NCBI GenBank assembly: GCA_016841745.1
Contig: JAENYO010000001.1
Location: 601,463 to 665,462, forward strand
Reading direction: 5' to 3'
From: Acetomicrobium hydrogeniformans
GTDB taxonomy: Bacteria > Synergistota > Synergistia > Synergistales > JAFGMB01
Length of the DNA stretch: 64,000 bases
Part shown: one piece after another, positions 1-64,000 of the stretch
Position numbering within the stretch: the stretch's first letter is position 1
Layout of the letters: each line of letters opens with the position of its first letter
Position numbers and translations under genes: made by a program
Notes under the pieces: model-generated
The model's database searches: none
What the model saw: the letters and a program-made list of their open reading frames with translations, nothing else
Told to the model about the DNA's origin: nothing

Positions 1-1
1 G

Positions 2-1408
2 CGCTTTCCGGCTGGGCAGATATGTATCGATGACCGGGGAAGGGTTGCCGCTGCTGCTCTCAGCCTCATCATTGATTACGCAAGTTATGGGGATAATCAT
101 ACATACCTCCAGATCGTGGGTGACGGGATGCTGAAGAACCACGATCCTGACGGAGATTTTCTTTACGGGATAGATATATTTGTTGATCCGGATTATCGGG
201 AAATGCGACTGGGCAGACGTCTTTACGACGCCCGAAAGGAACTTTCAGAGAATCTGAACCTCAAGGGTATCATCATAGGAGGACGAATCCCGGGTTATGC
301 GGAATATGCAGAAGAAATGGCTCCCCGGCAATACATCCTCCAGGTGAAGAACCGGGAGATAAATGATCCGGTCCTGACCTTTCAACTGAGCAATGATTTT
401 CATTTCAAAAAGGTAGCAAGGAATTACTGGCCGGCAGATAAAGAGTCAAGGGGAGTCGGAGTGATCCTTGAATGGAATAACATTTACTACGAGGAAAAGA
501 AAAGGCTTATTCCCAGGGTCAAGACCTACGCAAGGATAGGTATCGTGCAATGGCAGATGAGACTCTTTGATTCCTTTGAGGAATTTCTCCACCAGGTAGA
601 ATTTTTTGTAGATGTTCTGGCCAGCTATAACGCCGATGTAGTAATGTTCCCGGAACTCTTCAACCTGCCCCTGATCGCCCATTACGACCAGGAAGATGCT
701 GCGGAAGCCATGAGATCTCTGGCTGAACATACTGATCATCTCCGGGAAGAACTTCTCAAGATGGCGGTCAGCTATAACATAAATATCATTTCCGGCAGCG
801 TTCCGGAATACGGGGATAACAAGCTTCACAATGTGTGTTTTCTACTCAGAAGAAACGGGACATGGGACAAGCAGTACAAGCTTCATATAACTCCTGATGA
901 ATACAAATTCTGGGGACTGCAGGGAGGAGATCAGCTGAAGGTTTTCGATACAGATGTGGGAAAGATAGGTATCCTTATATGTTATGACGTGGAGTTTCCT
1001 GAGCTTCCCCGCTACCTGGCCGAACAGGGAATGAATATACTCTTCATCCCCTTCTGGACTGATACCAAAAATGCTTACCTGCGGATAAGGCGATGTTCCC
1101 AGGCAAGGGCTATTGAGAATGAATGTTATGTTGCCATCGGGGGAAGCGTCGGGAACATACCCAAAGTTGAGAACATGGATATTCAGTATTCCCAGGCTGC
1201 GGTATTCACCCCTTCGGATTTTGCCTTTCCCCATGATGCCATTGCCGCAGAAGCGACACCAAATACGGAAATGACCCTTATCGCGGATCTGGACGTTAAT
1301 CTTATAAAGGAGCTCAGACAGACCGGAAGTGTACGTAACCTGCAGAGCAGAAGACAGGATCTTTACCGTATCGAGTGGATGAAGGGGTTGAAAAAAAAGG
1401 GCGATTAG
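2..1408 (+). CDS. bifunctional GNAT-family N-acetyltransferase / carbon-nitrogen hydrolase (nitrilase superfamily); 5' end cut by the window edge
   Basis: The frame is open from nt 2, with no stop upstream of the GTG at 116 used by the ORF track, so the gene starts outside the window. The N-terminal part has a GNAT acetyl-CoA loop context (FVDPDYREMRLGRRLYDARKE). The following ~270 aa show nitrilase-superfamily Glu/Lys/Cys contexts (VVMFPELF, QYKLHITP, IGILICYDVEFPE). Stop TAG at 1406-1408. Confidence 0.8.
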   Translation, partial: RFPAGQICIDDRGRVAAAALSLIIDYASYGDNHTYLQIVGDGMLKNHDPDGDFLYGIDIFVDPDYREMRLGRRLYDARKELSENLNLKGIIIGGRIPGYAEYAEEMAPRQYILQVKNREINDPVLTFQLSNDFHFKKVARNYWPADKESRGVGVILEWNNIYYEEKKRLIPRVKTYARIGIVQWQMRLFDSFEEFLHQVEFFVDVLASYNADVVMFPELFNLPLIAHYDQEDAAEAMRSLAEHTDHLREELLKMAVSYNINIISGSVPEYGDNKLHNVCFLLRRNGTWDKQYKLHITPDEYKFWGLQGGDQLKVFDTDVGKIGILICYDVEFPELPRYLAEQGMNILFIPFWTDTKNAYLRIRRCSQARAIENECYVAIGGSVGNIPKVENMDIQYSQAAVFTPSDFAFPHDAIAAEATPNTEMTLIADLDVNLIKELRQTGSVRNLQSRRQDLYRIEWMKGLKKKGD

Positions 1409-1533
1409 TGTTTTTGACAGGCTTAAACAGATCCGGGCAGGCTATTTCAACGAAAAGGCATTAATATCCGCTCAGGGCTAATGATTTTCCTGGCTGTGAA
1501 TTTTTACAGCATTTTCGGGATACAGATCGGAAA

Positions 1534-2511
1534 TTACTTCGAAAAACGTCTCTGGTGCCAGTTCCAGGCGGTGGAGACGATCTCCTTTATGTCGGTATGT
1601 TTTTGAACCCAGCCAAGTTGACTTTCAGCCTTTGCAGAGGATGCAACAAGAACTGCCGGATCTCCCTGTCTTCTTTTACCTTCAACCACCGGAATTATCC
1701 TTTGGGTAACCTCTCTGACACTTTCTATGATCTGTAAGACGGAATATCCCTTTCCATTACCCAGGTTATAACTGCTCTTCCCTCGTTGTCCTGAAAGCAA
1801 TTTTTCAAGACCAAGGACATGGGCACTGGCTAGGTCAGTAACGTGAATGTAATCCCTTATACAGGTTCCATCGGGAGTTGTATAGTCATTTCCGAAGACA
1901 GTAATGTTCTCACGTTTGCCCAGAGCTACATCCAGGATAATGGGGATAAGATGTGTTTCCGGGATATGGTCCTCTCCTGTTCTTCTGTCAGCGTCCGCCC
2001 CCGCGGCGTTGAAATACCGAAAGGCGATACTATCCAAACCATAGGCATTGCTGTATCTTTCAAGCATGGTCTCGATGAAGAGCTTGGTTTCTCCATAAAC
2101 ATTTGTCGGGACCAGTTCTGCCGATTCTGAAACGGGGACATGTTCAGGTTCTCCGTAGACAGCAGCAGTGGATGAAAAGACTATTCTGTTCACATCGTTT
2201 ATCCGCATGGCCCGAAGGAGGTTGAGGGATCCAAAGAGGTTATTGTAATAATAATCTTCGGGGCTTGTCATTGATTCACCAACCAGACTGCTGGCGGCAA
2301 AGTGAACAACTGCTTCGATATTATATTTTTTAAAAACAGTATCTATGAATGAAAAATTCTGGAGGTCCCCCTCCTCAAAAACATCTCCGAAAGCCAGCTC
2401 TTTATGGCCCCTGCTCAGGTTATCTAAAACTATAACCTCTTTTCCTGTCTTGTTAAGTTCGAGAACAACGTGGCTTCCTATGTATCCAGCCCCTCCGGTT
2501 ACAAGGATCAT
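1534..2511 (-). CDS. galE: UDP-glucose 4-epimerase
   Basis: MILVTGGAGYIGSH Rossmann motif, YGETK (YxxxK) catalytic context, and full-length resemblance to GalE (325 aa). GGAGG lies 9 nt upstream of the ATG at 2511. Confidence 0.9.
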   Translation of the reverse strand: MILVTGGAGYIGSHVVLELNKTGKEVIVLDNLSRGHKELAFGDVFEEGDLQNFSFIDTVFKKYNIEAVVHFAASSLVGESMTSPEDYYYNNLFGSLNLLRAMRINDVNRIVFSSTAAVYGEPEHVPVSESAELVPTNVYGETKLFIETMLERYSNAYGLDSIAFRYFNAAGADADRRTGEDHIPETHLIPIILDVALGKRENITVFGNDYTTPDGTCIRDYIHVTDLASAHVLGLEKLLSGQRGKSSYNLGNGKGYSVLQIIESVREVTQRIIPVVEGKRRQGDPAVLVASSAKAESQLGWVQKHTDIKEIVSTAWNWHQRRFSK

Positions 2512-2595
2512 CTATAAAAACCTCCTGCTGTTACGGTAATAACTTCACCTGGAAACTTATACCAGGGCATATCTTTTCGTAAAGATCTATTGTTG

Positions 2596-3621
2596 TTAAA
2601 GGTTTGAGATATACCAGTCAAATGCAGTTGCAATGCCTTCTGATACTGAATGGGTAGGCTCATATCCAAGATATTTCCGAATCTTTTCGATACTTGCCCA
2701 GGAGTGTTTTATATCACCTGCCCTTGGTGAAAAATATCTGGGCATTACAGCTTCGAACTCCGGATTTCTCAAAGATAGGTGTCCCTTTATGAGAGCAAAC
2801 AGTTCGTTAAGATCCATAGACCTTTCACAGGCAACATTAAAGACATTTCCTCCTACTTCTCCATTCTCTGAACAGGCAGCCAGGATATTGGCCTGCACTA
2901 CGTTTTCCACATAACAGAAGTCACGGGTCTGTGCTCCATCTCCGTATATGATGGGCTGTTTCCCCTCCATAAATGCCGAGATCCATTTGGGAATTACCGC
3001 GGCATAGGCTCCGTCGGGATCCTGCCTCGGGCCAAAGACATTGAAATAACGCAGGCCAACTGTTTCCAGTCCGCAGCTTTCGAAAAAGAAACGTGCGTAC
3101 ATTTCATCCATAAGTTTTGTAAGTCCATAGGGGGAAATGGGATGACATTTCATTTCTTCGTGTTTTGGAAGTTCCGGGTCATTTCCGTAAATGGCGCTTG
3201 AAGATGCATATACCACCCTTTTTACTCCGCTATCTTTTGACGAGGCAAGGATATTCAGCAAGCCATCAACATTGACTCTATTGTTATATATCGGGTCTTT
3301 GACGGAGGCTGGAACACTTACCTGGGCTGCGTGATGAAGGACATTTTCAATATCTTTACATGCGGATGTACAGGTTTCCAGGTCGGTTATATCGCCTTCA
3401 ATGAAGGTAAACCGGGCTGCCTGTTCCAAGGTAATACAGTCCAGTACCTGGTTGATATTCTTTCTGTATCCAGTGGAAAGGTTATCCATTCCTGCAACGG
3501 TCTGGTCAAGTTCGAGGAGTTTTCTCACGATGTTAGAACCTATAAAACCGGCAGCACCAGTTACCAGCCATTTCCGGGGCATGGATCGAAGTTTCTGCTG
3601 AATTTCTGAATAAGTAGACAT
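2596..3621 (-). CDS. NAD-dependent epimerase/dehydratase, WbpP/TviC-like UDP-N-acetylhexosamine C4-epimerase
   Basis: LVTGAAGFIGSN Rossmann motif and YGLTK (YxxxK). The N-terminal extension and overall pattern are typical of WbpP/TviC-type extended SDRs. SD GAGGTGG lies 4 nt upstream. The gene is co-directional with galE, 84 nt downstream of it. Confidence 0.8.
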   Translation of the reverse strand: MSTYSEIQQKLRSMPRKWLVTGAAGFIGSNIVRKLLELDQTVAGMDNLSTGYRKNINQVLDCITLEQAARFTFIEGDITDLETCTSACKDIENVLHHAAQVSVPASVKDPIYNNRVNVDGLLNILASSKDSGVKRVVYASSSAIYGNDPELPKHEEMKCHPISPYGLTKLMDEMYARFFFESCGLETVGLRYFNVFGPRQDPDGAYAAVIPKWISAFMEGKQPIIYGDGAQTRDFCYVENVVQANILAACSENGEVGGNVFNVACERSMDLNELFALIKGHLSLRNPEFEAVMPRYFSPRAGDIKHSWASIEKIRKYLGYEPTHSVSEGIATAFDWYISNL

Positions 3622-3651
3622 TTAACCACCTCAAAAAATAATGAACCATTT

Positions 3652-3673
3652 TCACCGCAAAGCCGCAAAGAAA
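3652..3673. repeat. copy of the dispersed CACCGCAAAG / CCGCAAAG intergenic repeat
   Basis: The sequence tCACCGCAAAGCCGCAAAGaaa lies in the rpoD / epimerase intergenic region. The same 11-mer TCACCGCAAAG recurs at 6290-6300, at 7767-7777 and, inverted, at 7949-7959. Confidence 0.5.
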
Positions 3674-3837
3674 CCCTATTACCTTTTTGTAAAACCTGCT
3701 GTGAAAAATCAGGCTCGATTTTTCACGAAAAAAACCAAAGCCCAACAACGTTGATGGGCTGAAGCTTATCCCACGATTTTAATCAAGTTTTTTTGATGCG
3801 CTGAAGCGCATCCTATACAAAAATTTTATTATAACAA

Positions 3838-3859
3838 GGGGAGGCCCATGGGCCTCCCC
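3838..3859 (-). terminator. stem-loop terminator downstream of rpoD
   Basis: GGGGAGGCC-CATG-GGCCTCCCC, a perfect 9-bp GC-rich stem, lies 18 nt after the rpoD stop. It is followed on the minus strand by a T-rich run (TTGTTATAATAAAATTT). Confidence 0.65.
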
Positions 3860-3876
3860 TTTATGTATTGTTATTT

Positions 3877-5115
3877 TTAATCGAGGAAATCGCGGAGTTT
3901 TTTGCTTCTGCTGGGATGACGTAGTTTCCTGAGGGCCTTGGCCTCGATCTGGCGTATACGTTCACGGGTTACACCGAAACGTTTACCCACTTCTTCCAGG
4001 GTATAGGAACGTCCGTCCTCCAGTCCGAAACGATAATGAAGGACTTCCTTTTCCCTCTCAGAAAGAGCTCCAAGCATTTCCTCGATCTGCTCCCGCAAAA
4101 GATGACCCGCTGCAGATTCTTCAGGACTCGGAAGATCTCTATCCTCAATGAAATCTCCAAGCTGACTGTCTTCCTCTTCGCCTATGGGCGTTTCCAGGGA
4201 AACAGGGAGCTGGGCGATGCGGCGGATCTCTTCTACCTTACCCTCCTCAATTTCCATTTCCCTTGCTATTTCATCATCTGTGGGTTCCCTGCCCAGACGC
4301 TGTACCAGCTGTCTTGAGATCCTTACCATCTTATTGATGGTCTCCACCATGTGAACAGGAACTCTTATGGTCCTGGCCTGGTCTGCTATGGCCCTGGTTA
4401 TGGCCTGGCGTATCCACCAGGTGGCGTAGGTACTGAACTTGAATCCCTTGCGATAATCGAACTTTTCCACTGCCCTGATAAGGCCAAGGTTGCCTTCCTG
4501 GATCAAGTCCAGGAAAAGCATTCCTCTACCTATATATTTCTTGGCTATACTTACGACAAGGCGGAGGTTGGCATCAACTATCTTCTTTTTGGCAAGGGGA
4601 TCCCCTGCCTCTACTCTCTTGGCAAGTTCTACCTCTTGAGTCGGGCTGAGAAGAGGTACTTTACCTATCTCTCTCAGGTACATTCGTACAGGGTCTGTCA
4701 AGGGAATATCGTCAAGCTTTCCAAGTTCTGAATCTTCTGCTGTTCCTACGAGGGAAGCTTCACCGCTAACAGCTTCTTCTTCCTTCTCTTCTTCTACGAC
4801 CCTTATTCCCAGTTCCATAAGGTTTGTAACTACGTTTTCGAGGATTTCCGTACTCCAGATCTCAATGGGAATAAATTTTTCAATATCCTTCTGGCTTACA
4901 AAACCCTTTTCCCGTCCTTCATGGATAAGTTCACGGATCTTGTCCATGTAACCTATGAGATCTTCATTGGAAAATTCCCTGGCATCAAGTTGCTGGTTGT
5001 TATTATCGTCCTTGATATCCATAGGCAGTAATTTCCCTCCAGTTTTTAAACTCGCGTTGAATTTTTTACCCTTAATCTCAAATCTTGAATGTTTGGATAG
5101 AAATTCAGACTGCAT
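3877..5115 (-). CDS. rpoD: RNA polymerase primary sigma factor (sigma-70 family)
   Basis: Region 2 [27 protein letters not shown]; region 4.2 [29 protein letters not shown]; acidic N-terminal region. The start is ambiguous: the ATG at 5115 has no SD, while the ATG at 5020 (MDIKDD...) has GGAGGG 12 nt upstream. Confidence 0.92.
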
Positions 5116-5207
5116 ACTGCGGAGTGTTAGAATAGGATAACTCTTTTTGGCAGTTTATGCAACAAAGGGACATTGTACAGGAATAACCATAAAATTGCAC
5201 GTCCTGC

Positions 5208-5235
5208 AATAAAACTGTCCACAGAGAGGGACAGT
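5208..5235 (-). terminator. candidate rho-independent terminator
   Basis: ACTGTCC-N8-GGACAGT (7-bp stem), followed on the minus strand by TTTTATT. A second small hairpin (ATTGCA-N5-TGCAAT, 5194-5210) follows directly. The element lies about 280 nt downstream of the stop at 5518, which is unusually far. Confidence 0.45.
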
Positions 5236-5517
5236 TTGTTCACTTTATTCTGATGAGATTTGATCTACCCTGGAGATCAGGATGATGACCTTAACTTTCT
5301 GCCAGGACTGCAAGAGAATCGAAGAACTGCCAGGATTTTTTGAAATTACTGAACTTGAATATGCGTTTAATGTACGGAACCTTATCCTGGACACACACCC
5401 AAAGAGGTACCTGATCCAGTCAGGACTTCACCTCATCTGAATTCCAGGGAGGTAAACCCCCTCACAGGGTACATACTTTTTTAACTTGATTTCTTTTTAA
5501 TATTTCCTTTGCAGACT

Positions 5518-6192
5518 CTATTCTTCCTCCTTGAGCATAAGACCAATTACTTCGGGGAGAGATCTTTCAGGTGAAGGTCCTACTGTTTTTCGAGTTTCCT
5601 CAAATTCCATTTCATATAGGTAACGGGATATCTGGAGACTTGTAGGATTGTCAGTTTCAAAAGGTATGAAGAACCTGGTGTAACCGAATTTTTCTGCAAA
5701 AAAGGTCATGGAAGAACTTGTATCAGAAACTATTTTCATAGCCTTTATAAGAAGAGTAAAGAAACTTTCTTCATCGAACAGGGGATTTGTGCTAACAAGT
5801 ATTATTGATTTAAAACTGTCGAGGAAGAGATCATTATTCCATAACGTACAGGTCGTGATACCTCCATTTATGCCCTGGATTCCCTTCAACAGGCTGAAAA
5901 GAAGGGATTCCATTTTATGTGAGTAACCGAAAACCATGGTAAAACCCAGGTCAACCTTTATATCCTTACCAGGAATAAGCATGTTATCCCGCAGGAGAGA
6001 ACCTACATAACCGCTTTTAAGACTTGTAAGACAGAACAACTCGCTGTCCAGGTCAAGAGACAGGCTGGCAATGTTCTCCAGAACATTACTATGATATGCA
6101 TTTATGGAAACAGGCTTGTAATCTTTGCCAAGGGGGAACCATGAAACGATTCTTAGATCTACGTTGTGGTCCCAGTAATTCATTGACGCCAT
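5518..6192 (-). CDS. hypothetical protein (no family recognised)
   Basis: Long ORF with typical codon structure. GGAGG lies 7 nt upstream of the ATG at 6192 (MASMNYWDH...). The track start at 6231 lacks an SD. Confidence 0.6.
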   Translation of the reverse strand: MASMNYWDHNVDLRIVSWFPLGKDYKPVSINAYHSNVLENIASLSLDLDSELFCLTSLKSGYVGSLLRDNMLIPGKDIKVDLGFTMVFGYSHKMESLLFSLLKGIQGINGGITTCTLWNNDLFLDSFKSIILVSTNPLFDEESFFTLLIKAMKIVSDTSSSMTFFAEKFGYTRFFIPFETDNPTSLQISRYLYEMEFEETRKTVGPSPERSLPEVIGLMLKEEE

Positions 6193-6289
6193 TAATTGTC
6201 CTCCGGAATTGAAGCATAAGTTGTGTCCCATTATACGGCAGTTGTGGCATTATAGCTGTTAAATCGTAAAAAGAAAAGACAACATCTAT

Positions 6290-6300
6290 TCACCGCAAAG
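6290..6300. repeat. copy of the dispersed CACCGCAAAG repeat
   Basis: TCACCGCAAAG lies in the intergenic region upstream of the MATE gene. It is followed by GCTGAAG-containing sequence (6340-6350) that also occurs near the 3652 copy (3764, 3800). Confidence 0.4.
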
Positions 6301-6401
6301 ATACTGTAATGAAAACTTTGAAGCTTTTTGAAGTAGCTGAAGGCGCAGGGAAAAGAAGTGTTTCTGCTATACTTTAACAGAGATGATGGGGGGGTATTTC
6401 A

Positions 6402-7748
6402 ATGGCAGACAGATCTGATTTTATGGGAAATGAGGAAATTGGTTTCCTGCTTTTCAGGCTGTCCTCTCCGGCAATGATCGGGATGATGGTTCAGGCTACC
6501 TACAATCTTGTTGATACTTTTTTTGTAGGAAGAGGGGTAGGGGTTCTTGCCATAGCCGGTCTGTCAATTGCATTTCCACTTCAGATGATAATAATGGCCA
6601 TTGCCCAGACCATAGGTATCGGTGGTTCCTCCATAATTTCCCGAAGTCTGGGCGCCAGGAAATACAGCAGGGCTAACAGAACTCTGGGGAACATGATAGG
6701 AACAGTGATCCTGCTTAGTCTTATCATTGCAGTTGTTGGCCTTGTCTGGCTGGAACCGATCCTTTTACTTTTCGGGGCAACAAAGGATATTCTACCTTAC
6801 GCCTCGGACTATATGGCCATTATCTTTCTTGGGACTGTCGTTTTTGCCTTTTCCATCACATCCAACAATGTCGTCAGGGCTGAGGGCAATGCAAAATTCG
6901 CAATGATGACAATGCTTATCTCGGCGGGGGTAAATATGCTCCTCGATCCCATTTTTATTTTTATTTTTCATATGGGTGTTAAGGGCGCTGCCTATGCAAC
7001 CATTATTTCACAGGGATGCACAGCCCTGTGGCTTGCCTGGTATTTTCTTTCCCTCCGAAGCAGCCTACGGCCAGGTCTTAAGGATCTTTATCCTGACCTC
7101 GGTATACTGAAGGAAACATTCGCCATAGGAGCATCTGCCTTCATGCGCCAGGGGGCCGCCAGCCTTACAGCAGTCATAATGAATCACAGCCTTGGTATTT
7201 ACGGGGGAGATATGGCCATCGCTGCCTTCGGAATAATCCGAAGACTCATGATGCTGGCAATAATGCCCATCTTTGGCATAGTACAGGGGTTACTTCCCAT
7301 TGTGGGCTACAATTTCGGGGCAAAAAAATACTGCAGGGTTCAAAGGGCTATTCAACTTGCGATAATAGTGTCTACTGGCATCTGTGTTTTAAGTTTCGGC
7401 GTTCTTTTCTTTTTCCCATCGTGGATACTGAGTCTATTTACATCAAACCCGGAAGTATTGAGGATCGGTTCTCACGCTTCCAGAATAATAGCACTGGGAC
7501 TTCCTGTTGTAGGATTCCAGGTAATGGCATCCGGCATGTATCAGGCCATAGGCAAGGCCATCCCTGCCCTTATGCTTTCAATGGCCAGACAGATCTTTTT
7601 CCTTATACCCCTTGTCCTTGTGCTTCCCCTGATCTGGGACCTGGAGGGTATATGGGTTGCCTTCCCCGTAGCAGACGTTGGAGCATGTATCGTGGCATTG
7701 TTCCTTTTTCGGGGTGAAATGGAATATCTGAAGAAGGGGTGTTTGTGA
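6402..7748 (+). CDS. MATE family efflux transporter
   Basis: 448 aa with about 12 hydrophobic helices. The N-terminal pattern LFRLSSPAMIGMMVQATYNLVDTFFVG is typical of NorM/DinF-type MATE proteins. The stop is TGA. Confidence 0.9.
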   Translation: MADRSDFMGNEEIGFLLFRLSSPAMIGMMVQATYNLVDTFFVGRGVGVLAIAGLSIAFPLQMIIMAIAQTIGIGGSSIISRSLGARKYSRANRTLGNMIGTVILLSLIIAVVGLVWLEPILLLFGATKDILPYASDYMAIIFLGTVVFAFSITSNNVVRAEGNAKFAMMTMLISAGVNMLLDPIFIFIFHMGVKGAAYATIISQGCTALWLAWYFLSLRSSLRPGLKDLYPDLGILKETFAIGASAFMRQGAASLTAVIMNHSLGIYGGDMAIAAFGIIRRLMMLAIMPIFGIVQGLLPIVGYNFGAKKYCRVQRAIQLAIIVSTGICVLSFGVLFFFPSWILSLFTSNPEVLRIGSHASRIIALGLPVVGFQVMASGMYQAIGKAIPALMLSMARQIFFLIPLVLVLPLIWDLEGIWVAFPVADVGACIVALFLFRGEMEYLKKGCL

Positions 7749-7766
7749 GGACAATCAAAAACTGTT

Positions 7767-7959
7767 TCACCGCAAAGACGGCAAGGCCGCAAAATCGACC
7801 ATGAAATGATATTCCTGGCACCAAAGCTTTGCTTTGTGCCATATCAAAACCTTAAGATTCAGATGGATCGATCCATTCATGACAGATATGGCAATAAAAC
7901 GAAACCAAATAATCCAAAGTATTAAGGTTTTCTTTGCGGACCTGGCAGCTTTGCGGTGA
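7767..7959. repeat. MITE-like non-coding element bounded by inverted copies of the CACCGCAAAG repeat
   Basis: Left arm TCACCGCAAAG-acggcaagg-CCGCAAA (7767-7793). Right arm, reverse-complemented, TCACCGCAAAG-ctgccaggt-CCGCAAA (7959-7933). Internal hairpin GGCACCAAAGC-TTT-GCTTTGTGCC (7817-7840) and 14-nt palindrome ATGGATCGATCCAT (7863-7876). CTGTTTC occurs at both outer edges (7762-7768 and 7962-7968). Confidence 0.5.
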
Positions 7960-8047
7960 GGCTGTTTCATTGCACTACTCTTGCCTCCCAATGCAGAGAT
8001 GGTAAAATTGTCTGGCCCTAAAGAAAAGGAAAACTAAGGAGAAAAAC

Positions 8048-8677
8048 ATGCTTTCAGCTGTAGTTTCGTGGCTTGTCAACACAATTGGTCAGTTGGGATA
8101 TACAGGTATTGTCTGCCTGATGTTCCTTGAGTCATCCTTCTTTCCTTTTCCAAGCGAAGTCGTCATCCCCCCTGCTGGATACCTGGCTTCCAAAGGACAG
8201 ATGAATATTTTTCTGGTAGTGATTATGGGTATCCTTGGAAGCCTTCTGGGCGCCCTTTTCAATTACTGGATTTCCCTTAAGGTCGGTAGACCCTTTTTCA
8301 ACAGGTATGGCAAATATTTTCTTGTTTCAACCCGCACCCTTGACAAGGCTGAGGAATATTTCCAGAAACACGGGCACATCAGCACCCTGATCGGGAGACT
8401 CCTGCCTGGCATAAGGCAGTATATATCAATACCAGCCGGTGTTGCCCGAATGAACATTATTCAATTTACCATTTTCACAGCCTTGGGTTCAGGGATCTGG
8501 GTCCTGATCCTGGCAGTTCTGGGTTACGCCGTAGGTTCAAGTGAAAGCCTTGTAAATATCTACCTCCACAGGTTAACCATTATCCTGATCCTTTTCTGTT
8601 TCGCCCTTGGAGGGACATACTTTATATTTCATAAAAAGAAGGAGAAAAAAGAGACAGGCAAAAACCGGTCTCTTTAG
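8048..8677 (+). CDS. DedA family (VTT-domain) membrane protein
   Basis: The patterns [19 protein letters not shown] and [20 protein letters not shown] are characteristic of DedA/SNARE-associated proteins. AAGGAG SD. Confidence 0.9.
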
Positions 8678-10506
8678 ATATGTTCCATTTTCATCACCGA
8701 GGCAAGCAGGTAAGAATGAGATGAAGGCAGGAACCTTACCTGCTGTCCAAAGGCTCTCGCTATGACCTTGGCCATTTCTGTAAATTCATTTTTGCCTGTA
8801 AGCTTTGCCAGTTCAATGAAATTATCCATGGCTACAGAATTGGCAGAAAGAATGGCCCCGTCATAGGCTTCTTTCCTCCTGAAGAACAGGTCCTCGGAAC
8901 CTTCGCAAGTGGCGTAGAGACCTCCTTTTTCCTTATCCCAGAAAAGAACGGTCATGGTATCCATAAACTTTAAGGACTGAAGAAGGAGTTCTTCCTTCCG
9001 GGTAGCCTTGAATATTTCATTTATTCCCCAGACCATAAAAACGTAGTCATCAAGAAAGGCTTCAACAGCAGCTTCTCCATCTCTGTACCGATGAAAAAGT
9101 TTCCCTTCGGGGGTCCTCATTTTTTTCAGAAAGAAGTCAAGAGCTTTCTCAGCTCTGTGAATATAATCAATATTACCCAATGTCCTTCCAGCATATGCAA
9201 AGGCAGCGATCATCAGTCCGTTCCAGTCCGTGAGGATCTGGTCATCTTTGAAGGGCCTTACCCGTCCATCCCGGACTTTAAGAAGATCTGCCCTGTTACG
9301 GTCTATAAGATGGCAAATATCCTCTTCGGGGATATTTTTCTGACTGGCTATTTCTGCAAATCTTTTCTCCCTGAACAGGATATTGGAACCCGTTTTTTTG
9401 CCAAAGTTCCCTTCATCGAAATTCCCGCCCTTTTCGACGTTGTATATTTCGAGGAAAAAATCCCCATCTTCCCCTAAAGCACTAATTACTTCACCCTTTT
9501 TCCAGGTGTAGAATTTCCCCTCGACTCCTTCACTATCGGCATCTTCAGCCGAGTAAAAAGAACCTTCAGGAGATGTCATATGGGATATTACATAACTGGC
9601 TATATCTTCCAGGGTCCTTTTGAAAAGGGGGTCTCCTGTAACTGCAAAGGCCCTGGTATAGATCACCATGAGAAGAGCCTGGTCGTATAACATCTTCTCA
9701 AAATGAGGCAGGAGCCACTTTTCATCTGTGGAATACCTGTGGAATCCACCGCCTAGATGATCATATATCCCTCCCAGACTCATTTTGGTTAAGGTTTTTT
9801 CAACCATTTCAAGGGATCTCACATCACTGTAGTTCTGCCAGTACTGAAGCAGGAACAGGAGAATACCCGGCATGGGGAATTTAGGGGCAGAAAAGAATCC
9901 TCCCCATTCTTCATCAAAATTCTTCTCCAGTTCCTTAAAACAGCTATCTATAACTACGCGATCAGGCATATCTCCAGGCTCCAGGGAAGAACCCTTTTTA
10001 AGAGATTCCACAAGGCTTTCGGCAGACTGGAGGATCTGTTCCCTCTGGGTAGACCAGAGCCATTTGATCCTTGGAAAGATATCCATCATACCTGGTATTT
10101 TCCCCATACTTTCCCTTGGCATGTATGTTCCTGCAAAAAAAGGACTTCCATCGGGTGTCAGAAAAACATTAAGGGGCCAGCCGCCGCTGTTGTTCATGAC
10201 CTGGCTGACTGCCATAAAGTTTCCATCCAGGTCAGGCCTTTCCTCCCTGTCTACCTTGATACAAACACATACATCGTTCATAAGTTCTGCAACTTCAGGG
10301 TTGTCAAAACATTCTCTTTCCATGACATGGCACCAGTGACAGGTAGAATAACCTATGGATAGAAAAACCGGTTTATCTTCCTCCCTGGCCTTCTGAAATG
10401 CTTCTTTTCCCCATGGGTACCAGTCCACCGGATTATGGGCATGCTGCAGCAGGTAGGGGGATCTTTCGTTTATGAGCCTGTTGGGCTCTTTATTACCGGA
10501 TTTCAT
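8674..10506 (-). CDS. thioredoxin-domain protein of the DUF255/YyaL type (N-terminal thioredoxin fold plus alpha/alpha-toroid)
   Basis: N-terminus [29 protein letters not shown]...[16 protein letters not shown] is the hallmark DUF255 signature. 610 aa. Confidence 0.85.
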
Positions 10507-10627
10507 AAAACCACTCCAATCGATGGATCTTCTTTTATAACCATCTGAAGGGACAGGATATTCAGGTCTGTCTTCAGGTCAAAAAGTATACCAGATATGG
10601 TATTGCCATTTCAAAAGGTCCATTCTC

Positions 10628-11107
10628 TCATCCATTAAGAAACCACAAGGAAAGATTGAGAAACGAAGCAAAGGAAACCCAGATAAGGTAGGGCACGAGA
10701 AGCCATGCCGCCATAACTGATACAGGTGCAAAAACATATATGGTCAGAACAATTAAAAGCCATAGAAAGGCAATAACCCCGAGACCTCCGAGTATGGAGT
10801 GAAGACCAAAAAAGACCACGGACCATGCTACATTGAAAACGAGTTGGATAAGAAAGACTGTAATCGCAGTGGAGACACCAAATGTGGAAAACCCCTTTTT
10901 CCACACAAGAAAAAGAGCTATACCCATAAGAAAATAAAGAACAGTCCAGACGGGAGCAAAGACCCAGGCAGGAGGGTTAAAAGCAGGTTTGAGCAGTTCA
11001 GGATACCAGTTAATAACTGCATCTCGAGTAAAAAAGGACCCTGTCCAGCCTGCACCAAGACAAAGAAACAGACTTGCGAGGAGCTTGAAGATCATCTTCA
11101 TAGACAT
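10628..11107 (-). CDS. tspO: TspO/MBR family tryptophan-rich sensory protein
   Basis: Five TM helices. WYPELLKPAFNPPAWVFAPVWTVLYFLMGIA and the Trp-rich pattern are typical of TspO. The stop is TGA. Confidence 0.9.
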   Translation of the reverse strand: MSMKMIFKLLASLFLCLGAGWTGSFFTRDAVINWYPELLKPAFNPPAWVFAPVWTVLYFLMGIALFLVWKKGFSTFGVSTAITVFLIQLVFNVAWSVVFFGLHSILGGLGVIAFLWLLIVLTIYVFAPVSVMAAWLLVPYLIWVSFASFLNLSLWFLNG

Positions 11108-11252
11108 CAGGATAATATCTCTCCTTTCTAAAAAGATTTTCCCTCAGATCCGCTTTAAGGATCAGAAAGAGTATTCTCCGCTCTGTTGTTTTTTTATTAT
11201 CCCATAAAACTATGCCATGGTAAGGTGTAAAATCTATATCAGTGTGAATAAC

Positions 11253-11287
11253 AAAAAAGAGGACAGCCCGGGAAGGGCTCTCCTCTT
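11253..11287 (-). terminator. rho-independent terminator after the HAD hydrolase gene
   Basis: On the minus strand: AAGAGGAGAGCCC-TTCCC-GGGCTGTCCTCTT (13-bp stem, 1 mismatch) followed by TTTTTTG. It lies 31 nt after the stop at 11318. Confidence 0.75.
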
Positions 11288-11317
11288 GTAAGAAATCCGG
11301 TTTCAATCACAGAAAGA

Positions 11318-11944
11318 TCACTGAAAAAGGGTCAGTACCTCCTCCAGGTCTGAAAAGGTTTTCCAGGCCCCTGCACTGGTCAGCGCACTATGGTCAAAAT
11401 TGCCTGTCGTCATGCCAACTCCCCGTACATTTGCGGACTTCGCGGATATCATATCGGCATCAGTGTCACCAACATATATGGTCTCTTCGGGAGAAACATT
11501 AAGCATCTCCATTCCCTTAAGGATCATATCCGGTTCGGGCTTGGCCTTATCCACATCCAGGACTCCCAGGGTACAGCGGAAATATTGAGATAATCCCGCC
11601 GCTTCAACTGCATCACTCACTTTTGAACGGTTTGATGCGACACCCATAACTATTTCCCTTTCCAAAAGATGTTCAAGGAAAGACAGGGTGTTGGGAAAGG
11701 GTATGATCCTGGCATACTCTTTCTCCCTGAAGGTTGCTCTGTAGTTGTCAACCCATGATGGATCAAAACGCCCCCAGAGCCTTTCCCATGACTCATGTAT
11801 GGGCAGTCCTATCACTGAAAGGACCTCTTCCCTGGAGAGAAACCGCAAGCCCTCCCCCTCTGCGATGGCGTTCATTGCTTCAGTGATGGCAAAACTGCTG
11901 TCTACAAGTGTCATATCGAAATCAAAAAGCACTGCCTTTATCAA
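11318..11944 (-). CDS. HAD-superfamily hydrolase (phosphoglycolate phosphatase-like subfamily IA)
   Basis: Motif I LFDFDMTLVDS, motif II GVASNRS, motif IV YVGDTDADM. TTG start with GAGGTG SD. Confidence 0.85.
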   Translation of the reverse strand: MIKAVLFDFDMTLVDSSFAITEAMNAIAEGEGLRFLSREEVLSVIGLPIHESWERLWGRFDPSWVDNYRATFREKEYARIIPFPNTLSFLEHLLEREIVMGVASNRSKVSDAVEAAGLSQYFRCTLGVLDVDKAKPEPDMILKGMEMLNVSPEETIYVGDTDADMISAKSANVRGVGMTTGNFDHSALTSAGAWKTFSDLEEVLTLFQ

Positions 11945-12045
11945 AGGATCACCTCGTTACAAAGGTTGTGGTTACTGTTTGGGGAATGTTACCCTAAATT
12001 CAGAAAAAAGGCAAAGTTTAAGAAAGACCTCAACTTCCCAGGCAT

Positions 12046-12070
12046 TAAAAAGGCGGCCCGAAGACCGCCT
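12046..12070 (-). terminator. rho-independent terminator after iorB
   Basis: On the minus strand: AGGCGGTC-TTCG-GGCCGCCT followed by TTTTTAATG. It lies 22 nt after the iorB stop. Confidence 0.75.
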
Positions 12071-12091
12071 AGATAGAACTGATCGAAATCT

Positions 12092-12667
12092 TTACCCTGC
12101 TATTTTTCGAAAGACTTCCAGGTTCTTTTCAAGCATTGTTCCTGCCATGAGGTCATCCATAGCTTCTTCATACTGTTCCTTCCCTATGTAGGGAACCAGT
12201 GAAAGAGATGCTATTTTCCCCAGAAGGACCATATTCTGCATCCTGTAATCTTCGAGTTCCTCCATCCTGACTCCGTGAAGGTTTACTTTTCTTTTCAGAC
12301 ATTCCCTTTCAAGCAGAGAATTGGATACCTCCTCTTCTCTCCCCAGACGGGCACCCAGTGTCTGCCAGCTGGTATCGTAATATACAAGGGTTCCCCCAGA
12401 TCTGGCATGACTGTAAAGAGCCCGGTACGCCTCAGTCCTTTCCAGGGCTACGACAAGGTCAGCTCTGCCCCTTCTTATAAGGGGGGTTGTCAGGGTACTT
12501 CCCAGGCGAACATGGGAAACCACCATGCCGCCTCTCTGGGCTAAACCATGGGTATCAACTCCGCTGACAGGAATATTTCCATGATCAGCCGCCCTGAGAA
12601 TGGTTTCACTCAGCAGGCCTATTCCCTGTCCTCCCACTCCTATGAGGTATATGTCAAATCTTTTCAT
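12092..12667 (-). CDS. iorB: indolepyruvate:ferredoxin oxidoreductase, beta subunit
   Basis: MKRFDIYLIGVGGQGIG N-terminus and a size of 191 aa. Its start overlaps the iorA stop by 4 nt (translational coupling). Confidence 0.85.
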   Translation of the reverse strand: MKRFDIYLIGVGGQGIGLLSETILRAADHGNIPVSGVDTHGLAQRGGMVVSHVRLGSTLTTPLIRRGRADLVVALERTEAYRALYSHARSGGTLVYYDTSWQTLGARLGREEEVSNSLLERECLKRKVNLHGVRMEELEDYRMQNMVLLGKIASLSLVPYIGKEQYEEAMDDLMAGTMLEKNLEVFRKIAG

Positions 12668-14562
12668 TCGGTATCACCCTCTCCTTGCGAACCAGAAGAC
12701 TTTTTAAGACTGATGGCCTTTGATGGGCAAGTCTGGATACAAGAAGCATCACCGATACAGAGTTCTGGATTCACCCTGATCGTTCCATCCTGCAATCTCT
12801 GGAAAGATGGGCATGCAAATTCAGCAACGCAGCTTCGGGCAAGGGTACATTTATCCTGGTCGATGTCTACAGTTTTCTGGATAAAACCTGGTTTTCTGCG
12901 CTGTTCCCTGGTGAACTTGAGCATACATGGATGGGATGCTATGACCACGCTGAAACCCTTTTCTGCCACGGCTTCCTCAATCATACTGGTAAGTTTCCCC
13001 TGGCTATAAGTATCAATCCTTCTTATGTTTGTAACACCAAGCCCCTCCAGCATCCGGTCAATGGATATGGCCATGACGGGACCCCTTGCATTTGCACCGG
13101 AACCGGGATGGTTCTGATGCCCTGTCATGGCTGTAGTACCGTTCTCCATTATGACAAGGGTCAAGTTGTGGCTGTTGAAAATAGCATTAATGATGCCCGG
13201 GATACCTGCATGGAAGAGGGTGGAATCGCCTAGAAAAGCGACAACCCTCCTCTGGTCATTGAAAAGAGACAATCCTGATGCAGTTCCCGTTGAATGCCCC
13301 ATACTGAGCAAAGCCTGTCCCATGTTGTATGGCGGGAGAAAACCCAGGGTATGACACCCTATATCAGCTACAGTTATATCTTTTTCTGAAAGGGCCTGTT
13401 TTATGGCATGAAAGGCAGATCTGTGCCCGCATCCGGGGCACATCTGGGGAGGTCTGGGAGCCAGTGGGATATCGGGCACATCTTCAACAGAAATTTCCAT
13501 TTCAGGCCAGACCCGGTCCATAATGGGGGCAACCCTGTCGGGAGTATATTCGCCTATCCAGTCCTCATCACATGTTTTCCCTATGATCCTTGTATTTATC
13601 CCTTTTTCATATGCTATGGACTTGATCTCCCTTTCCAGAAGGTCATCAAGTTCCTCTATTATCACTACTTCAGTATGGCCCCTTAAGAATCCGGCGATTC
13701 TTTGTGCTGGAAGGGGGTGAACCAGCCCGAGCTTTAAAATATCGGGCTTTTCAGAAACATCCTCCAGGATTTCAAGTATGGAAAGGTAGGGAAGGCCAGC
13801 AGTAATTATGCCTTTGACCCGGTTCCCATTGTCATCAATACTGTTGGATGGAGAGGTTTCCGCATATTCCTGGAAGTTTCGGATCTTTTCAATTGCCTTT
13901 TTTTTCATATCCAGCGCTGCCTTTGCAATGGGTATGTAGGGACCGTTGGCGGGATCGAAACGGGAAATATCACCGTTTTTTCCGGCCTTCCAGAATGAAA
14001 AAAGGACTTTCTGTTTTGCATGACAGACATGGGTTGTCATCCTGACCACAACAGGCATTCTACGCTTTCTCGAAATAGAGGCGGCCTCAATGAACATTTC
14101 ATAGGCTTCGGCTGGTGTAGCGGGTTCAAAGAGGGGGGTGTAGGTCATGTGGGCATAGTGGCGGTTATCCTGTTCGTTCTGGGAAGAATTTGCTCCCGGA
14201 TCATCACCGAGCACTATCACCATTCCCCCCAGAAGTTCCATATGTCCAAGCTGGACAAAACTGTCAGCGGCAACGTTCAGACCTACGCTTTTAAAAAATA
14301 CACATGCCAGATGCCCATTTATGGAAGCCCCGAAGGCCACTTCAGTTGCCACTTTCTCGTTGGTTGAATACTCAAAATAGAAAGGCCTGTCCTTTTGCGG
14401 TATGGAAAGGACAGCTGATGCTATTTCAGGAGTTGGAGAACCCGGATAGGTGGTAACCACCCTCACTCCCGATTCTACCATTGCCCTTACAATGGCAGTA
14501 TTGCCTATGACTATTTCTTCAAAGGACGAATTGCGGAGAAGAATTTCACCCAAGGACTTCAT
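12664..14562 (-). CDS. iorA: indolepyruvate:ferredoxin oxidoreductase, alpha subunit (TPP and 2x[4Fe-4S])
   Basis: TPP-binding region (GDSTLFHAG...MENGTTAMTGHQ), CPGCGH motif, and a C-terminal ferredoxin domain with two Cys clusters (CTLARSCVAEFACP, CIGDASCIQTCP). 632 aa. The stop is TGA. Confidence 0.9.
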   Translation of the reverse strand: MKSLGEILLRNSSFEEIVIGNTAIVRAMVESGVRVVTTYPGSPTPEIASAVLSIPQKDRPFYFEYSTNEKVATEVAFGASINGHLACVFFKSVGLNVAADSFVQLGHMELLGGMVIVLGDDPGANSSQNEQDNRHYAHMTYTPLFEPATPAEAYEMFIEAASISRKRRMPVVVRMTTHVCHAKQKVLFSFWKAGKNGDISRFDPANGPYIPIAKAALDMKKKAIEKIRNFQEYAETSPSNSIDDNGNRVKGIITAGLPYLSILEILEDVSEKPDILKLGLVHPLPAQRIAGFLRGHTEVVIIEELDDLLEREIKSIAYEKGINTRIIGKTCDEDWIGEYTPDRVAPIMDRVWPEMEISVEDVPDIPLAPRPPQMCPGCGHRSAFHAIKQALSEKDITVADIGCHTLGFLPPYNMGQALLSMGHSTGTASGLSLFNDQRRVVAFLGDSTLFHAGIPGIINAIFNSHNLTLVIMENGTTAMTGHQNHPGSGANARGPVMAISIDRMLEGLGVTNIRRIDTYSQGKLTSMIEEAVAEKGFSVVIASHPCMLKFTREQRRKPGFIQKTVDIDQDKCTLARSCVAEFACPSFQRLQDGTIRVNPELCIGDASCIQTCPSKAISLKKSSGSQGEGDTE

Positions 14563-14617
14563 TGTATTCCCCCCCTGTTTTATCGCTATTCAATTTTTCG
14601 TGATCAATATGTCGAGA

Positions 14618-15394
14618 TCAGGCTGAAATAACTGTATTTACAAGTTCCCCTATATTTTCGATCTGGACTTTGAGAACATCTCCTATGGAAACAGGACCAA
14701 TCCCTGATGGAGTACCGGTGGCTATAACATCTCCCGGATTGAGGGTCATTATTCTGGAAATATAACTTACGATAAAGGGAACCTTGAATATAAAATCTGA
14801 AGTAGATGAATGCTGGACAACCTTTTCGTTCTGTATCAGTCTGATATCCAGGTTCGATGGATCGATTCCCATGGATACCCATGGCCCAAAGGGGGCAAAG
14901 GTATCAAAAGATTTACATCGTGTCCATTGACCATCCCGGCTCTGAAGGTCCCTGGCAGTAACGTCATTGAAACAGGTATAACCCAGGATATACTCACCGG
15001 CTTTCTCCGGAAGAACGTTTTGGCATGTCTTCCCCATTACAATACCAAGCTCGGCTTCGTAATCCACCCTTTCCGTCATATATGGAGGATAGACAATCGA
15101 CTCACCATGAGCGATGGCGGAGCTTGGTGGCTTAAGGAAAAGGAGGGGTTCATCAGGTATCTTCATACCCGTTTCTTCAGCATGAGCCCTGTAATTAAGA
15201 CCAACCGCAACTATTTTGGAAGGGTTAACAGGGATAAGGAACTTTTCGACATCAGAGAGAGGAAAATCTCTTCCCGAAAATTCATAATCTGAAAAAATAT
15301 TACCCTTTATCTCTCTAACACTTGTCAATCCCTCTGTGATCCCTTCCACTAACTCTCCCCTGATCTTTGCTCTCAGATATTTCAAACAGCACAC
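14618..15394 (-). CDS. fumarylacetoacetate hydrolase (FAH) family protein
   Basis: GLNYRAHAEE, DYEAELGIVMGK and PGDVIATGTPSGIG are canonical FAH-family motifs. The start is uncertain: GTG at 15394, or TTG at 15385 giving MKYLRAK. Confidence 0.85.
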   Translation of the reverse strand: MCCLKYLRAKIRGELVEGITEGLTSVREIKGNIFSDYEFSGRDFPLSDVEKFLIPVNPSKIVAVGLNYRAHAEETGMKIPDEPLLFLKPPSSAIAHGESIVYPPYMTERVDYEAELGIVMGKTCQNVLPEKAGEYILGYTCFNDVTARDLQSRDGQWTRCKSFDTFAPFGPWVSMGIDPSNLDIRLIQNEKVVQHSSTSDFIFKVPFIVSYISRIMTLNPGDVIATGTPSGIGPVSIGDVLKVQIENIGELVNTVISA

Positions 15395-15471
15395 CGCCTT
15401 TAAATGAATTATCGCCCTATTATACTAACTATATGAGAATAAAAAAGAATATTTTCTGTTATATTAGATTC

Positions 15472-15504
15472 AAAAGGGGCGAGTCAGAAGACCCGCCCCT
15501 TTTG
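15472..15504 (-). terminator. rho-independent (bidirectional-type) terminator after the small exported-protein genes
   Basis: AAAAGGGGCGAGTCAGAAGACCCGCCCCTTTTG. The GGGGCG/CGCCCC stem is flanked by an A-run and a T-run. It lies 14 nt downstream of the TAG at 15518-15520. Confidence 0.85.
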
Positions 15505-15517
15505 AGTACCTGAAGCA

Positions 15518-15901
15518 CTAATCGCAGCCTTCACCTTCCATAGTCTGGGCAGTGGAAACCTTCAGAACTTTTTTTCCTTTATAGGGAAGGGCTATTACCT
15601 TTACAAGGTTGTTCTGGAATGTCATTCCCTTAGGTACCCAGACCTTCATCTCGTCTTCAGTCAAGAGGTTGAAGTGTTCCGGTTTTTCAGGCATACCGCT
15701 CCAAACCAGAGCGGAAAGCGGTTCTCCTCAGAAGCCCTGATATGTATCGGGTTTTACGAACCACTCATATCCCTGCGGAAGCATTTCCCTTTTTGCCACG
15801 GAAGTTATATCCAGTACAAGATTATCAGCACTTACCGCAGGAAGGATCAGAGTGAATACAAGTACCACAGCAAGTAGCAACAATATCAGTTTGTTTTTCA
15901 T
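15518..15901 (-). CDS. small exported protein, candidate selenoprotein (in-frame TGA at codon 58 read through; 127 aa); paralog of 16005-16397
   Basis: AAAGGAG SD 7 nt upstream of the ATG at 15901. Signal peptide MKNKLILLLLAVVLVFTLILPAVSA|DN. The ORF track stops at TGA 15728-15730, but the same frame stays open for 69 more codons to TAG 15518-15520. Both halves align with the neighbouring paralog, which has a TGA at the aligned position. Confidence 0.55.
15696..15714 (-). promoter_or_regulatory. candidate SECIS-like stem-loop 13 nt downstream of the in-frame UGA
   Basis: On the minus strand: CCGCUC-UGGUUUG-GAGCGG, a 6-bp GC-rich stem with a 7-nt loop containing GGU. It starts 13 nt after UGA 15730-15728. 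The loop lies about 19 nt from the UGA, within the range I recall for bacterial SECIS elements. Confidence 0.35.
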
Positions 15902-16004
15902 GCATATTTCTCCTTTCAAAATAATAGAAGTTCAATCTATATACAATATTCTACAGCTAAAAGGTTAATGGTTGAACCGAAAAACTACTTATTTTACGCA
16001 AAAC

Positions 16005-16397
16005 CTACGTAGTAGACAGAAGGGCTGTATCCACAATAACTACCTTTCTGCCCCGGCTCCTGTCAAGTATCACATGAACCACATTATCCCTGAACTCCAG
16101 ATCTCTTGGAACCCACACACATATCTCTCCTGAATTACACTGAACATAACTATCCTGATCTTTTCTGGGTTTTCCGCGCTTCACGAGCGCCTGCAGCGGA
16201 GCACCTCAGCCTGCTCTGCCCGGTCTTACGTAAAACTCGTTTCCACTCCCGCTTATTTGGGTCAGAGCGTCTTCGTCAATCTCAAGTTTCGGACCAGAGG
16301 GGACATTTAACCACGACGTTCCCTTACCAGTCATAAAGGTAAAACCTGCTACTACCAGAACAACAAGAACTACAACAAGGACAGCACGTCTGGACAT
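16005..16397 (-). CDS. small exported/anchored protein, candidate selenoprotein (in-frame TGA at codon 64 read through; 130 aa); paralog of 15518-15901
   Basis: GAGG lies 8 nt upstream of the ATG at 16397; alternative in-frame starts are at 16403 and 16406. The N-terminus MSRRAVLVVVLVVLVVAGF is an RR-containing hydrophobic leader. The track ORF ends at TGA 16206-16208, but the frame continues for 66 codons to TAG 16005-16007 and aligns with the paralog on both sides of the TGA. Confidence 0.55.
16176..16190 (-). promoter_or_regulatory. candidate SECIS-like stem-loop 15 nt downstream of the in-frame UGA
   Basis: On the minus strand: GCGC-UCGUGAA-GCGC, a 4-bp stem with a 7-nt loop. It occupies exactly the codons homologous to the hairpin in the paralog (Ala-Leu-Val-x-x-Gly). 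One base pair differs in a compensatory way (U-A in copy A, G-C here). Confidence 0.3.
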
Positions 16398-16554
16398 ATA
16401 CATCACCTCAAATAAAGATTATCCTAATTGCATGCTAAAGCTTTTTCTATTTAAAGCTAGTATATATCAAATCCTGTAAATTATAAATATTTTCCAAACC
16501 TTTTTTACTGTACTTGGTAGAATAGAAAAGAATAATACCTACGGAGCTGATAGG

Positions 16555-19482
16555 ATGCAGATCTTTACTTATCGCAGGATCTCGGAATTGTCTGAAGAGC
16601 TAAACCATCAAGCCTGGACAGACCGGGGTACAACCTCTGAAAAGATTTTCGTGGTTCCTACAAGAGCAGACATGGAACTATTGAAGGAGATAATACTCGA
16701 AAAGGGAGGAATAGGTATCCCCTTCCCCCATATATGGCGTTGGGGAGATCTTTTCAGGGAAATCCAGAATGACGTTCCATCTACTCCCTACCACCGAAGA
16801 CAGATAGATCCCCCAGACCACTGGCTCATCATTCAGCACATCCTGGAGGAGATGCTGAATGATGAGGATTTTTCGTGCCATCTTCCAGGAATAAAGCAGA
16901 AGGGTTTTGCCTCACGACTGGGAGACTCTCTCCGCGACCTTATGCGGGAAGAAATTGAACCGGCCAGCCTTTCAGAAGTCATGAGATGTTCCAGGTGTAG
17001 CGGAAAGGGTAAATGCGGACACGATAAAGAACCGGAAGGGATCCTCTGCAAAGCTTATCATCTCTATTTCAACTATCTGAAAGGATATGGACTCTGTGAT
17101 AGTGCCCAGATAGCCACCCTGACAAGGAAGATCATAGATAAAAGCCCTGAAGGGGCTGAATGGATCAAAAAGAGATCATTCCTCTTGACAGGATTCCTGA
17201 GTTTCAACCACAGTCAGCTAAAACTTGTAAGGGCTCTTTCTCAAAAGGCCGGAGAACTTGTCATCTTCACACCCCAGACAGGAGTAAAAAAAGCCTACAC
17301 TGTGTTGAGCCAGTTCGAGGGAGAAAAAACAGTAAACATCAGCGATAATTCTCCCCTGGACGTTATTCCCATTCAGGGCGGAGACAGACGGCTGGAAATT
17401 GAGACAATTGCACGGGAACTGGTTCTATGGAGCAATTCCACAGGTGAACTCCAGGACAACAGCGGAACTTCCTTTCCCGGATGGGGATATATTTCCATGA
17501 CCTGCCCTCCCGACTACATCCGCCAGGTTGAGGAGGTTTTCGGGAGATATGAACTTCCGTTTATATTGCGGGAGGGACTGACTGTTTCCCAGACCCCTCT
17601 CTGGGAGCTCGCAGGAAGGGTCTGGGACTCTTTTCAGAATGACTGGCCCTCCAGTAAAACAGCAAGACTTCTTCAGGAACCCTTTTTCTGTGGAGACTAT
17701 TTCCCGGTTGAAAGATTTGAGGCAGTCACTCCATCTGGAGAGGATGAATGGTGCAATTTCATTTCCTCCCTGGATAATCCCGGATTTACAGTTTCTTTCG
17801 GGGCCTTTAAGGCTTTCAGCAAGGCCCTTTGTGAAGGGGGAACTGCAGCAGAAATGCTGAAGGCATTAAGGGATCTCTTCGTTGATACGGGAGCGGAAAT
17901 GAAGATCTCTTCCTACGTTATGAAAATGGAAGAACTTGATGAAACCTGTAGAAGAATGAACGCTGCTATCAGGGAAACTGAGGAAAAACTGGTTTCCATA
18001 AGTGAACTTGTTGAAAATATAGGTCCTGCAGGAAAAGATAAACTTAAGGGTAACAAGGCCTTCGAATTCCTCCGTAGATGGGCTGAAACATCCACAATCT
18101 GGAATGCCCCTTCGAGAGGTGATTCCATAGAAGTATATCCCGGGACTCCTCCAGTCCTCGCGAGAAACCGGTTGTGGATATTTGCCGGTGTTTCTTCAGG
18201 AAACTGGCCTGGAATTCTAAGGGAAACCGATCTTCTTCCCGATTCGAGAAAAGAGACTCTTCATTCCGGCCTGGACCTTGGAGAAGGCCATCTACCCCTT
18301 GTTCCTGAACTGAGAAGGCAGAAAGAGTACCTTTTCCGAAGAATCATTGCTTGCGGAGAAGATCTCAGTCTTCTTTCATGGCCTGGAACTGATAATTCAG
18401 GAAGACCTCTCTCAGCTTCACCATTTCTGGAAAGATCTCTTGAAAAAGGGAATAGCGTCTGGGCTTCAAATACAGCCGGAAATGGGAAACTTATAACCAG
18501 AGGTCTGAACCGTATTCTCCCTCTTGATACCGAAGTACGTGTAATGGGAGTTGAAGTTGGAGAACTGGAACATTCTCCTTCCTCCATGAAGGGACGTATC
18601 CTTCCCCTACCAAGGATGGAACCTGAAGAAAAAGCTTTGATAGTATCCATCAGTTCCATTGATGACTGGATAGCCTGTCCTTTCCTCTATTACTGCAGAC
18701 ACATATTAAAAATGGAAGAAAAGATCCGCACCGGTTTTGACAGAATGAAATCAGGGATAGCCCTCCATAAGATCTGGGAAGTCACCTGGAGAAAATACCT
18801 GGATGAGGGCGGATCACTTCAATATACTTCCAGAATTTTCCTGGAAGGATCATTGAAGGAATGTTATCCGGAACTTCTCTCTGCCCCCTCCCTGAAAAGG
18901 CATCTGAAAAGATTCGAAACAGATCTTTCCAAGGGTGGAGATCTTCAGGACCAGATGGAAGGGAGGTCAATCCGAAGAAAGAATTCACCTCCTATCCTGG
19001 AAGGGAAGCTGCCCGACCTCGAGATAGAAGGAATAATCTTCAGAGGACGTTTTGACCGCCTGGACATCCTTAATGGAGGCAGTGCTGTGGTCATAGACTA
19101 CAAAAGCGGTAACAGTTCCCGATTCAGAAACAGCATGCAACTGGCAGCCTACTGTCTGCTCCTCAAAAAAGCTTCTCATACCATGAATAATCCTTTTGAA
19201 GAAATATGCGGTTACGGCTATCTCTGTCATTCCGACGGAAGGATAACAGGATCCTCCTGCGATGGAGTTACAGCTGAATACCTGGGCCTTCCGAAGAAAG
19301 CCATCTCCCTGGACGAAAAACTGGAGAAAGCCGAATATCATCTTACTGAAATGGCAGAAAGCATCCGGAGGGGGGAATTCGTTCCCGATTATTACTCTGA
19401 ATCCTGCAGGTACTGCCCCTATTCAGGAATATGCAGAAGACAGGAAAATCCGGAAGGAGAAATCCAGGATGATAGGGACTGA
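16555..19482 (+). CDS. AddB-like helicase-nuclease subunit (PD-(D/E)XK nuclease with Fe-S cysteines; no Walker A seen)
   Basis: C-terminal RecB-type nuclease context (FRGRFDRLD...VVIDYKSG). Cys pattern CPFLYYC ... CRYCPYSGIC (C...CxxCx5C) as in AddB iron-staple domains. I could not see a GxxGxGK(T/S) motif at the N-terminus. The gene overlaps the downstream addA-like gene by 14 nt. Confidence 0.8.
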   Translation: MQIFTYRRISELSEELNHQAWTDRGTTSEKIFVVPTRADMELLKEIILEKGGIGIPFPHIWRWGDLFREIQNDVPSTPYHRRQIDPPDHWLIIQHILEEMLNDEDFSCHLPGIKQKGFASRLGDSLRDLMREEIEPASLSEVMRCSRCSGKGKCGHDKEPEGILCKAYHLYFNYLKGYGLCDSAQIATLTRKIIDKSPEGAEWIKKRSFLLTGFLSFNHSQLKLVRALSQKAGELVIFTPQTGVKKAYTVLSQFEGEKTVNISDNSPLDVIPIQGGDRRLEIETIARELVLWSNSTGELQDNSGTSFPGWGYISMTCPPDYIRQVEEVFGRYELPFILREGLTVSQTPLWELAGRVWDSFQNDWPSSKTARLLQEPFFCGDYFPVERFEAVTPSGEDEWCNFISSLDNPGFTVSFGAFKAFSKALCEGGTAAEMLKALRDLFVDTGAEMKISSYVMKMEELDETCRRMNAAIRETEEKLVSISELVENIGPAGKDKLKGNKAFEFLRRWAETSTIWNAPSRGDSIEVYPGTPPVLARNRLWIFAGVSSGNWPGILRETDLLPDSRKETLHSGLDLGEGHLPLVPELRRQKEYLFRRIIACGEDLSLLSWPGTDNSGRPLSASPFLERSLEKGNSVWASNTAGNGKLITRGLNRILPLDTEVRVMGVEVGELEHSPSSMKGRILPLPRMEPEEKALIVSISSIDDWIACPFLYYCRHILKMEEKIRTGFDRMKSGIALHKIWEVTWRKYLDEGGSLQYTSRIFLEGSLKECYPELLSAPSLKRHLKRFETDLSKGGDLQDQMEGRSIRRKNSPPILEGKLPDLEIEGIIFRGRFDRLDILNGGSAVVIDYKSGNSSRFRNSMQLAAYCLLLKKASHTMNNPFEEICGYGYLCHSDGRITGSSCDGVTAEYLGLPKKAISLDEKLEKAEYHLTEMAESIRRGEFVPDYYSESCRYCPYSGICRRQENPEGEIQDDRD

Positions 19483-22400
19483 CAGGAAAGAAACAATTAC
19501 AGGCATAGAGGAACTCACAGTCCTTCTGGAAAAGACCACCCTTCCTGGACAAAGGGAAGCAATTATGGCTGAAGAGCCCCTGGTGGTAGTAAGCGCGGGG
19601 GCGGGAACAGGGAAAACCTGGACCCTGGCCTGGCGTTTTGTATGGGCAATCGCCACAGGAAAAGCAAAGGTAAAGGAGATATTGACCCTTACTTTTACCG
19701 AAAAAGCCGCTCTGGAAATGAAGGATAGGATAAGGGATCTACTCAGGAAGGTGGCCTGTATAGTGCCATCACTGTCCCCTCTCCTTGAAGAAGCCCGGGA
19801 AGAGATGGACGAAGCCTTTATTTCCACCCTTCATTCCTTTTCCATGAGAGTGATAAGGGAAGGGGGACTGTCCCTCGAGCTGGACCCTGAATCAAGACCA
19901 GTGGGTACTCCTGAGGAGGAAGACCTCTGGCGGGAAGTAGAAAAACGACTGGACTGCCTGGATAATCGCTGGTTCAAAAAAAGAGTCAGAGGAAGCTGGA
20001 AATCCAGAGAGGAACAGATATTCGGTAAACCCTTTCTGACAGACCTGGTAAACAGCTATGGAGCAAGGGGTATCACCGACCTGGCAAGGGAGATATTATC
20101 CCTATGGGCAAGTAGAGGACAAAACCCTGAGGACCTCTGGTCTTTCTCCAAAGATCTGAAAAAGAGGGACCAGGAAGCCCTGGCCAGCGTCAGGGAGATA
20201 TACGCGACTGCCTTTGAAGAAGAATGGCAACGATGGTCAGGTTCGGAGGGAATAATTCCTGGACTGCCCATACTCCTTGAAAGCAAGACTAAACTGGCTG
20301 AGAAACTCAGGGGTGTTCACTTAAAATGGGGAAAGGGAAAACCTCAAAGGGAAGATCTGCCTCTGTTTTTCCTTAATCTCATGGAAGCTCTGAAGGGCGC
20401 TTCCGGAAAAGCGGCAGCGGAAATAGCAGAGGAGCTGAAATGCTCCGTATCAGAGTTCCGGAATCAACACTCCGAATATATCAGATTATGTGGAGTCCTG
20501 GTTCAGGGCATGGACGAAAGAGACAGGCAGACCAGAGAAGCCCTGCTGGAGGTTTCTTCACTTTTATGGCAGATCTGGGAAGAACACAAGATAAGGAAGA
20601 GTCTGATCTCCTTCGATGATATGATCTCCAGATCCATTGAGGCCCTTGAGGTTGGAAGTATGGCAAAAAGGTTCCGGGAAGTCCTTGTTGACGAATTTCA
20701 GGATACCAACAGACTTCAGGAGATTCTTCTCAGGACCATTTGGGAAAGGGGATCTCCTGCTATGTTCCTGGTGGGCGACCTGAAACAGTCCATCTACCGG
20801 TTCCGGCATGCCGAACCTTCCATTTTCCTGAAATATATACAGGAAGCTAGACAGGGAAAGGGCAAATACGTAAACCTTGATGTCAGTTTCCGTAGCAGCG
20901 GGAAAGTTCTGGAGGGTATAAACTCTATCTTCGGGGAAATATGGAAAAAGGGTCTGGGAAGGGACCTTCTCCATCCTTATGAGCATCTGAAAAGCCCTGT
21001 GACCATGAATTGGCACAGCATAAGACAGGAAATCCAGACTCCTCCTCTGAAGGTCCTTGTTGAATTCTATATAGCAGGGGAAGAAAAAACATCTGCAGAA
21101 GAGAAGAGACTTGATCTTGCCAGGAGGCTGGGTCAGGAATTACTGCAACTCAGGAAAAAGGGCTCCCTTATCTGGGATAAAAAAGAAGAAGGATTGAGAC
21201 CTCTCCAGTGGAGGGATATGGCTATACTTGTGCCGACGAGAAACCAGTACAGTGCCATTGAAAAGGCCTTCATCGAAGACCTGTCCATTCCCTGCTATTT
21301 TGAGAGTAACCTGGGATATTATTCCCGAAGTGAAGTTCAGGACCTCCTTTCCCTGGTCGATTATCTGGCAGACAAAAGGGACCAGACAGCCCTTGCATCC
21401 TTTCTTTCCTCACCCTTTTCAGGTATCTCGCTGGAGAAGGCAGGAGAGCTTCTTAAAGAGAAAAGAGATACTGGAAAAACCCTTGCTGAGACCCTGCTGC
21501 ACATAGATTCTTCCCTTTTCCATGAGCTGGAAAGATGGAGACGGATAGCCACACTGGAAGGAGTTTCAAGGGTATTCTCCCTTATACTTTCTAGAGCTGA
21601 TGCGCTTAAGGCTTTCCCCGCGTGGAAAAGGAAGAAAGCAGCTGCGAACCTTCGCAAGGCCGTAGATATCAGCAGGGAATACGAAAGTGCTATGGGAAAG
21701 GATCTGAGAGGCTGTTCCGAGTACCTTCGCGGATCCATGGGAAGAGGTATAGCCATGGAAGATGCCGATTTCACAGGGGAACAGGATGACGTTGTCAGGA
21801 TAATGACAGTGCATGCTTCGAAGGGGCTCGAATTCCCCGTTCTGGCAATAATGGGAATGGAGTATTTCCCTGGAAAAAGGAGTCACGGAACCAGTCTTGA
21901 TCCATCGGGAATCCTTGGCGTTACTCCTTCCAGATACCCCGATGGGATAGCATTTGATAAAAAGGATATCCCGTCTTCCCCTGTACTCGCGGCAATGATG
22001 GAAAAACAGGAGCAGCTGGAAGAATGGCAGCGGCTGTTCTACGTCGCAGCCACAAGGGCAAGGGATTCTCTGTTCCTTTGCGCAACTCTGGAAGCAAAGG
22101 ACGGAGAAAATCCAGAGACCAAAGATGGTACATGGCTGTCAATGGTAAGGGAAAAGATTTTTCCGGATCTTCCACTTGCCACAGACAGGGTAAAAACAGC
22201 GAAAAAACAAAACATGAAAGTTCATGAACAGAAAGAAAGACTCTCTGTGCAAGGACCGGTAAAGGGGAATGAATATCTGGCCAGGTTAAGTGCCACATCA
22301 TACGGTCTCTTTAAATTCTGCCCCCTGGCCTGGAGGATGAGACACCGTCAGGGAAGAGAACTCAAATGGGAACTCCCTGGAGAAGAGGGGCCGGGAGGGT

Positions 22401-23050
22401 CGGACCTGGGAAACCTTGCCCATTGGATACTCCAGAAATGGGACCTGTCAGAAGAGGGTTTGGAAAACTACCTGCCTTTGACAGGAATGGAATACAACGT
22501 TAAGAATACCGGGATACCTCTCTATATTCTGCCGGAATGGAAAAAGCCGGACAGCAGGGAGATACTTCGAAAATGGCTCAGGGACTTTTCAATATCTGAA
22601 ACAGGAAGAACTGTAAAAGACCTCCTCTGCCGGGGGGTGCTACACCGGGAACTGCCTTTTAGGATCAGAATGGACAATGGTCCCCTTCTCACCGGTGCCA
22701 TGGACCTCCGGTGGGAAAAGGACGGGATAATTCATATCAGGGATTACAAGATAACTGCCCTGGAAAGGGCGCCAGAGGAACTTTATACCAGTCAACTGCT
22801 CTTCTACGGCTGGACAGCCTATCACGCTTTCAGGGACAGGGACCTGCCCGTTGACCTGAGACTCATTCACCTCCGGGAAGGAATCGAAACTGAAAGGATC
22901 GCCATGCCCGGAGGGGGCATGGAAGAAATTGAGGAAGATATCCGACGAAGCGCACAAAAAGCTGCAAATGGTCCTTTTGAACCTGAGCTGGACAAATGCA
23001 ACTCCTGTCCCTTCAGAAATAAATGCCCCATCCATGGGGACACAAGGTAA
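19469..23050 (+). CDS. AddA-like UvrD/Rep-family helicase with C-terminal PD-(D/E)XK nuclease
   Basis: Walker A SAGAGTGKTWTL, motif II VDEFQDTN, and TVHASKGLEFP. The C-terminal nuclease has IHIRDYKIT and the Cys pattern FCPLAW...CNSCPFRNKC. I chose the start ATG at 19469 (AAGGAG 9 nt upstream) rather than the track start at 19262, which lies inside the addB-like gene. Confidence 0.85.
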   Translation: MIGTDRKETITGIEELTVLLEKTTLPGQREAIMAEEPLVVVSAGAGTGKTWTLAWRFVWAIATGKAKVKEILTLTFTEKAALEMKDRIRDLLRKVACIVPSLSPLLEEAREEMDEAFISTLHSFSMRVIREGGLSLELDPESRPVGTPEEEDLWREVEKRLDCLDNRWFKKRVRGSWKSREEQIFGKPFLTDLVNSYGARGITDLAREILSLWASRGQNPEDLWSFSKDLKKRDQEALASVREIYATAFEEEWQRWSGSEGIIPGLPILLESKTKLAEKLRGVHLKWGKGKPQREDLPLFFLNLMEALKGASGKAAAEIAEELKCSVSEFRNQHSEYIRLCGVLVQGMDERDRQTREALLEVSSLLWQIWEEHKIRKSLISFDDMISRSIEALEVGSMAKRFREVLVDEFQDTNRLQEILLRTIWERGSPAMFLVGDLKQSIYRFRHAEPSIFLKYIQEARQGKGKYVNLDVSFRSSGKVLEGINSIFGEIWKKGLGRDLLHPYEHLKSPVTMNWHSIRQEIQTPPLKVLVEFYIAGEEKTSAEEKRLDLARRLGQELLQLRKKGSLIWDKKEEGLRPLQWRDMAILVPTRNQYSAIEKAFIEDLSIPCYFESNLGYYSRSEVQDLLSLVDYLADKRDQTALASFLSSPFSGISLEKAGELLKEKRDTGKTLAETLLHIDSSLFHELERWRRIATLEGVSRVFSLILSRADALKAFPAWKRKKAAANLRKAVDISREYESAMGKDLRGCSEYLRGSMGRGIAMEDADFTGEQDDVVRIMTVHASKGLEFPVLAIMGMEYFPGKRSHGTSLDPSGILGVTPSRYPDGIAFDKKDIPSSPVLAAMMEKQEQLEEWQRLFYVAATRARDSLFLCATLEAKDGENPETKDGTWLSMVREKIFPDLPLATDRVKTAKKQNMKVHEQKERLSVQGPVKGNEYLARLSATSYGLFKFCPLAWRMRHRQGRELKWELPGEEGPGGSDLGNLAHWILQKWDLSEEGLENYLPLTGMEYNVKNTGIPLYILPEWKKPDSREILRKWLRDFSISETGRTVKDLLCRGVLHRELPFRIRMDNGPLLTGAMDLRWEKDGIIHIRDYKITALERAPEELYTSQLLFYGWTAYHAFRDRDLPVDLRLIHLREGIETERIAMPGGGMEEIEEDIRRSAQKAANGPFEPELDKCNSCPFRNKCPIHGDTR

Positions 23051-23145
23051 GAGTAATTTTATTTTATTATGTACTGCTTTAATGTAAAATAAGAACATAG
23101 ATATAGATCGTTATTTCCATGCTGATCTTTAAAGGAGGGTTTAAA

Positions 23146-23568
23146 ATGTTCGATCTCCAAGAAATACTCAAACCGGGGGAATCTTATGAGGTCAACAAGG
23201 TTATTGAAATGGACGATACAGTAGGTAATCAGTCTGTCTATCTTAACCAGCTTCTTTCCACTTCGGCATGCGTAGAGACCTTTGTCAAAGCATCAACAAA
23301 GGTCACGGACAAATATCTTCCCGAGGGTTTTATTACCATAGGCCGCTCCCTCACCATAACCCATGATGAGCCGAGCCTTCTTGGCACAAGCATTACCTTC
23401 AGAGTTGTTCTGCGATCAATAGAAGGTAACAAGGTGATCTTTGACATATCTGCCAGGGACTCCCTCGGAGAAATCCTTTCGGGAACCTTCGAGAGGGCCG
23501 TGGTAAACAGGATAGCACTGATGGACAAAGCGACAGAAAGGGCAGAAAAACTGCGGGATATGAAATGA
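23146..23568 (+). CDS. hot-dog fold thioesterase-family protein (FlK-like)
   Basis: The pattern LLSTSACVETFVKAS...TIGRSLTITHDEPS..G..ITFRVVL..IEGNKVIFDISARD..GEILSGTFERAVVN matches the FlK-type thioesterase layout as I remember it. AAAGGAGGG SD lies 8 nt upstream of the ATG at 23146. Confidence 0.6.
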   Translation: MFDLQEILKPGESYEVNKVIEMDDTVGNQSVYLNQLLSTSACVETFVKASTKVTDKYLPEGFITIGRSLTITHDEPSLLGTSITFRVVLRSIEGNKVIFDISARDSLGEILSGTFERAVVNRIALMDKATERAEKLRDMK

Positions 23569-24197
23569 ATGGATACACCGAACCTGACTTTATGTCCCTA
23601 TCCCTTATTACCATAGACGTGCAAAGGGATTTTATTTCCGAAAACTCACAGGACAGGGACGAAAAGGCTCACGTACTGCCTTCTATCTCAAAGGCCGTGA
23701 GGGCTTTCCGTATTCTCAATAAACCCGTTATACACATAGTCAGGATCTATAAAGAAGATGGGAGTAACGCAGACCTATGCAGGAGAGCAGCAATAGAAGG
23801 AGGCTCAGGTCTTTTACGCCCTGGATCAGAGGGGGTTCAGATAGCAGAAGAACTTCTGCCTTCATCTCAAACCATGCTTGATGAAAAAGTTCTTCTACGT
23901 GGAGGTATCCAGAAAATATCGCCATACGAATTCATCATTTACAAACCCCGTTTTGGAGCTTTTTACCAGACTCCCCTTTCTTCTCTTCTCAGGGAGATGA
24001 ATATTAATACACTTGCTTTCAGTGGTTTTAATTTTCCTAACTGTCCCAGGGCTTCCATCTATGAAGCCAGTGAGAGGGATTACAGGATCGTGGCCATAGA
24101 AGATGCCATATCCCATATCTACCCCCGGGGACATAAGGAACTGGAAAATATAGGTGTTGTATTTATGAAAGCAGAAAAACTGGTTCAGGCTCTATGA
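23565..24197 (+). CDS. isochorismatase-family cysteine hydrolase
   Basis: LITIDVQRDF (Asp), a conserved Lys region, and the catalytic Cys context FSGFNFPNCPRASI. There is a 4-nt ATGA overlap with the upstream gene. Confidence 0.85.
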   Translation: MNGYTEPDFMSLSLITIDVQRDFISENSQDRDEKAHVLPSISKAVRAFRILNKPVIHIVRIYKEDGSNADLCRRAAIEGGSGLLRPGSEGVQIAEELLPSSQTMLDEKVLLRGGIQKISPYEFIIYKPRFGAFYQTPLSSLLREMNINTLAFSGFNFPNCPRASIYEASERDYRIVAIEDAISHIYPRGHKELENIGVVFMKAEKLVQAL

Positions 24198-24267
24198 GAA
24201 ATTGACCAGGAACCAGATTCAACATAACAGAAATAGACAATATACTTTTTCAATGGAGGTTTTATCG

Positions 24268-25428
24268 ATGGCATTACTGAGTAATTTTGATTTTGAACTG
24301 CCCACAAAGATGGAATACGGGATCGGCGTTTCAGAAAAACTTGTCCATTATCTGAGAGAACTGGGAGCTGAAAGAATCCTTCTGGTTACGGACCCTGGGA
24401 TCGAAAAGAGTGGCATACTTGATCCCATAGAGAAACAGCTCAAGGAATCCGGGATATACTGGACAAGATTCTCCGAGGTGGAGCCTAATCCAAAGGACTA
24501 TAACGTTGAAAAGGGTGCATCTCTAGCTCGCGAAGACGGCTCTGACTGCATTCTTGCGGTGGGAGGAGGCAGTCCCATCGACTGCGCAAAAGCTATAAGC
24601 GTAGTAGCGGTCCAGGGAGAGAACTCCATATACTACCAGGACCGGTCCCGGATCGGGAAAGAAGTCCTACCCATAATTGCCATTCCCACAACTGCCGGAA
24701 CAGGGAGTGAGGTCACTTTCGGATCAGTGATAACGGACACAAAGGAACATTTTAAATTTACCATCAAAAGCCCACTTATCGGGCCTCGAGTAGCTCTTCT
24801 GGACCCTCGGCTAACTCTTTCAATGCCGAAAGCCCTCACAGCATCGACTGGAATGGATGCATTGACCCACGCTATTGAAGGTTATACAGCGAAAAATGCC
24901 GAACCTATCGGGGACGCAATTGCCCTTTACGCCATAGAACTGATCTCTAAATATCTGAAGAGAGCCTTTGACAACGGAGAGGATCTTGAAGCAAGGGCCG
25001 GAATGCTTCTCGGCAGCACCATGGCTGGTATTGCCTTCAGTCATTCAGATGTAGCTGCTGTTCACTGCATCGCTGAAGCCCTGGGAGCCAAATATGATTC
25101 CCCACACGGAGTCTGCAATGCAGTAGTTCTGGCACCTATGATGGAATACAATATGAACTACTGCCAAGAAAAATACGCAATGGTTGCCAAGGCTATGGGG
25201 ATAAGCTTTGGATCTGAAAAAGAAGGGGCTCTCAAGGCAGTGGAAGCAGTAAAGAAGCTGGCTGAGGACGTCGAACTACCTTCTTTCAGAAGCCTCGGCA
25301 TAAGAGAGGGAGATATGGAGGAACTGGCTGACAACTCTGCAAAGAACGGCAGCAATAAGGATAATCCCAGACCCATGAACAGGGAAGATTATTTATCCTT
25401 TATGAAAGATCTTTATAACCGGAAATAG
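24268..25428 (+). CDS. iron-containing (group III) alcohol dehydrogenase
   Basis: GGGSPIDCAKA, PTTAGTGSE, and His-rich metal-site contexts (DALTHAIE, SHSDVAAVHC, SPHGVCNA). GGAGG lies 8 nt upstream of the ATG at 24268; the track start at 24202 lacks an SD. Confidence 0.9.
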   Translation: MALLSNFDFELPTKMEYGIGVSEKLVHYLRELGAERILLVTDPGIEKSGILDPIEKQLKESGIYWTRFSEVEPNPKDYNVEKGASLAREDGSDCILAVGGGSPIDCAKAISVVAVQGENSIYYQDRSRIGKEVLPIIAIPTTAGTGSEVTFGSVITDTKEHFKFTIKSPLIGPRVALLDPRLTLSMPKALTASTGMDALTHAIEGYTAKNAEPIGDAIALYAIELISKYLKRAFDNGEDLEARAGMLLGSTMAGIAFSHSDVAAVHCIAEALGAKYDSPHGVCNAVVLAPMMEYNMNYCQEKYAMVAKAMGISFGSEKEGALKAVEAVKKLAEDVELPSFRSLGIREGDMEELADNSAKNGSNKDNPRPMNREDYLSFMKDLYNRK

Positions 25429-25432
25429 ATCT

Positions 25433-25484
25433 TTTATGGGAGGGGTTACCTTACGGAGGTTAAGGAAACCCCTCCCATAAATTT
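25433..25484. terminator. bidirectional terminator between the convergent adh and yitT-like genes
   Basis: Perfect 15-bp inverted repeat TTTATGGGAGGGGTT ... AACCCCTCCCATAAA, with an inner 5-bp helix CCTTA/TAAGG. The arms are A/T-rich in both directions. Confidence 0.75.
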
Positions 25485-25493
25485 CAGGAATCC

Positions 25494-26393
25494 TCAGAGA
25501 GATTTCCATGCCTTAAAACCCTTACCTAAAACCTCAGACGCATCACTGACGGACATGAAAGCATGGGGATCAAGATCTGAAAGGTAATTTTTCAGAAAAG
25601 CTGTCTGTTTTGGTGCCAGAAGAGCCATGAGGACAGCCCTTTGCTGGCCAGTATAGCCTCCCTTTCCTTCCAGAAGGGTCACTCCCCTGTTAAGTTCATT
25701 TATGATATAGCGGGAAACCTCCTGGGGCTTTCTTGTTATTATGAATACCTGGCGCCTTCTGTTAAAGGATCTCTGGGTATTATCCGTAACAATCCCCATT
25801 GTATAGACAGCCACCATTCCATAAATGACAGCTTCAAGGCCTACTATGAAAAAGGAAAGGGCTAGAATCGCAAAATTGATGTATATATTGAATTGCCCCA
25901 TCTCTATTCCAAATCTTTTCCGTAGAACCATACCTGGTATATCAGTCCCCCCGCCTGAAACACCGTAACTGAAAATAAGACCCGATCCTATTCCTTTCAT
26001 GACTCCCGCAATAACTGCAATCATGAATCGATCCTCCAGTGCCGGAACCGGTATGAACTCGAAGACCTTCAACAGAACGGTAAAGAGTACGACATTGTAT
26101 ATGGTCCAGATAGCAAATCTTGGAGACAGGGTTCTCCATCCCCACATGAGCAACAGGAAATTAGCACTTGCTATTATCCATATGGGAGAAATACCCCATA
26201 CATAGTTTGAAAGCACAGCTATACCTGTGACTCCAAGATCCGGAAACCTGTTCGGCATTATCAGCAGGACAACAGCCAGAGCCTGAAGGGACGTTCCAAG
26301 AGTTGCATTCAAAAAGACAGGGACCTCTCCCTTCAGGTACAAAAACAGTTTATATACTTTTCTCTTAATGGTAGATCTCCTGATGATTGACAT
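25494..26393 (-). CDS. YitT-family membrane protein (DUF2179 C-terminal domain)
   Basis: Multi-TM N-terminal region with GGGTDI-type context (SGGGTDIPG), then a C-terminal soluble domain (VTLLEGKGGYTG). GGGGTGG SD lies 5 nt upstream of the ATG at 26393. Confidence 0.85.
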   Translation of the reverse strand: MSIIRRSTIKRKVYKLFLYLKGEVPVFLNATLGTSLQALAVVLLIMPNRFPDLGVTGIAVLSNYVWGISPIWIIASANFLLLMWGWRTLSPRFAIWTIYNVVLFTVLLKVFEFIPVPALEDRFMIAVIAGVMKGIGSGLIFSYGVSGGGTDIPGMVLRKRFGIEMGQFNIYINFAILALSFFIVGLEAVIYGMVAVYTMGIVTDNTQRSFNRRRQVFIITRKPQEVSRYIINELNRGVTLLEGKGGYTGQQRAVLMALLAPKQTAFLKNYLSDLDPHAFMSVSDASEVLGKGFKAWKSL

Positions 26394-26510
26394 TTTTACC
26401 ACCCCTATGGGTAATTAATCAGGTTTGGATAAAAGAAAAAACCTGTGATAATCGAAAGTTTGGTATAATATATCGGTTGCAGTATTAAGAATTACCGGAG
26501 GTGAAAAGGC

Positions 26511-28621
<2,111 letters not shown>

Positions 28622-28673
28622 AGAAAATATATACTTCCTTCGCTATTCTCTTTATTTCCTAGCAATACACATA

Positions 28674-28710
28674 AGTTCCTGCCTTTCTGGAAAAGGGCAG
28701 GAACTTTTTT
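28674..28710 (+). terminator. rho-independent terminator of gyrB
   Basis: AGTTCCTGCC(TTT)-loop-(AAA)GGCAGGAACT followed by TTTTTT. It lies 52 nt after the gyrB stop. Confidence 0.85.
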
Positions 28711-28946
28711 ATCTTCATAAGAGATGGAACAGGAACATGAATATCCATTTAATCATATGAACTGCTTTAAATTAACAACCAACTAAAATCATTAATTTCT
28801 TTGGACTTCCTTTATGCAGTTTGATATACTTCAATTAGACATACTGTTACATGATGATTTAATATCGTTTTATCTGAATAAATATAAAAATATCTATTTC
28901 CCTTTGAATCTGTATTATTAATCTAAACCTCTTGGCAGGAGATATC

Positions 28947-30893
28947 ATGAGAAAAATCACGAATATCCTCTTTCTTGTAATGGTAATAGCTGTTTTACCT
29001 GTCAGTTCCTCTTTTGCTTCTTACGGAGGAGTTGTCCTTGCACTGTCTGGTGGAGGAACAAGAGGTTTTGCCCATGTAGGAGTCCTTAAGGTTCTTGAAG
29101 AGGAAAATATACCTATCGTCGGAATTGTCGGTACCAGCATGGGTTCCATTATAGGCGGCGTTGCCGCCTGCGGTTACTCTGTTTCAGAGGTTCAGGATAT
29201 CGTCATAAACCTGGATCTAAGAAATTTGCTCTACGACAGGTCAAAACCTTCAGATTCTCCCCTTGGCAAAGAAGACCATGAGGAAGTTCAATCTTTTTAC
29301 AGAGTCCTTCTGGACGAGAAAGGGAAAGTTGTGGGACCACTAGGGGGGCTTAGCGGTCTCAAACTTCTCGATAAGCTTAAAGAAATTACATATCCATGCA
29401 GAGATATCAGATATTTCAAAGATCTTCCAATACCTTTTGCAGCGGTAGCTACTGATCTTGTTGAAAAGAAATCCGTTGTTCTTCGCTCAGGGTCCCTCGC
29501 GGAATCTATGCGTGCATCCATGTCAATACCCGGTCTTTTCCAGCCCTGGGAAATAGATGGCAGACTTTTTGTCGATGGAGGTCTTCTTGCAAATATCCCT
29601 GTCACTATTGCCAGAAAAGAATTTCCTGGTTATCCGGTAATAGCTGTAAATATTACAGGAGGAGGAAAGCAACGGGAAGACATACGTTCTGTAGCCGATG
29701 TCATTGACCAGAGTATTAATATTATGACCTCAGCTTCAGAAAATGAAGAAATCGAAAAAGCTGATATGGTCATAAGACCAGATGTGGGAAATCTTCCCAT
29801 ATTGAGTACAGGAAATTTTCAGGATATCTTTAAAAAAGGAGAGGAACAGGCAAGAGAACAAATTGAAGAACTTAGGCTTTTGGCCTCTAATAGTCCTCCA
29901 GCTCCGAAAACCAAAGGCATTATCCTGGCAGTAGAAGAAGCAAAAGAAGAAATAGTTCCCTTCGATTTTAGGACCCATGGCTCCAGAGAGTATACCTATG
30001 ATGTGATCCTTGGAGGATACTACTCCAGTTTCCATTCTCATAACTGGCTATACGGAAATGTCCTGATGAGAAACATTTGGGAGAAAGACGATGTCCTTGT
30101 AGCTCAGTCTATTCTCGGAAAAGAGTGGGGTTTAAAATTCAGATACCTTGATGCCGGAAACGAAAAGTCACGCCGAACTGATATTGCCCTTGCTTTTCGG
30201 CATAGAAAGTTCGAACCTAGGAATAGTTCTGATACCGCATGGAACAGGTTTTCGATATATGCGGCAGAAAGGTTTTCAAAGGGACCCTTCAGAATGGGCA
30301 TAGGAATAACCGGGGAATATTACGATTATGACGGAGGAAGCGATTCTCACGTAGGACCACAGGCTTTTATTCTATATAACTCCCTGGACGACTCCCTGGA
30401 CCCGACCAGTGGAACATCTCTCCGGGCTGATGTTTTCTGGAGAGATGCAGATACTCTTCTTGCAAAACTCAAGTTTCAGAATGTTCATAGCTTAGGTAAT
30501 TCAAAAATTAGATTAATCCTTAAAGGTGGGTTTTTCGCTGGAGATATGGATAACCCTTACAGCAGAGCCTATCTTGGAGGACAGGAAGAATTATATTCTC
30601 TGGCAGAACATCCACTTGTCGGAGAAAATTCGGCATGGTGGAGAGTAATTTTAAGAAAAGCTCTTCTCGATAGCTGGTGGGGATCTGTTAATGCTGAACT
30701 TTTCTATGGGAGAGGTTATCTTCTTGACGACTCTTTCGAATCTCTGGAGGAACCATGGGAAACCGGATTAGCGCTGTTCATTCCGGGAAGCGTCCTGAAT
30801 GCAAGGGTAATGGCTCTATATGACCAGGAAGAGGATTGGCAATTCGGGATTAGTCTGGGACTCCCCTTGTGGGATGGAGGGGTCTACCCCTGA
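28947..30893 (+). CDS. patatin-like phospholipase with a signal peptide and a beta-rich C-terminal ~300-aa domain (possibly a PlpD-like outer-membrane-anchored lipase)
   Basis: Oxyanion GGGTRGFAHVG, nucleophile GTSMGS (GxSxG), and catalytic Asp in VDGGLLANIP. N-terminal signal MRKITNILFLVMVIAVLPVSSSFA. The C-terminal half has an alternating, aromatic-rich pattern. AGGAG lies 5 nt upstream of the ATG at 28947. Confidence 0.8.
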   Translation: MRKITNILFLVMVIAVLPVSSSFASYGGVVLALSGGGTRGFAHVGVLKVLEEENIPIVGIVGTSMGSIIGGVAACGYSVSEVQDIVINLDLRNLLYDRSKPSDSPLGKEDHEEVQSFYRVLLDEKGKVVGPLGGLSGLKLLDKLKEITYPCRDIRYFKDLPIPFAAVATDLVEKKSVVLRSGSLAESMRASMSIPGLFQPWEIDGRLFVDGGLLANIPVTIARKEFPGYPVIAVNITGGGKQREDIRSVADVIDQSINIMTSASENEEIEKADMVIRPDVGNLPILSTGNFQDIFKKGEEQAREQIEELRLLASNSPPAPKTKGIILAVEEAKEEIVPFDFRTHGSREYTYDVILGGYYSSFHSHNWLYGNVLMRNIWEKDDVLVAQSILGKEWGLKFRYLDAGNEKSRRTDIALAFRHRKFEPRNSSDTAWNRFSIYAAERFSKGPFRMGIGITGEYYDYDGGSDSHVGPQAFILYNSLDDSLDPTSGTSLRADVFWRDADTLLAKLKFQNVHSLGNSKIRLILKGGFFAGDMDNPYSRAYLGGQEELYSLAEHPLVGENSAWWRVILRKALLDSWWGSVNAELFYGRGYLLDDSFESLEEPWETGLALFIPGSVLNARVMALYDQEEDWQFGISLGLPLWDGGVYP

Positions 30894-30905
30894 TAACCTG
30901 TGGGG

Positions 30906-32174
30906 TCATGATTTTTCAAGGCGGATCAATTCATCTGATAATATTTCCAGAACATCTTTGTTATCCTTGATTTTCCCCTTAGCCACTTCCTGAAAAAGAA
31001 TTCTCTGTATAATTCCTATGACTGGACCTTCATCCAGTCCAAATAGATCCCTAATTTCACCTCCTCCAAGAAGGAACCTGCTGCTCTTGAGTTCTTGAAA
31101 AGCATTTTCTATCTTTTTCCTGTTATCTCTGTACCTTTCAGCAGAAATCCTGCCCGTACTTGTAAATATATCAGTCAGATCAAAAAGTTCATCCAGTGTA
31201 TTTTTATCCAGTTGGAAATAAAGTCTGACAATGTTATCGATCCCCATAGTGTTATTAAGCAGAAACAGGTTTCTTACCATGTTCAGAATTCTTCTCTGTC
31301 TTCCAGAAGGCCAGGCCCATGAATAAAGGATATCTCTAGCTTTATCCGGAGAAAGACATTCCAGAACACCTTGAGAGTAGACATAGAATAAAAGAGCTGC
31401 CGCAGCCAGATCCGGACTTTTTTTAAGTCTTTGTAATTCAGAAAGGATCTCCATTACATGACAATAGCGATCCAGATCTTTTTCTGTACATCCCTGGACT
31501 CTTTTACCTTTCATCGCTTCAAGAAAAGGGAAAAATAGACCTGTAAGGGAGTGTTCTTCAACAAGATCGAAAAATGTTGCCGGTCTTCCATCAAGTGCTT
31601 TGAGGACTTCCTTCCCTATTCTCTCGGATGAAACAGCACAGATAGCAGAAGAATAATTTTTCACTGTACATGAATCTTCGGAAAGAATTTTCAGCCCCCT
31701 TGTCGAGGCAAAACGACACATTCTGACAACTCTGACAGGGTCTTCACGGATCCGATCCATAGCAGGCGGGGTAAAACGGAGAAGATCATTCTTCAAGTCA
31801 TTGACTCCACCAAAAAGATCAATCAGTTCTCCTTCAGGATCCATAGCCATGGCATTTATTGTAAAATCCCTTCCAGCCAGGTCTGAAACAATGTCTTCTC
31901 CATGAAGAGTTGAGATCTCAAGTTTCAGACCATGAAAACTGGTATGGCATACAAGATTTCTATCCCTGCCCACACATACAGCATCCGGGAAAAGGGCATT
32001 TATTCCTTCCAGATCCGTTTTGATTACAATATCCCAGTCATAAGGAAGCGTTCCCAGAACAATATCTCTTACCGCCCCTCCGACCAGCCATGCCGATTTT
32101 CCTGAATGCGAGATATTTCTGATCAGATTCAGTACAGCAGCCAGATCATCCATTTCTCCATGTTCCTCGATCAA
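30906..32174 (-). CDS. tRNA nucleotidyltransferase / poly(A) polymerase family protein (probable CCA-adding enzyme)
   Basis: Head-domain motifs WLVGGAVRDIVLG, DWDIV and RDFTINAMA. 422 aa. Confidence 0.8.
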   Translation of the reverse strand: MIEEHGEMDDLAAVLNLIRNISHSGKSAWLVGGAVRDIVLGTLPYDWDIVIKTDLEGINALFPDAVCVGRDRNLVCHTSFHGLKLEISTLHGEDIVSDLAGRDFTINAMAMDPEGELIDLFGGVNDLKNDLLRFTPPAMDRIREDPVRVVRMCRFASTRGLKILSEDSCTVKNYSSAICAVSSERIGKEVLKALDGRPATFFDLVEEHSLTGLFFPFLEAMKGKRVQGCTEKDLDRYCHVMEILSELQRLKKSPDLAAAALLFYVYSQGVLECLSPDKARDILYSWAWPSGRQRRILNMVRNLFLLNNTMGIDNIVRLYFQLDKNTLDELFDLTDIFTSTGRISAERYRDNRKKIENAFQELKSSRFLLGGGEIRDLFGLDEGPVIGIIQRILFQEVAKGKIKDNKDVLEILSDELIRLEKS

Positions 32175-32342
32175 TGTACCATACCTCCAGAAAAGCTGAC
32201 TGTTACTTGTTTTTTAACCTAAGTTGAAGTAATATGATTTTTAGAAGAATAGTATTCTTTTACATATATTAATGCAAGAATCGTCTAGCTGACATATTCC
32301 TTACCCAAACAGTCTACCATCATGGCAAGGAAGGTACTTAAT

Positions 32343-34832
32343 ATGCGAATTCGCGACAGAAATTTCCTCCTTATACTTGCGTTGGTAATTACGACTTTTT
32401 GTATCGTAACAGCTGTTTTGTTCTCTAATTTCAGCGATTCCTTCCAGGATACACGTAACCTCACTTTCGCTGTAATACGTTCATCCCTGCTTCAGAAATT
32501 TGAAAACAAGAGCGACTCTCTGGCAGAAAATTTTGCCAGAGACCTCTCCACATACCTGGCAGAAGGGGACAAAAGCTCCATAAGGGAAAACCTTAAGGCT
32601 GTAAGGAACGATAATGAGACCGTTTATGCATGCCTTTTCGATAACCAGGGAAATATCATCTCCGATGGTTCAGGCAATATTTCCTCCCGGAAAAATATCA
32701 AGGACATCTTCTCCATTGGCGATATAACTACCAGAAACCTGCAATGGGACGAAGACAGAACTCTTCTTTATGCCGTGGCTCCCATAAGACTTGGCGGGGT
32801 ACTTTCCGGCGGTGTCTGCCTTATTCGTTCCAGCCAATTCGTCAATACAGCACTTGAAAGCCTTAATACAGTCCTGGTTTCAACAGACCGGGAAACTTTT
32901 CTTTCAAATCTGAAGTTTCTATTTCTCGTGGCTTCTGTCCTTTTCCTGCTTGTACTCCTTTCCTCCTACGCTGTTGCAAACAGAATAACCAAACCTATGA
33001 ATATCCTTTCTGGACTGATAAAAAAAGTCGGGAAGGGAGAATTTAATATCGATATTCCCTTCGATCAGAGGGATGAGATTGGAGATCTTGCAAGATCCCT
33101 GCAGAATATGGCAATGACGATAAAAGAAACAACCATATCGAGAGACGACCTTCAAAATATCCTGCACAGCATGCACGACGGGGTTATCGTTGTTGATGCC
33201 GAGGGAGTAATAAAGGATGTTAACCAGGCTCTCACCTCTCTTCTGAACTGTCCCGCCGGAAAACTTGTCAATATGCACATAGATAGTGTACTGGCGATGA
33301 TAAACGGGGGTGGCGGTAATAACTGGAAAGATTTTCTCAATAACGAACCACTGCGAGATAGAGAGATATCATTTACTTCTTCCTCAGGTAAGATTGTCCA
33401 TTTTTCCCTGAAAGTTTCACCTCTCAGGGAAGCGGAGAACCTCTCGGAGGGAGCTGTCTTTCTCTTTCATGACATAACGGAGCACCGTTATCTGGAAAAG
33501 CAGCTTCGTTACAATGCCATGCATGACGCACTTACAGGACTTCCGAACAGGACTCTGATGATATCCAAACTTGAAAAGGCGTTGAAAAGATGTCTTCACG
33601 ATAATAACGGCAGTTTCGACGTACTCTTCCTGGACCTGGATCGCTTCAAGAACATAAACGACAACCTCGGTCATGGAACAGGGGACGAAGTACTTAAAGT
33701 CGTAGCCCAGAGACTGGTCAACCTGACCAGACCCTTTGATCTTGTTTCCAGATTCGGTGGAGACGAGTTCGTCATTATCCTTGACAACAAGGGCAAACCA
33801 TCGGCTGCAGAAATTGTCGCAAAGAGGATACTTGAAGGAATATCCAGACCTGTCAATATCGAGGGTAGACAGATATACGTTTCAGGGAGTATTGGTATAG
33901 TTAACAGCAGTAATGGAGGAAAAAGCGCCTCCCAATTTCTGGCTAATGCTGACAGAGCAATGTACGCGGCCAAAGCCAGGGGCAGGGGAAACCATGCTGT
34001 TTATAATGCTTCTCTCATGGAAGGCAAAAACAATATGCTGATCATGGAAACAGAACTCAGGCAGGCCATCGAGGAGAAGCGGATCCATGTATATTTCCAG
34101 CCCGTAATCTCCACAACTGATAACAGGTTTGTCGGATTCGAAGCCCTGGCCCGCTGGCAGAGAAAGGACGGACAGGTGACAATGCCTGGAGAGTTCATTT
34201 CCCTTGCCGAGGAGACAGGACTCATCCTGCCCCTCGGAAAAATCGTCCTGGAAAAAGCACTCTACCAGCTCGCAGAATGGAACAAGGCTTTCCCGAATGA
34301 AGATTTCTTTATGTCCATCAATATGTCCGCTCCCCTCTTCACAGATCACGACATTTATTCAGACATAATTCAGGGAATTGAATCTTCGGGAGTTTCTCCG
34401 TCGAACATTGTCATGGAGATCACAGAGTCCCTTATCATTACAAATCCTTCCGTGGCAGTCGAGATCCTTTCTAAACTTAAGGAGAAGGGTGTCAGAATAG
34501 CCATCGATGATTTTGGTACGGGCTATTCAAGCCTGAGTTTCCTTCACTATTTCCCCTTTGACATCCTGAAAATAGACAGATCCTTCGTATCCAACATGTC
34601 TGAACACTCCAAGAGCCTGAAGATCGTTAAGGGGATATCTGATCTGGCCCATACCCTGGATATGAAGATTGTTGCAGAAGGTGTAGAAACTGCAGAAGAC
34701 CTTCAGACGATAACATCGCTGGGCTGCAATTATTACCAGGGATATTACTGTACACCTCCTCTTTCAGGAGAGGAAATGGCAGCTCTGCTTCGAAACAGGA
34801 CGAGGCTTACCTATCTTAAAAGAGATAGGTAA
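32343..34832 (+). CDS. membrane sensor with HAMP-PAS-GGDEF-EAL domains (c-di-GMP synthase/phosphodiesterase)
   Basis: Two TM segments flank a ~160-aa external region. HAMP (ITKPMNILSGLIKKVGKGEF), PAS (LHSMHDGVIVVDAEG), GGDEF (SRFGGDEFVIIL), EAL (FEALARW, DDFGTGYSSL, KIDRSF, EGVET). The ATG at 32343 has AAGGAAGG 8 nt upstream; the track start at 32322 has no SD. Confidence 0.9.
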   Translation: MRIRDRNFLLILALVITTFCIVTAVLFSNFSDSFQDTRNLTFAVIRSSLLQKFENKSDSLAENFARDLSTYLAEGDKSSIRENLKAVRNDNETVYACLFDNQGNIISDGSGNISSRKNIKDIFSIGDITTRNLQWDEDRTLLYAVAPIRLGGVLSGGVCLIRSSQFVNTALESLNTVLVSTDRETFLSNLKFLFLVASVLFLLVLLSSYAVANRITKPMNILSGLIKKVGKGEFNIDIPFDQRDEIGDLARSLQNMAMTIKETTISRDDLQNILHSMHDGVIVVDAEGVIKDVNQALTSLLNCPAGKLVNMHIDSVLAMINGGGGNNWKDFLNNEPLRDREISFTSSSGKIVHFSLKVSPLREAENLSEGAVFLFHDITEHRYLEKQLRYNAMHDALTGLPNRTLMISKLEKALKRCLHDNNGSFDVLFLDLDRFKNINDNLGHGTGDEVLKVVAQRLVNLTRPFDLVSRFGGDEFVIILDNKGKPSAAEIVAKRILEGISRPVNIEGRQIYVSGSIGIVNSSNGGKSASQFLANADRAMYAAKARGRGNHAVYNASLMEGKNNMLIMETELRQAIEEKRIHVYFQPVISTTDNRFVGFEALARWQRKDGQVTMPGEFISLAEETGLILPLGKIVLEKALYQLAEWNKAFPNEDFFMSINMSAPLFTDHDIYSDIIQGIESSGVSPSNIVMEITESLIITNPSVAVEILSKLKEKGVRIAIDDFGTGYSSLSFLHYFPFDILKIDRSFVSNMSEHSKSLKIVKGISDLAHTLDMKIVAEGVETAEDLQTITSLGCNYYQGYYCTPPLSGEEMAALLRNRTRLTYLKRDR

Positions 34833-34927
34833 GTGATGAGGTTGCAATGCCTAAACTTTCTACTCCATCCATGTTACCAGAGCAGACCCTGAAAATATAT
34901 TCCAGAGGAGTATGATGGGACCAAAAT

Positions 34928-35776
34928 ATGGATCAGTCGTTAAAACATAAAAAATCGACAAGGTCAATTCTGGAGCTCCTCAAGAAGGAAAGGGGCATTG
35001 ATTTTTCAGGATACAGACAGGCCTCCCTTGAGAAGAGAATAAATGGCAGAATCAAAGATCTCGGTTTTGGTAATGACAATGATTATGTGGATTATCTGCA
35101 TTATAATCCGTTAGAAACGGACCTGTTGTTAGACTCTATAATCGTCAATGTAAGCTGTTTTTTCAGAGATCCAGTTGTTTTTGATCATATGGCCAGTGAA
35201 ATCCTTCCAGGCCTTGGTCTGAGAGGGAGTGATGCTGGTTCGGGACACATCAGCATCTGGTCCTGCGGATGTGCTACCGGAGAGGAAGCCTATTCCATGG
35301 CCATCCTTCTGAAAGATCTCCCTCAAAGGGGACTGCCTCCCCTTGCCGGGACTATATTTGCTACTGACATCGACCCGGAAGCCCTCAGGACAGCAGAACA
35401 TGGATGCTATCTTTCCAATCGGCTGAAATACGTTCAATTGGGTCATTTGGAAAGATATTTCAGCAGTTCGGGGGATATGTACTGTATAAAACCGGAGATA
35501 AGGCAAATGGTCAGTTTTTCGATCCATGACGTTCTTTCTTCGGAGAGAAGGATTCCAACTGATTGTGTATTCAGGCATTTTGACATTATTCTATGCAGGA
35601 ATCTGTTGATATATATGTCACCGGAAACTCAGATATCAATGCTGAAAAACTTTGAAAAGTCACTTTCCGTAGGAGGATATCTGGTTCTTGGCGAGACAGA
35701 ATCCCTTCACGGACTTTTTCAGGTGAAATTTGAACAGGTTCTGGGTTCGTACAGAATATACAGAAAGATTTACTAG
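34928..35776 (+). CDS. cheR: CheR-type protein-glutamate O-methyltransferase
   Basis: The N-terminal helical domain (GIDFSGYRQASLEKRI) and the SAM-binding IWSCGCATGEEAYSMAILL, FATDID and ILCRNLLIYM are CheR hallmarks. Confidence 0.85.
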   Translation: MDQSLKHKKSTRSILELLKKERGIDFSGYRQASLEKRINGRIKDLGFGNDNDYVDYLHYNPLETDLLLDSIIVNVSCFFRDPVVFDHMASEILPGLGLRGSDAGSGHISIWSCGCATGEEAYSMAILLKDLPQRGLPPLAGTIFATDIDPEALRTAEHGCYLSNRLKYVQLGHLERYFSSSGDMYCIKPEIRQMVSFSIHDVLSSERRIPTDCVFRHFDIILCRNLLIYMSPETQISMLKNFEKSLSVGGYLVLGETESLHGLFQVKFEQVLGSYRIYRKIY

Positions 35777-35815
35777 TATTCCCAATCCATAAGTTAACCA
35801 TCTAGGGGGAATAAC

Positions 35816-38800
35816 ATGTTCAACCGCATAAGGTTCAAGAGTATAAACAACCTTCTGCTCTTCTGGTTCGTTATCGTATCTTTGCTGCCACTTATAGTAA
35901 TGACCGGATTAACCTATGATCAGAGAATGAGATCTATACGGGTGGATGCTTTCAGCAAACTTGCAGGCGTAAGAGATATGCAGAAAAACCAGCTTGCTAA
36001 CTGGCTGGACCACATTTCACAGCATATGACTTATATAGCTGAGAATATCAATGAGAAAAATGATATGGAGACCCACCTGCTGTTGAAAAACAGGAGAAAC
36101 CTTTCGGAGACAGGGCGGATGGAAGGTATCCTGTCAGACATGGTCTCCCGATCTGATTATTTCAGAGAAATTTATCTTACCGGCCAGGAGGGGACATTTA
36201 TTTCCTCCCATAGGGAAACAGGAACTCTTCCATCCAATCTTATAACCTATACATCAACAGCCATAAAGGGATTTAAAGATATTTTTTCTGACGTCTACAG
36301 AAACCGGGAAGGTAAACTGGTAATGGCCCTGATCCACCCCCTTCGCGAAGAAGGCATGGAACGACCTTATGGCCTGATGACAGGTATCATAGATCTGGAA
36401 ACCACTGTTTTCAACGATCTTCTGAGGAGGCCTGGTCTCGGTAATTCCGGAGAGATACTTATTGTAGATAAAGACGGAACCGTTCTGAATCCCCTTTTGT
36501 GGGCAGATGATGCCCCCCTTAAATTGAAGATAAACAGCCTTTCTGTGCAAAGCGCAGAAAGGGGCTCTACCGGTAATGTCAGGGAAACTGACTATCGAGG
36601 AGAGGAAGTCCTTTCGTCGTATACATTTCTGCCCCGTACCAGATGGGGAATCGTGGCAAAACAGGACCTTATAGAAGTTTACACCCCCATTTATTCAATG
36701 CTACATCTGATTCTTATCATCTTTTCTTTCTCTGTAAGTGGAACATGCGCCCTTGCCATTCTTATTTCCAGGGGTATATCAAAACCAATCGGCAAGATAA
36801 CTGAAATAGCCCGAAGGATAGATAATGGTGAACTTACGGCAAGAAATAACATAGACAGGGCCGATGAACTTGGTATTCTTGGCCGGACCATCAACACCAT
36901 GGCCGATTCACTTTTATCCCTGATAAGGATACAGGATGGAATAACCGGGATAGTCAGCACTGCCGTTACCCATGAAGGAACGGTACAGTTCGCAGATATT
37001 CTCATAAGAAAGCTTGTAGACGTAACAGAATCCGGGATGGGTGCCTTTTATCTTAAAACAGGAGATGGAAAATCCTTCAAAAACATTGCATCCATGGGAA
37101 TGAACCCTGAAACAAGGGATAAACCTATCGCAGCAGAAGATATAGAATACCAGTTCGGAACTTCATTTATGCGGAAGAATATTGCTTTTATAAAGGAAAT
37201 CCCCCAAAGCAGTATCTTCAGGTTCAAAACGGCGGCAGGAGTCGTTCCACCAAGAGAGATAATAAGCATTCCTCTTCTGCTGGACAAGGAAGTCAAGGCT
37301 ATCATAGCCCTTGCCAGTGTATGGCCTTATTCCCAGGAACACAAAAACGTTGTGAATCTATCCTGGAGCAGTATAAACACCTCCTTTTCCAATATAATCA
37401 ATCACGAGAAGACAAACCTTCTGGCCCGTGAACTTTCTCAGAAAAACACAGAACTCAGATCTCAATCCGAAAAACTCAGGGCCCAGTCAAACGAGTTGAG
37501 ATCCCAGTCGGAAGAACTCCTGGAACAGAACATCGAACTGGAATACCAGCGAAAACAGGTTGAGGAGGCAAACAGACTCAAGAGTGAGTTCCTTTCAAAT
37601 ATGAGCCATGAATTGAGGACACCCCTTAATTCGATCCTTGCCCTGTCGAGGGTAATGAAAAGCCAGACTCTTGAGAAACTCACCTCAGATGAGGCTAAAT
37701 ACCTTGAGATAATAGAGAGAAACGGAAGACAGCTCCTGAACCTGATTAACGACATTCTGGATCTCTCCAAGATCGAGGCAGGGAAAGTGGAGATCTCACA
37801 AGAGGTATTCTCGATCCGGATGTGTATCGAGGAGATTTGCGAGAGCATGATACCTCTTGTCGCTGAAAAAGATGTGGACCTTAAGTTGAGCCTGCCCGAA
37901 GATCTTCCAGATATTGAAAGTGATGAGGAAAAGGTTAACAAGATCCTGTTAAATATTATTGGCAATGCTGTAAAGTTCACAAACGAAGGAAGTGTGTCTA
38001 TAAACGCTTTCTCCGAAGAAGATAAGATCTTTATTGAAGTCGAGGATACGGGAGTAGGTATACCTGCGAATGAGCTTCCCTTTGTTTTTGATGAATTCAG
38101 ACAGGCAGACGGGACTTCTTCCAGACAGTTCGAGGGAACTGGGCTAGGCCTTGCCATCTGTAAAAAAACAGCGGATATGCTCGGAGGCCATATACTGGCT
38201 GAAAGTCAAGAAGGTATGGGTTCCAAATTCACCATTGTTTTACCATTAAAATGGCCCGGACAGGGAAAAGTCGTAAGCAGGCTGAGATTCAACCAGAGGA
38301 AATTGAAAAAGATCAATCCCAATAAAGGTAAAAAGATCCTTGTTGTGGATGATGATTTCAAGGCAAGAAGCATCATCTCGGAATATCTTTCACGTGAGGG
38401 TTATGAAGTCGCACATGCTGATTCTGGCGAAAAGGCCCTTAAAATGGCTTACCTCTATCAGCCCTTTGCAATAACTCTCGATCTCATTATGCCCGATATG
38501 GATGGCTGGGAAGTACTTCAAAACCTTAAGGAAGATCCAAGGACAAGAGATATTCCCGTAATAATAATTTCAGTTTCAGATGAAAGAGAAACAGGAGTAG
38601 CCTTGGGAGCGGTAAGTTTTCTGACCAAACCACTTGATGAAAAACGACTCCTCAATGAAATAGACAATATTGGCCACAATAATTCCAGAAAAATAATGAT
38701 AGTCGACGATAGTGATCTGGACCGAAGCAGCATGGCCGAATCCCTTCTTAAAGAAGGCTTCAGCACTTACGCCCTTTCCAATGGAAAAGAATGTCTTTCC

Positions 38801-39928
38801 ATGCTGAAGGAATACAGGCCTGACATCCTGATTCTCGACCTTGTAATGCCTGAGATGAACGGATTTGAAGTTCTGAATAATATCAGGGCTAACCCCAAAA
38901 CATCTGATATACCTGTGATTATCGTTACAGCAAAGGACCTTACTGTTGAAGAGAAGAAATATCTTTCAGGCAACGTGATCAATATTCTTCAAAAAAGCGA
39001 GGATTCCCCATTCGAATTGGGAAGGAAATTGAAAAAGATGATCCACTCAATAGAGAAGACGGTACGCAATGGGGATACCCTTAACCTTCCAGCTTCAAGA
39101 AATATTCTTCTAGTCGAAGATAACGAGATTGCCGCACTTCAGGTGAGAATGGTCCTGGAAAAAGAAGGCTTCAACGTGGAATCAGTAACGGGGGGAGAAG
39201 AAGCTCTCTCCTATCTGGAGGAACATATTCCGGACGGGATGATCCTGGACCTGATGATGCCGGGAATGGACGGTTTTCACGTACTGCACCAGATAAGAAG
39301 GAATAAGCAAACACAACATATACCAGTTCTTGTCCTGACTGCAAAGGACCTTAGCTCTGAAGATTTTGAAAGGTTGAGCGCTGATAATATCCAGCAACTT
39401 ATTCACAAGGGAGATCTTGATAAAGAAGGGCTCCTGCAGATGGCAAGGATGGTCTTTGAGGGCTCTCCCTGGACGTCTGGTCCGCTGCTGAATAATCCTG
39501 GTAAAGGTACAGACCTGTCCATTGACCCGAAAGGACAACATGTCAGAGAAAAAGCAGGCAAAGACACTCCAAGTATCCTTATCGTAGAGGACAATCCGGA
39601 TAACCTCTTTACCCTCAAGACTCTGCTTGGACATGATTTCGACTTCTTTGAGGCTTCCGACGGAGAACAAGGCCTTAGTATGGCTCTGAGCAGGGAACCA
39701 GACCTTATTCTTCTAGACATATCTTTGCCTAAAATGGATGGATACGAAGTAGCAAGAAGAATAAAGGAAAATAGCGGAACAAAAAGAATTCCGGTAATAG
39801 CCGTAACAGCCAGAGCTATGAGAGGCGAAAGAGAACGGGCTCTGGCTTCCGGATGTGACGATTATATTTCAAAACCCATCGACCAGGACATACTGGAAGA
39901 GAAGGTTTCATTCTGGATGGGACATTGA
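35816..39928 (+). CDS. hybrid sensor histidine kinase with four C-terminal receiver domains
   Basis: Two TM segments flank a ~260-aa external domain, followed by HAMP, a GAF-like region and a coiled coil. H-box SHELRTPLNSIL; N/G boxes NIIGNAVKFT, DTGVGI, GTGLGLAI. Four REC domains start at about 38330, 38690, 39100 and 39570, each with a D-x-x-MP-x-M(D/N)G phospho-acceptor context. Confidence 0.9.
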   Translation: MFNRIRFKSINNLLLFWFVIVSLLPLIVMTGLTYDQRMRSIRVDAFSKLAGVRDMQKNQLANWLDHISQHMTYIAENINEKNDMETHLLLKNRRNLSETGRMEGILSDMVSRSDYFREIYLTGQEGTFISSHRETGTLPSNLITYTSTAIKGFKDIFSDVYRNREGKLVMALIHPLREEGMERPYGLMTGIIDLETTVFNDLLRRPGLGNSGEILIVDKDGTVLNPLLWADDAPLKLKINSLSVQSAERGSTGNVRETDYRGEEVLSSYTFLPRTRWGIVAKQDLIEVYTPIYSMLHLILIIFSFSVSGTCALAILISRGISKPIGKITEIARRIDNGELTARNNIDRADELGILGRTINTMADSLLSLIRIQDGITGIVSTAVTHEGTVQFADILIRKLVDVTESGMGAFYLKTGDGKSFKNIASMGMNPETRDKPIAAEDIEYQFGTSFMRKNIAFIKEIPQSSIFRFKTAAGVVPPREIISIPLLLDKEVKAIIALASVWPYSQEHKNVVNLSWSSINTSFSNIINHEKTNLLARELSQKNTELRSQSEKLRAQSNELRSQSEELLEQNIELEYQRKQVEEANRLKSEFLSNMSHELRTPLNSILALSRVMKSQTLEKLTSDEAKYLEIIERNGRQLLNLINDILDLSKIEAGKVEISQEVFSIRMCIEEICESMIPLVAEKDVDLKLSLPEDLPDIESDEEKVNKILLNIIGNAVKFTNEGSVSINAFSEEDKIFIEVEDTGVGIPANELPFVFDEFRQADGTSSRQFEGTGLGLAICKKTADMLGGHILAESQEGMGSKFTIVLPLKWPGQGKVVSRLRFNQRKLKKINPNKGKKILVVDDDFKARSIISEYLSREGYEVAHADSGEKALKMAYLYQPFAITLDLIMPDMDGWEVLQNLKEDPRTRDIPVIIISVSDERETGVALGAVSFLTKPLDEKRLLNEIDNIGHNNSRKIMIVDDSDLDRSSMAESLLKEGFSTYALSNGKECLSMLKEYRPDILILDLVMPEMNGFEVLNNIRANPKTSDIPVIIVTAKDLTVEEKKYLSGNVINILQKSEDSPFELGRKLKKMIHSIEKTVRNGDTLNLPASRNILLVEDNEIAALQVRMVLEKEGFNVESVTGGEEALSYLEEHIPDGMILDLMMPGMDGFHVLHQIRRNKQTQHIPVLVLTAKDLSSEDFERLSADNIQQLIHKGDLDKEGLLQMARMVFEGSPWTSGPLLNNPGKGTDLSIDPKGQHVREKAGKDTPSILIVEDNPDNLFTLKTLLGHDFDFFEASDGEQGLSMALSREPDLILLDISLPKMDGYEVARRIKENSGTKRIPVIAVTARAMRGERERALASGCDDYISKPIDQDILEEKVSFWMGH

Positions 39929-39959
39929 CGATCCTGCCGGGGAAAGAGGGGGACTCACA

Positions 39960-41024
39960 GTGATTAAGATATTGGCCATAGACGACAGGGAAGATAATCT
40001 GGTTGTTATTCAGGCAATGCTCAAGACATTCCTTCCGGGTTGCAGCGTAACAACTGCCAGTTCAGGACCTGAGGGAATCGAAAAGGCCAGGAGAGACTGT
40101 CCTGATACGATCCTTCTTGATATAAAAATGCCGAGGATGGATGGTTTCGAAACTTGTCAAAGGCTCAGGTCAGATCCGCTTACCAGGCATGTTCCGATAA
40201 TACTTCTTACAGCAATTTCAAATAGTCCAGCAAACCGCAAGATGGGACTCGAAGCTGGAGCAGATGCTTTTATGGCCAAACCCATAGATGAAGGAGAACT
40301 AATAGCCCAGGTTCAGGCTATGCTCAGGATAAAAAAATCCGAGGACAAACTTCGTCATGAAAGAGATATCCTTGAAAAACTCGTTCAGGAAAGAACTATA
40401 GAACTTCGAGAAAGCCTGCAGGGTGTAGAAAGACTGCTGGAACAGACCATCCAGGTCCTTGCGAATACTGTCGAGACAAAGGACCCTTACACCGCGGGGC
40501 ACCAGCAGAGAACAGCCCACATTGCCACATCCATAGCTTCAGCCATGGAACTCGACCCCAGCGTACAGAAAGCCATATACATGGCTGCGATGATCCACGA
40601 TATCGGAAAGATAAATATACCATCGGAAATACTTAATAAACCCGGAAAGATCAACGATACGGAGTTCTCCCTAATCAAGGAACACCCCGTGATTGGATGC
40701 CAGATCATCCAGCCCATCGACTTCCCCTGGCCAATAGATACCATCATTCTCCAACATCATGAGAGACTTGACGGTTCGGGATATCCCCATGGAATAAGTG
40801 AAGGGGAAATCCTTCTGGAATCCAAAATCCTGGGAGTGTCGGATGTAATGGAAGCTATGTGGTCTCACAGGCCTTACAGGGCCGCCAAAAGCATACAGGA
40901 CACGATCAATGAACTGGAAAACTTCAAGGGAATCAGATATGATCCTGAAGTTGTTGATGTTGCCCTTGGTCTTTTCCGACAGGGAAGGATATCGGCCGAA
41001 AAGGTAACACTGACCAATGTATGA
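39960..41024 (+). CDS. response regulator with an HD-GYP c-di-GMP phosphodiesterase output domain (RpfG-like)
   Basis: REC domain (ILAIDDREDNL, LLDIKMPRMDGFE, TAISNS, K in MAKP), then HD-GYP (MIHDIGKI, HHERLDGSGYP). The GTG at 39960 is preceded by a GAGGGGG SD. The track start at 39855 lies inside the kinase gene. Confidence 0.85.
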   Translation: MIKILAIDDREDNLVVIQAMLKTFLPGCSVTTASSGPEGIEKARRDCPDTILLDIKMPRMDGFETCQRLRSDPLTRHVPIILLTAISNSPANRKMGLEAGADAFMAKPIDEGELIAQVQAMLRIKKSEDKLRHERDILEKLVQERTIELRESLQGVERLLEQTIQVLANTVETKDPYTAGHQQRTAHIATSIASAMELDPSVQKAIYMAAMIHDIGKINIPSEILNKPGKINDTEFSLIKEHPVIGCQIIQPIDFPWPIDTIILQHHERLDGSGYPHGISEGEILLESKILGVSDVMEAMWSHRPYRAAKSIQDTINELENFKGIRYDPEVVDVALGLFRQGRISAEKVTLTNV

Positions 41025-41095
41025 CTGAAATAGCTTCAACCTTGCTCCATCGTTCATTCGGCAATAAAATATCCATATAATTTTATATTCCTAAG

Positions 41096-41123
41096 GGGAA
41101 GACTTTTGTGTCTTTCCTTTTTT
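41096..41123 (+). terminator. rho-independent terminator after the HD-GYP regulator gene
   Basis: GGGAAGAC-TTTTGT-GTCTTTCC (8 bp including one G-U pair) followed by TTTTTTATTT. Confidence 0.7.
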
Positions 41124-41167
41124 ATTTATAAAATAGCAGAAACTACTGTTTTGAAAAGGAGGTTCCC

Positions 41168-42079
41168 TTGGCTAATATAATAGTCGCTGGATCGGTAAAT
41201 ATGGATCTTGTAATAAGGACTCCAAGACTTCCCAGGCTGGGAGAAACCATTCTTGGAGAAAACCTTGCCATGGTGGGAGGGGGAAAAGGAGCTAACCAGG
41301 CTGTAGCCTGTGCCAGACTGGGTGCAGAAGTATCATTCATAGGCAGAGTGGGTCAGGATGAATTTGGAAATACTCTTCTTAAAAACCTTAAGAACGAAGG
41401 GATAGACTGCGAAGGTGTAACGGTATCAGAAGATATAAATACAGGGATGGCTCTGATAACTGTAGTAAAGGAGGGGGACAATTCCATCGTTGTCTCTCCC
41501 GGAGCCAACATGCTTCTTTCGCCGCGAGATATAACCAGTCAAGAAGATAAGTTCATAAACAGCCAGGCTTCTCTTTTCCAACTTGAAGTTCCTCTGAAAA
41601 CCCTCGAAGAAGGCCTCAGACTTTCAAAAAAATATGGTTTGCTTACTATCCTTGATCCCGCACCTTTTACTGAAATACCTGACAGTTTCCTTAAATTGAT
41701 AGATATCCTCGTCCCGAATAGCATCGAACTGCGCCAGATGTCAGGACTCGATGACATGGAAAGAGCTGCGTTGTCCCTTATTCAAAGGGGGGTAAAAACA
41801 GTTGTGGTAACTGCAGGAGCAGATGGAGCAATTCTTTTCGAAAGCAGTTATATCTCAAGGGTCCAGGGACCAGCCATATCTCCAGTCGATACAACAGGAG
41901 CCGGAGATGCCTTTGCAGGAGCGATGGCAGTTGCCCTGTCTGAAGGGAAATCCACACAGGAAACCATAGGATTTGCCAATTGTGCAGGAGCTCTTGCATG
42001 TACCATTCTGGGAGCTCAGACAAGTCTCCCCTTCAGGGAAGATGTGGAAAAACTCTATCGTCAGACTTACAGGTCCTGA
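41168..42079 (+). CDS. rbsK: ribokinase
   Basis: IIVAGSVNMDLV, GGKGANQAVA and the C-terminal DTTGAGDAFAGA anion-hole motif. 303 aa. TTG start with GGAGG SD. Confidence 0.85.
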   Translation: MANIIVAGSVNMDLVIRTPRLPRLGETILGENLAMVGGGKGANQAVACARLGAEVSFIGRVGQDEFGNTLLKNLKNEGIDCEGVTVSEDINTGMALITVVKEGDNSIVVSPGANMLLSPRDITSQEDKFINSQASLFQLEVPLKTLEEGLRLSKKYGLLTILDPAPFTEIPDSFLKLIDILVPNSIELRQMSGLDDMERAALSLIQRGVKTVVVTAGADGAILFESSYISRVQGPAISPVDTTGAGDAFAGAMAVALSEGKSTQETIGFANCAGALACTILGAQTSLPFREDVEKLYRQTYRS

Positions 42080-42096
42080 ATAGCTTATTTATAAAT

Positions 42097-45000
42097 CTAA
42101 TCCATACCTTCGTGGATCAGGCCATCCCTGATGCGATATATTCCCGGAGTATTCCCTTTTTCTTTTATAACTGAAGATATCATTTCAAGAAAAGCCGGAT
42201 TACAGGAAAAAAAGAAAACCTGCTGATAACGGGAATGCTCCATCAGAACCTCTGCAAGGTGTTTCTGACGGTCTAGATCAAAGCGAAGATGGATGTCATC
42301 AAGAATTACCGGCAGGACTCCAGAAGTTCCGCTGAGGCTTCTGGTTACTGCAAGACGGATGGCCAGATAGGCCTGATCAGCCAGGCCACTGCTCCATTCC
42401 TGGCTTCCTTTCCTTACAAGAGTCCGTTTATCGGAAAGAAATATCCGGCGGTCAAGAGCTGAACACAATAGTCCATACCTCCCTCCTGTAATGATCTCCA
42501 TATACTTACCGGCCATTTTTGTAACCCTAGGCTGTCTCTGAATTTCATGGATTTCCCTTGCCTTTGCCAGCAAAGCTCTACATATGGCAAGAGCAGCCCA
42601 TTTCATAGAGTTGTCCCGGCATTTTGCATGGAGAAATTCTTTTTCCTGGATCACTCGACTCTGCTTATCTTCAAGGGAAAGTTCCTGAAGGCGCATCTCC
42701 AGTTTTGCAAGCAACCCTATGCTTTCCTCCCTTTTCGTAGATAAGGAGTTTATCTTTTCAGTATTTTTTTCCAGATCCATCTCAAGAGCAAGGGTATCTA
42801 CATTATTCAGTCTTTCGACCAGTTTCTCAAGCAGGTTCTCATTACCAGCCAATCCTATCAACCTTGCCACAAGTTCCATCTCCAGGTTCTTCAATTCAGA
42901 AAGACGGCCATATTCTTCGATCCTTGAAAAGAATGTTTCCTCAGAAAAAGCATTAGATCTGTTCATCAGTTCTTCCATTTCGGAAAGGGCACATTCAGAC
43001 CTTTGCTGATGTTCTGATCTTTGGGTAAGGAGATCCCCATACTCCTTCTCCAGGATGGATATTTTCCTCTGGGCTTCCGTACTTTCCTTCAACTTGCCGG
43101 CAAGGAAGGTTATCCTGTCTGTAATATCAGCCTCAAAGGACAGGTCACACAAAAAACAAAGGTTATCCAGATCCTCATTTTTAACTCTCTCAAGCTCCTT
43201 CAGCTTTTTGATCTTTTCAGATATTTCATGTTTTCGTATAGAGACCCTGGAAGCTGAAAGAATGGTCTGGATAAGGATCTGAAAAGTCTCAGGTTCCGTA
43301 TTGAGAGGGAGGTTCTTATCTTCAAGATATTTATTCCACTCCTTTTGCCATTCTGCGAGACTCTCCCGTGAAATTGTGACCTTATCTTCAATGAAAGCGA
43401 GTGCCTTGACCTGCTTCTGAAATTTTTCATGGAGGTCACATATTTTCTGAAGAACACGCTCTCTCTCCCTGGCCTCAGCCAGCCTCAGGTTTGCCCGTAT
43501 AACCTGTTCATCCAGTTGCTCTCTGTTGAAATCCTCATCCAGGACCATGTTCTCTGTAAGTAGGAATACATTCCTGTTGAGAACATCCATCAGACCTTCC
43601 TGGATCGAAAGTTCGGTCTTTATCTTTTCTGTTTTTTCAATGATCATGTGTCTTTCTTTTTCTGAAGTTTTACGGGATTTTCTGGCATTGATATCCTGTT
43701 TTCTCCAGAAAAACATAAGAAAAAATGAAAAGATCAGAGAAAGAGTGGTATAAAAAGCTGAATATACAGATCCTAACCAGTAATGAACTAAAGGAATACC
43801 TGCAATAACAAGAATTGCGGAATAAGACAGGAAACTTGCCCGGATCGGTGTTTCATAGATTTCCGCCATAGAGTCAACAGCTTTCAGCCTTTCCCTATAA
43901 TCCTCAAGACTTCCTTCGAGGGACCTGATATTTTCATACAGATGCTCCCTCTGAAGAAGTAACTCTCCCGTTTTTCTAAGATCATCGATAAACCTTGAAA
44001 CATTTTCTACGGTTTCATCATCATCTCCATATTCTGAAAAGGCTATTCTTGCTTGTGAAAGTTCTTCCATAGCATGATCCTTCTCTTTTCCAGCCCTTTC
44101 AAAGAGGAGTTTTGCCTGAAGATGCTCATTTTCCAGAATCTTAAACCTGTTGATAAGTTCAAGAGCCTCTTTCCCGGCAGCAAGGGAAGTATTAGCCCTT
44201 TCCAGGTTTTCCATCTTCCAGTCAGGAGATATATGAAAAAGCTGTTGCGAAAGATCAATTGAAAGGGTCTTCAGTTTTTCTTCCATGAATGAGATTTCTG
44301 AATGAAGATCTGCAAGCCTGGATCTTTCATCCCTCAGGGATTCTATCCTCTCTGCAAGATCCATAAGCTTGGAATTAACCTCGAGATGACCCTTTTCAAT
44401 GATTATATTTTCCATATTTTTCTCTATTTTACTTAGCTGATCCTTATGAAAGGTTATATTTCTTTTTATGTCAGCATATCTTTCCTTTGCACCGGGGGGA
44501 AGATCTTTGACATTCTCTTCGAGAGAAGATATCTCCTTTTTTACACCCTGAAGCCTGGCAAAAGGTTCCAGAAGAGAGTGTAGCCGTTTAAGTTCCATGT
44601 CGTTTTTTCTGAGAAAGTCCAGTTCAAGGGTAATGTCTCCTATTTCTCTGGAGAGGATTTCCTTCTTTTCTCCCAGATGGGCATATTCATTCTCAAGATG
44701 GGCAAGTTGCCTGATCTCTTTCTGTACTTCCCCCAATCTGCTGGAATCATCCCTTATCAGGGATCGAGAACGTATAGACCTGTTACGGGCGAGTTTCTGC
44801 ATTTCCTTTTCAAGTTTTGAGAAGGTCTCTGAAATAGAGATGTCACCAAGGCCGGCTCCAGCTGCGAAAAGCCTGTTCCTGAGTTTATCTTCATCCAGAA
44901 GGGAATCAGCATCCAGGTAAAGGTCATCCAGTCCTACAGCAAATACCCTTTCAAAAAGGTGTCTGTCAAGCCCTCCGATCTTTTCAAGTCCACTGGCATG

Positions 45001-45300
45001 ATCCAGAGAGTCACCTTTCTGGTCGCTTACATGGACCTTCCTGTTCCTGAGTTCGAAGATCAATGAGTTTCCATTTTCCAGAGCAATCTCCATGGTACCT
45101 CCATGACCCCCACCCTGGAGGGGTTCATCCCTGGGAGAATTTCTTGACATTCCGAACAGAACTGATCTCATAAATCTCAGAAGGGTGGATTTGCCACTCT
45201 CATTATCTCCAGTAAAAATATTCAGACCAGAGGAAATGTCATTTATTCCAGTGTTATGGAGTATGCCGAAACCATTAACATGAAAGGACTTTATTTTCAA
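42097..45300 (-). CDS. YhaN-like SbcC/Rad50-family AAA ATPase with long coiled coils and a central membrane hairpin
   Basis: N-terminal Walker A GDNESGKST, and a C-terminal signature/Walker B region (SSGLADQAYLAIRL ... PVILDDIHLRFD). About 900 aa are coiled-coil-prone. Two hydrophobic helices at aa 488-532 (nt 43705-43839). Coupled by a 4-nt overlap to an SbcD-like gene. Confidence 0.75.
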   Translation of the reverse strand: MKIKSFHVNGFGILHNTGINDISSGLNIFTGDNESGKSTLLRFMRSVLFGMSRNSPRDEPLQGGGHGGTMEIALENGNSLIFELRNRKVHVSDQKGDSLDHASGLEKIGGLDRHLFERVFAVGLDDLYLDADSLLDEDKLRNRLFAAGAGLGDISISETFSKLEKEMQKLARNRSIRSRSLIRDDSSRLGEVQKEIRQLAHLENEYAHLGEKKEILSREIGDITLELDFLRKNDMELKRLHSLLEPFARLQGVKKEISSLEENVKDLPPGAKERYADIKRNITFHKDQLSKIEKNMENIIIEKGHLEVNSKLMDLAERIESLRDERSRLADLHSEISFMEEKLKTLSIDLSQQLFHISPDWKMENLERANTSLAAGKEALELINRFKILENEHLQAKLLFERAGKEKDHAMEELSQARIAFSEYGDDDETVENVSRFIDDLRKTGELLLQREHLYENIRSLEGSLEDYRERLKAVDSMAEIYETPIRASFLSYSAILVIAGIPLVHYWLGSVYSAFYTTLSLIFSFFLMFFWRKQDINARKSRKTSEKERHMIIEKTEKIKTELSIQEGLMDVLNRNVFLLTENMVLDEDFNREQLDEQVIRANLRLAEARERERVLQKICDLHEKFQKQVKALAFIEDKVTISRESLAEWQKEWNKYLEDKNLPLNTEPETFQILIQTILSASRVSIRKHEISEKIKKLKELERVKNEDLDNLCFLCDLSFEADITDRITFLAGKLKESTEAQRKISILEKEYGDLLTQRSEHQQRSECALSEMEELMNRSNAFSEETFFSRIEEYGRLSELKNLEMELVARLIGLAGNENLLEKLVERLNNVDTLALEMDLEKNTEKINSLSTKREESIGLLAKLEMRLQELSLEDKQSRVIQEKEFLHAKCRDNSMKWAALAICRALLAKAREIHEIQRQPRVTKMAGKYMEIITGGRYGLLCSALDRRIFLSDKRTLVRKGSQEWSSGLADQAYLAIRLAVTRSLSGTSGVLPVILDDIHLRFDLDRQKHLAEVLMEHSRYQQVFFFSCNPAFLEMISSVIKEKGNTPGIYRIRDGLIHEGMD

Positions 45301-46568
45301 AGTTTGTCTCCTCCAAGAAGTCCTGTCAGACCGATCTTCTCCGCCTCATCAAGGATCTCCTCAAGCACTTCCGGGGCCTCTATATCTGCGAGAAAGTCCT
45401 GAACCAGCTTAAAAGCTTCATCCTGCCTTATCATATCAGCTGCCATGGATGGATCTTTCCTTGCCAGATCACATAACTGAAGAAAGTCTGCTATAAAATC
45501 ATTCCCCTTTCTGAGTCTATCCCTGTCAAGTGGAAGATGCGCCATATTTTTTATTGATTCTATCCATATCTGGTCAAGTTTTCTTTTCTCATTCTCCCGG
45601 ATAAGGTCAAGCATATCTTTCTGAAAATCCAGATTTTCCAGGAGGGGAACAACTTCAGATTCCCCTTTGAGGATTACCCTCAGTATGGAGGGTAATCCTT
45701 CAGCCCTTAATCTCTGAAGGTCACAAAGATCTCTCAGGCTATCAACAAGCTCTTCTGTCGAATTAACTGACGAAAGATCAAGCTCTGCTTCAGACCAGAG
45801 AATCTGTGAAGTAGAATGGAATTGGATTGCCATGATCTTCCTGTCTTCCACTTCAACAAGGTAACAGCCTCTTTTCCCTTTTTCACCAATATGTCTTCCC
45901 TGGATATTCCCGGAATAGACTACTGCCGGTTCAGATCCTCTTATTACACCTGGCATATGGATATGGCCGAGAGCCCAGTAGTCGATCCCTGTGCTTACAA
46001 GATCCGCCAGGGAACAGGGTGAATAATTCTGATGGCCGGGGGAGCTTCCCCCGAGATTACAGTGAAGCAGACCTATCTTGAACAGAGCAGAGTCATCCCG
46101 GGCATTGAAAAGGGATGCCAGATTACGGAACTCCTCTGCTCTCTTATAACTTATTCCATATATTTCAGCACAGGCCTGTCCTTTCCGGAAGTAGATCTTC
46201 TTCTCCACTTCCTGTCCAAACCTGTGAACACAGGAAGGGAAGGAAATACCAGATCTCCAGCTATCAAGAGGATCATGGTTGCCATGAACTATGAAACACT
46301 CTATCCCCCTATCCAGAGCCCTTTGAAGTATATCCCTGAAACCAAGCTGGGCCCGAATACTTCCATCTCCCTGATCATAGATATCACCCGAAATAAGAAT
46401 AAAGTCAGCACCTTCATCTATTGCAATATCTACTACTCTTTCAAAAGCACGAAAAGTTGCACTGACAAGCATTTTAGCAAGACGGGGATCGGAAGAGGCT
46501 ATTCCAGTAAAGGGACTGTCCAGATGAAGATCTGAACAATGAACAAAACTGAAAGAATTACCTGACAT
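45297..46568 (-). CDS. YhaO/SbcD-like DNA-repair metallophosphoesterase (exonuclease)
   Basis: Calcineurin-like motifs FVHCSDLHLD, ISGDIYD, VHGNHD and GHIH. 423 aa. Overlaps the start of the downstream ATPase gene. Confidence 0.8.
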   Translation of the reverse strand: MSGNSFSFVHCSDLHLDSPFTGIASSDPRLAKMLVSATFRAFERVVDIAIDEGADFILISGDIYDQGDGSIRAQLGFRDILQRALDRGIECFIVHGNHDPLDSWRSGISFPSCVHRFGQEVEKKIYFRKGQACAEIYGISYKRAEEFRNLASLFNARDDSALFKIGLLHCNLGGSSPGHQNYSPCSLADLVSTGIDYWALGHIHMPGVIRGSEPAVVYSGNIQGRHIGEKGKRGCYLVEVEDRKIMAIQFHSTSQILWSEAELDLSSVNSTEELVDSLRDLCDLQRLRAEGLPSILRVILKGESEVVPLLENLDFQKDMLDLIRENEKRKLDQIWIESIKNMAHLPLDRDRLRKGNDFIADFLQLCDLARKDPSMAADMIRQDEAFKLVQDFLADIEAPEVLEEILDEAEKIGLTGLLGGDKL

Positions 46569-46573
46569 TTAGA

Positions 46574-47302
46574 TCACGCTTTATCAATGGACAGACCATA
46601 AATATTATCAAGGCACTTTCCAGCCAGAGCGGCCAGACTCGATACAGTTCTTTCGCCGGGAAGACCGGAGGCATCATAGCTTAGAGGCAATTCGGTACAT
46701 GCTGTCATTACTGGAATAGGCCGTTTCTCCCAGAGATCCATAACAATGCCTTTGAGAATCCGCCCTGATTCTTCAAGTCTGTTGGCTTTTACCAACTCAA
46801 TACAGTGCTGAACCATTCGACAGTCATCCTGTCCCGGAAGATAGAAGGGATACTCCTTCCTCAGGGCATATGACTGATAGATGCCACACTGTAATGTGCC
46901 CTCTGTACCCAAAAGCCATGCACCTTCAGGGCTTTTGCTCTTACATGCTTCTATGGATGCTTCCACGATGTGGACAAGAGGAAGTTCCAGATCATCTTTA
47001 AAGAGATCTATGTAAAGATGTGCAGTATTACATGGAACCGCAAGAATGTCCGCACCCCAATCCAGAATCGTTAGAAGTCCTTTTTTCAGTTCATCCGTAG
47101 GGTCAGGCCCCTTCCCAAGGATAGCACTGCTTCTGTCAGGTATCTGGGGGTTGGAATACAGCAGCACCTTCGGATGCTGCTGGTCGGTAACAGCCGGAGA
47201 CATAAGGGTCAGTAAGCGCATAAATTCTGCCGTGGCAGCAGGCCCCATCCCTCCAAGAACCCCCAGGATCTTTAATGGTTTAAGCTTATAATCCATGTTC
47301 AT
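46574..47302 (-). CDS. aspartate/glutamate racemase family protein
   Basis: GVLGGMGPAATAEF, the first catalytic Cys context AVPCNTAH and the second TACTELPL. Confidence 0.85.
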   Translation of the reverse strand: MNMDYKLKPLKILGVLGGMGPAATAEFMRLLTLMSPAVTDQQHPKVLLYSNPQIPDRSSAILGKGPDPTDELKKGLLTILDWGADILAVPCNTAHLYIDLFKDDLELPLVHIVEASIEACKSKSPEGAWLLGTEGTLQCGIYQSYALRKEYPFYLPGQDDCRMVQHCIELVKANRLEESGRILKGIVMDLWEKRPIPVMTACTELPLSYDASGLPGERTVSSLAALAGKCLDNIYGLSIDKA

Positions 47303-47330
47303 GATTTATCTCCAGGTAAAAGAATATATA

Positions 47331-48374
47331 TCAGATCCAATCAGGAGGGTCGACAGGATCAGGCCTTTTGCCAGATATTTCCCTGAATCTTTTCATAATA
47401 TCCCCTACAGCCTGGGGGTTATCATCGAAACTTCCGGTAAAACCTGATGCCAGACCCTGAGAAAAAGGACAGGCTCTTATACAGATACTGCAATCCGTAC
47501 CCACTGTCCTCCAATATTTATAACACTTTTCGGACTCTACCTTCCATTCTCTCTGATCATCTTCCTCGCTCAAAGCCTGGACAGGGCATTGAAGGGCACA
47601 ATTTCTGCAGATCCTGCAGAACGTCCCGAGTCCGAATTTTCTTGGCTTATCGGGCAAAAGTGGAAGATCCGTAGTTACTACTGCAAATCTCACAGCAGGA
47701 CCATAGTCTTGAGTTACAAGCATACCGCAACGTCCGAACTCACCCATTCCTGCATCCTGAGCCACCCTGTTGGGAACAACTAGATAATTCCCATCCATAT
47801 GATTCCTGGCTTCGTATCCTGTTTCACGGATATAATAAGACAACAGCATGCCTATTATGGCAACCCTTACATAACTTAAAGAAGATTCTACTACAACGGG
47901 AAGCCCTGGAGCCAGATTTATCTTGTCCATATCCATTGGCGAGGCAAATACTATACCGAAGGGATGAGGAACGCCAATGGAGCGTCCATAATCCTCTTTC
48001 GGCCGGCCCTTACGGGAATAGAAATGCTGCTCTCCAAGTCTGGCAATTCCTACCATCCGGGCACCATAGTACTCAGCCATAGCTTTGATCTTTCTGGTCA
48101 TCACTTCAGGGTCAAGAATAAGCCTCTTCCCTGAAGTCTCTCCTTCTACAAGAGGTCTGATATCCTCAAGGAATCTGAAATTGGCCTCGGCAATGGGTGA
48201 ATTTAGAGGATGATAGGTTTCCGTTCCAGGAGAACAGAGAGCAGGCATGGACCTCAGCAGATCGTCCAATTCCTTCTTTTCCGGTCTGCGGTTATAGTAT
48301 TCTTCATATTCAGGACTTCCTTTTTTGTATCTCATTCTTGCAAATATAGTATCCCGTTCATCCGCTCTCTTCAT
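47331..48374 (-). CDS. RdhA/QueG-superfamily 4Fe-4S protein (reductive-dehalogenase-like; no Tat signal seen)
   Basis: Core pattern YIRETGYEARNH...AQDAGMGEFGRCGMLVT..YGPAVRFAVVTTDLPL. Two ferredoxin-type clusters, FCRICRNCALQCP and CSICIRACP. The N-terminus lacks an RR leader. Confidence 0.6.
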   Translation of the reverse strand: MKRADERDTIFARMRYKKGSPEYEEYYNRRPEKKELDDLLRSMPALCSPGTETYHPLNSPIAEANFRFLEDIRPLVEGETSGKRLILDPEVMTRKIKAMAEYYGARMVGIARLGEQHFYSRKGRPKEDYGRSIGVPHPFGIVFASPMDMDKINLAPGLPVVVESSLSYVRVAIIGMLLSYYIRETGYEARNHMDGNYLVVPNRVAQDAGMGEFGRCGMLVTQDYGPAVRFAVVTTDLPLLPDKPRKFGLGTFCRICRNCALQCPVQALSEEDDQREWKVESEKCYKYWRTVGTDCSICIRACPFSQGLASGFTGSFDDNPQAVGDIMKRFREISGKRPDPVDPPDWI

Positions 48375-48550
48375 AACCGCCTCCAGAAAAAGATTTAATG
48401 GTATAACAATCTTCCCATACTCTCCACAGGTATACGTATTTCTACTTACCAGAGATTAGGTAATTACCGGGGTGAAGAAAAGGGGAATTATGGCTATTAT
48501 TATATCGAAAAAGCAACCTCCCCCAAGAAATACGGAACTAAACCCCTTTT

Positions 48551-48582
48551 CAACAAAGGAGACCCACGGGTCTCCTTTGTTG
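48551..48582 (-). terminator. candidate terminator hairpin after the cyclophilin-like gene
   Basis: Perfect 14-bp inverted repeat CAACAAAGGAGACC-CACG-GGTCTCCTTTGTTG, 4 nt downstream of the stop at 48586. There is no separate U-tract; the T-rich stretch is part of the stem. Confidence 0.45.
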
Positions 48583-48585
48583 ATA

Positions 48586-48984
48586 TTAATCATCCGACTC
48601 AGGTTCAATGACTACAGGATCACCTGAATTTACCAGTTCCTGTTCTAGAAGGCCAAGACCGGAAACTATTCTGCCTACAATATTTACTTCACTTGCTGGT
48701 CGGATCTCATCGTTATCCAGACTTGCAGGAGTAGTCCCCCAGAAGATACAGAAAGCCCTGCCAGGAGGCCAGTATGCAAGGTCTCCAGAACATACAACAG
48801 TCTGTGGGTCTTCAGGTTCTGCCGAAAAAGGGATGGGGAAATATATTTCCTTACCCCAACGGATGGCTCTGCCTTTTAAGGGAAGTATTTCTGCAATCCC
48901 TGAAGCTGTTAATGAATCGTTAAGTTCCGCGCTAAACATCGTCCCACCTGAGATAATGCGTATTCTCTTCATAGGATATTTCAC
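48586..48984 (-). CDS. cyclophilin-like fold protein (Cyclophil_like family)
   Basis: The pattern FSAELNDSLTASGIAEILPL...WGKEIYF...GDLAYWPPGRAFCIFWG matches the small cyclophilin-like family (TM1367-type) as I remember it. The probable start is the ATG at 48972 (MKRIRI), 11 nt after GGAGG. Confidence 0.65.
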   Translation of the reverse strand: MKYPMKRIRIISGGTMFSAELNDSLTASGIAEILPLKGRAIRWGKEIYFPIPFSAEPEDPQTVVCSGDLAYWPPGRAFCIFWGTTPASLDNDEIRPASEVNIVGRIVSGLGLLEQELVNSGDPVVIEPESDD

Positions 48985-50144
48985 CTCCTGTACTCTATGG
49001 AAGATTTGTCCTCAGAACCTTTCAGGTCGATGACGGTGATTTTAGGTGGAGCGAGAAACCTCAAAGGTGGACCCCATGTACCAGTACCCGGGCTCACATA
49101 GAGATATTGCCCCTTTCCAAGGGATTTTAATCCTGTACCACACCTGTAAGCAAGAAATGTCAAAAAGCTGAAGGGGAAGATCTGGCCTCCGTGAATATGT
49201 CCGGAAAGCTGAAGGTCAAAGAATCTGGAAGATGCTGATTCTACCCTTGGCTGATGTTTAAGCAGAAGTATTATGCTGTCGCCTGACAGATTTTCCAGAA
49301 GCTCACTTTCGCAAACAGAGCCTTTCTTGTCAAATATAGCACCTGCAGGATCATCGATACCTGCAAGGGTCAGGAAAGGTGTAACCTTTACTGCACTATT
49401 CCGGAGGATACGAAAACCTGCTTTTCTGGTAAAACCCTCAGAATATTCGATCCCCCGATAAAATTCGTGATTTCCCGTAACAGCATATTTACCAAAAGGC
49501 GCATCGATAGATGCAAGTATGGTTGAAAAACCATCCATCTCTCCTCCCTGACCATCTACCAGATCTCCTGTGGAAATGACAAGATCCGGTTTATTATTAT
49601 TTATAAGTTCGACTATCCCTTCAAGTTTTCTCCTGTTAACAAGCAGCCCCAGGTGAACATCCGATATCTGGATAATTCGAAAAGGAGTCTCTGTCTCCAT
49701 AATTTTCGGAGAACAAAAAAGAAGTTCTTCCGTGGTTATCCAGGATGCCTCAAAATAACCATAAGAACACAAGAATAGAGAAAGGACAATGGAGATAAAA
49801 AAACCGGTCCTTACTGAAGGGAAAAAGGGAGAGGACCTTAACAGAATAAACTGGATCAATCTGCCCAGATCCATAACGAGAAGAAGGGATATTGCCAGAA
49901 AAAGAAAACCCATCCACAGATACCCTGAATAGGCCAGGAAATATCGGTAACAATTCCATTCCCGGGACTCGCATAACCTCAAAAGAATGGGTGAGAGGAT
50001 CATGAACAGCGAAAAGGGAAGGAAGAAGAGCACCGATAATATCCTTGAGTGAAAAACATTTCTCAGGGAAAGGTAAAAATAGAAATGCATGGATCCGTAA
50101 ACAAGTCCATAAATACAAAGGAAAAGGGACAGACTTCTCTGCAT
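48981..50144 (-). CDS. membrane-anchored metallophosphoesterase (YkuE-like)
   Basis: About 4 N-terminal TM helices, then phosphoesterase motifs QISDVHLG, TGDLVDG, GNHE and GHIHGG. GGGAGG lies 9 nt upstream of the ATG at 50144. Confidence 0.8.
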   Translation of the reverse strand: MQRSLSLFLCIYGLVYGSMHFYFYLSLRNVFHSRILSVLFFLPFSLFMILSPILLRLCESREWNCYRYFLAYSGYLWMGFLFLAISLLLVMDLGRLIQFILLRSSPFFPSVRTGFFISIVLSLFLCSYGYFEASWITTEELLFCSPKIMETETPFRIIQISDVHLGLLVNRRKLEGIVELINNNKPDLVISTGDLVDGQGGEMDGFSTILASIDAPFGKYAVTGNHEFYRGIEYSEGFTRKAGFRILRNSAVKVTPFLTLAGIDDPAGAIFDKKGSVCESELLENLSGDSIILLLKHQPRVESASSRFFDLQLSGHIHGGQIFPFSFLTFLAYRCGTGLKSLGKGQYLYVSPGTGTWGPPLRFLAPPKITVIDLKGSEDKSSIEYRR

Positions 50145-50308
50145 GAGGATCATCCTCCCGGTAAGGTTCTTTAATTATAACCATTCTATTAATTCTCTCC
50201 AAACTACCCCACTCGGGATGTCACATATTACTTTAGCAATGTTATAATTCAGTGTATAGACGTTTTATCTTGGTGGTCTGGAATAATCCAGGAGAGGAGG
50301 TTTTGTCA

Positions 50309-50938
50309 ATGGAAAAACAACGGGATGTATATGTTCTGGGAGGAGGAAGCCATGGAAAGGTTCTGATAAGCACCCTTCTGGAAGCCGGGAGGAAAGTGGC
50401 AGGGATCCTTGATGATAATCAGCTTCTGTGGGGAAGCACTGTTTTAGATATCAAGGTTGTGGGACCTTTCGACCTTATGGCAGACCTTAAAGATTTTGAA
50501 GCCATGATAGCTATTGGAGCCAATTCGGTACGAAAAACGATCGCTTCCCGTTTTCCTGATACCCCATGGGCATCTGTCATCCACCCAAGGGCTTATGTGC
50601 ACTCCACAGTCAAGATAGGAGAAGGAAGTGCGATATTTGCAGGATCAGTACTACAGCCTGATATTATCATTGGAAACCATTGCATCATAAATACAGGCTG
50701 TTCCATAGACCATGACTGCATAATCGGAAATTTTGTACATATAGCACCTGGCAATACTCTCGCCAACAGTGTAAGCCTGGAGGAAGGGGTTCTTATGGGA
50801 ATAGGTTCCACAGTGATCCCCTACATAAACCTGGGCGAGTGGGCCACTATAGGTGCGGGAGGTGTTGTAGTAAAGGACATACCTCCCAATAGCTTAGCCG
50901 TGGGAGTCCCCGCAAAAACCTACACCAGGAAGGAGTAA
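50309..50938 (+). CDS. NeuD/PglD-family sugar O-/N-acetyltransferase (left-handed beta-helix)
   Basis: N-terminal Rossmann-like VYVLGGGSHGKV, and a C-terminal hexapeptide-repeat region (IGEGSAIFAGSVL..IIGNHCIINTGCSIDHDCIIGNFVHIAPG). GGAGG lies 8 nt upstream of the ATG at 50309. Confidence 0.8.
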   Translation: MEKQRDVYVLGGGSHGKVLISTLLEAGRKVAGILDDNQLLWGSTVLDIKVVGPFDLMADLKDFEAMIAIGANSVRKTIASRFPDTPWASVIHPRAYVHSTVKIGEGSAIFAGSVLQPDIIIGNHCIINTGCSIDHDCIIGNFVHIAPGNTLANSVSLEEGVLMGIGSTVIPYINLGEWATIGAGGVVVKDIPPNSLAVGVPAKTYTRKE

Positions 50939-50958
50939 CATAAGAGCGGGCTTTACCG

Positions 50959-50996
50959 GGGTGCTGTCTTGTGAAAAAAATGGACAGCACCCTTTG
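50959..50996. terminator. candidate terminator hairpin between the convergent acetyltransferase and rtcB genes
   Basis: GGGTGCTGTC-N14-GACAGCACCC (10-bp stem) followed by TTTG on the plus strand. The 14-nt loop is large and the U-tract is weak. Confidence 0.4.
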
Positions 50997-51038
50997 AAAG
51001 GAGAGTAGACAGTCTTCAGGACGCTTCGAAATCAACCT

Positions 51039-52481
51039 TTAGCCCTTAATCACTGCAATGGGTTTCATTCTGGCAACCTTGCTGCTTATTCCCGCCCTTG
51101 AAACCACATCAACAACTGAATCAACATCCTTATATGCCTGTGGTATTTCTTCACAGAGAGTTCTGTAACTATCCGCCATGACGCATATACCACGACTTTT
51201 CATCTCTCTTTTTATTTCTTCACCCCGGATATTTTTTCTGGCTGCATGGCGGCTCATGAGCCTTCCAGCTCCATGACATGTGGAAGAGAAACACTGCTCT
51301 TCCGCTATACTGGTACCGAGGAGGATGTAACTTGCCGTTCCCATACTTCCTGGAATGATAACCGGCTGGCCTGTTTTCTGAAAGGGACCTGATAAATTAG
51401 AGTGCCCCGGCGGTAAAGCACGGGTAGCTCCTTTTCTGTGAACACAAAAGGATTTTCTCCCTTCACCGTAGGGGAACTCTTCGATATGGGCCATGTTATG
51501 GCTGACATCATAGAGAAGGTGAAGCTCATGTGAAGGGAAAACCCTCGTGAAAACATCCCTTACCATACTTCCGATCACTTCTCTGTTGGCCAAAGCAAAA
51601 TTGGCAGCAGACCACATCGCTTCCAGATAATTTTTCCCTTCTTCTGATCTTATGGGTACACAGCAGAGCTGCCTGTCTGGAACAGATATTCCGTACTTCT
51701 TCATGGCTGAATTCATAAGACGGATATGATCGTCGCATACCTGATGTCCCAGCCCTCTGCTGCCGCAGTGTATCATGATAGCAACCTGTCCTTCATATAA
51801 TCCAAAGGAGCGAGCAGCGTCTCCGTCAAATATTTTCTCAACTACCTGGACTTCCAGAAAGTGGTTTCCCGAGCCAAGGGTCCCAAGCTGATCTCTACCC
51901 CTTTCCCTGGCCTTAGGAGAGACTGCATCCGGGTTTGCTCCTCTCAGGACTCCATTTTCTTCGATATGTTGCAGATCATTTTCTGTTCCGCGACCTTTTC
52001 CAACTGCCCAGGATGCCCCACATTGAAGGACCTTGTCCATGTCCCTCTCTGAAAGTCTTATTTTCCCCCTGGAACCAACTCCGCAAGGGACATTCGCAAA
52101 GAGCGCTGCAGTCAGAGGTTCGAGCTGTGCTCTAACCTCATCTTCTCCCATGGAAGACGTCATAAGCCTGACTCCACAGGAAATATCATATCCAACCCCG
52201 CCAGGTGAGATAATTCCTTCTTCTAGATCAAAGGCAGCCACTCCTCCTATGGGGAATCCGTACCCCCAATGGACATCGGGCATGGCGAAACTGTATCCGC
52301 TTATGCCTGGCAGACAGGCCACGTTGGCTATCTGCTGCAGGGCATTCTCCTTCTCAAGGTTTTCCAGGATATAGTTATCTCCATAGATCATACCCGGTAC
52401 TTTCATGCCGGACATGGCGGACATAGAAAGTTCCCATCTGACATCATCGACTCTTTTCAGAAATTCCCTCATTTGCATCAC
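51039..52481 (-). CDS. rtcB: RNA-splicing ligase RtcB
   Basis: GYDISCGVR, GSGNHFLE, HCGSRGLGHQV and the C-terminal STCHGAGR are canonical RtcB metal/GTP-site motifs. The likely start is the ATG at 52472 or 52478, downstream of AAGGTG. Confidence 0.95.
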   Translation of the reverse strand: MMQMREFLKRVDDVRWELSMSAMSGMKVPGMIYGDNYILENLEKENALQQIANVACLPGISGYSFAMPDVHWGYGFPIGGVAAFDLEEGIISPGGVGYDISCGVRLMTSSMGEDEVRAQLEPLTAALFANVPCGVGSRGKIRLSERDMDKVLQCGASWAVGKGRGTENDLQHIEENGVLRGANPDAVSPKARERGRDQLGTLGSGNHFLEVQVVEKIFDGDAARSFGLYEGQVAIMIHCGSRGLGHQVCDDHIRLMNSAMKKYGISVPDRQLCCVPIRSEEGKNYLEAMWSAANFALANREVIGSMVRDVFTRVFPSHELHLLYDVSHNMAHIEEFPYGEGRKSFCVHRKGATRALPPGHSNLSGPFQKTGQPVIIPGSMGTASYILLGTSIAEEQCFSSTCHGAGRLMSRHAARKNIRGEEIKREMKSRGICVMADSYRTLCEEIPQAYKDVDSVVDVVSRAGISSKVARMKPIAVIKG

Positions 52482-52483
52482 CT

Positions 52484-52852
52484 TCAGATATCCAGATATA
52501 CCCTGAAAAAAGGGGGGCTAGTCAGTAGTAAAACACCGCCGTAGGTAGCAGCCTTAACATACGTGATAATATATGGGGCTTCATAAAGTGTTCCTTTTAC
52601 ATGTAGTACTTTTTCCAAAGGTTCAAGGTGAACCTGCTGAATAATAAATATACCTATCCTTGCATCGTAAAGAAAGAGAAGTTCATTCATCCATGAAACC
52701 ATGATCTCAACAAGATCGTTACCGCAGATCGAAATATCATGTTCTTGAAGAAATGGTCCCGGACTTGCACCCTCGAACATGACCCTGTAAAGAGCAGCGG
52801 CAGACTCAAAAACAAGCTCTTCCATGGTTGATGCGGTTATTTCAAGTCCCAT
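52484..52852 (-). CDS. archease (RtcB activator); the 5' end is anomalous
   Basis: The pattern G.EITASTMEELVFESAAALYRVM, the C-terminal KAATYGG, and the position directly upstream of rtcB all fit archease. The conserved ELEHTAD motif is encoded just upstream of the first ATG (52853-52873), but behind an in-frame TGA (52877-52879). See findings. Confidence 0.8.
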   Translation of the reverse strand: MGLEITASTMEELVFESAAALYRVMFEGASPGPFLQEHDISICGNDLVEIMVSWMNELLFLYDARIGIFIIQQVHLEPLEKVLHVKGTLYEAPYIITYVKAATYGGVLLLTSPPFFRVYLDI

Positions 52853-53085
52853 ATCCGCTGTATGCTCGAGTTCCTTTCAGGGCATTCCGGTCAACTCCTT
52901 AATTTGTTATTTCAGGGTTATTTATTATAGTAATTATATACCAGGCTACTCTAATATCATTATTCTCCCGAAATAAATATGTCATAATGGCCTGTAGGAA
53001 ACAAAATACTCCATAGAAAAATACAAATGACCGGCAAGGTAAGGTATCATTAGCAAAAGTCGGCATTTTCAGGGAGGTAAATAAA

Positions 53086-54762
53086 ATGAATCGGTTCTGG
53101 GAAAAATACATAATCCTTCTTACACTTCTATTCTTCTTTCAAGGGAGTTACTGTGCTGCAGAGGATCGATTGTCTCCTCTAAAAATAACCGGACCAAAGG
53201 TTTATGAACTCTACATGGTCATAATAAGAGATCCTGACGCACAGGTTCTCGCCGCAGAAAAGGGAGATATAGATGTTCTAGGTGATATCATAAGGCCAGT
53301 CGACGTTGAAAGATTATCCAGGAACCCTGATCTGGACCTCTCTCTTGCCCAGGCCTTTCACGGATTTTTCCTGGGGTTCAACCTTCGAAAGTCACCCTGG
53401 AACATGGAGGAACTCCGCCAGGCTGCATGGCTTGCCATACCCAGAGAAAAAATAGTACGTGACCTCTTCTCCGGATATGCAGCACCCCTCTCCACATTTC
53501 TTCCTCCAGCTTCACCCTACGCGGAAAAGGACATTCCTCTTTCCGGATTCGATCCTGTAAAGGCCAGAGAGATTCTTAAAAATGCCGGCTGGAAATGGGA
53601 CAGTGAGGGAATACTCATTCCACCCGGAACAGAAAAATCGCTGGAGAAGATGAAACTCCTGTCTCCTACTGCCCAGGTAGCCCCTACAACCGCAGAACTG
53701 GCTTCCAGATCAGTAGAATCGCTCAATGATATAGGCATTCCTCTCGAACTTGATCCCATGGATTTTGCCACCATGATATCCCGTCTTAACGAACATGATT
53801 TTGACACCTATGTTCTTGCATGGTCAATGACAAGAGACCCTGATTCCCTTTTTGCCTTCTATCACAGTTCCATGAATATTAAAGGAGGATACAATATTCC
53901 AGGTATAAACGATCCAGAGTTGGATAAAGCACTGGAAGAACTTCGCTGGGCTCCTGATGAAAGATCTGCCCGGGAAGCATCTTCTCTCAGCCAGAAACTT
54001 CTGGATAAAAAGGTTCCTGCAATTCCCATCTATTCCCGTTATTCCATTGCTTCTGTAAACCGAAGGTGGAAGAATATTATAAAAAGCAGGGTAAGCACCG
54101 CTGATAACACATGGTCTCTTCTATCGATGGAGCCCGTTAAAGGAGAGATGGTACCCCTTCACTGGTGTCTGTCAGATGAACCAAGATCTCTTAATCCATT
54201 CTCGGCAGGTTCTGCTTATGACTGGCAGGTAATGGGTACAATCTATGACGGACTTCTTGCCGTAGATCCCTTCACTCTCGAAGATATACCCTGGCTCGCA
54301 GAGGAATGGAAGATCGAAACTGTCACCAGGGGTGATGGGGAAAAAACCAGACTGTATTTCCGATTGAGAGAAGATGTAGTCTGGCAGGATGGCAAGCCCT
54401 TTACAGCTGAAGATGTGAAGTCGACGATCCTCTTCCTCAGAGATAACATGATCCCCCGTTACCTTGATAATGTCAGGGATGTAATAGAGATTGCCATTCC
54501 CGATAACTACAGTATTGAAATAACCATGAAGGGAGTAAGTTACTGGTATCTTCACAACATTGGAGGACTCCCCATTTTACCTGAACATATAATCCGTAAC
54601 GTGAAGGACTGGCAGAACTGGCAGCCTTCAAAACTTGAAAATCCGGTCGATAAAACTCTGACTCAGTTGGTCGGAACCGGACCCTTCGTTTTCAGGGAAT
54701 ACCGGATCGGAGAATATGTAAGATTCACAAGAAATGAAAAGTTCTGGCTTCTTGAACAATGA
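53086..54762 (+). CDS. ABC transporter substrate-binding protein, family 5 (Dpp/Opp type), apparently circularly permuted
   Basis: Signal peptide MNRFWEKYIILLTLLFFFQGSYCAA. Residues ~40-340 resemble the usual C-terminal two-thirds of DppA-like proteins. Residues ~358-556 resemble the usual N-terminal third (SLNP...PWLAEEWKIE...DGKPFTAEDV...VGTGPFVFREY...EKFW). Confidence 0.85.
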   Translation: MNRFWEKYIILLTLLFFFQGSYCAAEDRLSPLKITGPKVYELYMVIIRDPDAQVLAAEKGDIDVLGDIIRPVDVERLSRNPDLDLSLAQAFHGFFLGFNLRKSPWNMEELRQAAWLAIPREKIVRDLFSGYAAPLSTFLPPASPYAEKDIPLSGFDPVKAREILKNAGWKWDSEGILIPPGTEKSLEKMKLLSPTAQVAPTTAELASRSVESLNDIGIPLELDPMDFATMISRLNEHDFDTYVLAWSMTRDPDSLFAFYHSSMNIKGGYNIPGINDPELDKALEELRWAPDERSAREASSLSQKLLDKKVPAIPIYSRYSIASVNRRWKNIIKSRVSTADNTWSLLSMEPVKGEMVPLHWCLSDEPRSLNPFSAGSAYDWQVMGTIYDGLLAVDPFTLEDIPWLAEEWKIETVTRGDGEKTRLYFRLREDVVWQDGKPFTAEDVKSTILFLRDNMIPRYLDNVRDVIEIAIPDNYSIEITMKGVSYWYLHNIGGLPILPEHIIRNVKDWQNWQPSKLENPVDKTLTQLVGTGPFVFREYRIGEYVRFTRNEKFWLLEQ

Positions 54763-54814
54763 GAAGGACATTCCCTTTAATATTGATCCTATCTAAAAAA
54801 GGATACATGGAATA

Positions 54815-55792
54815 ATGAAGAATTACTGGATAAAACGTATAGCAAGCGCCTTTCTCGTACTGGGGGTAGTTCTGATACTGAACTTCCTTCTCTTCAGGAT
54901 GATGCCGGGAGATCCTGTTTCAAGCATCATAGATCCCCGTTTTTCTCCCGAAGCAAAGGAGCAGCTCAGAAAGATCTATGGACTTGATCTCTCCTTGTCC
55001 CGCCAGTTCATTCTATATGCTAAACAGATGATTACCTTTAGATTCGGGATCTCCTTTTTAACCCAGAGGCCCATATGGGAAGAACTTTCTTCCAGAATAC
55101 CCAATACAGTAGCCCTTCTAGGCTCCGCTCTCATCCTGTCTGCCATTATCGGCACCCTCCTTGGAATAAAGGCTGCCCTGAATCGGGGTACGGTTATCGA
55201 AAAAATAGTATTGTGGGGAGGAGCTGTTTCCTTTTCCTTCCCCTCTTTTTTTGTTCAATTGATACTTCTGATGTGCTTTGGTTACCTTTTCCCTATTTTC
55301 CCTTTACGGGGGACTATTTCCATACCCCCTCCTACAGGAGCAATGGCTGCTGTCGCAGATTATATATGGCATATGAGCCTGCCCGTCATCTCCCTGGTCC
55401 TTCTTGGCTTTGGAGGATGGGCTCTTTATGTAAGGAATCTTATGGTTAAGGTATTGGGGGAAGATTTTATTCTTATGGCAAAAGCGAAGGGACTGCCTTC
55501 TCACAATATAATCTGGGGACATGCTTTTAGAACCATCCTTCCTCCAGTAATAACGATCTTTTTACTTGCCCTTCCCGGCATAGTGTCGGGGGCAGTTATT
55601 ACTGAAACAGTCTTCTCCCTTCACGGAGTAGGTCGATTCCTGCTGGAATCTGTGACCGGTCATGACTACCCCGCAGCAGGAGCAGCATTCTACCTGCTGG
55701 CGTTGCTTACCATAATGAGCAATCTTATTGCTGATTTAGCCTACGGTTTTGTAGATCCAAGGGTAAGGTTTGAAAGGAGGGGCAAACGTTGA
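54815..55792 (+). CDS. ABC transporter permease (DppB/OppB-like)
   Basis: N-terminus MKNYWIKRIASAFLVLGVVLILNFLLFRMMPGDP, 6 TM helices, and a C-terminal ADLAYGFVDPRVR typical of DppB/OppB. Confidence 0.9.
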   Translation: MKNYWIKRIASAFLVLGVVLILNFLLFRMMPGDPVSSIIDPRFSPEAKEQLRKIYGLDLSLSRQFILYAKQMITFRFGISFLTQRPIWEELSSRIPNTVALLGSALILSAIIGTLLGIKAALNRGTVIEKIVLWGGAVSFSFPSFFVQLILLMCFGYLFPIFPLRGTISIPPPTGAMAAVADYIWHMSLPVISLVLLGFGGWALYVRNLMVKVLGEDFILMAKAKGLPSHNIIWGHAFRTILPPVITIFLLALPGIVSGAVITETVFSLHGVGRFLLESVTGHDYPAAGAAFYLLALLTIMSNLIADLAYGFVDPRVRFERRGKR

Positions 55793-56985
55793 AATCCTGG
55801 AAACGATGGAGTTTTATTGCCCTCTTTCTAATCATCCTTACAGCGATTGCAGGACCGTTTCTTTTTGGAACTGATCCTGAAAACCCGATGGCACCCCCTT
55901 TTTCAAAACCTGTGTGGCTCGACCGGGATGCACCTCTTACAAGAATTCTGGAGCTGACAGAAGGGGAAACCACAAAAACCTTCAAATCGAAAGGAGATCC
56001 ACCAAAACAGTTCAGACTCAAGGGCAGGATCAGGTTCGAAGGAACTCCGGTCAAGGCCACACTCGTATGGAGAACACCCCGTGAAGAGATCCTTCTCGAA
56101 GATCTGTCCCGATATTCTGATATTCTGATAGATCTTGACGGAAGGGACATTACCTTCAAGTTGAACATTGGTCTTTCAGCCTTTGATAATGCAATGGACA
56201 AACTGATGCCGGCCGAGGGAGAATACTCCTTATATATCGAAAGCGATGTCCCTGTCGCATCAGCAGAATTGACCGCCACCCTTGAAGGGGGGAGATGGGG
56301 GGTCCTGGGAACCGATCAGAGGGGAAGGAACGTATTATACCTCTTCGTTATGGGAATAAGGGTTTCCCTGATAGTTGGAATAAGCGCCACCCTCATTGCC
56401 AGTATGATAGGTCTTTCAATGGGTCTGCTTAGCGGATATGCAGGAGGATTTACGGACTCTGTCATCATGAGGAGCGTGGATGTGCTTCTATCTATTCCTA
56501 TTCTTCCCATTCTAATGGCACTTGCAGGTATCTGGGGAAAAGGTCTGTGGCAGCTGGTACTTATTCTTTCACTTTTTTCCTGGATGGGGACGGCCCGTAC
56601 TGTACGCTCACTGACTCTTACCCTGAGAGATGCCTGTTTTATTGAAAACCTCAGGGCTCTTGGTGCGGGAACCCCATACATTCTTGCAAGACACCTTCTC
56701 CCTGAAACACTTCCCCTGCTGCTGGCGAATATAGCTCTGGGTGTTCCCGGAGCAATTCTCGCGGAAGCAGGAATATCCTTCCTGGGACTCTCAGATCCAA
56801 GGGTGATATCGTGGGGTCGAATGCTCCACGAAGCCCATTCCTTTGGAGCATTTACTACTGGTGCGTGGTGGCTTCTTCTTCCTCCAGGTCTTGGAATAGC
56901 ATTTTTATGTCTTATCTTTCTTGATATCGGAAAGTTTCTTGAAGAAATGGTCGATCCGAGATTGAAGGGAGGTAATGATAAATGA
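55789..56985 (+). CDS. ABC transporter permease (DppC/OppC-like) with an enlarged first periplasmic loop
   Basis: LGTDQRGRNVLY box, an EAA-type loop region (ARTVRSLTLTLRD..FIENLRALGAG) and a C-terminal DPRLK. About 145 aa separate TM1 from the LGTD box. 4-nt overlaps on both sides. Confidence 0.9.
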   Translation: MKSWKRWSFIALFLIILTAIAGPFLFGTDPENPMAPPFSKPVWLDRDAPLTRILELTEGETTKTFKSKGDPPKQFRLKGRIRFEGTPVKATLVWRTPREEILLEDLSRYSDILIDLDGRDITFKLNIGLSAFDNAMDKLMPAEGEYSLYIESDVPVASAELTATLEGGRWGVLGTDQRGRNVLYLFVMGIRVSLIVGISATLIASMIGLSMGLLSGYAGGFTDSVIMRSVDVLLSIPILPILMALAGIWGKGLWQLVLILSLFSWMGTARTVRSLTLTLRDACFIENLRALGAGTPYILARHLLPETLPLLLANIALGVPGAILAEAGISFLGLSDPRVISWGRMLHEAHSFGAFTTGAWWLLLPPGLGIAFLCLIFLDIGKFLEEMVDPRLKGGNDK

Positions 56986-57767
56986 TCAGGATATCCCATC
57001 TTTATGTTTCTTATCGTAGTACCTTTTCAGATGTAGAGGCCGTTACCAATGCCTCTCTCACAATTGCAAAGGGAACCATTGCAGCATTGGTTGGTGAATC
57101 CGGAAGCGGGAAAAGCACTCTCCTGATGGCTATCCTTTCCCTTCTTCCTCCTGGAACGCTGGTAAAGGGAAAGATCATTTTTGACGGGGAAGACATTCTA
57201 CAGATTCCCGAATCAAAGTTGAACAGGATACGCTGGGAACGAATTGCCCTCATACCCCAGGGAGCCATGAACTCTCTTACACCAGTACTCTCGGTTGGAC
57301 AACAGATCAGGGAAATCCTTTCATTTCACAATGGGATCAAAGGTCTTCCTGCAGAAAGAAAAACTGCTGAGCTACTGGATAAATCCGGGTTACCCTCTTC
57401 TGTTGCAGGACGTTACCCACATGAACTTTCCGGGGGGCAGAAGCAGAGGGCATCCATAGCAATGGCTCTTGCCTGCGATCCGGATTTTCTCCTTGCTGAT
57501 GAACCTACAACCGCGCTGGATGTTATAACCCAGGGAGAAATAGTCTCCACACTTTCAAAGATAGTAAGGGATACAGGAATGGGAATGCTCCTTGTCACCC
57601 ATGACCTTCCGCTTGCGACATCTGTGGCAGATCATATCACCGTTATGAAGAACGGCCTGATCGTAGAACAGGGTTCCACAGAAGAAATTCTGGAAAATCC
57701 CCATCATGTTCACACCAGGGAGCTGATCGCTGCCCTTAAAGTCCTTGAAGGAGGAAATTCAAATTGA
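56982..57767 (+). CDS. ABC transporter ATP-binding protein (DppD/OppD-like)
   Basis: Walker A GESGSGKST, signature LSGGQKQR, Walker B LLADEPTTALD, H-loop VTHD. Confidence 0.9.
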   Translation: MIRISHLYVSYRSTFSDVEAVTNASLTIAKGTIAALVGESGSGKSTLLMAILSLLPPGTLVKGKIIFDGEDILQIPESKLNRIRWERIALIPQGAMNSLTPVLSVGQQIREILSFHNGIKGLPAERKTAELLDKSGLPSSVAGRYPHELSGGQKQRASIAMALACDPDFLLADEPTTALDVITQGEIVSTLSKIVRDTGMGMLLVTHDLPLATSVADHITVMKNGLIVEQGSTEEILENPHHVHTRELIAALKVLEGGNSN

Positions 57768-58702
57768 ATTCCATTGAAACATTATTGAAGGTAGAAAGGG
57801 CAGATCTTTCGTTTTCCTCCAGAGGTGGAACTTGGGTACAGGCCCTCAGCAAGGTATCCTTTAATTTAGGATACGGGCAAAGCCTTGCCATTGTTGGAGA
57901 ATCCGGCAGTGGAAAGACTACTCTTCTACGGGCAGTCCTGGGACTTCTTCCCCTTGACTCCGGGGATATATATCTCCTTGGGAAAAACCTGGAACAATGC
58001 ACATCCTCCACCCTGGTCAACCTGAGAAGGCGCTGTGGCTTCATACCCCAGGACCCTTACGGCTGTCTTCCTCCAACTCTGAATGTACTGGATGCTGTGA
58101 CAGAACCCTTCATCCTGGTCAATGGGAAACAAAGGAAGGTAGAAGCCAATGAAAAGGCCTGGCAACTTCTGAAAGAACTTGGACTTGGAGAGGAAAGAAT
58201 ATCAAAAGCCCGTATCAGATCCGGGCTTTCAGGAGGCCAGAAACAGAGAGTATCCGTCGCAAGAGCCCTGATACTGCAACCCACCCTTCTTCTGGCAGAT
58301 GAACCAACTAGCATGCAGGATGCTTCTACAAGGGGAGAAATAATTGAAATTCTGAATACAAGGGTTGCCAGTGGCATGTCCCTTATCTTTGTAACTCACG
58401 ATCTTCTCCTGGCAAGGGCAGCAGCCGGGAGGACCATAGTTCTATATGGAGGGATGGTATGCGAGTATGGCAACAGCTCCGATATCCTGGAAGATCCGGT
58501 CCACCCATATACAAGAGCTCTTTTCTCGGCTCTTCCCAAGCTTGGAGAAAAGCTGCAATTACTAGCTAAAAACAGAACCTTTCAGACAGAAGAAAGGGGC
58601 TGCCCCTTTAGAAGCAGGTGCCCCCTATCTGATGATCAGTGTCAATGCTCCCCGCCCATCAGGGAGAGAAAGGGAAGGATGGTAGGATGCTGGAAGACGT
58701 AA
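57764..58702 (+). CDS. ABC transporter ATP-binding protein (DppF/OppF-like) with a Cys-rich C-terminal extension
   Basis: Walker A GESGSGKTT, signature LSGGQKQR, Walker B LLADEPTSMQD. The C-terminus has HPYTRAL and CPFRSRCPLSDDQC, typical of Opp/Dpp ATPases. Confidence 0.9.
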   Translation: MNSIETLLKVERADLSFSSRGGTWVQALSKVSFNLGYGQSLAIVGESGSGKTTLLRAVLGLLPLDSGDIYLLGKNLEQCTSSTLVNLRRRCGFIPQDPYGCLPPTLNVLDAVTEPFILVNGKQRKVEANEKAWQLLKELGLGEERISKARIRSGLSGGQKQRVSVARALILQPTLLLADEPTSMQDASTRGEIIEILNTRVASGMSLIFVTHDLLLARAAAGRTIVLYGGMVCEYGNSSDILEDPVHPYTRALFSALPKLGEKLQLLAKNRTFQTEERGCPFRSRCPLSDDQCQCSPPIRERKGRMVGCWKT

Positions 58703-58767
58703 GTAAAGACCCTCTAACAGAACTTCCTTCTACAGTAGTATCAACCTTATAAACCAGGCCAGACAAT

Positions 58768-59910
58768 CTAGTACCTGAAGATCCCAGAAGCCAATCCCCC
58801 TCCCGGAACCCTTTCGGGATCAATTACATATACTGTTCCTCCATTCAGGATAGTATAATAAGCAGCAAGATCAAGAAGATCCCCATCTCCCTTCATCTTT
58901 TCATTGTGGATCTCTATTTGATCAACAGAAGAATCATAGTTTCCCCACTGTCGGTAGTCTCTGGCTACAAAAAAAGACTGGATCCTTCCTTCCGCAGCCA
59001 TAGGGATAAGTTTTTTCAGATCTTCTGAAGTCCTGCCGGAACCGACCATTTCATGATATTCACTTATCGCTTTTTCTTCCTTTTCTCTAAAATAGGGGCC
59101 CATTATTTCCATAGATCTGCGGTGAAGTTCATGGGCGGAGAGATTATCGGGATTACCTGAAATTCCCTCTTCCACAATGCGAGGATAGGATGTTATTTTT
59201 TTATAGAGAGATATTTCCTGATCTACTGCTGCTATAAGCAGGGGTCCCTTTTTCCCCTCCAATATATTCAGAAGGGCTTTATCAACAATTTTAAAGTACT
59301 TGAGGATATCATCCTTATTGAGTTCATATCCAGCCCCATGGATAGGGGAAAGGCCCCCCTTACCGCCTGGAGACCCGTGAGTTCTCTGAAGTGTTCTTTC
59401 TCTCTCTTCATATTTCAGTGCCCCCTTCAATCCCCCGGGAAGGTCATTTATTCCCGTGGGATCAAGGGAATACCTGGATCCGGTGAAAACCCTGACCTTT
59501 TTCTGACTGAGCGCAAGAAGATAATACTGTTCTTCTCCGCTGAAAAACTGGATCAGTGGTTTTATATGGAATCTTTCTGAAAAGATTACAAGATCCTTCA
59601 CTCCTGCCGGGAGCCAGAAAAATCGTATATCATCCATGGAAAGGAAGATCGCAAGAGCCATATTGAGGCTCTTCCAGAATGGAATATCCATTAAAAGCCC
59701 CTGTAAGGGTTCAATAAAAGATATCTCATCTTTTTTTTCCATACCACTCTTTTCCAGAAGGATCTCCAGCTCTCGAATTGCGTTTTTTAATTTTATCCGA
59801 GCCTGGCGGGAGGGTTCCCCCGAAGGGGGAAATGAAATGTACACAGATGCACAGGGACCTTTCTGAACATCCATAAGGGATCTCAATTCTTCTCTGGCCA
59901 GAATATTCAT
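58768..59910 (-). CDS. conserved hypothetical protein (possibly a bacterial eRF1-like / baeRF-family fold; unverified)
   Basis: 380-aa ORF with AAGGGG SD 8 nt upstream. The overall layout (N-terminal P.ASVYISFP, central HIKPL, C-terminal GRIQSFFV...GGTVYVI) recalls, from memory only, the bacterial archaeo-eukaryotic release-factor-like families. No search was possible. Confidence 0.5.
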   Translation of the reverse strand: MNILAREELRSLMDVQKGPCASVYISFPPSGEPSRQARIKLKNAIRELEILLEKSGMEKKDEISFIEPLQGLLMDIPFWKSLNMALAIFLSMDDIRFFWLPAGVKDLVIFSERFHIKPLIQFFSGEEQYYLLALSQKKVRVFTGSRYSLDPTGINDLPGGLKGALKYEERERTLQRTHGSPGGKGGLSPIHGAGYELNKDDILKYFKIVDKALLNILEGKKGPLLIAAVDQEISLYKKITSYPRIVEEGISGNPDNLSAHELHRRSMEIMGPYFREKEEKAISEYHEMVGSGRTSEDLKKLIPMAAEGRIQSFFVARDYRQWGNYDSSVDQIEIHNEKMKGDGDLLDLAAYYTILNGGTVYVIDPERVPGGGLASGIFRY

Positions 59911-60131
59911 TCACTCAACCCCTTTTACCTTAATTTCCGCTGTATCAGCGGTTTTTAAAAGTCATCCTCAATGGAAGTGAAGTTTTTGATTGTATCAGGA
60001 ATCCTGCAGTCCCTGGAGGATGATTAAAGAGTCGGGAAAAATCATGAACATATTGAACAGAAGATAAATGAAAAAACAGAAACCACAAGTCCCTAGTAAA
60101 ACTCTGACTAAATACCAATTCTTTGTAGTAA

Positions 60132-60158
60132 ATTATACCACTTATAGAAAAAAGTCAA
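60132..60158 (-). promoter_or_regulatory. candidate extended -10 sigma-70 promoter
   Basis: On the minus strand: TTGACT-15 nt-TGgTATAAT, a perfect -10 with an upstream TG and a near-consensus -35. It would give a ~215-nt leader before the ATG at 59910. Confidence 0.3.
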
Positions 60159-60367
60159 TTTAATCTCATTGAAAAATCAGCGGGGGGATCAGCCAAAGGG
60201 CCTGAAACATCTTTACTACAACAACGAGATCAGGGATATATAAAACATAACCTTTTCAATGGTAGGGATCAATAAAGAATTTTGAATTTTCGATCAGAAA
60301 ATCACAGTAAAGATGGGCTTTTGCCATTTGCACTGGTTAGAACCTTTATTCCAGAAAATCCAGCCTT

Positions 60368-61390
60368 TTAATTCTTTTCTTTCAGAAAACCGACGAAACC
60401 CAGAATACTGTTCCTTATAAAGAAACTCTCCTTTTCCTTCATCTCTTCGTTAAAGAGTTGATAACAGGAAAGAAAGCCATCACTTGCAAGAAGGATCTTT
60501 AATGCTTTTTCGACAACAGCCTCATGATCGTTATCACTCTTGAGAATTCCTGATATTATTTCCTCCCAAAGGGTAAGCTGTTCCATATGCAGCTTCAGGA
60601 GCATGGAAGGGTACCTTGAATAGCCGTAGTGGCTGTAACATATAAGGCTGCTGCTCCTCTCCATAAGGCTTGAAAGAGATCTCCTGGCGATTTCCAGGTC
60701 AAAGACAGGAGGAGAAGCAGGATACATGTACAATACATCAGGTACTGATGGGACAGGAGGCTCAGGTTCAGGACAGCCGGTCATATTCATATTTTCCTGC
60801 CACCTGGGTAGCATATCCCGATTAAGCATTACACCAGCCGCCTCTCCCGGGAAAAGAATGTTTTTATCTCCGCATTTATACAGGAAAGATTGGTGATGGG
60901 AAGCATGACCTGGAGTATCCCAGACTTCAAGACCATCTATGCTGATATTATTTTTAAGGATGTCATCTTCGGCAACGGCTATCATTTCCCCAAAAGTAAG
61001 TACCATCTCGCCAAGGGTTTTGAGGCTTCCCTCCCAAAGCTTTGAAGGATCGATCAGGTGCTTACGTCCTCTGAATGGTACGACTATCCTGGTGCCTGGA
61101 AAGATCTTTACCAGATGGCCGATCCCGCCGGCATGATCAAGGTGAATGTGGGTTAGCAGTACATAGTCAAGTTCTTCCACACCAAGAGTTGAGAGGCTCT
61201 TTTCAAGGGCTGGAACGGTAGATGCAGGACCAATATCTACAAGGTAGTTTCTCCCCAATTCCCTGTCCTGGAGCAACCATGAAGTTATCTGGTAGGAAAA
61301 ACCGGGAAGGGGAAGAGGAAGATCTATCATATAGAGACCGACAGAAGAAGTATTCATAACTTCAGTAATATGTCTTTTCATTAGATTCAT
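60368..61390 (-). CDS. MBL-fold metallo-hydrolase
   Basis: HxHxDH motif LTHIHLDHAGG, downstream His/Asp ligand contexts (TPGHASHH), and a helical C-terminal extension. Confidence 0.85.
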   Translation of the reverse strand: MNLMKRHITEVMNTSSVGLYMIDLPLPLPGFSYQITSWLLQDRELGRNYLVDIGPASTVPALEKSLSTLGVEELDYVLLTHIHLDHAGGIGHLVKIFPGTRIVVPFRGRKHLIDPSKLWEGSLKTLGEMVLTFGEMIAVAEDDILKNNISIDGLEVWDTPGHASHHQSFLYKCGDKNILFPGEAAGVMLNRDMLPRWQENMNMTGCPEPEPPVPSVPDVLYMYPASPPVFDLEIARRSLSSLMERSSSLICYSHYGYSRYPSMLLKLHMEQLTLWEEIISGILKSDNDHEAVVEKALKILLASDGFLSCYQLFNEEMKEKESFFIRNSILGFVGFLKEKN

Positions 61391-61478
61391 CCTTTCCTGA
61401 CTTTTATTCTCTGAAAACTACTCATACCGGACTCATTATCAAGTAAATTCTCAGTCAATCATGGCTTGAAGGAAAAGG

Positions 61479-62171
61479 TCATCGGGACTCTAGAGAGAGT
61501 GCCGCCCTAAAATGCTTGCAGTCCTTCTTTCTCTGGAAGAAAGGACATGAACAGTTCCTGTGGAGAAGATCAACGGCATAATCCTCTGTTCCATGGGCAA
61601 TGTAGATCTGGTCCGTAATCTTTTCCAGATTTGAAGCATCAAATGCTGTAAGATGTCTATCCTCATCTTCTTTTTCAAAAGCACGGTTCGACAAGGCATC
61701 AGCATGGGCATTAAGATCTCTTGGAACCCACTGGAGTACCGATTCTGTCTGTTTCTTCAGTTCCTTAGCCTTAAGGAAAAGTTCCTTCAGATGGGGCTTG
61801 TTAACCTTCCATAGCCCATTAACCTGGTTAACCACAAGTTTGCTGTCCCCTGAGATCTGAACATATTTAAGTTTCCTTGCCCTTATTTCCTCAAGTAAAA
61901 AAATGAGGGCTGAATATTCTGCTTCGTTATTAGTCTTTTTTCCAAGAGCACGGGAAAACTCCCAAATCGGTCTGCCCTCTTCATCATAGATCACGGCACC
62001 TGCACCGGCTTCTCCTGGATTACCTCTTGATGCTCCATCAAAACATGCCCTGTAGACCAAATTTATCACCATCACTTTTTGTTTTCGATCTTCCAGTAAA
62101 GAATATAACATAAAGAAAGATGTTTTATCGCCACGTAAAAAAAGAGGAATAAGTAGTTTGACTTGTGACAT
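61479..62171 (-). CDS. RNase HI-type ribonuclease H fused to a C-terminal SWIM zinc finger
   Basis: RNase H DEDD contexts: CFDGASRGNPG (D), NNEAEY (E), SGDSKLVV (D), NAHADALS (D). The C-terminal CSCPFFQRKKDCKH fits the SWIM CxCxnCxH pattern. The true start is probably the ATG at 62072 (MVINLVYRACFDG). Confidence 0.75.
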   Translation of the reverse strand: MSQVKLLIPLFLRGDKTSFFMLYSLLEDRKQKVMVINLVYRACFDGASRGNPGEAGAGAVIYDEEGRPIWEFSRALGKKTNNEAEYSALIFLLEEIRARKLKYVQISGDSKLVVNQVNGLWKVNKPHLKELFLKAKELKKQTESVLQWVPRDLNAHADALSNRAFEKEDEDRHLTAFDASNLEKITDQIYIAHGTEDYAVDLLHRNCSCPFFQRKKDCKHFRAALSLESR

Positions 62172-62231
62172 AAAACTGAACCAAAGGTATAATGTCTTTT
62201 AAGTACAGAATATTCAACAGGGGGGATAATT

Positions 62232-62708
62232 GTGAAATCAGACCTTAGATTCTGTCGTTTTATCCTAAGCATCGTGCTACTTCTTATAATCGCTGTAATT
62301 CCAGCTTCTGCTTCCCCTTCAATTCTTATAAGCAAAGCTGTATTTGTAAGCCAGGCTGACGGTTTTGGAAACTATACCAATGAAGAAAATAATCATTTTC
62401 TCAGTGGTAGTAAAACTTCAGTATATGTCGAACTTGATAACTTCACCATCAAAAAGGGCGATGAAGAATACGAAATTGACATCAGAGTCGAACTTGATGT
62501 GATTAACTCGGAAGATGAGATAGTAGCAAAGAGTGATAAGGTCTTTGCCCTGAAAAAATCTTTGAAAAGTAATCAAAGGGATCTTTCCTTCAAAGTACCT
62601 CTGGATTTTTCCAAGTGGAAAACTGGTAAATATACTCTGGTTTTCAAAGCGACCGACAATATTCAAAACATGCTTCACGTTACACAGCTTCCTCTGGAAA
62701 TTTTTTAA
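62232..62708 (+). CDS. secreted hypothetical protein (beta-rich)
   Basis: GTG start with GGGGGG SD 6 nt upstream. Signal peptide ...LLLIIAVIPASASPS. Followed by a strong terminator. Confidence 0.6.
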   Translation: MKSDLRFCRFILSIVLLLIIAVIPASASPSILISKAVFVSQADGFGNYTNEENNHFLSGSKTSVYVELDNFTIKKGDEEYEIDIRVELDVINSEDEIVAKSDKVFALKKSLKSNQRDLSFKVPLDFSKWKTGKYTLVFKATDNIQNMLHVTQLPLEIF

Positions 62709-62731
62709 AATACCCTGGCCCAAGTTATTTC

Positions 62732-62772
62732 AGACTGGTTTCACACTGATGAAACCAGTCTTTACTTATTTT
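62732..62772 (+). terminator. rho-independent terminator
   Basis: Perfect 12-bp stem AGACTGGTTTCA-CACTGA-TGAAACCAGTCT followed by TTACTTATTTT. Confidence 0.8.
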
Positions 62773-62828
62773 ATAACCACTCGAGTTTCTGTAATAATTC
62801 AGATAGATACACTCTCTGGAAGAGGAGA

Positions 62829-63605
62829 TTGACTGCCGTGATGAATGAAAAAGAGCTGATATCCCTTATTGAAAAACTCAAAAAAGGCGAAGTAGATACT
62901 TCTCATTTTTTATCGACAATTAAAAGTTTTCCCTTCAAGGACCTTGGCGAGGTCAAGCTCGATACTCACCGTTCCATCAGACAGGGCTTTGCTGAGATCG
63001 TCTACTGCCCGGGGAAAAGCGATGAACAACTTGAGCAGATCGCAAAAGCTATGCAGAATACCCGGGAAAGCCTTCTTTTCTCAAGGATAAATGAAAAGCA
63101 GTACAGGCTTGTCCTCAAGGATCTTCCAGAGTTAATATTTTATCCTAAAGCAGCAATGGCTGGAATCAAAAAAACAGATACGGGAAGTTTTGACGGACTT
63201 ATTGTCGCTACAGGAGGAAGCAGTGACGTCCCAGTTGCAGAAGAGGCTGCTGTAACTGCAGAACATATGGGATGCAATGTTACAAGGATGTATGATGTTG
63301 GAGTTGCCGGGGTACACAGGTTGCTGGCCCATATCGAAACCCTGCAGAAAGCCAAAGCCATTGTGGCAGTTGCCGGTATGGAGGGGGCTCTGCCTGGCGT
63401 AATAGGAGGACTTGTTTCCTGTCCGGTAATAGGCGTACCAACAAACGTAGGCTACGGAATGAACCTTAATGGGATAGCACCTCTTCTGACTATGCTCAAT
63501 TCATGCGCTACAGGGGTAACAGTGGTCAATATAAACAACGGACTTGGTGCAGGCTATAGCGGAGCCATGATAGTCAGGCAGTCTTTCGATGCAAAACTAT
63601 CCTGA
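62829..63605 (+). CDS. larB: nickel-pincer cofactor biosynthesis protein LarB (PurE-like pyridinium-3,5-biscarboxylic acid mononucleotide synthase)
   Basis: DTHRSIRQGFAEIVYCPGK, the PurE-like GGSSDVPVAEEA, and AGMEGALPGVIGGLV..PVIGVPT. The likely start is GTG 62838 or ATG 62841, 10-13 nt after AGGAG. Confidence 0.85.
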   Translation: MTAVMNEKELISLIEKLKKGEVDTSHFLSTIKSFPFKDLGEVKLDTHRSIRQGFAEIVYCPGKSDEQLEQIAKAMQNTRESLLFSRINEKQYRLVLKDLPELIFYPKAAMAGIKKTDTGSFDGLIVATGGSSDVPVAEEAAVTAEHMGCNVTRMYDVGVAGVHRLLAHIETLQKAKAIVAVAGMEGALPGVIGGLVSCPVIGVPTNVGYGMNLNGIAPLLTMLNSCATGVTVVNINNGLGAGYSGAMIVRQSFDAKLS

Positions 63606-64000
63606 TCTTACAAAATGGTTTTCTCCAGAAGTGATGGACCAACTTCGATCTACAGAATCCTGTGTAGTTTCCTTTTCAGGAGGGGTAGACAGCGCTGTGG
63701 TTCTCAAAGTAATTTCTTATCTGATAGGACCGGCAAAAGTCCATGCAGTGACATTCTCCTCATGGCTTCATTTGAAAAAAGAAATGGACCGCACAGTGGG
63801 ATTCACCAATCAACTCGGTGCACGACATGTTATTATCAAGGGTCCGGAACTTTCCCTGGAAGGGGTAGTTTTTAACCATCCGGACAGATGTGCCCTCTGC
63901 AAGGAAGCACGCATAAAGGAGCTGCTCCGCTATGCCAGGGAACATTCACTTGAGAAAATATATGAAGGGTCAAACCTTGACGATCTCGGAGATCCGACAA
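63589..64000 (+). CDS. larE: ATP-dependent sacrificial sulfur transferase LarE (PP-loop ATPase); 3' end cut by the window edge
   Basis: Frame 1 is open from 63574 to the window end and so is not listed in the ORF track. PP-loop VSFSGGVDSAVV, and downstream DRCALCK. The ATG at 63589 overlaps the larB end; an alternative ATG is at 63634. It is adjacent to larB. Confidence 0.8.
   Translation, partial: MQNYPDLTKWFSPEVMDQLRSTESCVVSFSGGVDSAVVLKVISYLIGPAKVHAVTFSSWLHLKKEMDRTVGFTNQLGARHVIIKGPELSLEGVVFNHPDRCALCKEARIKELLRYAREHSLEKIYEGSNLDDLGDPT

Follow-up and report, generated by a model that had tools for sequence, protein, structure and literature searches.

Two neighboring minus-strand ORFs in the 64,000-nucleotide stretch of DNA analyzed here (the window) are, with high probability, single genes for small selenoproteins whose in-frame UGA is decoded by means of a SECIS element; their products (copies A and B) are divergent relatives of the NF041239 family with a probable HesB/IscA-like fold. 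The reading of UGA as selenocysteine (Sec) in both genes, which had first been proposed from the letters of this DNA alone (the sequence-only reading), is strongly supported by sequence comparison: TGA occupies the site in all 108 copies found, no start codon is conserved downstream, and a covarying SECIS-type hairpin lies at the right distance. Neither the decoding mechanism nor the family is new. The novelty lies in a clade in which the two genes are conserved as a pair, copy B being predicted to be anchored and copy A to carry a cleavable signal peptide.

In the proposed mechanism, the hairpin within the coding sequence, with an apical loop 20 nt past the UGA that contains G-U, would serve as a bacterial SECIS element. 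It would recruit SelB and Sec-tRNA(Sec), Sec would be inserted at the UGA, and the ribosome would proceed to the TAG. We infer that decoding of the UGA depends on SelB. Copy A would be made as a 127-residue precursor from which a Sec-type signal peptide is cleaved, giving a periplasmic protein of ∼102 residues with a Cys next to its C terminus, and copy B (130 residues) would retain its N-terminal membrane anchor.

Gene layout, leaders, and conservation across the TGA

Both minus-strand ORFs had been described as reading through one in-frame TGA each, and our coordinates and translations agree with that description (Table 1). The frame stays open beyond the TGA for 69 further codons in copy A and 66 in copy B. 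The start codon of copy A is preceded by GGAG 8 nt upstream, and that of copy B is preceded by GAGGTGA. In copy A the Sec context is TYQGF-U-GEPLSALVWSGMPEK, with the motif QGF-U-GEPLSALV. The C-terminal tail MEGEGC[GD] is kept across all A-type orthologs, and a Cys occurs within the last 12 residues in 46 of 83 family members; the sequence-only reading did not mention the conserved Cys at the C terminus of copy A. Copy B has the Sec without a conserved Cys. The hairpin and UUUU stretch that follow copy A are probably a transcription terminator; a comparable hairpin follows the gene in the L002 ortholog, and a simple terminator scan did not call the one in the window.

Table 1. Positions of the two genes and of the features discussed in the text
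Feature	Position in window	Strand	Details
Copy A, full gene (predicted selenoprotein)	15518..15901	minus	ATG 15901, TAG 15520-15518; 127 codons + stop
Copy A, signal peptide (MKNKLILLLLAVVLVFTLILPAVSA)	15827..15901	minus	predicted cleavage after AVSA
Copy A, in-frame TGA (predicted Sec codon)	15728..15730	minus	precursor residue 58
Copy A, SECIS-like hairpin CCGCUCU-GGUUU-GGAGCGG	15696..15714	minus	loop begins 20 nt after UGA
Copy A, C-terminal Cys codon	15524..15526	minus	tail ..MEGEGCD, conserved in A-type orthologs
Hairpin then UUUU, just 3' of copy A TAG	15465..15512	minus	MFE −31.2 kcal/mol
Copy B, full gene (predicted selenoprotein)	16005..16397	minus	ATG 16397, TAG 16007-16005; 130 codons + stop
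Copy B, N-terminal hydrophobic segment (AVLVVVLVVLVVAGFTFM)	16332..16385	minus	by inspection
Copy B, in-frame TGA (predicted Sec codon)	16206..16208	minus	residue 64
Copy B, SECIS-like hairpin GCGCU-CGUGA-AGCGC	16176..16190	minus	loop begins 20 nt after UGA

Export of both copies is suggested by their leaders. By inspection, copy A has a basic n-region and a hydrophobic core of 16 residues, with small residues at positions −3 and −1, and the same design (ending in ..LPALAS, ..LPVLAS, or ..MPVFAS) recurs in six to seven orthologs. The signal peptide ascribed to copy A from sequence alone is thus supported, because its design is kept in at least six orthologs. Orthologs of copy A with the same layout were found at L001, L002, L016, L018, L025, L038, L043, L078, and L080, and orthologs of copy B at L001, L002, L003, L016, L018, L025, and L078. 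A hydrophobic N-terminal segment, without a conserved AxA site, is seen in every B-type ortholog. A Tat-like leader had been suggested for copy B; this was rejected, as the twin arginine occurs only in the window and L016 and is replaced by RG, KR, KKG, or NGR in the other B orthologs. A plain N-terminal membrane anchor is therefore more likely, and the hydrophobic segment of copy B is probably such an anchor.

An open frame past a TGA means little alone: frames that extend for 50 codons or more to either side of a TGA occur 50 times in the window by chance, most of them opposite real genes on the other strand. Conservation that flanks the TGA, both between A and B and across homologs, is what goes beyond chance. 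The read-through proteins A and B are 37% identical over 90 residues (E value of 1e-16) in an alignment that spans the TGA. Our count for the 15 residues that follow the TGA matches the first one exactly: 9 are shared by A and B, and the codons differ synonymously at 7 of these. When the comparison is extended to the entire downstream part, 25 of 60 residues agree, and 18 of the 25 are encoded by different codons. The codons straight after the TGA are the most conserved part of the gene, and in the 11 codons between the TGA and the next ATG of copy A, comparison with orthologs gave 0 to 3 amino acid changes versus 2 to 5 synonymous ones. These comparisons demonstrate that the sequence is under coding constraint both before and after the TGA. 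Pseudogenes with a nonsense mutation, or a sequencing or assembly error at the TGA, have nothing in their favor beyond the stop codon itself and are refuted by this conservation, with the same TGA in both paralogs and in 108 copies and with purifying selection on both sides.

Of the 46 long ORFs in the window, 25 end in TGA as their ordinary stop. Decoding at these two genes must therefore be site specific, as had been argued from the other genes that end in TGA, and a global reassignment of TGA was rejected on the same count.

The predicted Sec codon in homologs and the downstream hairpin

Scanning all loci in six frames with the HMM yielded 108 copies, each with TGA at the Sec column and none with a Trp, Cys, or Gly codon in its place. 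These copies include B-type paralogs and genes from Aminobacterium, L002, and L003, none of which were chosen by that codon. The metagenome loci came from a DNA pattern that permitted TGA, TGC, or TGT at the Sec codon and was biased towards members carrying the SECIS. It matched 94 stretches (80 listed as loci), of which ∼85 were family members by HMM, every one with TGA; matches with TGC or TGT had no family-member score. The counts of TGA versus Cys for these matches were scored on the fetched loci. An exhaustive protein search, queried with C-terminal halves only, returned C-terminal fragments only, and every contig holding one of these has an in-frame TGA preceded by the conserved N-terminal half; profile searches from alignments of 9 and 47 sequences likewise gave only such fragments. 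When read-through copy A with C in place of U was searched against proteins, no match resulted, and tblastn against plasmids gave no homolog. No Cys-containing homolog was found in the protein searches, the plasmid tblastn, or the TGH-tolerant DNA pattern, all of which are word-index limited or SECIS biased; the usual argument from Sec/Cys pairs is therefore missing. On the question of which residue homologs carry at the aligned position, raised by the sequence-only reading, the copies recovered have TGA throughout and Cys in none.

A homolog is present in Aminobacterium. The only match of a genome-contig scan with a five-sequence alignment (a narrow pattern) was a Synergistales MAG, which is the closest genome. 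The gene neighborhood reflects lineage synteny only (HD protein, RluA, and glutamate dehydrogenase, with FAH for the exported clade), and its analysis gave no functional clue.

A hairpin follows the TGA in both copies; a search for a bacterial SECIS (bSECIS) here had been proposed in the sequence-only reading. Its MFE in a 27-nt window is −11.0 kcal/mol in copy A and −7.4 kcal/mol in copy B, the latter borderline against the −7.5 criterion; a longer fold of copy B reaches −15.1 kcal/mol. Across the family, the hairpin has a stem of 5 to 8 bp and a CGUNG or GGUUU loop, with a mean MFE of −11.1 kcal/mol in hairpin windows versus −3.5 kcal/mol in control windows, and 90% of the family have an MFE of −7.5 kcal/mol or lower. 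The published bSECIS consensus specifies a loop of 3 to 5 nt with G then U, a UGA-to-loop distance of 16 to 37 nt, and an MFE of ≤−7.5 kcal/mol (PMC13188914), and the geometry found here lies within its limits for distance, loop size, and G-U.

Only comparative analysis was informative on the hairpin: folding the hairpin regions as single sequences gave no significant z-scores, and Rfam at gathering thresholds had no match in the window. In a 72-sequence alignment, columns 30 and 40 covary (U-A in 35, C-G in 32, G-C in 3, and broken in 2), copy B having the rare G-C variant. The covariation score was reached by none of 500 shuffles, and paired cells amounted to 87%, versus 39 to 55% with the 3' partner slid. 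Column 30 is the wobble base of an Ala codon, and column 40 opens a Ser/Gly/Arg codon three codons on; the link between them is unexplained by protein-level selection. The hairpin overlaps the conserved Ala-Leu-Val codons; the invariant Ala-Leu-Val..Gly doubles as hairpin, an illustration of how a protein motif can be frozen by a SECIS.

The hairpin also bears on whether the TGA might be read without Sec, by a suppressor tRNA or a near-cognate tRNA for Trp or Cys, with the hairpin acting only to stimulate read-through. We consider this very unlikely. In its favor, selA, selB, selC, and selD were not seen in the window, where a tRNA scan found no tRNA and none of the 10 ORFs scanned is a sel gene. 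Against it, the hairpin fits a SelB-type SECIS in distance, loop size, and G-U loop bases, and Trp, Cys, and Gly codons never occur at the site. The recoded residue lies in a Gly-rich loop, adjoins a Cys in 25 of 83 relatives, and would fall at the ligand Cys of A-type carriers (see below). Furthermore, the related family is listed among selenoprotein families (PMC13188914), and Sec users abound in the host phylum, with Sec use in 13 of 14 Synergistetes genomes and six selenoproteins in Aminobacterium colombiense (PMC5029168).

One gene or two at each locus

Gene callers annotate these loci as two small genes, and a corresponding reading would have an exported N-terminal peptide end at the TGA, followed by a separate protein of ∼60 residues that is translated from its own start or by termination-reinitiation. 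Databases indeed hold C-terminal products of 54 to 64 residues (for example, NCBI WP_156923319.1, a 54-residue hypothetical protein), and copy A carries GGAG followed by an ATG at 15694. This "Shine-Dalgarno" sequence is, however, the 3' arm of the hairpin, and the ATG is missing in five of six orthologs. The Val codon taken as a start by gene callers is GTC in 30, GTG in 27, GTT in 23, and GTA in 3 of the 83 members, and 17 of the 83 have no start codon at all within 29 codons past the TGA. The sequences aligned here share no conserved start codon past the TGA, so that the separate downstream gene with its own start, which the sequence-only reading had named as grounds against itself, is unsupported. 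In addition, the most conserved codons of the gene directly follow the TGA, and both the curated single-domain HMM NF041239 (in both window proteins) and the alignment to IscA cross the junction. Two genes per locus are thus highly improbable, and a single selenoprotein gene at each locus remains our preferred reading.

The split has a consequence for annotation. Gene callers and the NCBI annotation divide such genes and retain the C-terminal "hypothetical protein", and a whole selenoprotein clade is therefore absent from Synergistota selenoproteome counts.

Family, fold, and comparison with known systems

The two proteins had been taken for members of an unrecognized family, which did not hold. 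For both window proteins and 47 of 47 representatives, the top NCBIfam match is NF041239, the "CC/Se motif family (seleno)protein", and no other NCBIfam model scores meaningfully. Copy A scored 26.0 to 26.7 bits and copy B scored 22.8 bits, both below the curated cutoff of 40 bits; closer relatives pass it (50.8 bits for the L006 type and 43.2 bits for the L067 type, with others at 29 to 38 bits). The alignments cover model positions 2 to 89 of 91, across the TGA, and the members that pass the cutoff have the TGA column and the hairpin in common with the window genes. The family also exists as Pfam PF28096 and is catalogued in a 2026 review of prokaryotic selenoproteins (PMC13188914). Copies A and B are thus divergent relatives of the NF041239/PF28096 family, presumably exported ones. 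The family name would suggest a U-C or C-C dipeptide, with Cys adjoining Sec; a U-C dipeptide is present in the 25 relatives mentioned above and absent from the window copies, which are both U-G.

The domain is probably HesB/IscA-like, with Sec at the position of the first cluster-ligand Cys (Cys35) and the C-terminal Cys at that of the CGCG tail, as modeled from profile alignments. When run against an alignment of IscA and SufA sequences from PDB entries, hhalign gave a probability of 78% (97 columns); U was aligned to Cys35, and the C-terminal Cys of copy A to the CGCG tail of IscA. Against a single IscA sequence, hhalign gave an uninformative 5.5%. The SufA model TIGR01997 matched weakly (E values of 0.003 to 0.012), and PF01521 matched 7 of 47 members below threshold (best E value, 0.075). 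A model of the C-terminal half (pLDDT, 76.7) had its best Foldseek TM-scores with IscA 1x0g and SufA 2d2a, with E values above 2. A PDB profile search gave no match, and TIGR01911 (HesB-like selenoprotein) gave none at E ≤0.01 for 47 members or at E ≤0.1 for 10 members. All of the signals for this fold lie below threshold. The absence of a CxxU or UxxC motif had been stated correctly.

Since Sec would fall at a ligand-cysteine position, its chemistry is likely, by analogy, to be selenol-based binding or relay of metal, Fe-S, or chalcogen, in this case outside the cytoplasm. It is conceivable, but unlikely, that A and B together make up a conserved two-component selenol relay outside the cytoplasm, with B anchored, A secreted, and both built on a HesB/IscA-like fold, for example, in periplasmic metal, Fe-S, or chalcogen trafficking in Synergistota. 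If this were true, the wider family would be obligately Sec containing, with no Cys forms, and exceptional among bacterial selenoproteins. The family gains an exported, tandem-paired branch, a well-supported SECIS model with covariation, and a testable structural hypothesis, namely, that the fold is HesB/IscA-like and Sec occupies the place of the ligand cysteine.

Compared with NF041239 relatives, the window proteins share a domain size of ∼95 residues. The relatives are mostly leaderless, starting ∼33 residues before the Sec, whereas the window proteins have a signal peptide (copy A) or an anchor (copy B) and, unlike the relatives, form a conserved tandem pair. The canonical bacterial SECIS (E. 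coli fdhF type; Zhang and Gladyshev consensus) is likewise a hairpin inside the coding region right after the UGA, and the N1-G-U-N-N2 loop, in which N1 and N2 can pair, is shared, here 20 nt from the UGA; in contrast to the canonical element, the stem is short (5 to 8 bp) and has no obvious bulged U.

IscA, SufA, and ErpA (PF01521) and the TIGR01911 proteins are also small single-domain proteins. In the known HesB-like selenoprotein of TIGR01911, Sec takes the place of the Cys35 equivalent. The motif of that selenoprotein is given as UxGP (PMC13188914). As in IscA and SufA, the residue at the Cys35 position (here the predicted Sec) follows a Gly-rich turn behind the second strand, and a Cys lies near the C terminus. 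A-type carriers have a CxC there, whereas a single C-terminal Cys is found in copy A and none in copy B. The gene-neighborhood analysis gave no link to an isc or suf operon, and unlike the HesB-like and A-type carriers, the window proteins are predicted to be exported.

In-frame TGA codons and their conservation

Copies A and B are neighboring genes, each with a frame that runs through a TGA codon, and GGAG lies 8 nt 5' of the copy A ATG. Their read-through translations were 37% identical over 90 residues across the TGA (E 1e-16). The sequence-only reading had counted 9 identical residues among the first 15 past the TGA, 7 of them with different codons, and this count was exact; over the whole part 3' of the TGA, 25 of 60 residues were identical, 18 of these with different codons. 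Open frames through a TGA were frequent in the window: 50 TGAs had 50 or more open codons both before and after them, most of these antisense to a real gene. The signal thus lies in conservation rather than in openness. TGA was the ordinary stop in 25 of the 46 long ORFs of the window, which bears out the earlier statement that it is a genuine stop elsewhere; TGA is therefore not reassigned in this genome. A further in-frame TGA, 24 codons 5' of the ATG of a 610-residue thioredoxin-domain ORF, is probably fortuitous, given the length of 605 residues in Aminobacterium.

Positions of features in the window
Feature	Position	Strand	Detail
Copy A	15518-15901	minus	ATG 15901, 57 codons, TGA 15730-15728, 69 codons, TAG 15520-15518 (translation)
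Copy B	16005-16397	minus	ATG 16397, 63 codons, TGA 16208-16206, 66 codons, TAG 16007-16005 (translation)
Candidate SECIS hairpin, copy A	15696-15714	minus	
Candidate SECIS hairpin, copy B	16176-16190	minus	
Internal GGAG then ATG, copy A	15694-15714	minus	
Hairpin after copy A TAG	15465-15512	minus	−31.2 kcal/mol
Thioredoxin-domain DsbH-like gene	8674-10506		
Further in-frame TGA	10579-10581	minus	54 open codons before TGA; ORF of 610 residues
HAD hydrolase gene	11318-11944		
PDDEXK_1 (AddB-like) ORF	16555-19482	plus	975 residues
Helicase/nuclease-like ORF	19262-23050	plus	
gyrB	26720-28621		
Patatin-like phospholipase	28932-30893		
SbcC/SbcD-like pair	42097-46568		
TIGR02486-like ORF	47331-48374	minus	347 residues
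RtcB-family RNA ligase	51039-52481		

A protein search with the read-through protein as the query gave no match. An exhaustive HMM search, for which only the exact C-terminal halves served as queries, returned seven proteins of 54 to 64 residues, all beginning a few residues past the aligned TGA; in the contigs of all seven, the frame was open upstream through the TGA into a conserved N-terminal half. One fetched locus (L002; L numbers denote fetched loci carrying homologs) held tandem orthologs of copies A and B, with a TGA in each. The sole match in a genome-collection scan was the Synergistales MAG chromosome OY762654.1 (88% identity). Metagenomes were searched with a DNA pattern drawn from invariant family residues (TGH-N15-GCN YTN GTN-N6-GGN-N3-CCN-N48-TGG RTN CC), which accepts TGA, TGC, or TGT at the critical codon. 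The pattern matched 94 stretches, of which about 85 scored as family by HMM (E 1e-13 to 1e-37), all with TGA; the few TGC or TGT stretches had no family HMM score. Six-frame HMM scanning of every locus yielded 108 copies, and the comparison of Cys with TGA at the aligned codon that had been proposed earlier gave TGA in all 108. Among them are the genes from the protein searches and the B-type paralogs of L018, L025, and L078, none of them chosen by the TGA codon. No Cys form of the family was present among the metagenome pattern matches; because the pattern requires the Ala-Leu-Val..Gly.Pro codons, which are the hairpin codons, it is biased against Cys forms without a SECIS, and the absence of Cys forms is thus unproven.

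A candidate SECIS hairpin and the internal-start alternative

The SECIS check suggested by the sequence-only reading identified a candidate hairpin after both TGAs that covaries in the family. For alignment A5 (72 distinct sequences, without gaps), RNAalifold and our own structure concurred on a stem of columns 28-32 with 38-42, which can be lengthened to 26-33 with 37-44. Starting 20 nt past the UGA, the loop is CGUNG (GGUUU in the copy A clade), with G34 and U35 invariant. Pair 30:40 was U-A in 35 sequences, C-G in 32, and, in the copy B clade, G-C in 3; it was broken in 2. The two columns correspond to the wobble position of the Ala codon (30) and the first position of a Ser/Gly/Arg codon three codons on (40), a coupling that protein-level selection does not predict. 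Paired cells made up 87% of the stem in A5, compared with 39 to 55% when the 3' partner was slid by 1 to 3 columns, and the covariation score was reached by 0 of 500 shuffles. The 27-nt hairpin window averaged −11.1 kcal/mol, compared with −3.5 kcal/mol for control windows from the same genes, and 90% of hairpin windows versus 7.6% of controls were at or below −7.5 kcal/mol. Hairpin energies were −11.0 kcal/mol for copy A and −7.4 kcal/mol for copy B, the latter borderline, in energy alone, against the published bacterial SECIS consensus (PMC13188914). The invariant Ala-Leu-Val..Gly protein motif coincides exactly with the hairpin (A5 columns 28-44), and its conservation is probably in part imposed by the RNA, since the third base of the Ala codon covaries with the Ser/Gly/Arg codon three positions on.

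Alternatively, the part 3' of the TGA could be a separate gene with its own start. In copy A, an internal GGAG followed by ATG mimics a Shine-Dalgarno sequence and start of a 58-residue ORF. This GGAG was rejected as such a signal, being the 3' arm of the hairpin, and the ATG is replaced in five of six orthologs (by TCT, CCG, CAA, GAA, and CAA). Nowhere in the gene is conservation higher than over the 11 codons from the TGA to this ATG (0 to 3 amino acid versus 2 to 5 synonymous changes). Among 83 distinct members, no start codon 3' of the TGA was conserved; the Val of ALV, the sole frequent candidate, is encoded by GTC in 30, GTG in 27, GTT in 23, and GTA in 3, and in 17 members the first 29 codons past the TGA contain no ATG, GTG, or TTG. 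No hairpin with UUUU lies directly 3' of the TGA, and the hairpin right after the copy A TAG is followed by UUUU, with A-run and U-run flanks. The consensus terminator scan did not pick up the latter hairpin.

Clades, neighborhood, and predicted fold

Most relatives start about 33 residues before Sec, are leaderless, and carry a G[SGA]G-U-[C/G/S/A] motif, often with a C-terminal ..GGC.. tail. The copy A clade (the window, L002, L016, L018, L025, L038, L043, L078, and L080) has a predicted signal peptide (ending ..LPALAS), the Sec motif QGF-U-GEPLSALV, and a C-terminal MEGEGC[GD]. In the copy B clade, an N-terminal hydrophobic segment (a predicted anchor) is present and no Cys is conserved; the Tat-like leader once proposed for copy B did not hold up, as the twin arginine is unconserved in the clade, which argues against export of copy B by Tat.

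Six other loci show the B-then-A order with a spacing of about 460 nt, and a FAH-family hydrolase gene follows the A-type gene in seven loci. Leaderless relatives are flanked in many loci by a glutamate dehydrogenase gene and one for an RluA-type pseudouridine synthase. These neighborhoods look like lineage synteny, not a functional operon. Loci L011-L015, including the NCBI Aminobacterium genome, have one copy only, adjoining a divergent 978-residue PDDEXK_1 (AddB-like) gene, and the window mirrors this arrangement, with its own divergent PDDEXK_1 ORF beside the selenoprotein gene. The HAD hydrolase and DsbH-like genes, further downstream, also recur between the window and L011-L015, and a block of HD-domain protein, RluA-family pseudouridine synthase, selenoprotein, and glutamate dehydrogenase genes was observed around leaderless members in L005-L010 and about 49 metagenome loci. 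As listed, the PDDEXK_1 ORF and the next ORF, both helicase/nuclease-like, overlap by about 220 nt, and the true start of the second probably lies further downstream than listed. Elsewhere in the window, one ORF gave a subthreshold match to TIGR02486 (reductive dehalogenase/QueG-type Fe-S/cobalamin; 132.9 versus 160 bits), and gyrB, the phospholipase, the SbcC/SbcD-like pair, and the RNA ligase are unrelated to selenium.

Alignment by hhalign of 47 family sequences to a target of IscA, SufA, Aq_1857, and HI1723 sequences, taken from PDB search output, gave 78% probability over 97 columns, aligning Sec with IscA Cys35 and the C-terminal Cys with the CGCG tail. One member matched the SufA model in the same register (E 0.003-0.012, 70 residues), and PF01521 gave weak matches in 7 of the 47 members. 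The C-terminal half, modeled at pLDDT 76.7, has four strands; Foldseek with this model gave no significant match, and the best three TM-scores among the 36 listed were for IscA 1x0g (0.44 and 0.39) and SufA 2d2a (0.40, rmsd 3.2 Å). These alignments and the model make a HesB/IscA-like fold reasonably likely. A selenol would then occupy the ligand position of a HesB/IscA-like domain, lying outside the cytoplasm in copies A and B; our confidence in any specific chemistry of the domain is low.

Host and relation to known selenoproteins

The organism was placed as a Synergistales bacterium through the OY762654.1 match. Indirect evidence on Sec use by this host is favorable, as Sec is used by 13 of 14 Synergistetes genomes and six selenoproteins are known from Aminobacterium colombiense (PMC5029168). 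No tRNA was found within the 64-kb window, and no sel genes were found among the 10 window ORFs scanned. Public annotation retains just a C-terminal piece of 54 to 64 residues, as in all database fragments (P0001-P0021), and the selenoprotein has therefore been overlooked in Aminobacterium and Thermovirgaceae genomes. The Aminobacterium gene (L013:2755-3165, NCBI GCA_000526395.1) is annotated by NCBI as WP_156923319.1, a 54-residue "hypothetical protein."

The known HesB-like selenoprotein model TIGR01911 gave no match. Both window proteins matched only NCBIfam NF041239, "CC/Se motif family (seleno)protein," in alignments that span the TGA, with scores (26.0 to 26.7 bits for copy A and 22.8 bits for copy B) below the cutoff of 40. 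All 47 family representatives matched NF041239 (best E 1.5e-13); two relatives passed the cutoff (50.8 and 43.2 bits), and others scored 29 to 38. Pfam PF28096 (CC_Se_fam) was precomputed on two database fragments, a 2026 review of prokaryotic selenoproteins lists the family (PMC13188914), and a 2016 survey counted eight such selenoproteins (PMC5029168 supplement). The earlier proposal of an unrecognized family therefore falls, as these matches and the prior catalogue indicate that the family is already recognized; the window genes are divergent relatives below the curated NF041239 threshold. Judged from sequence, copies A and B are real, unannotated selenoprotein genes. They represent neither an unrecognized family nor a new mechanism; the evidence places them in a predicted exported branch, arranged as tandem pairs, with kinship to a family already known as predicted selenoproteins.
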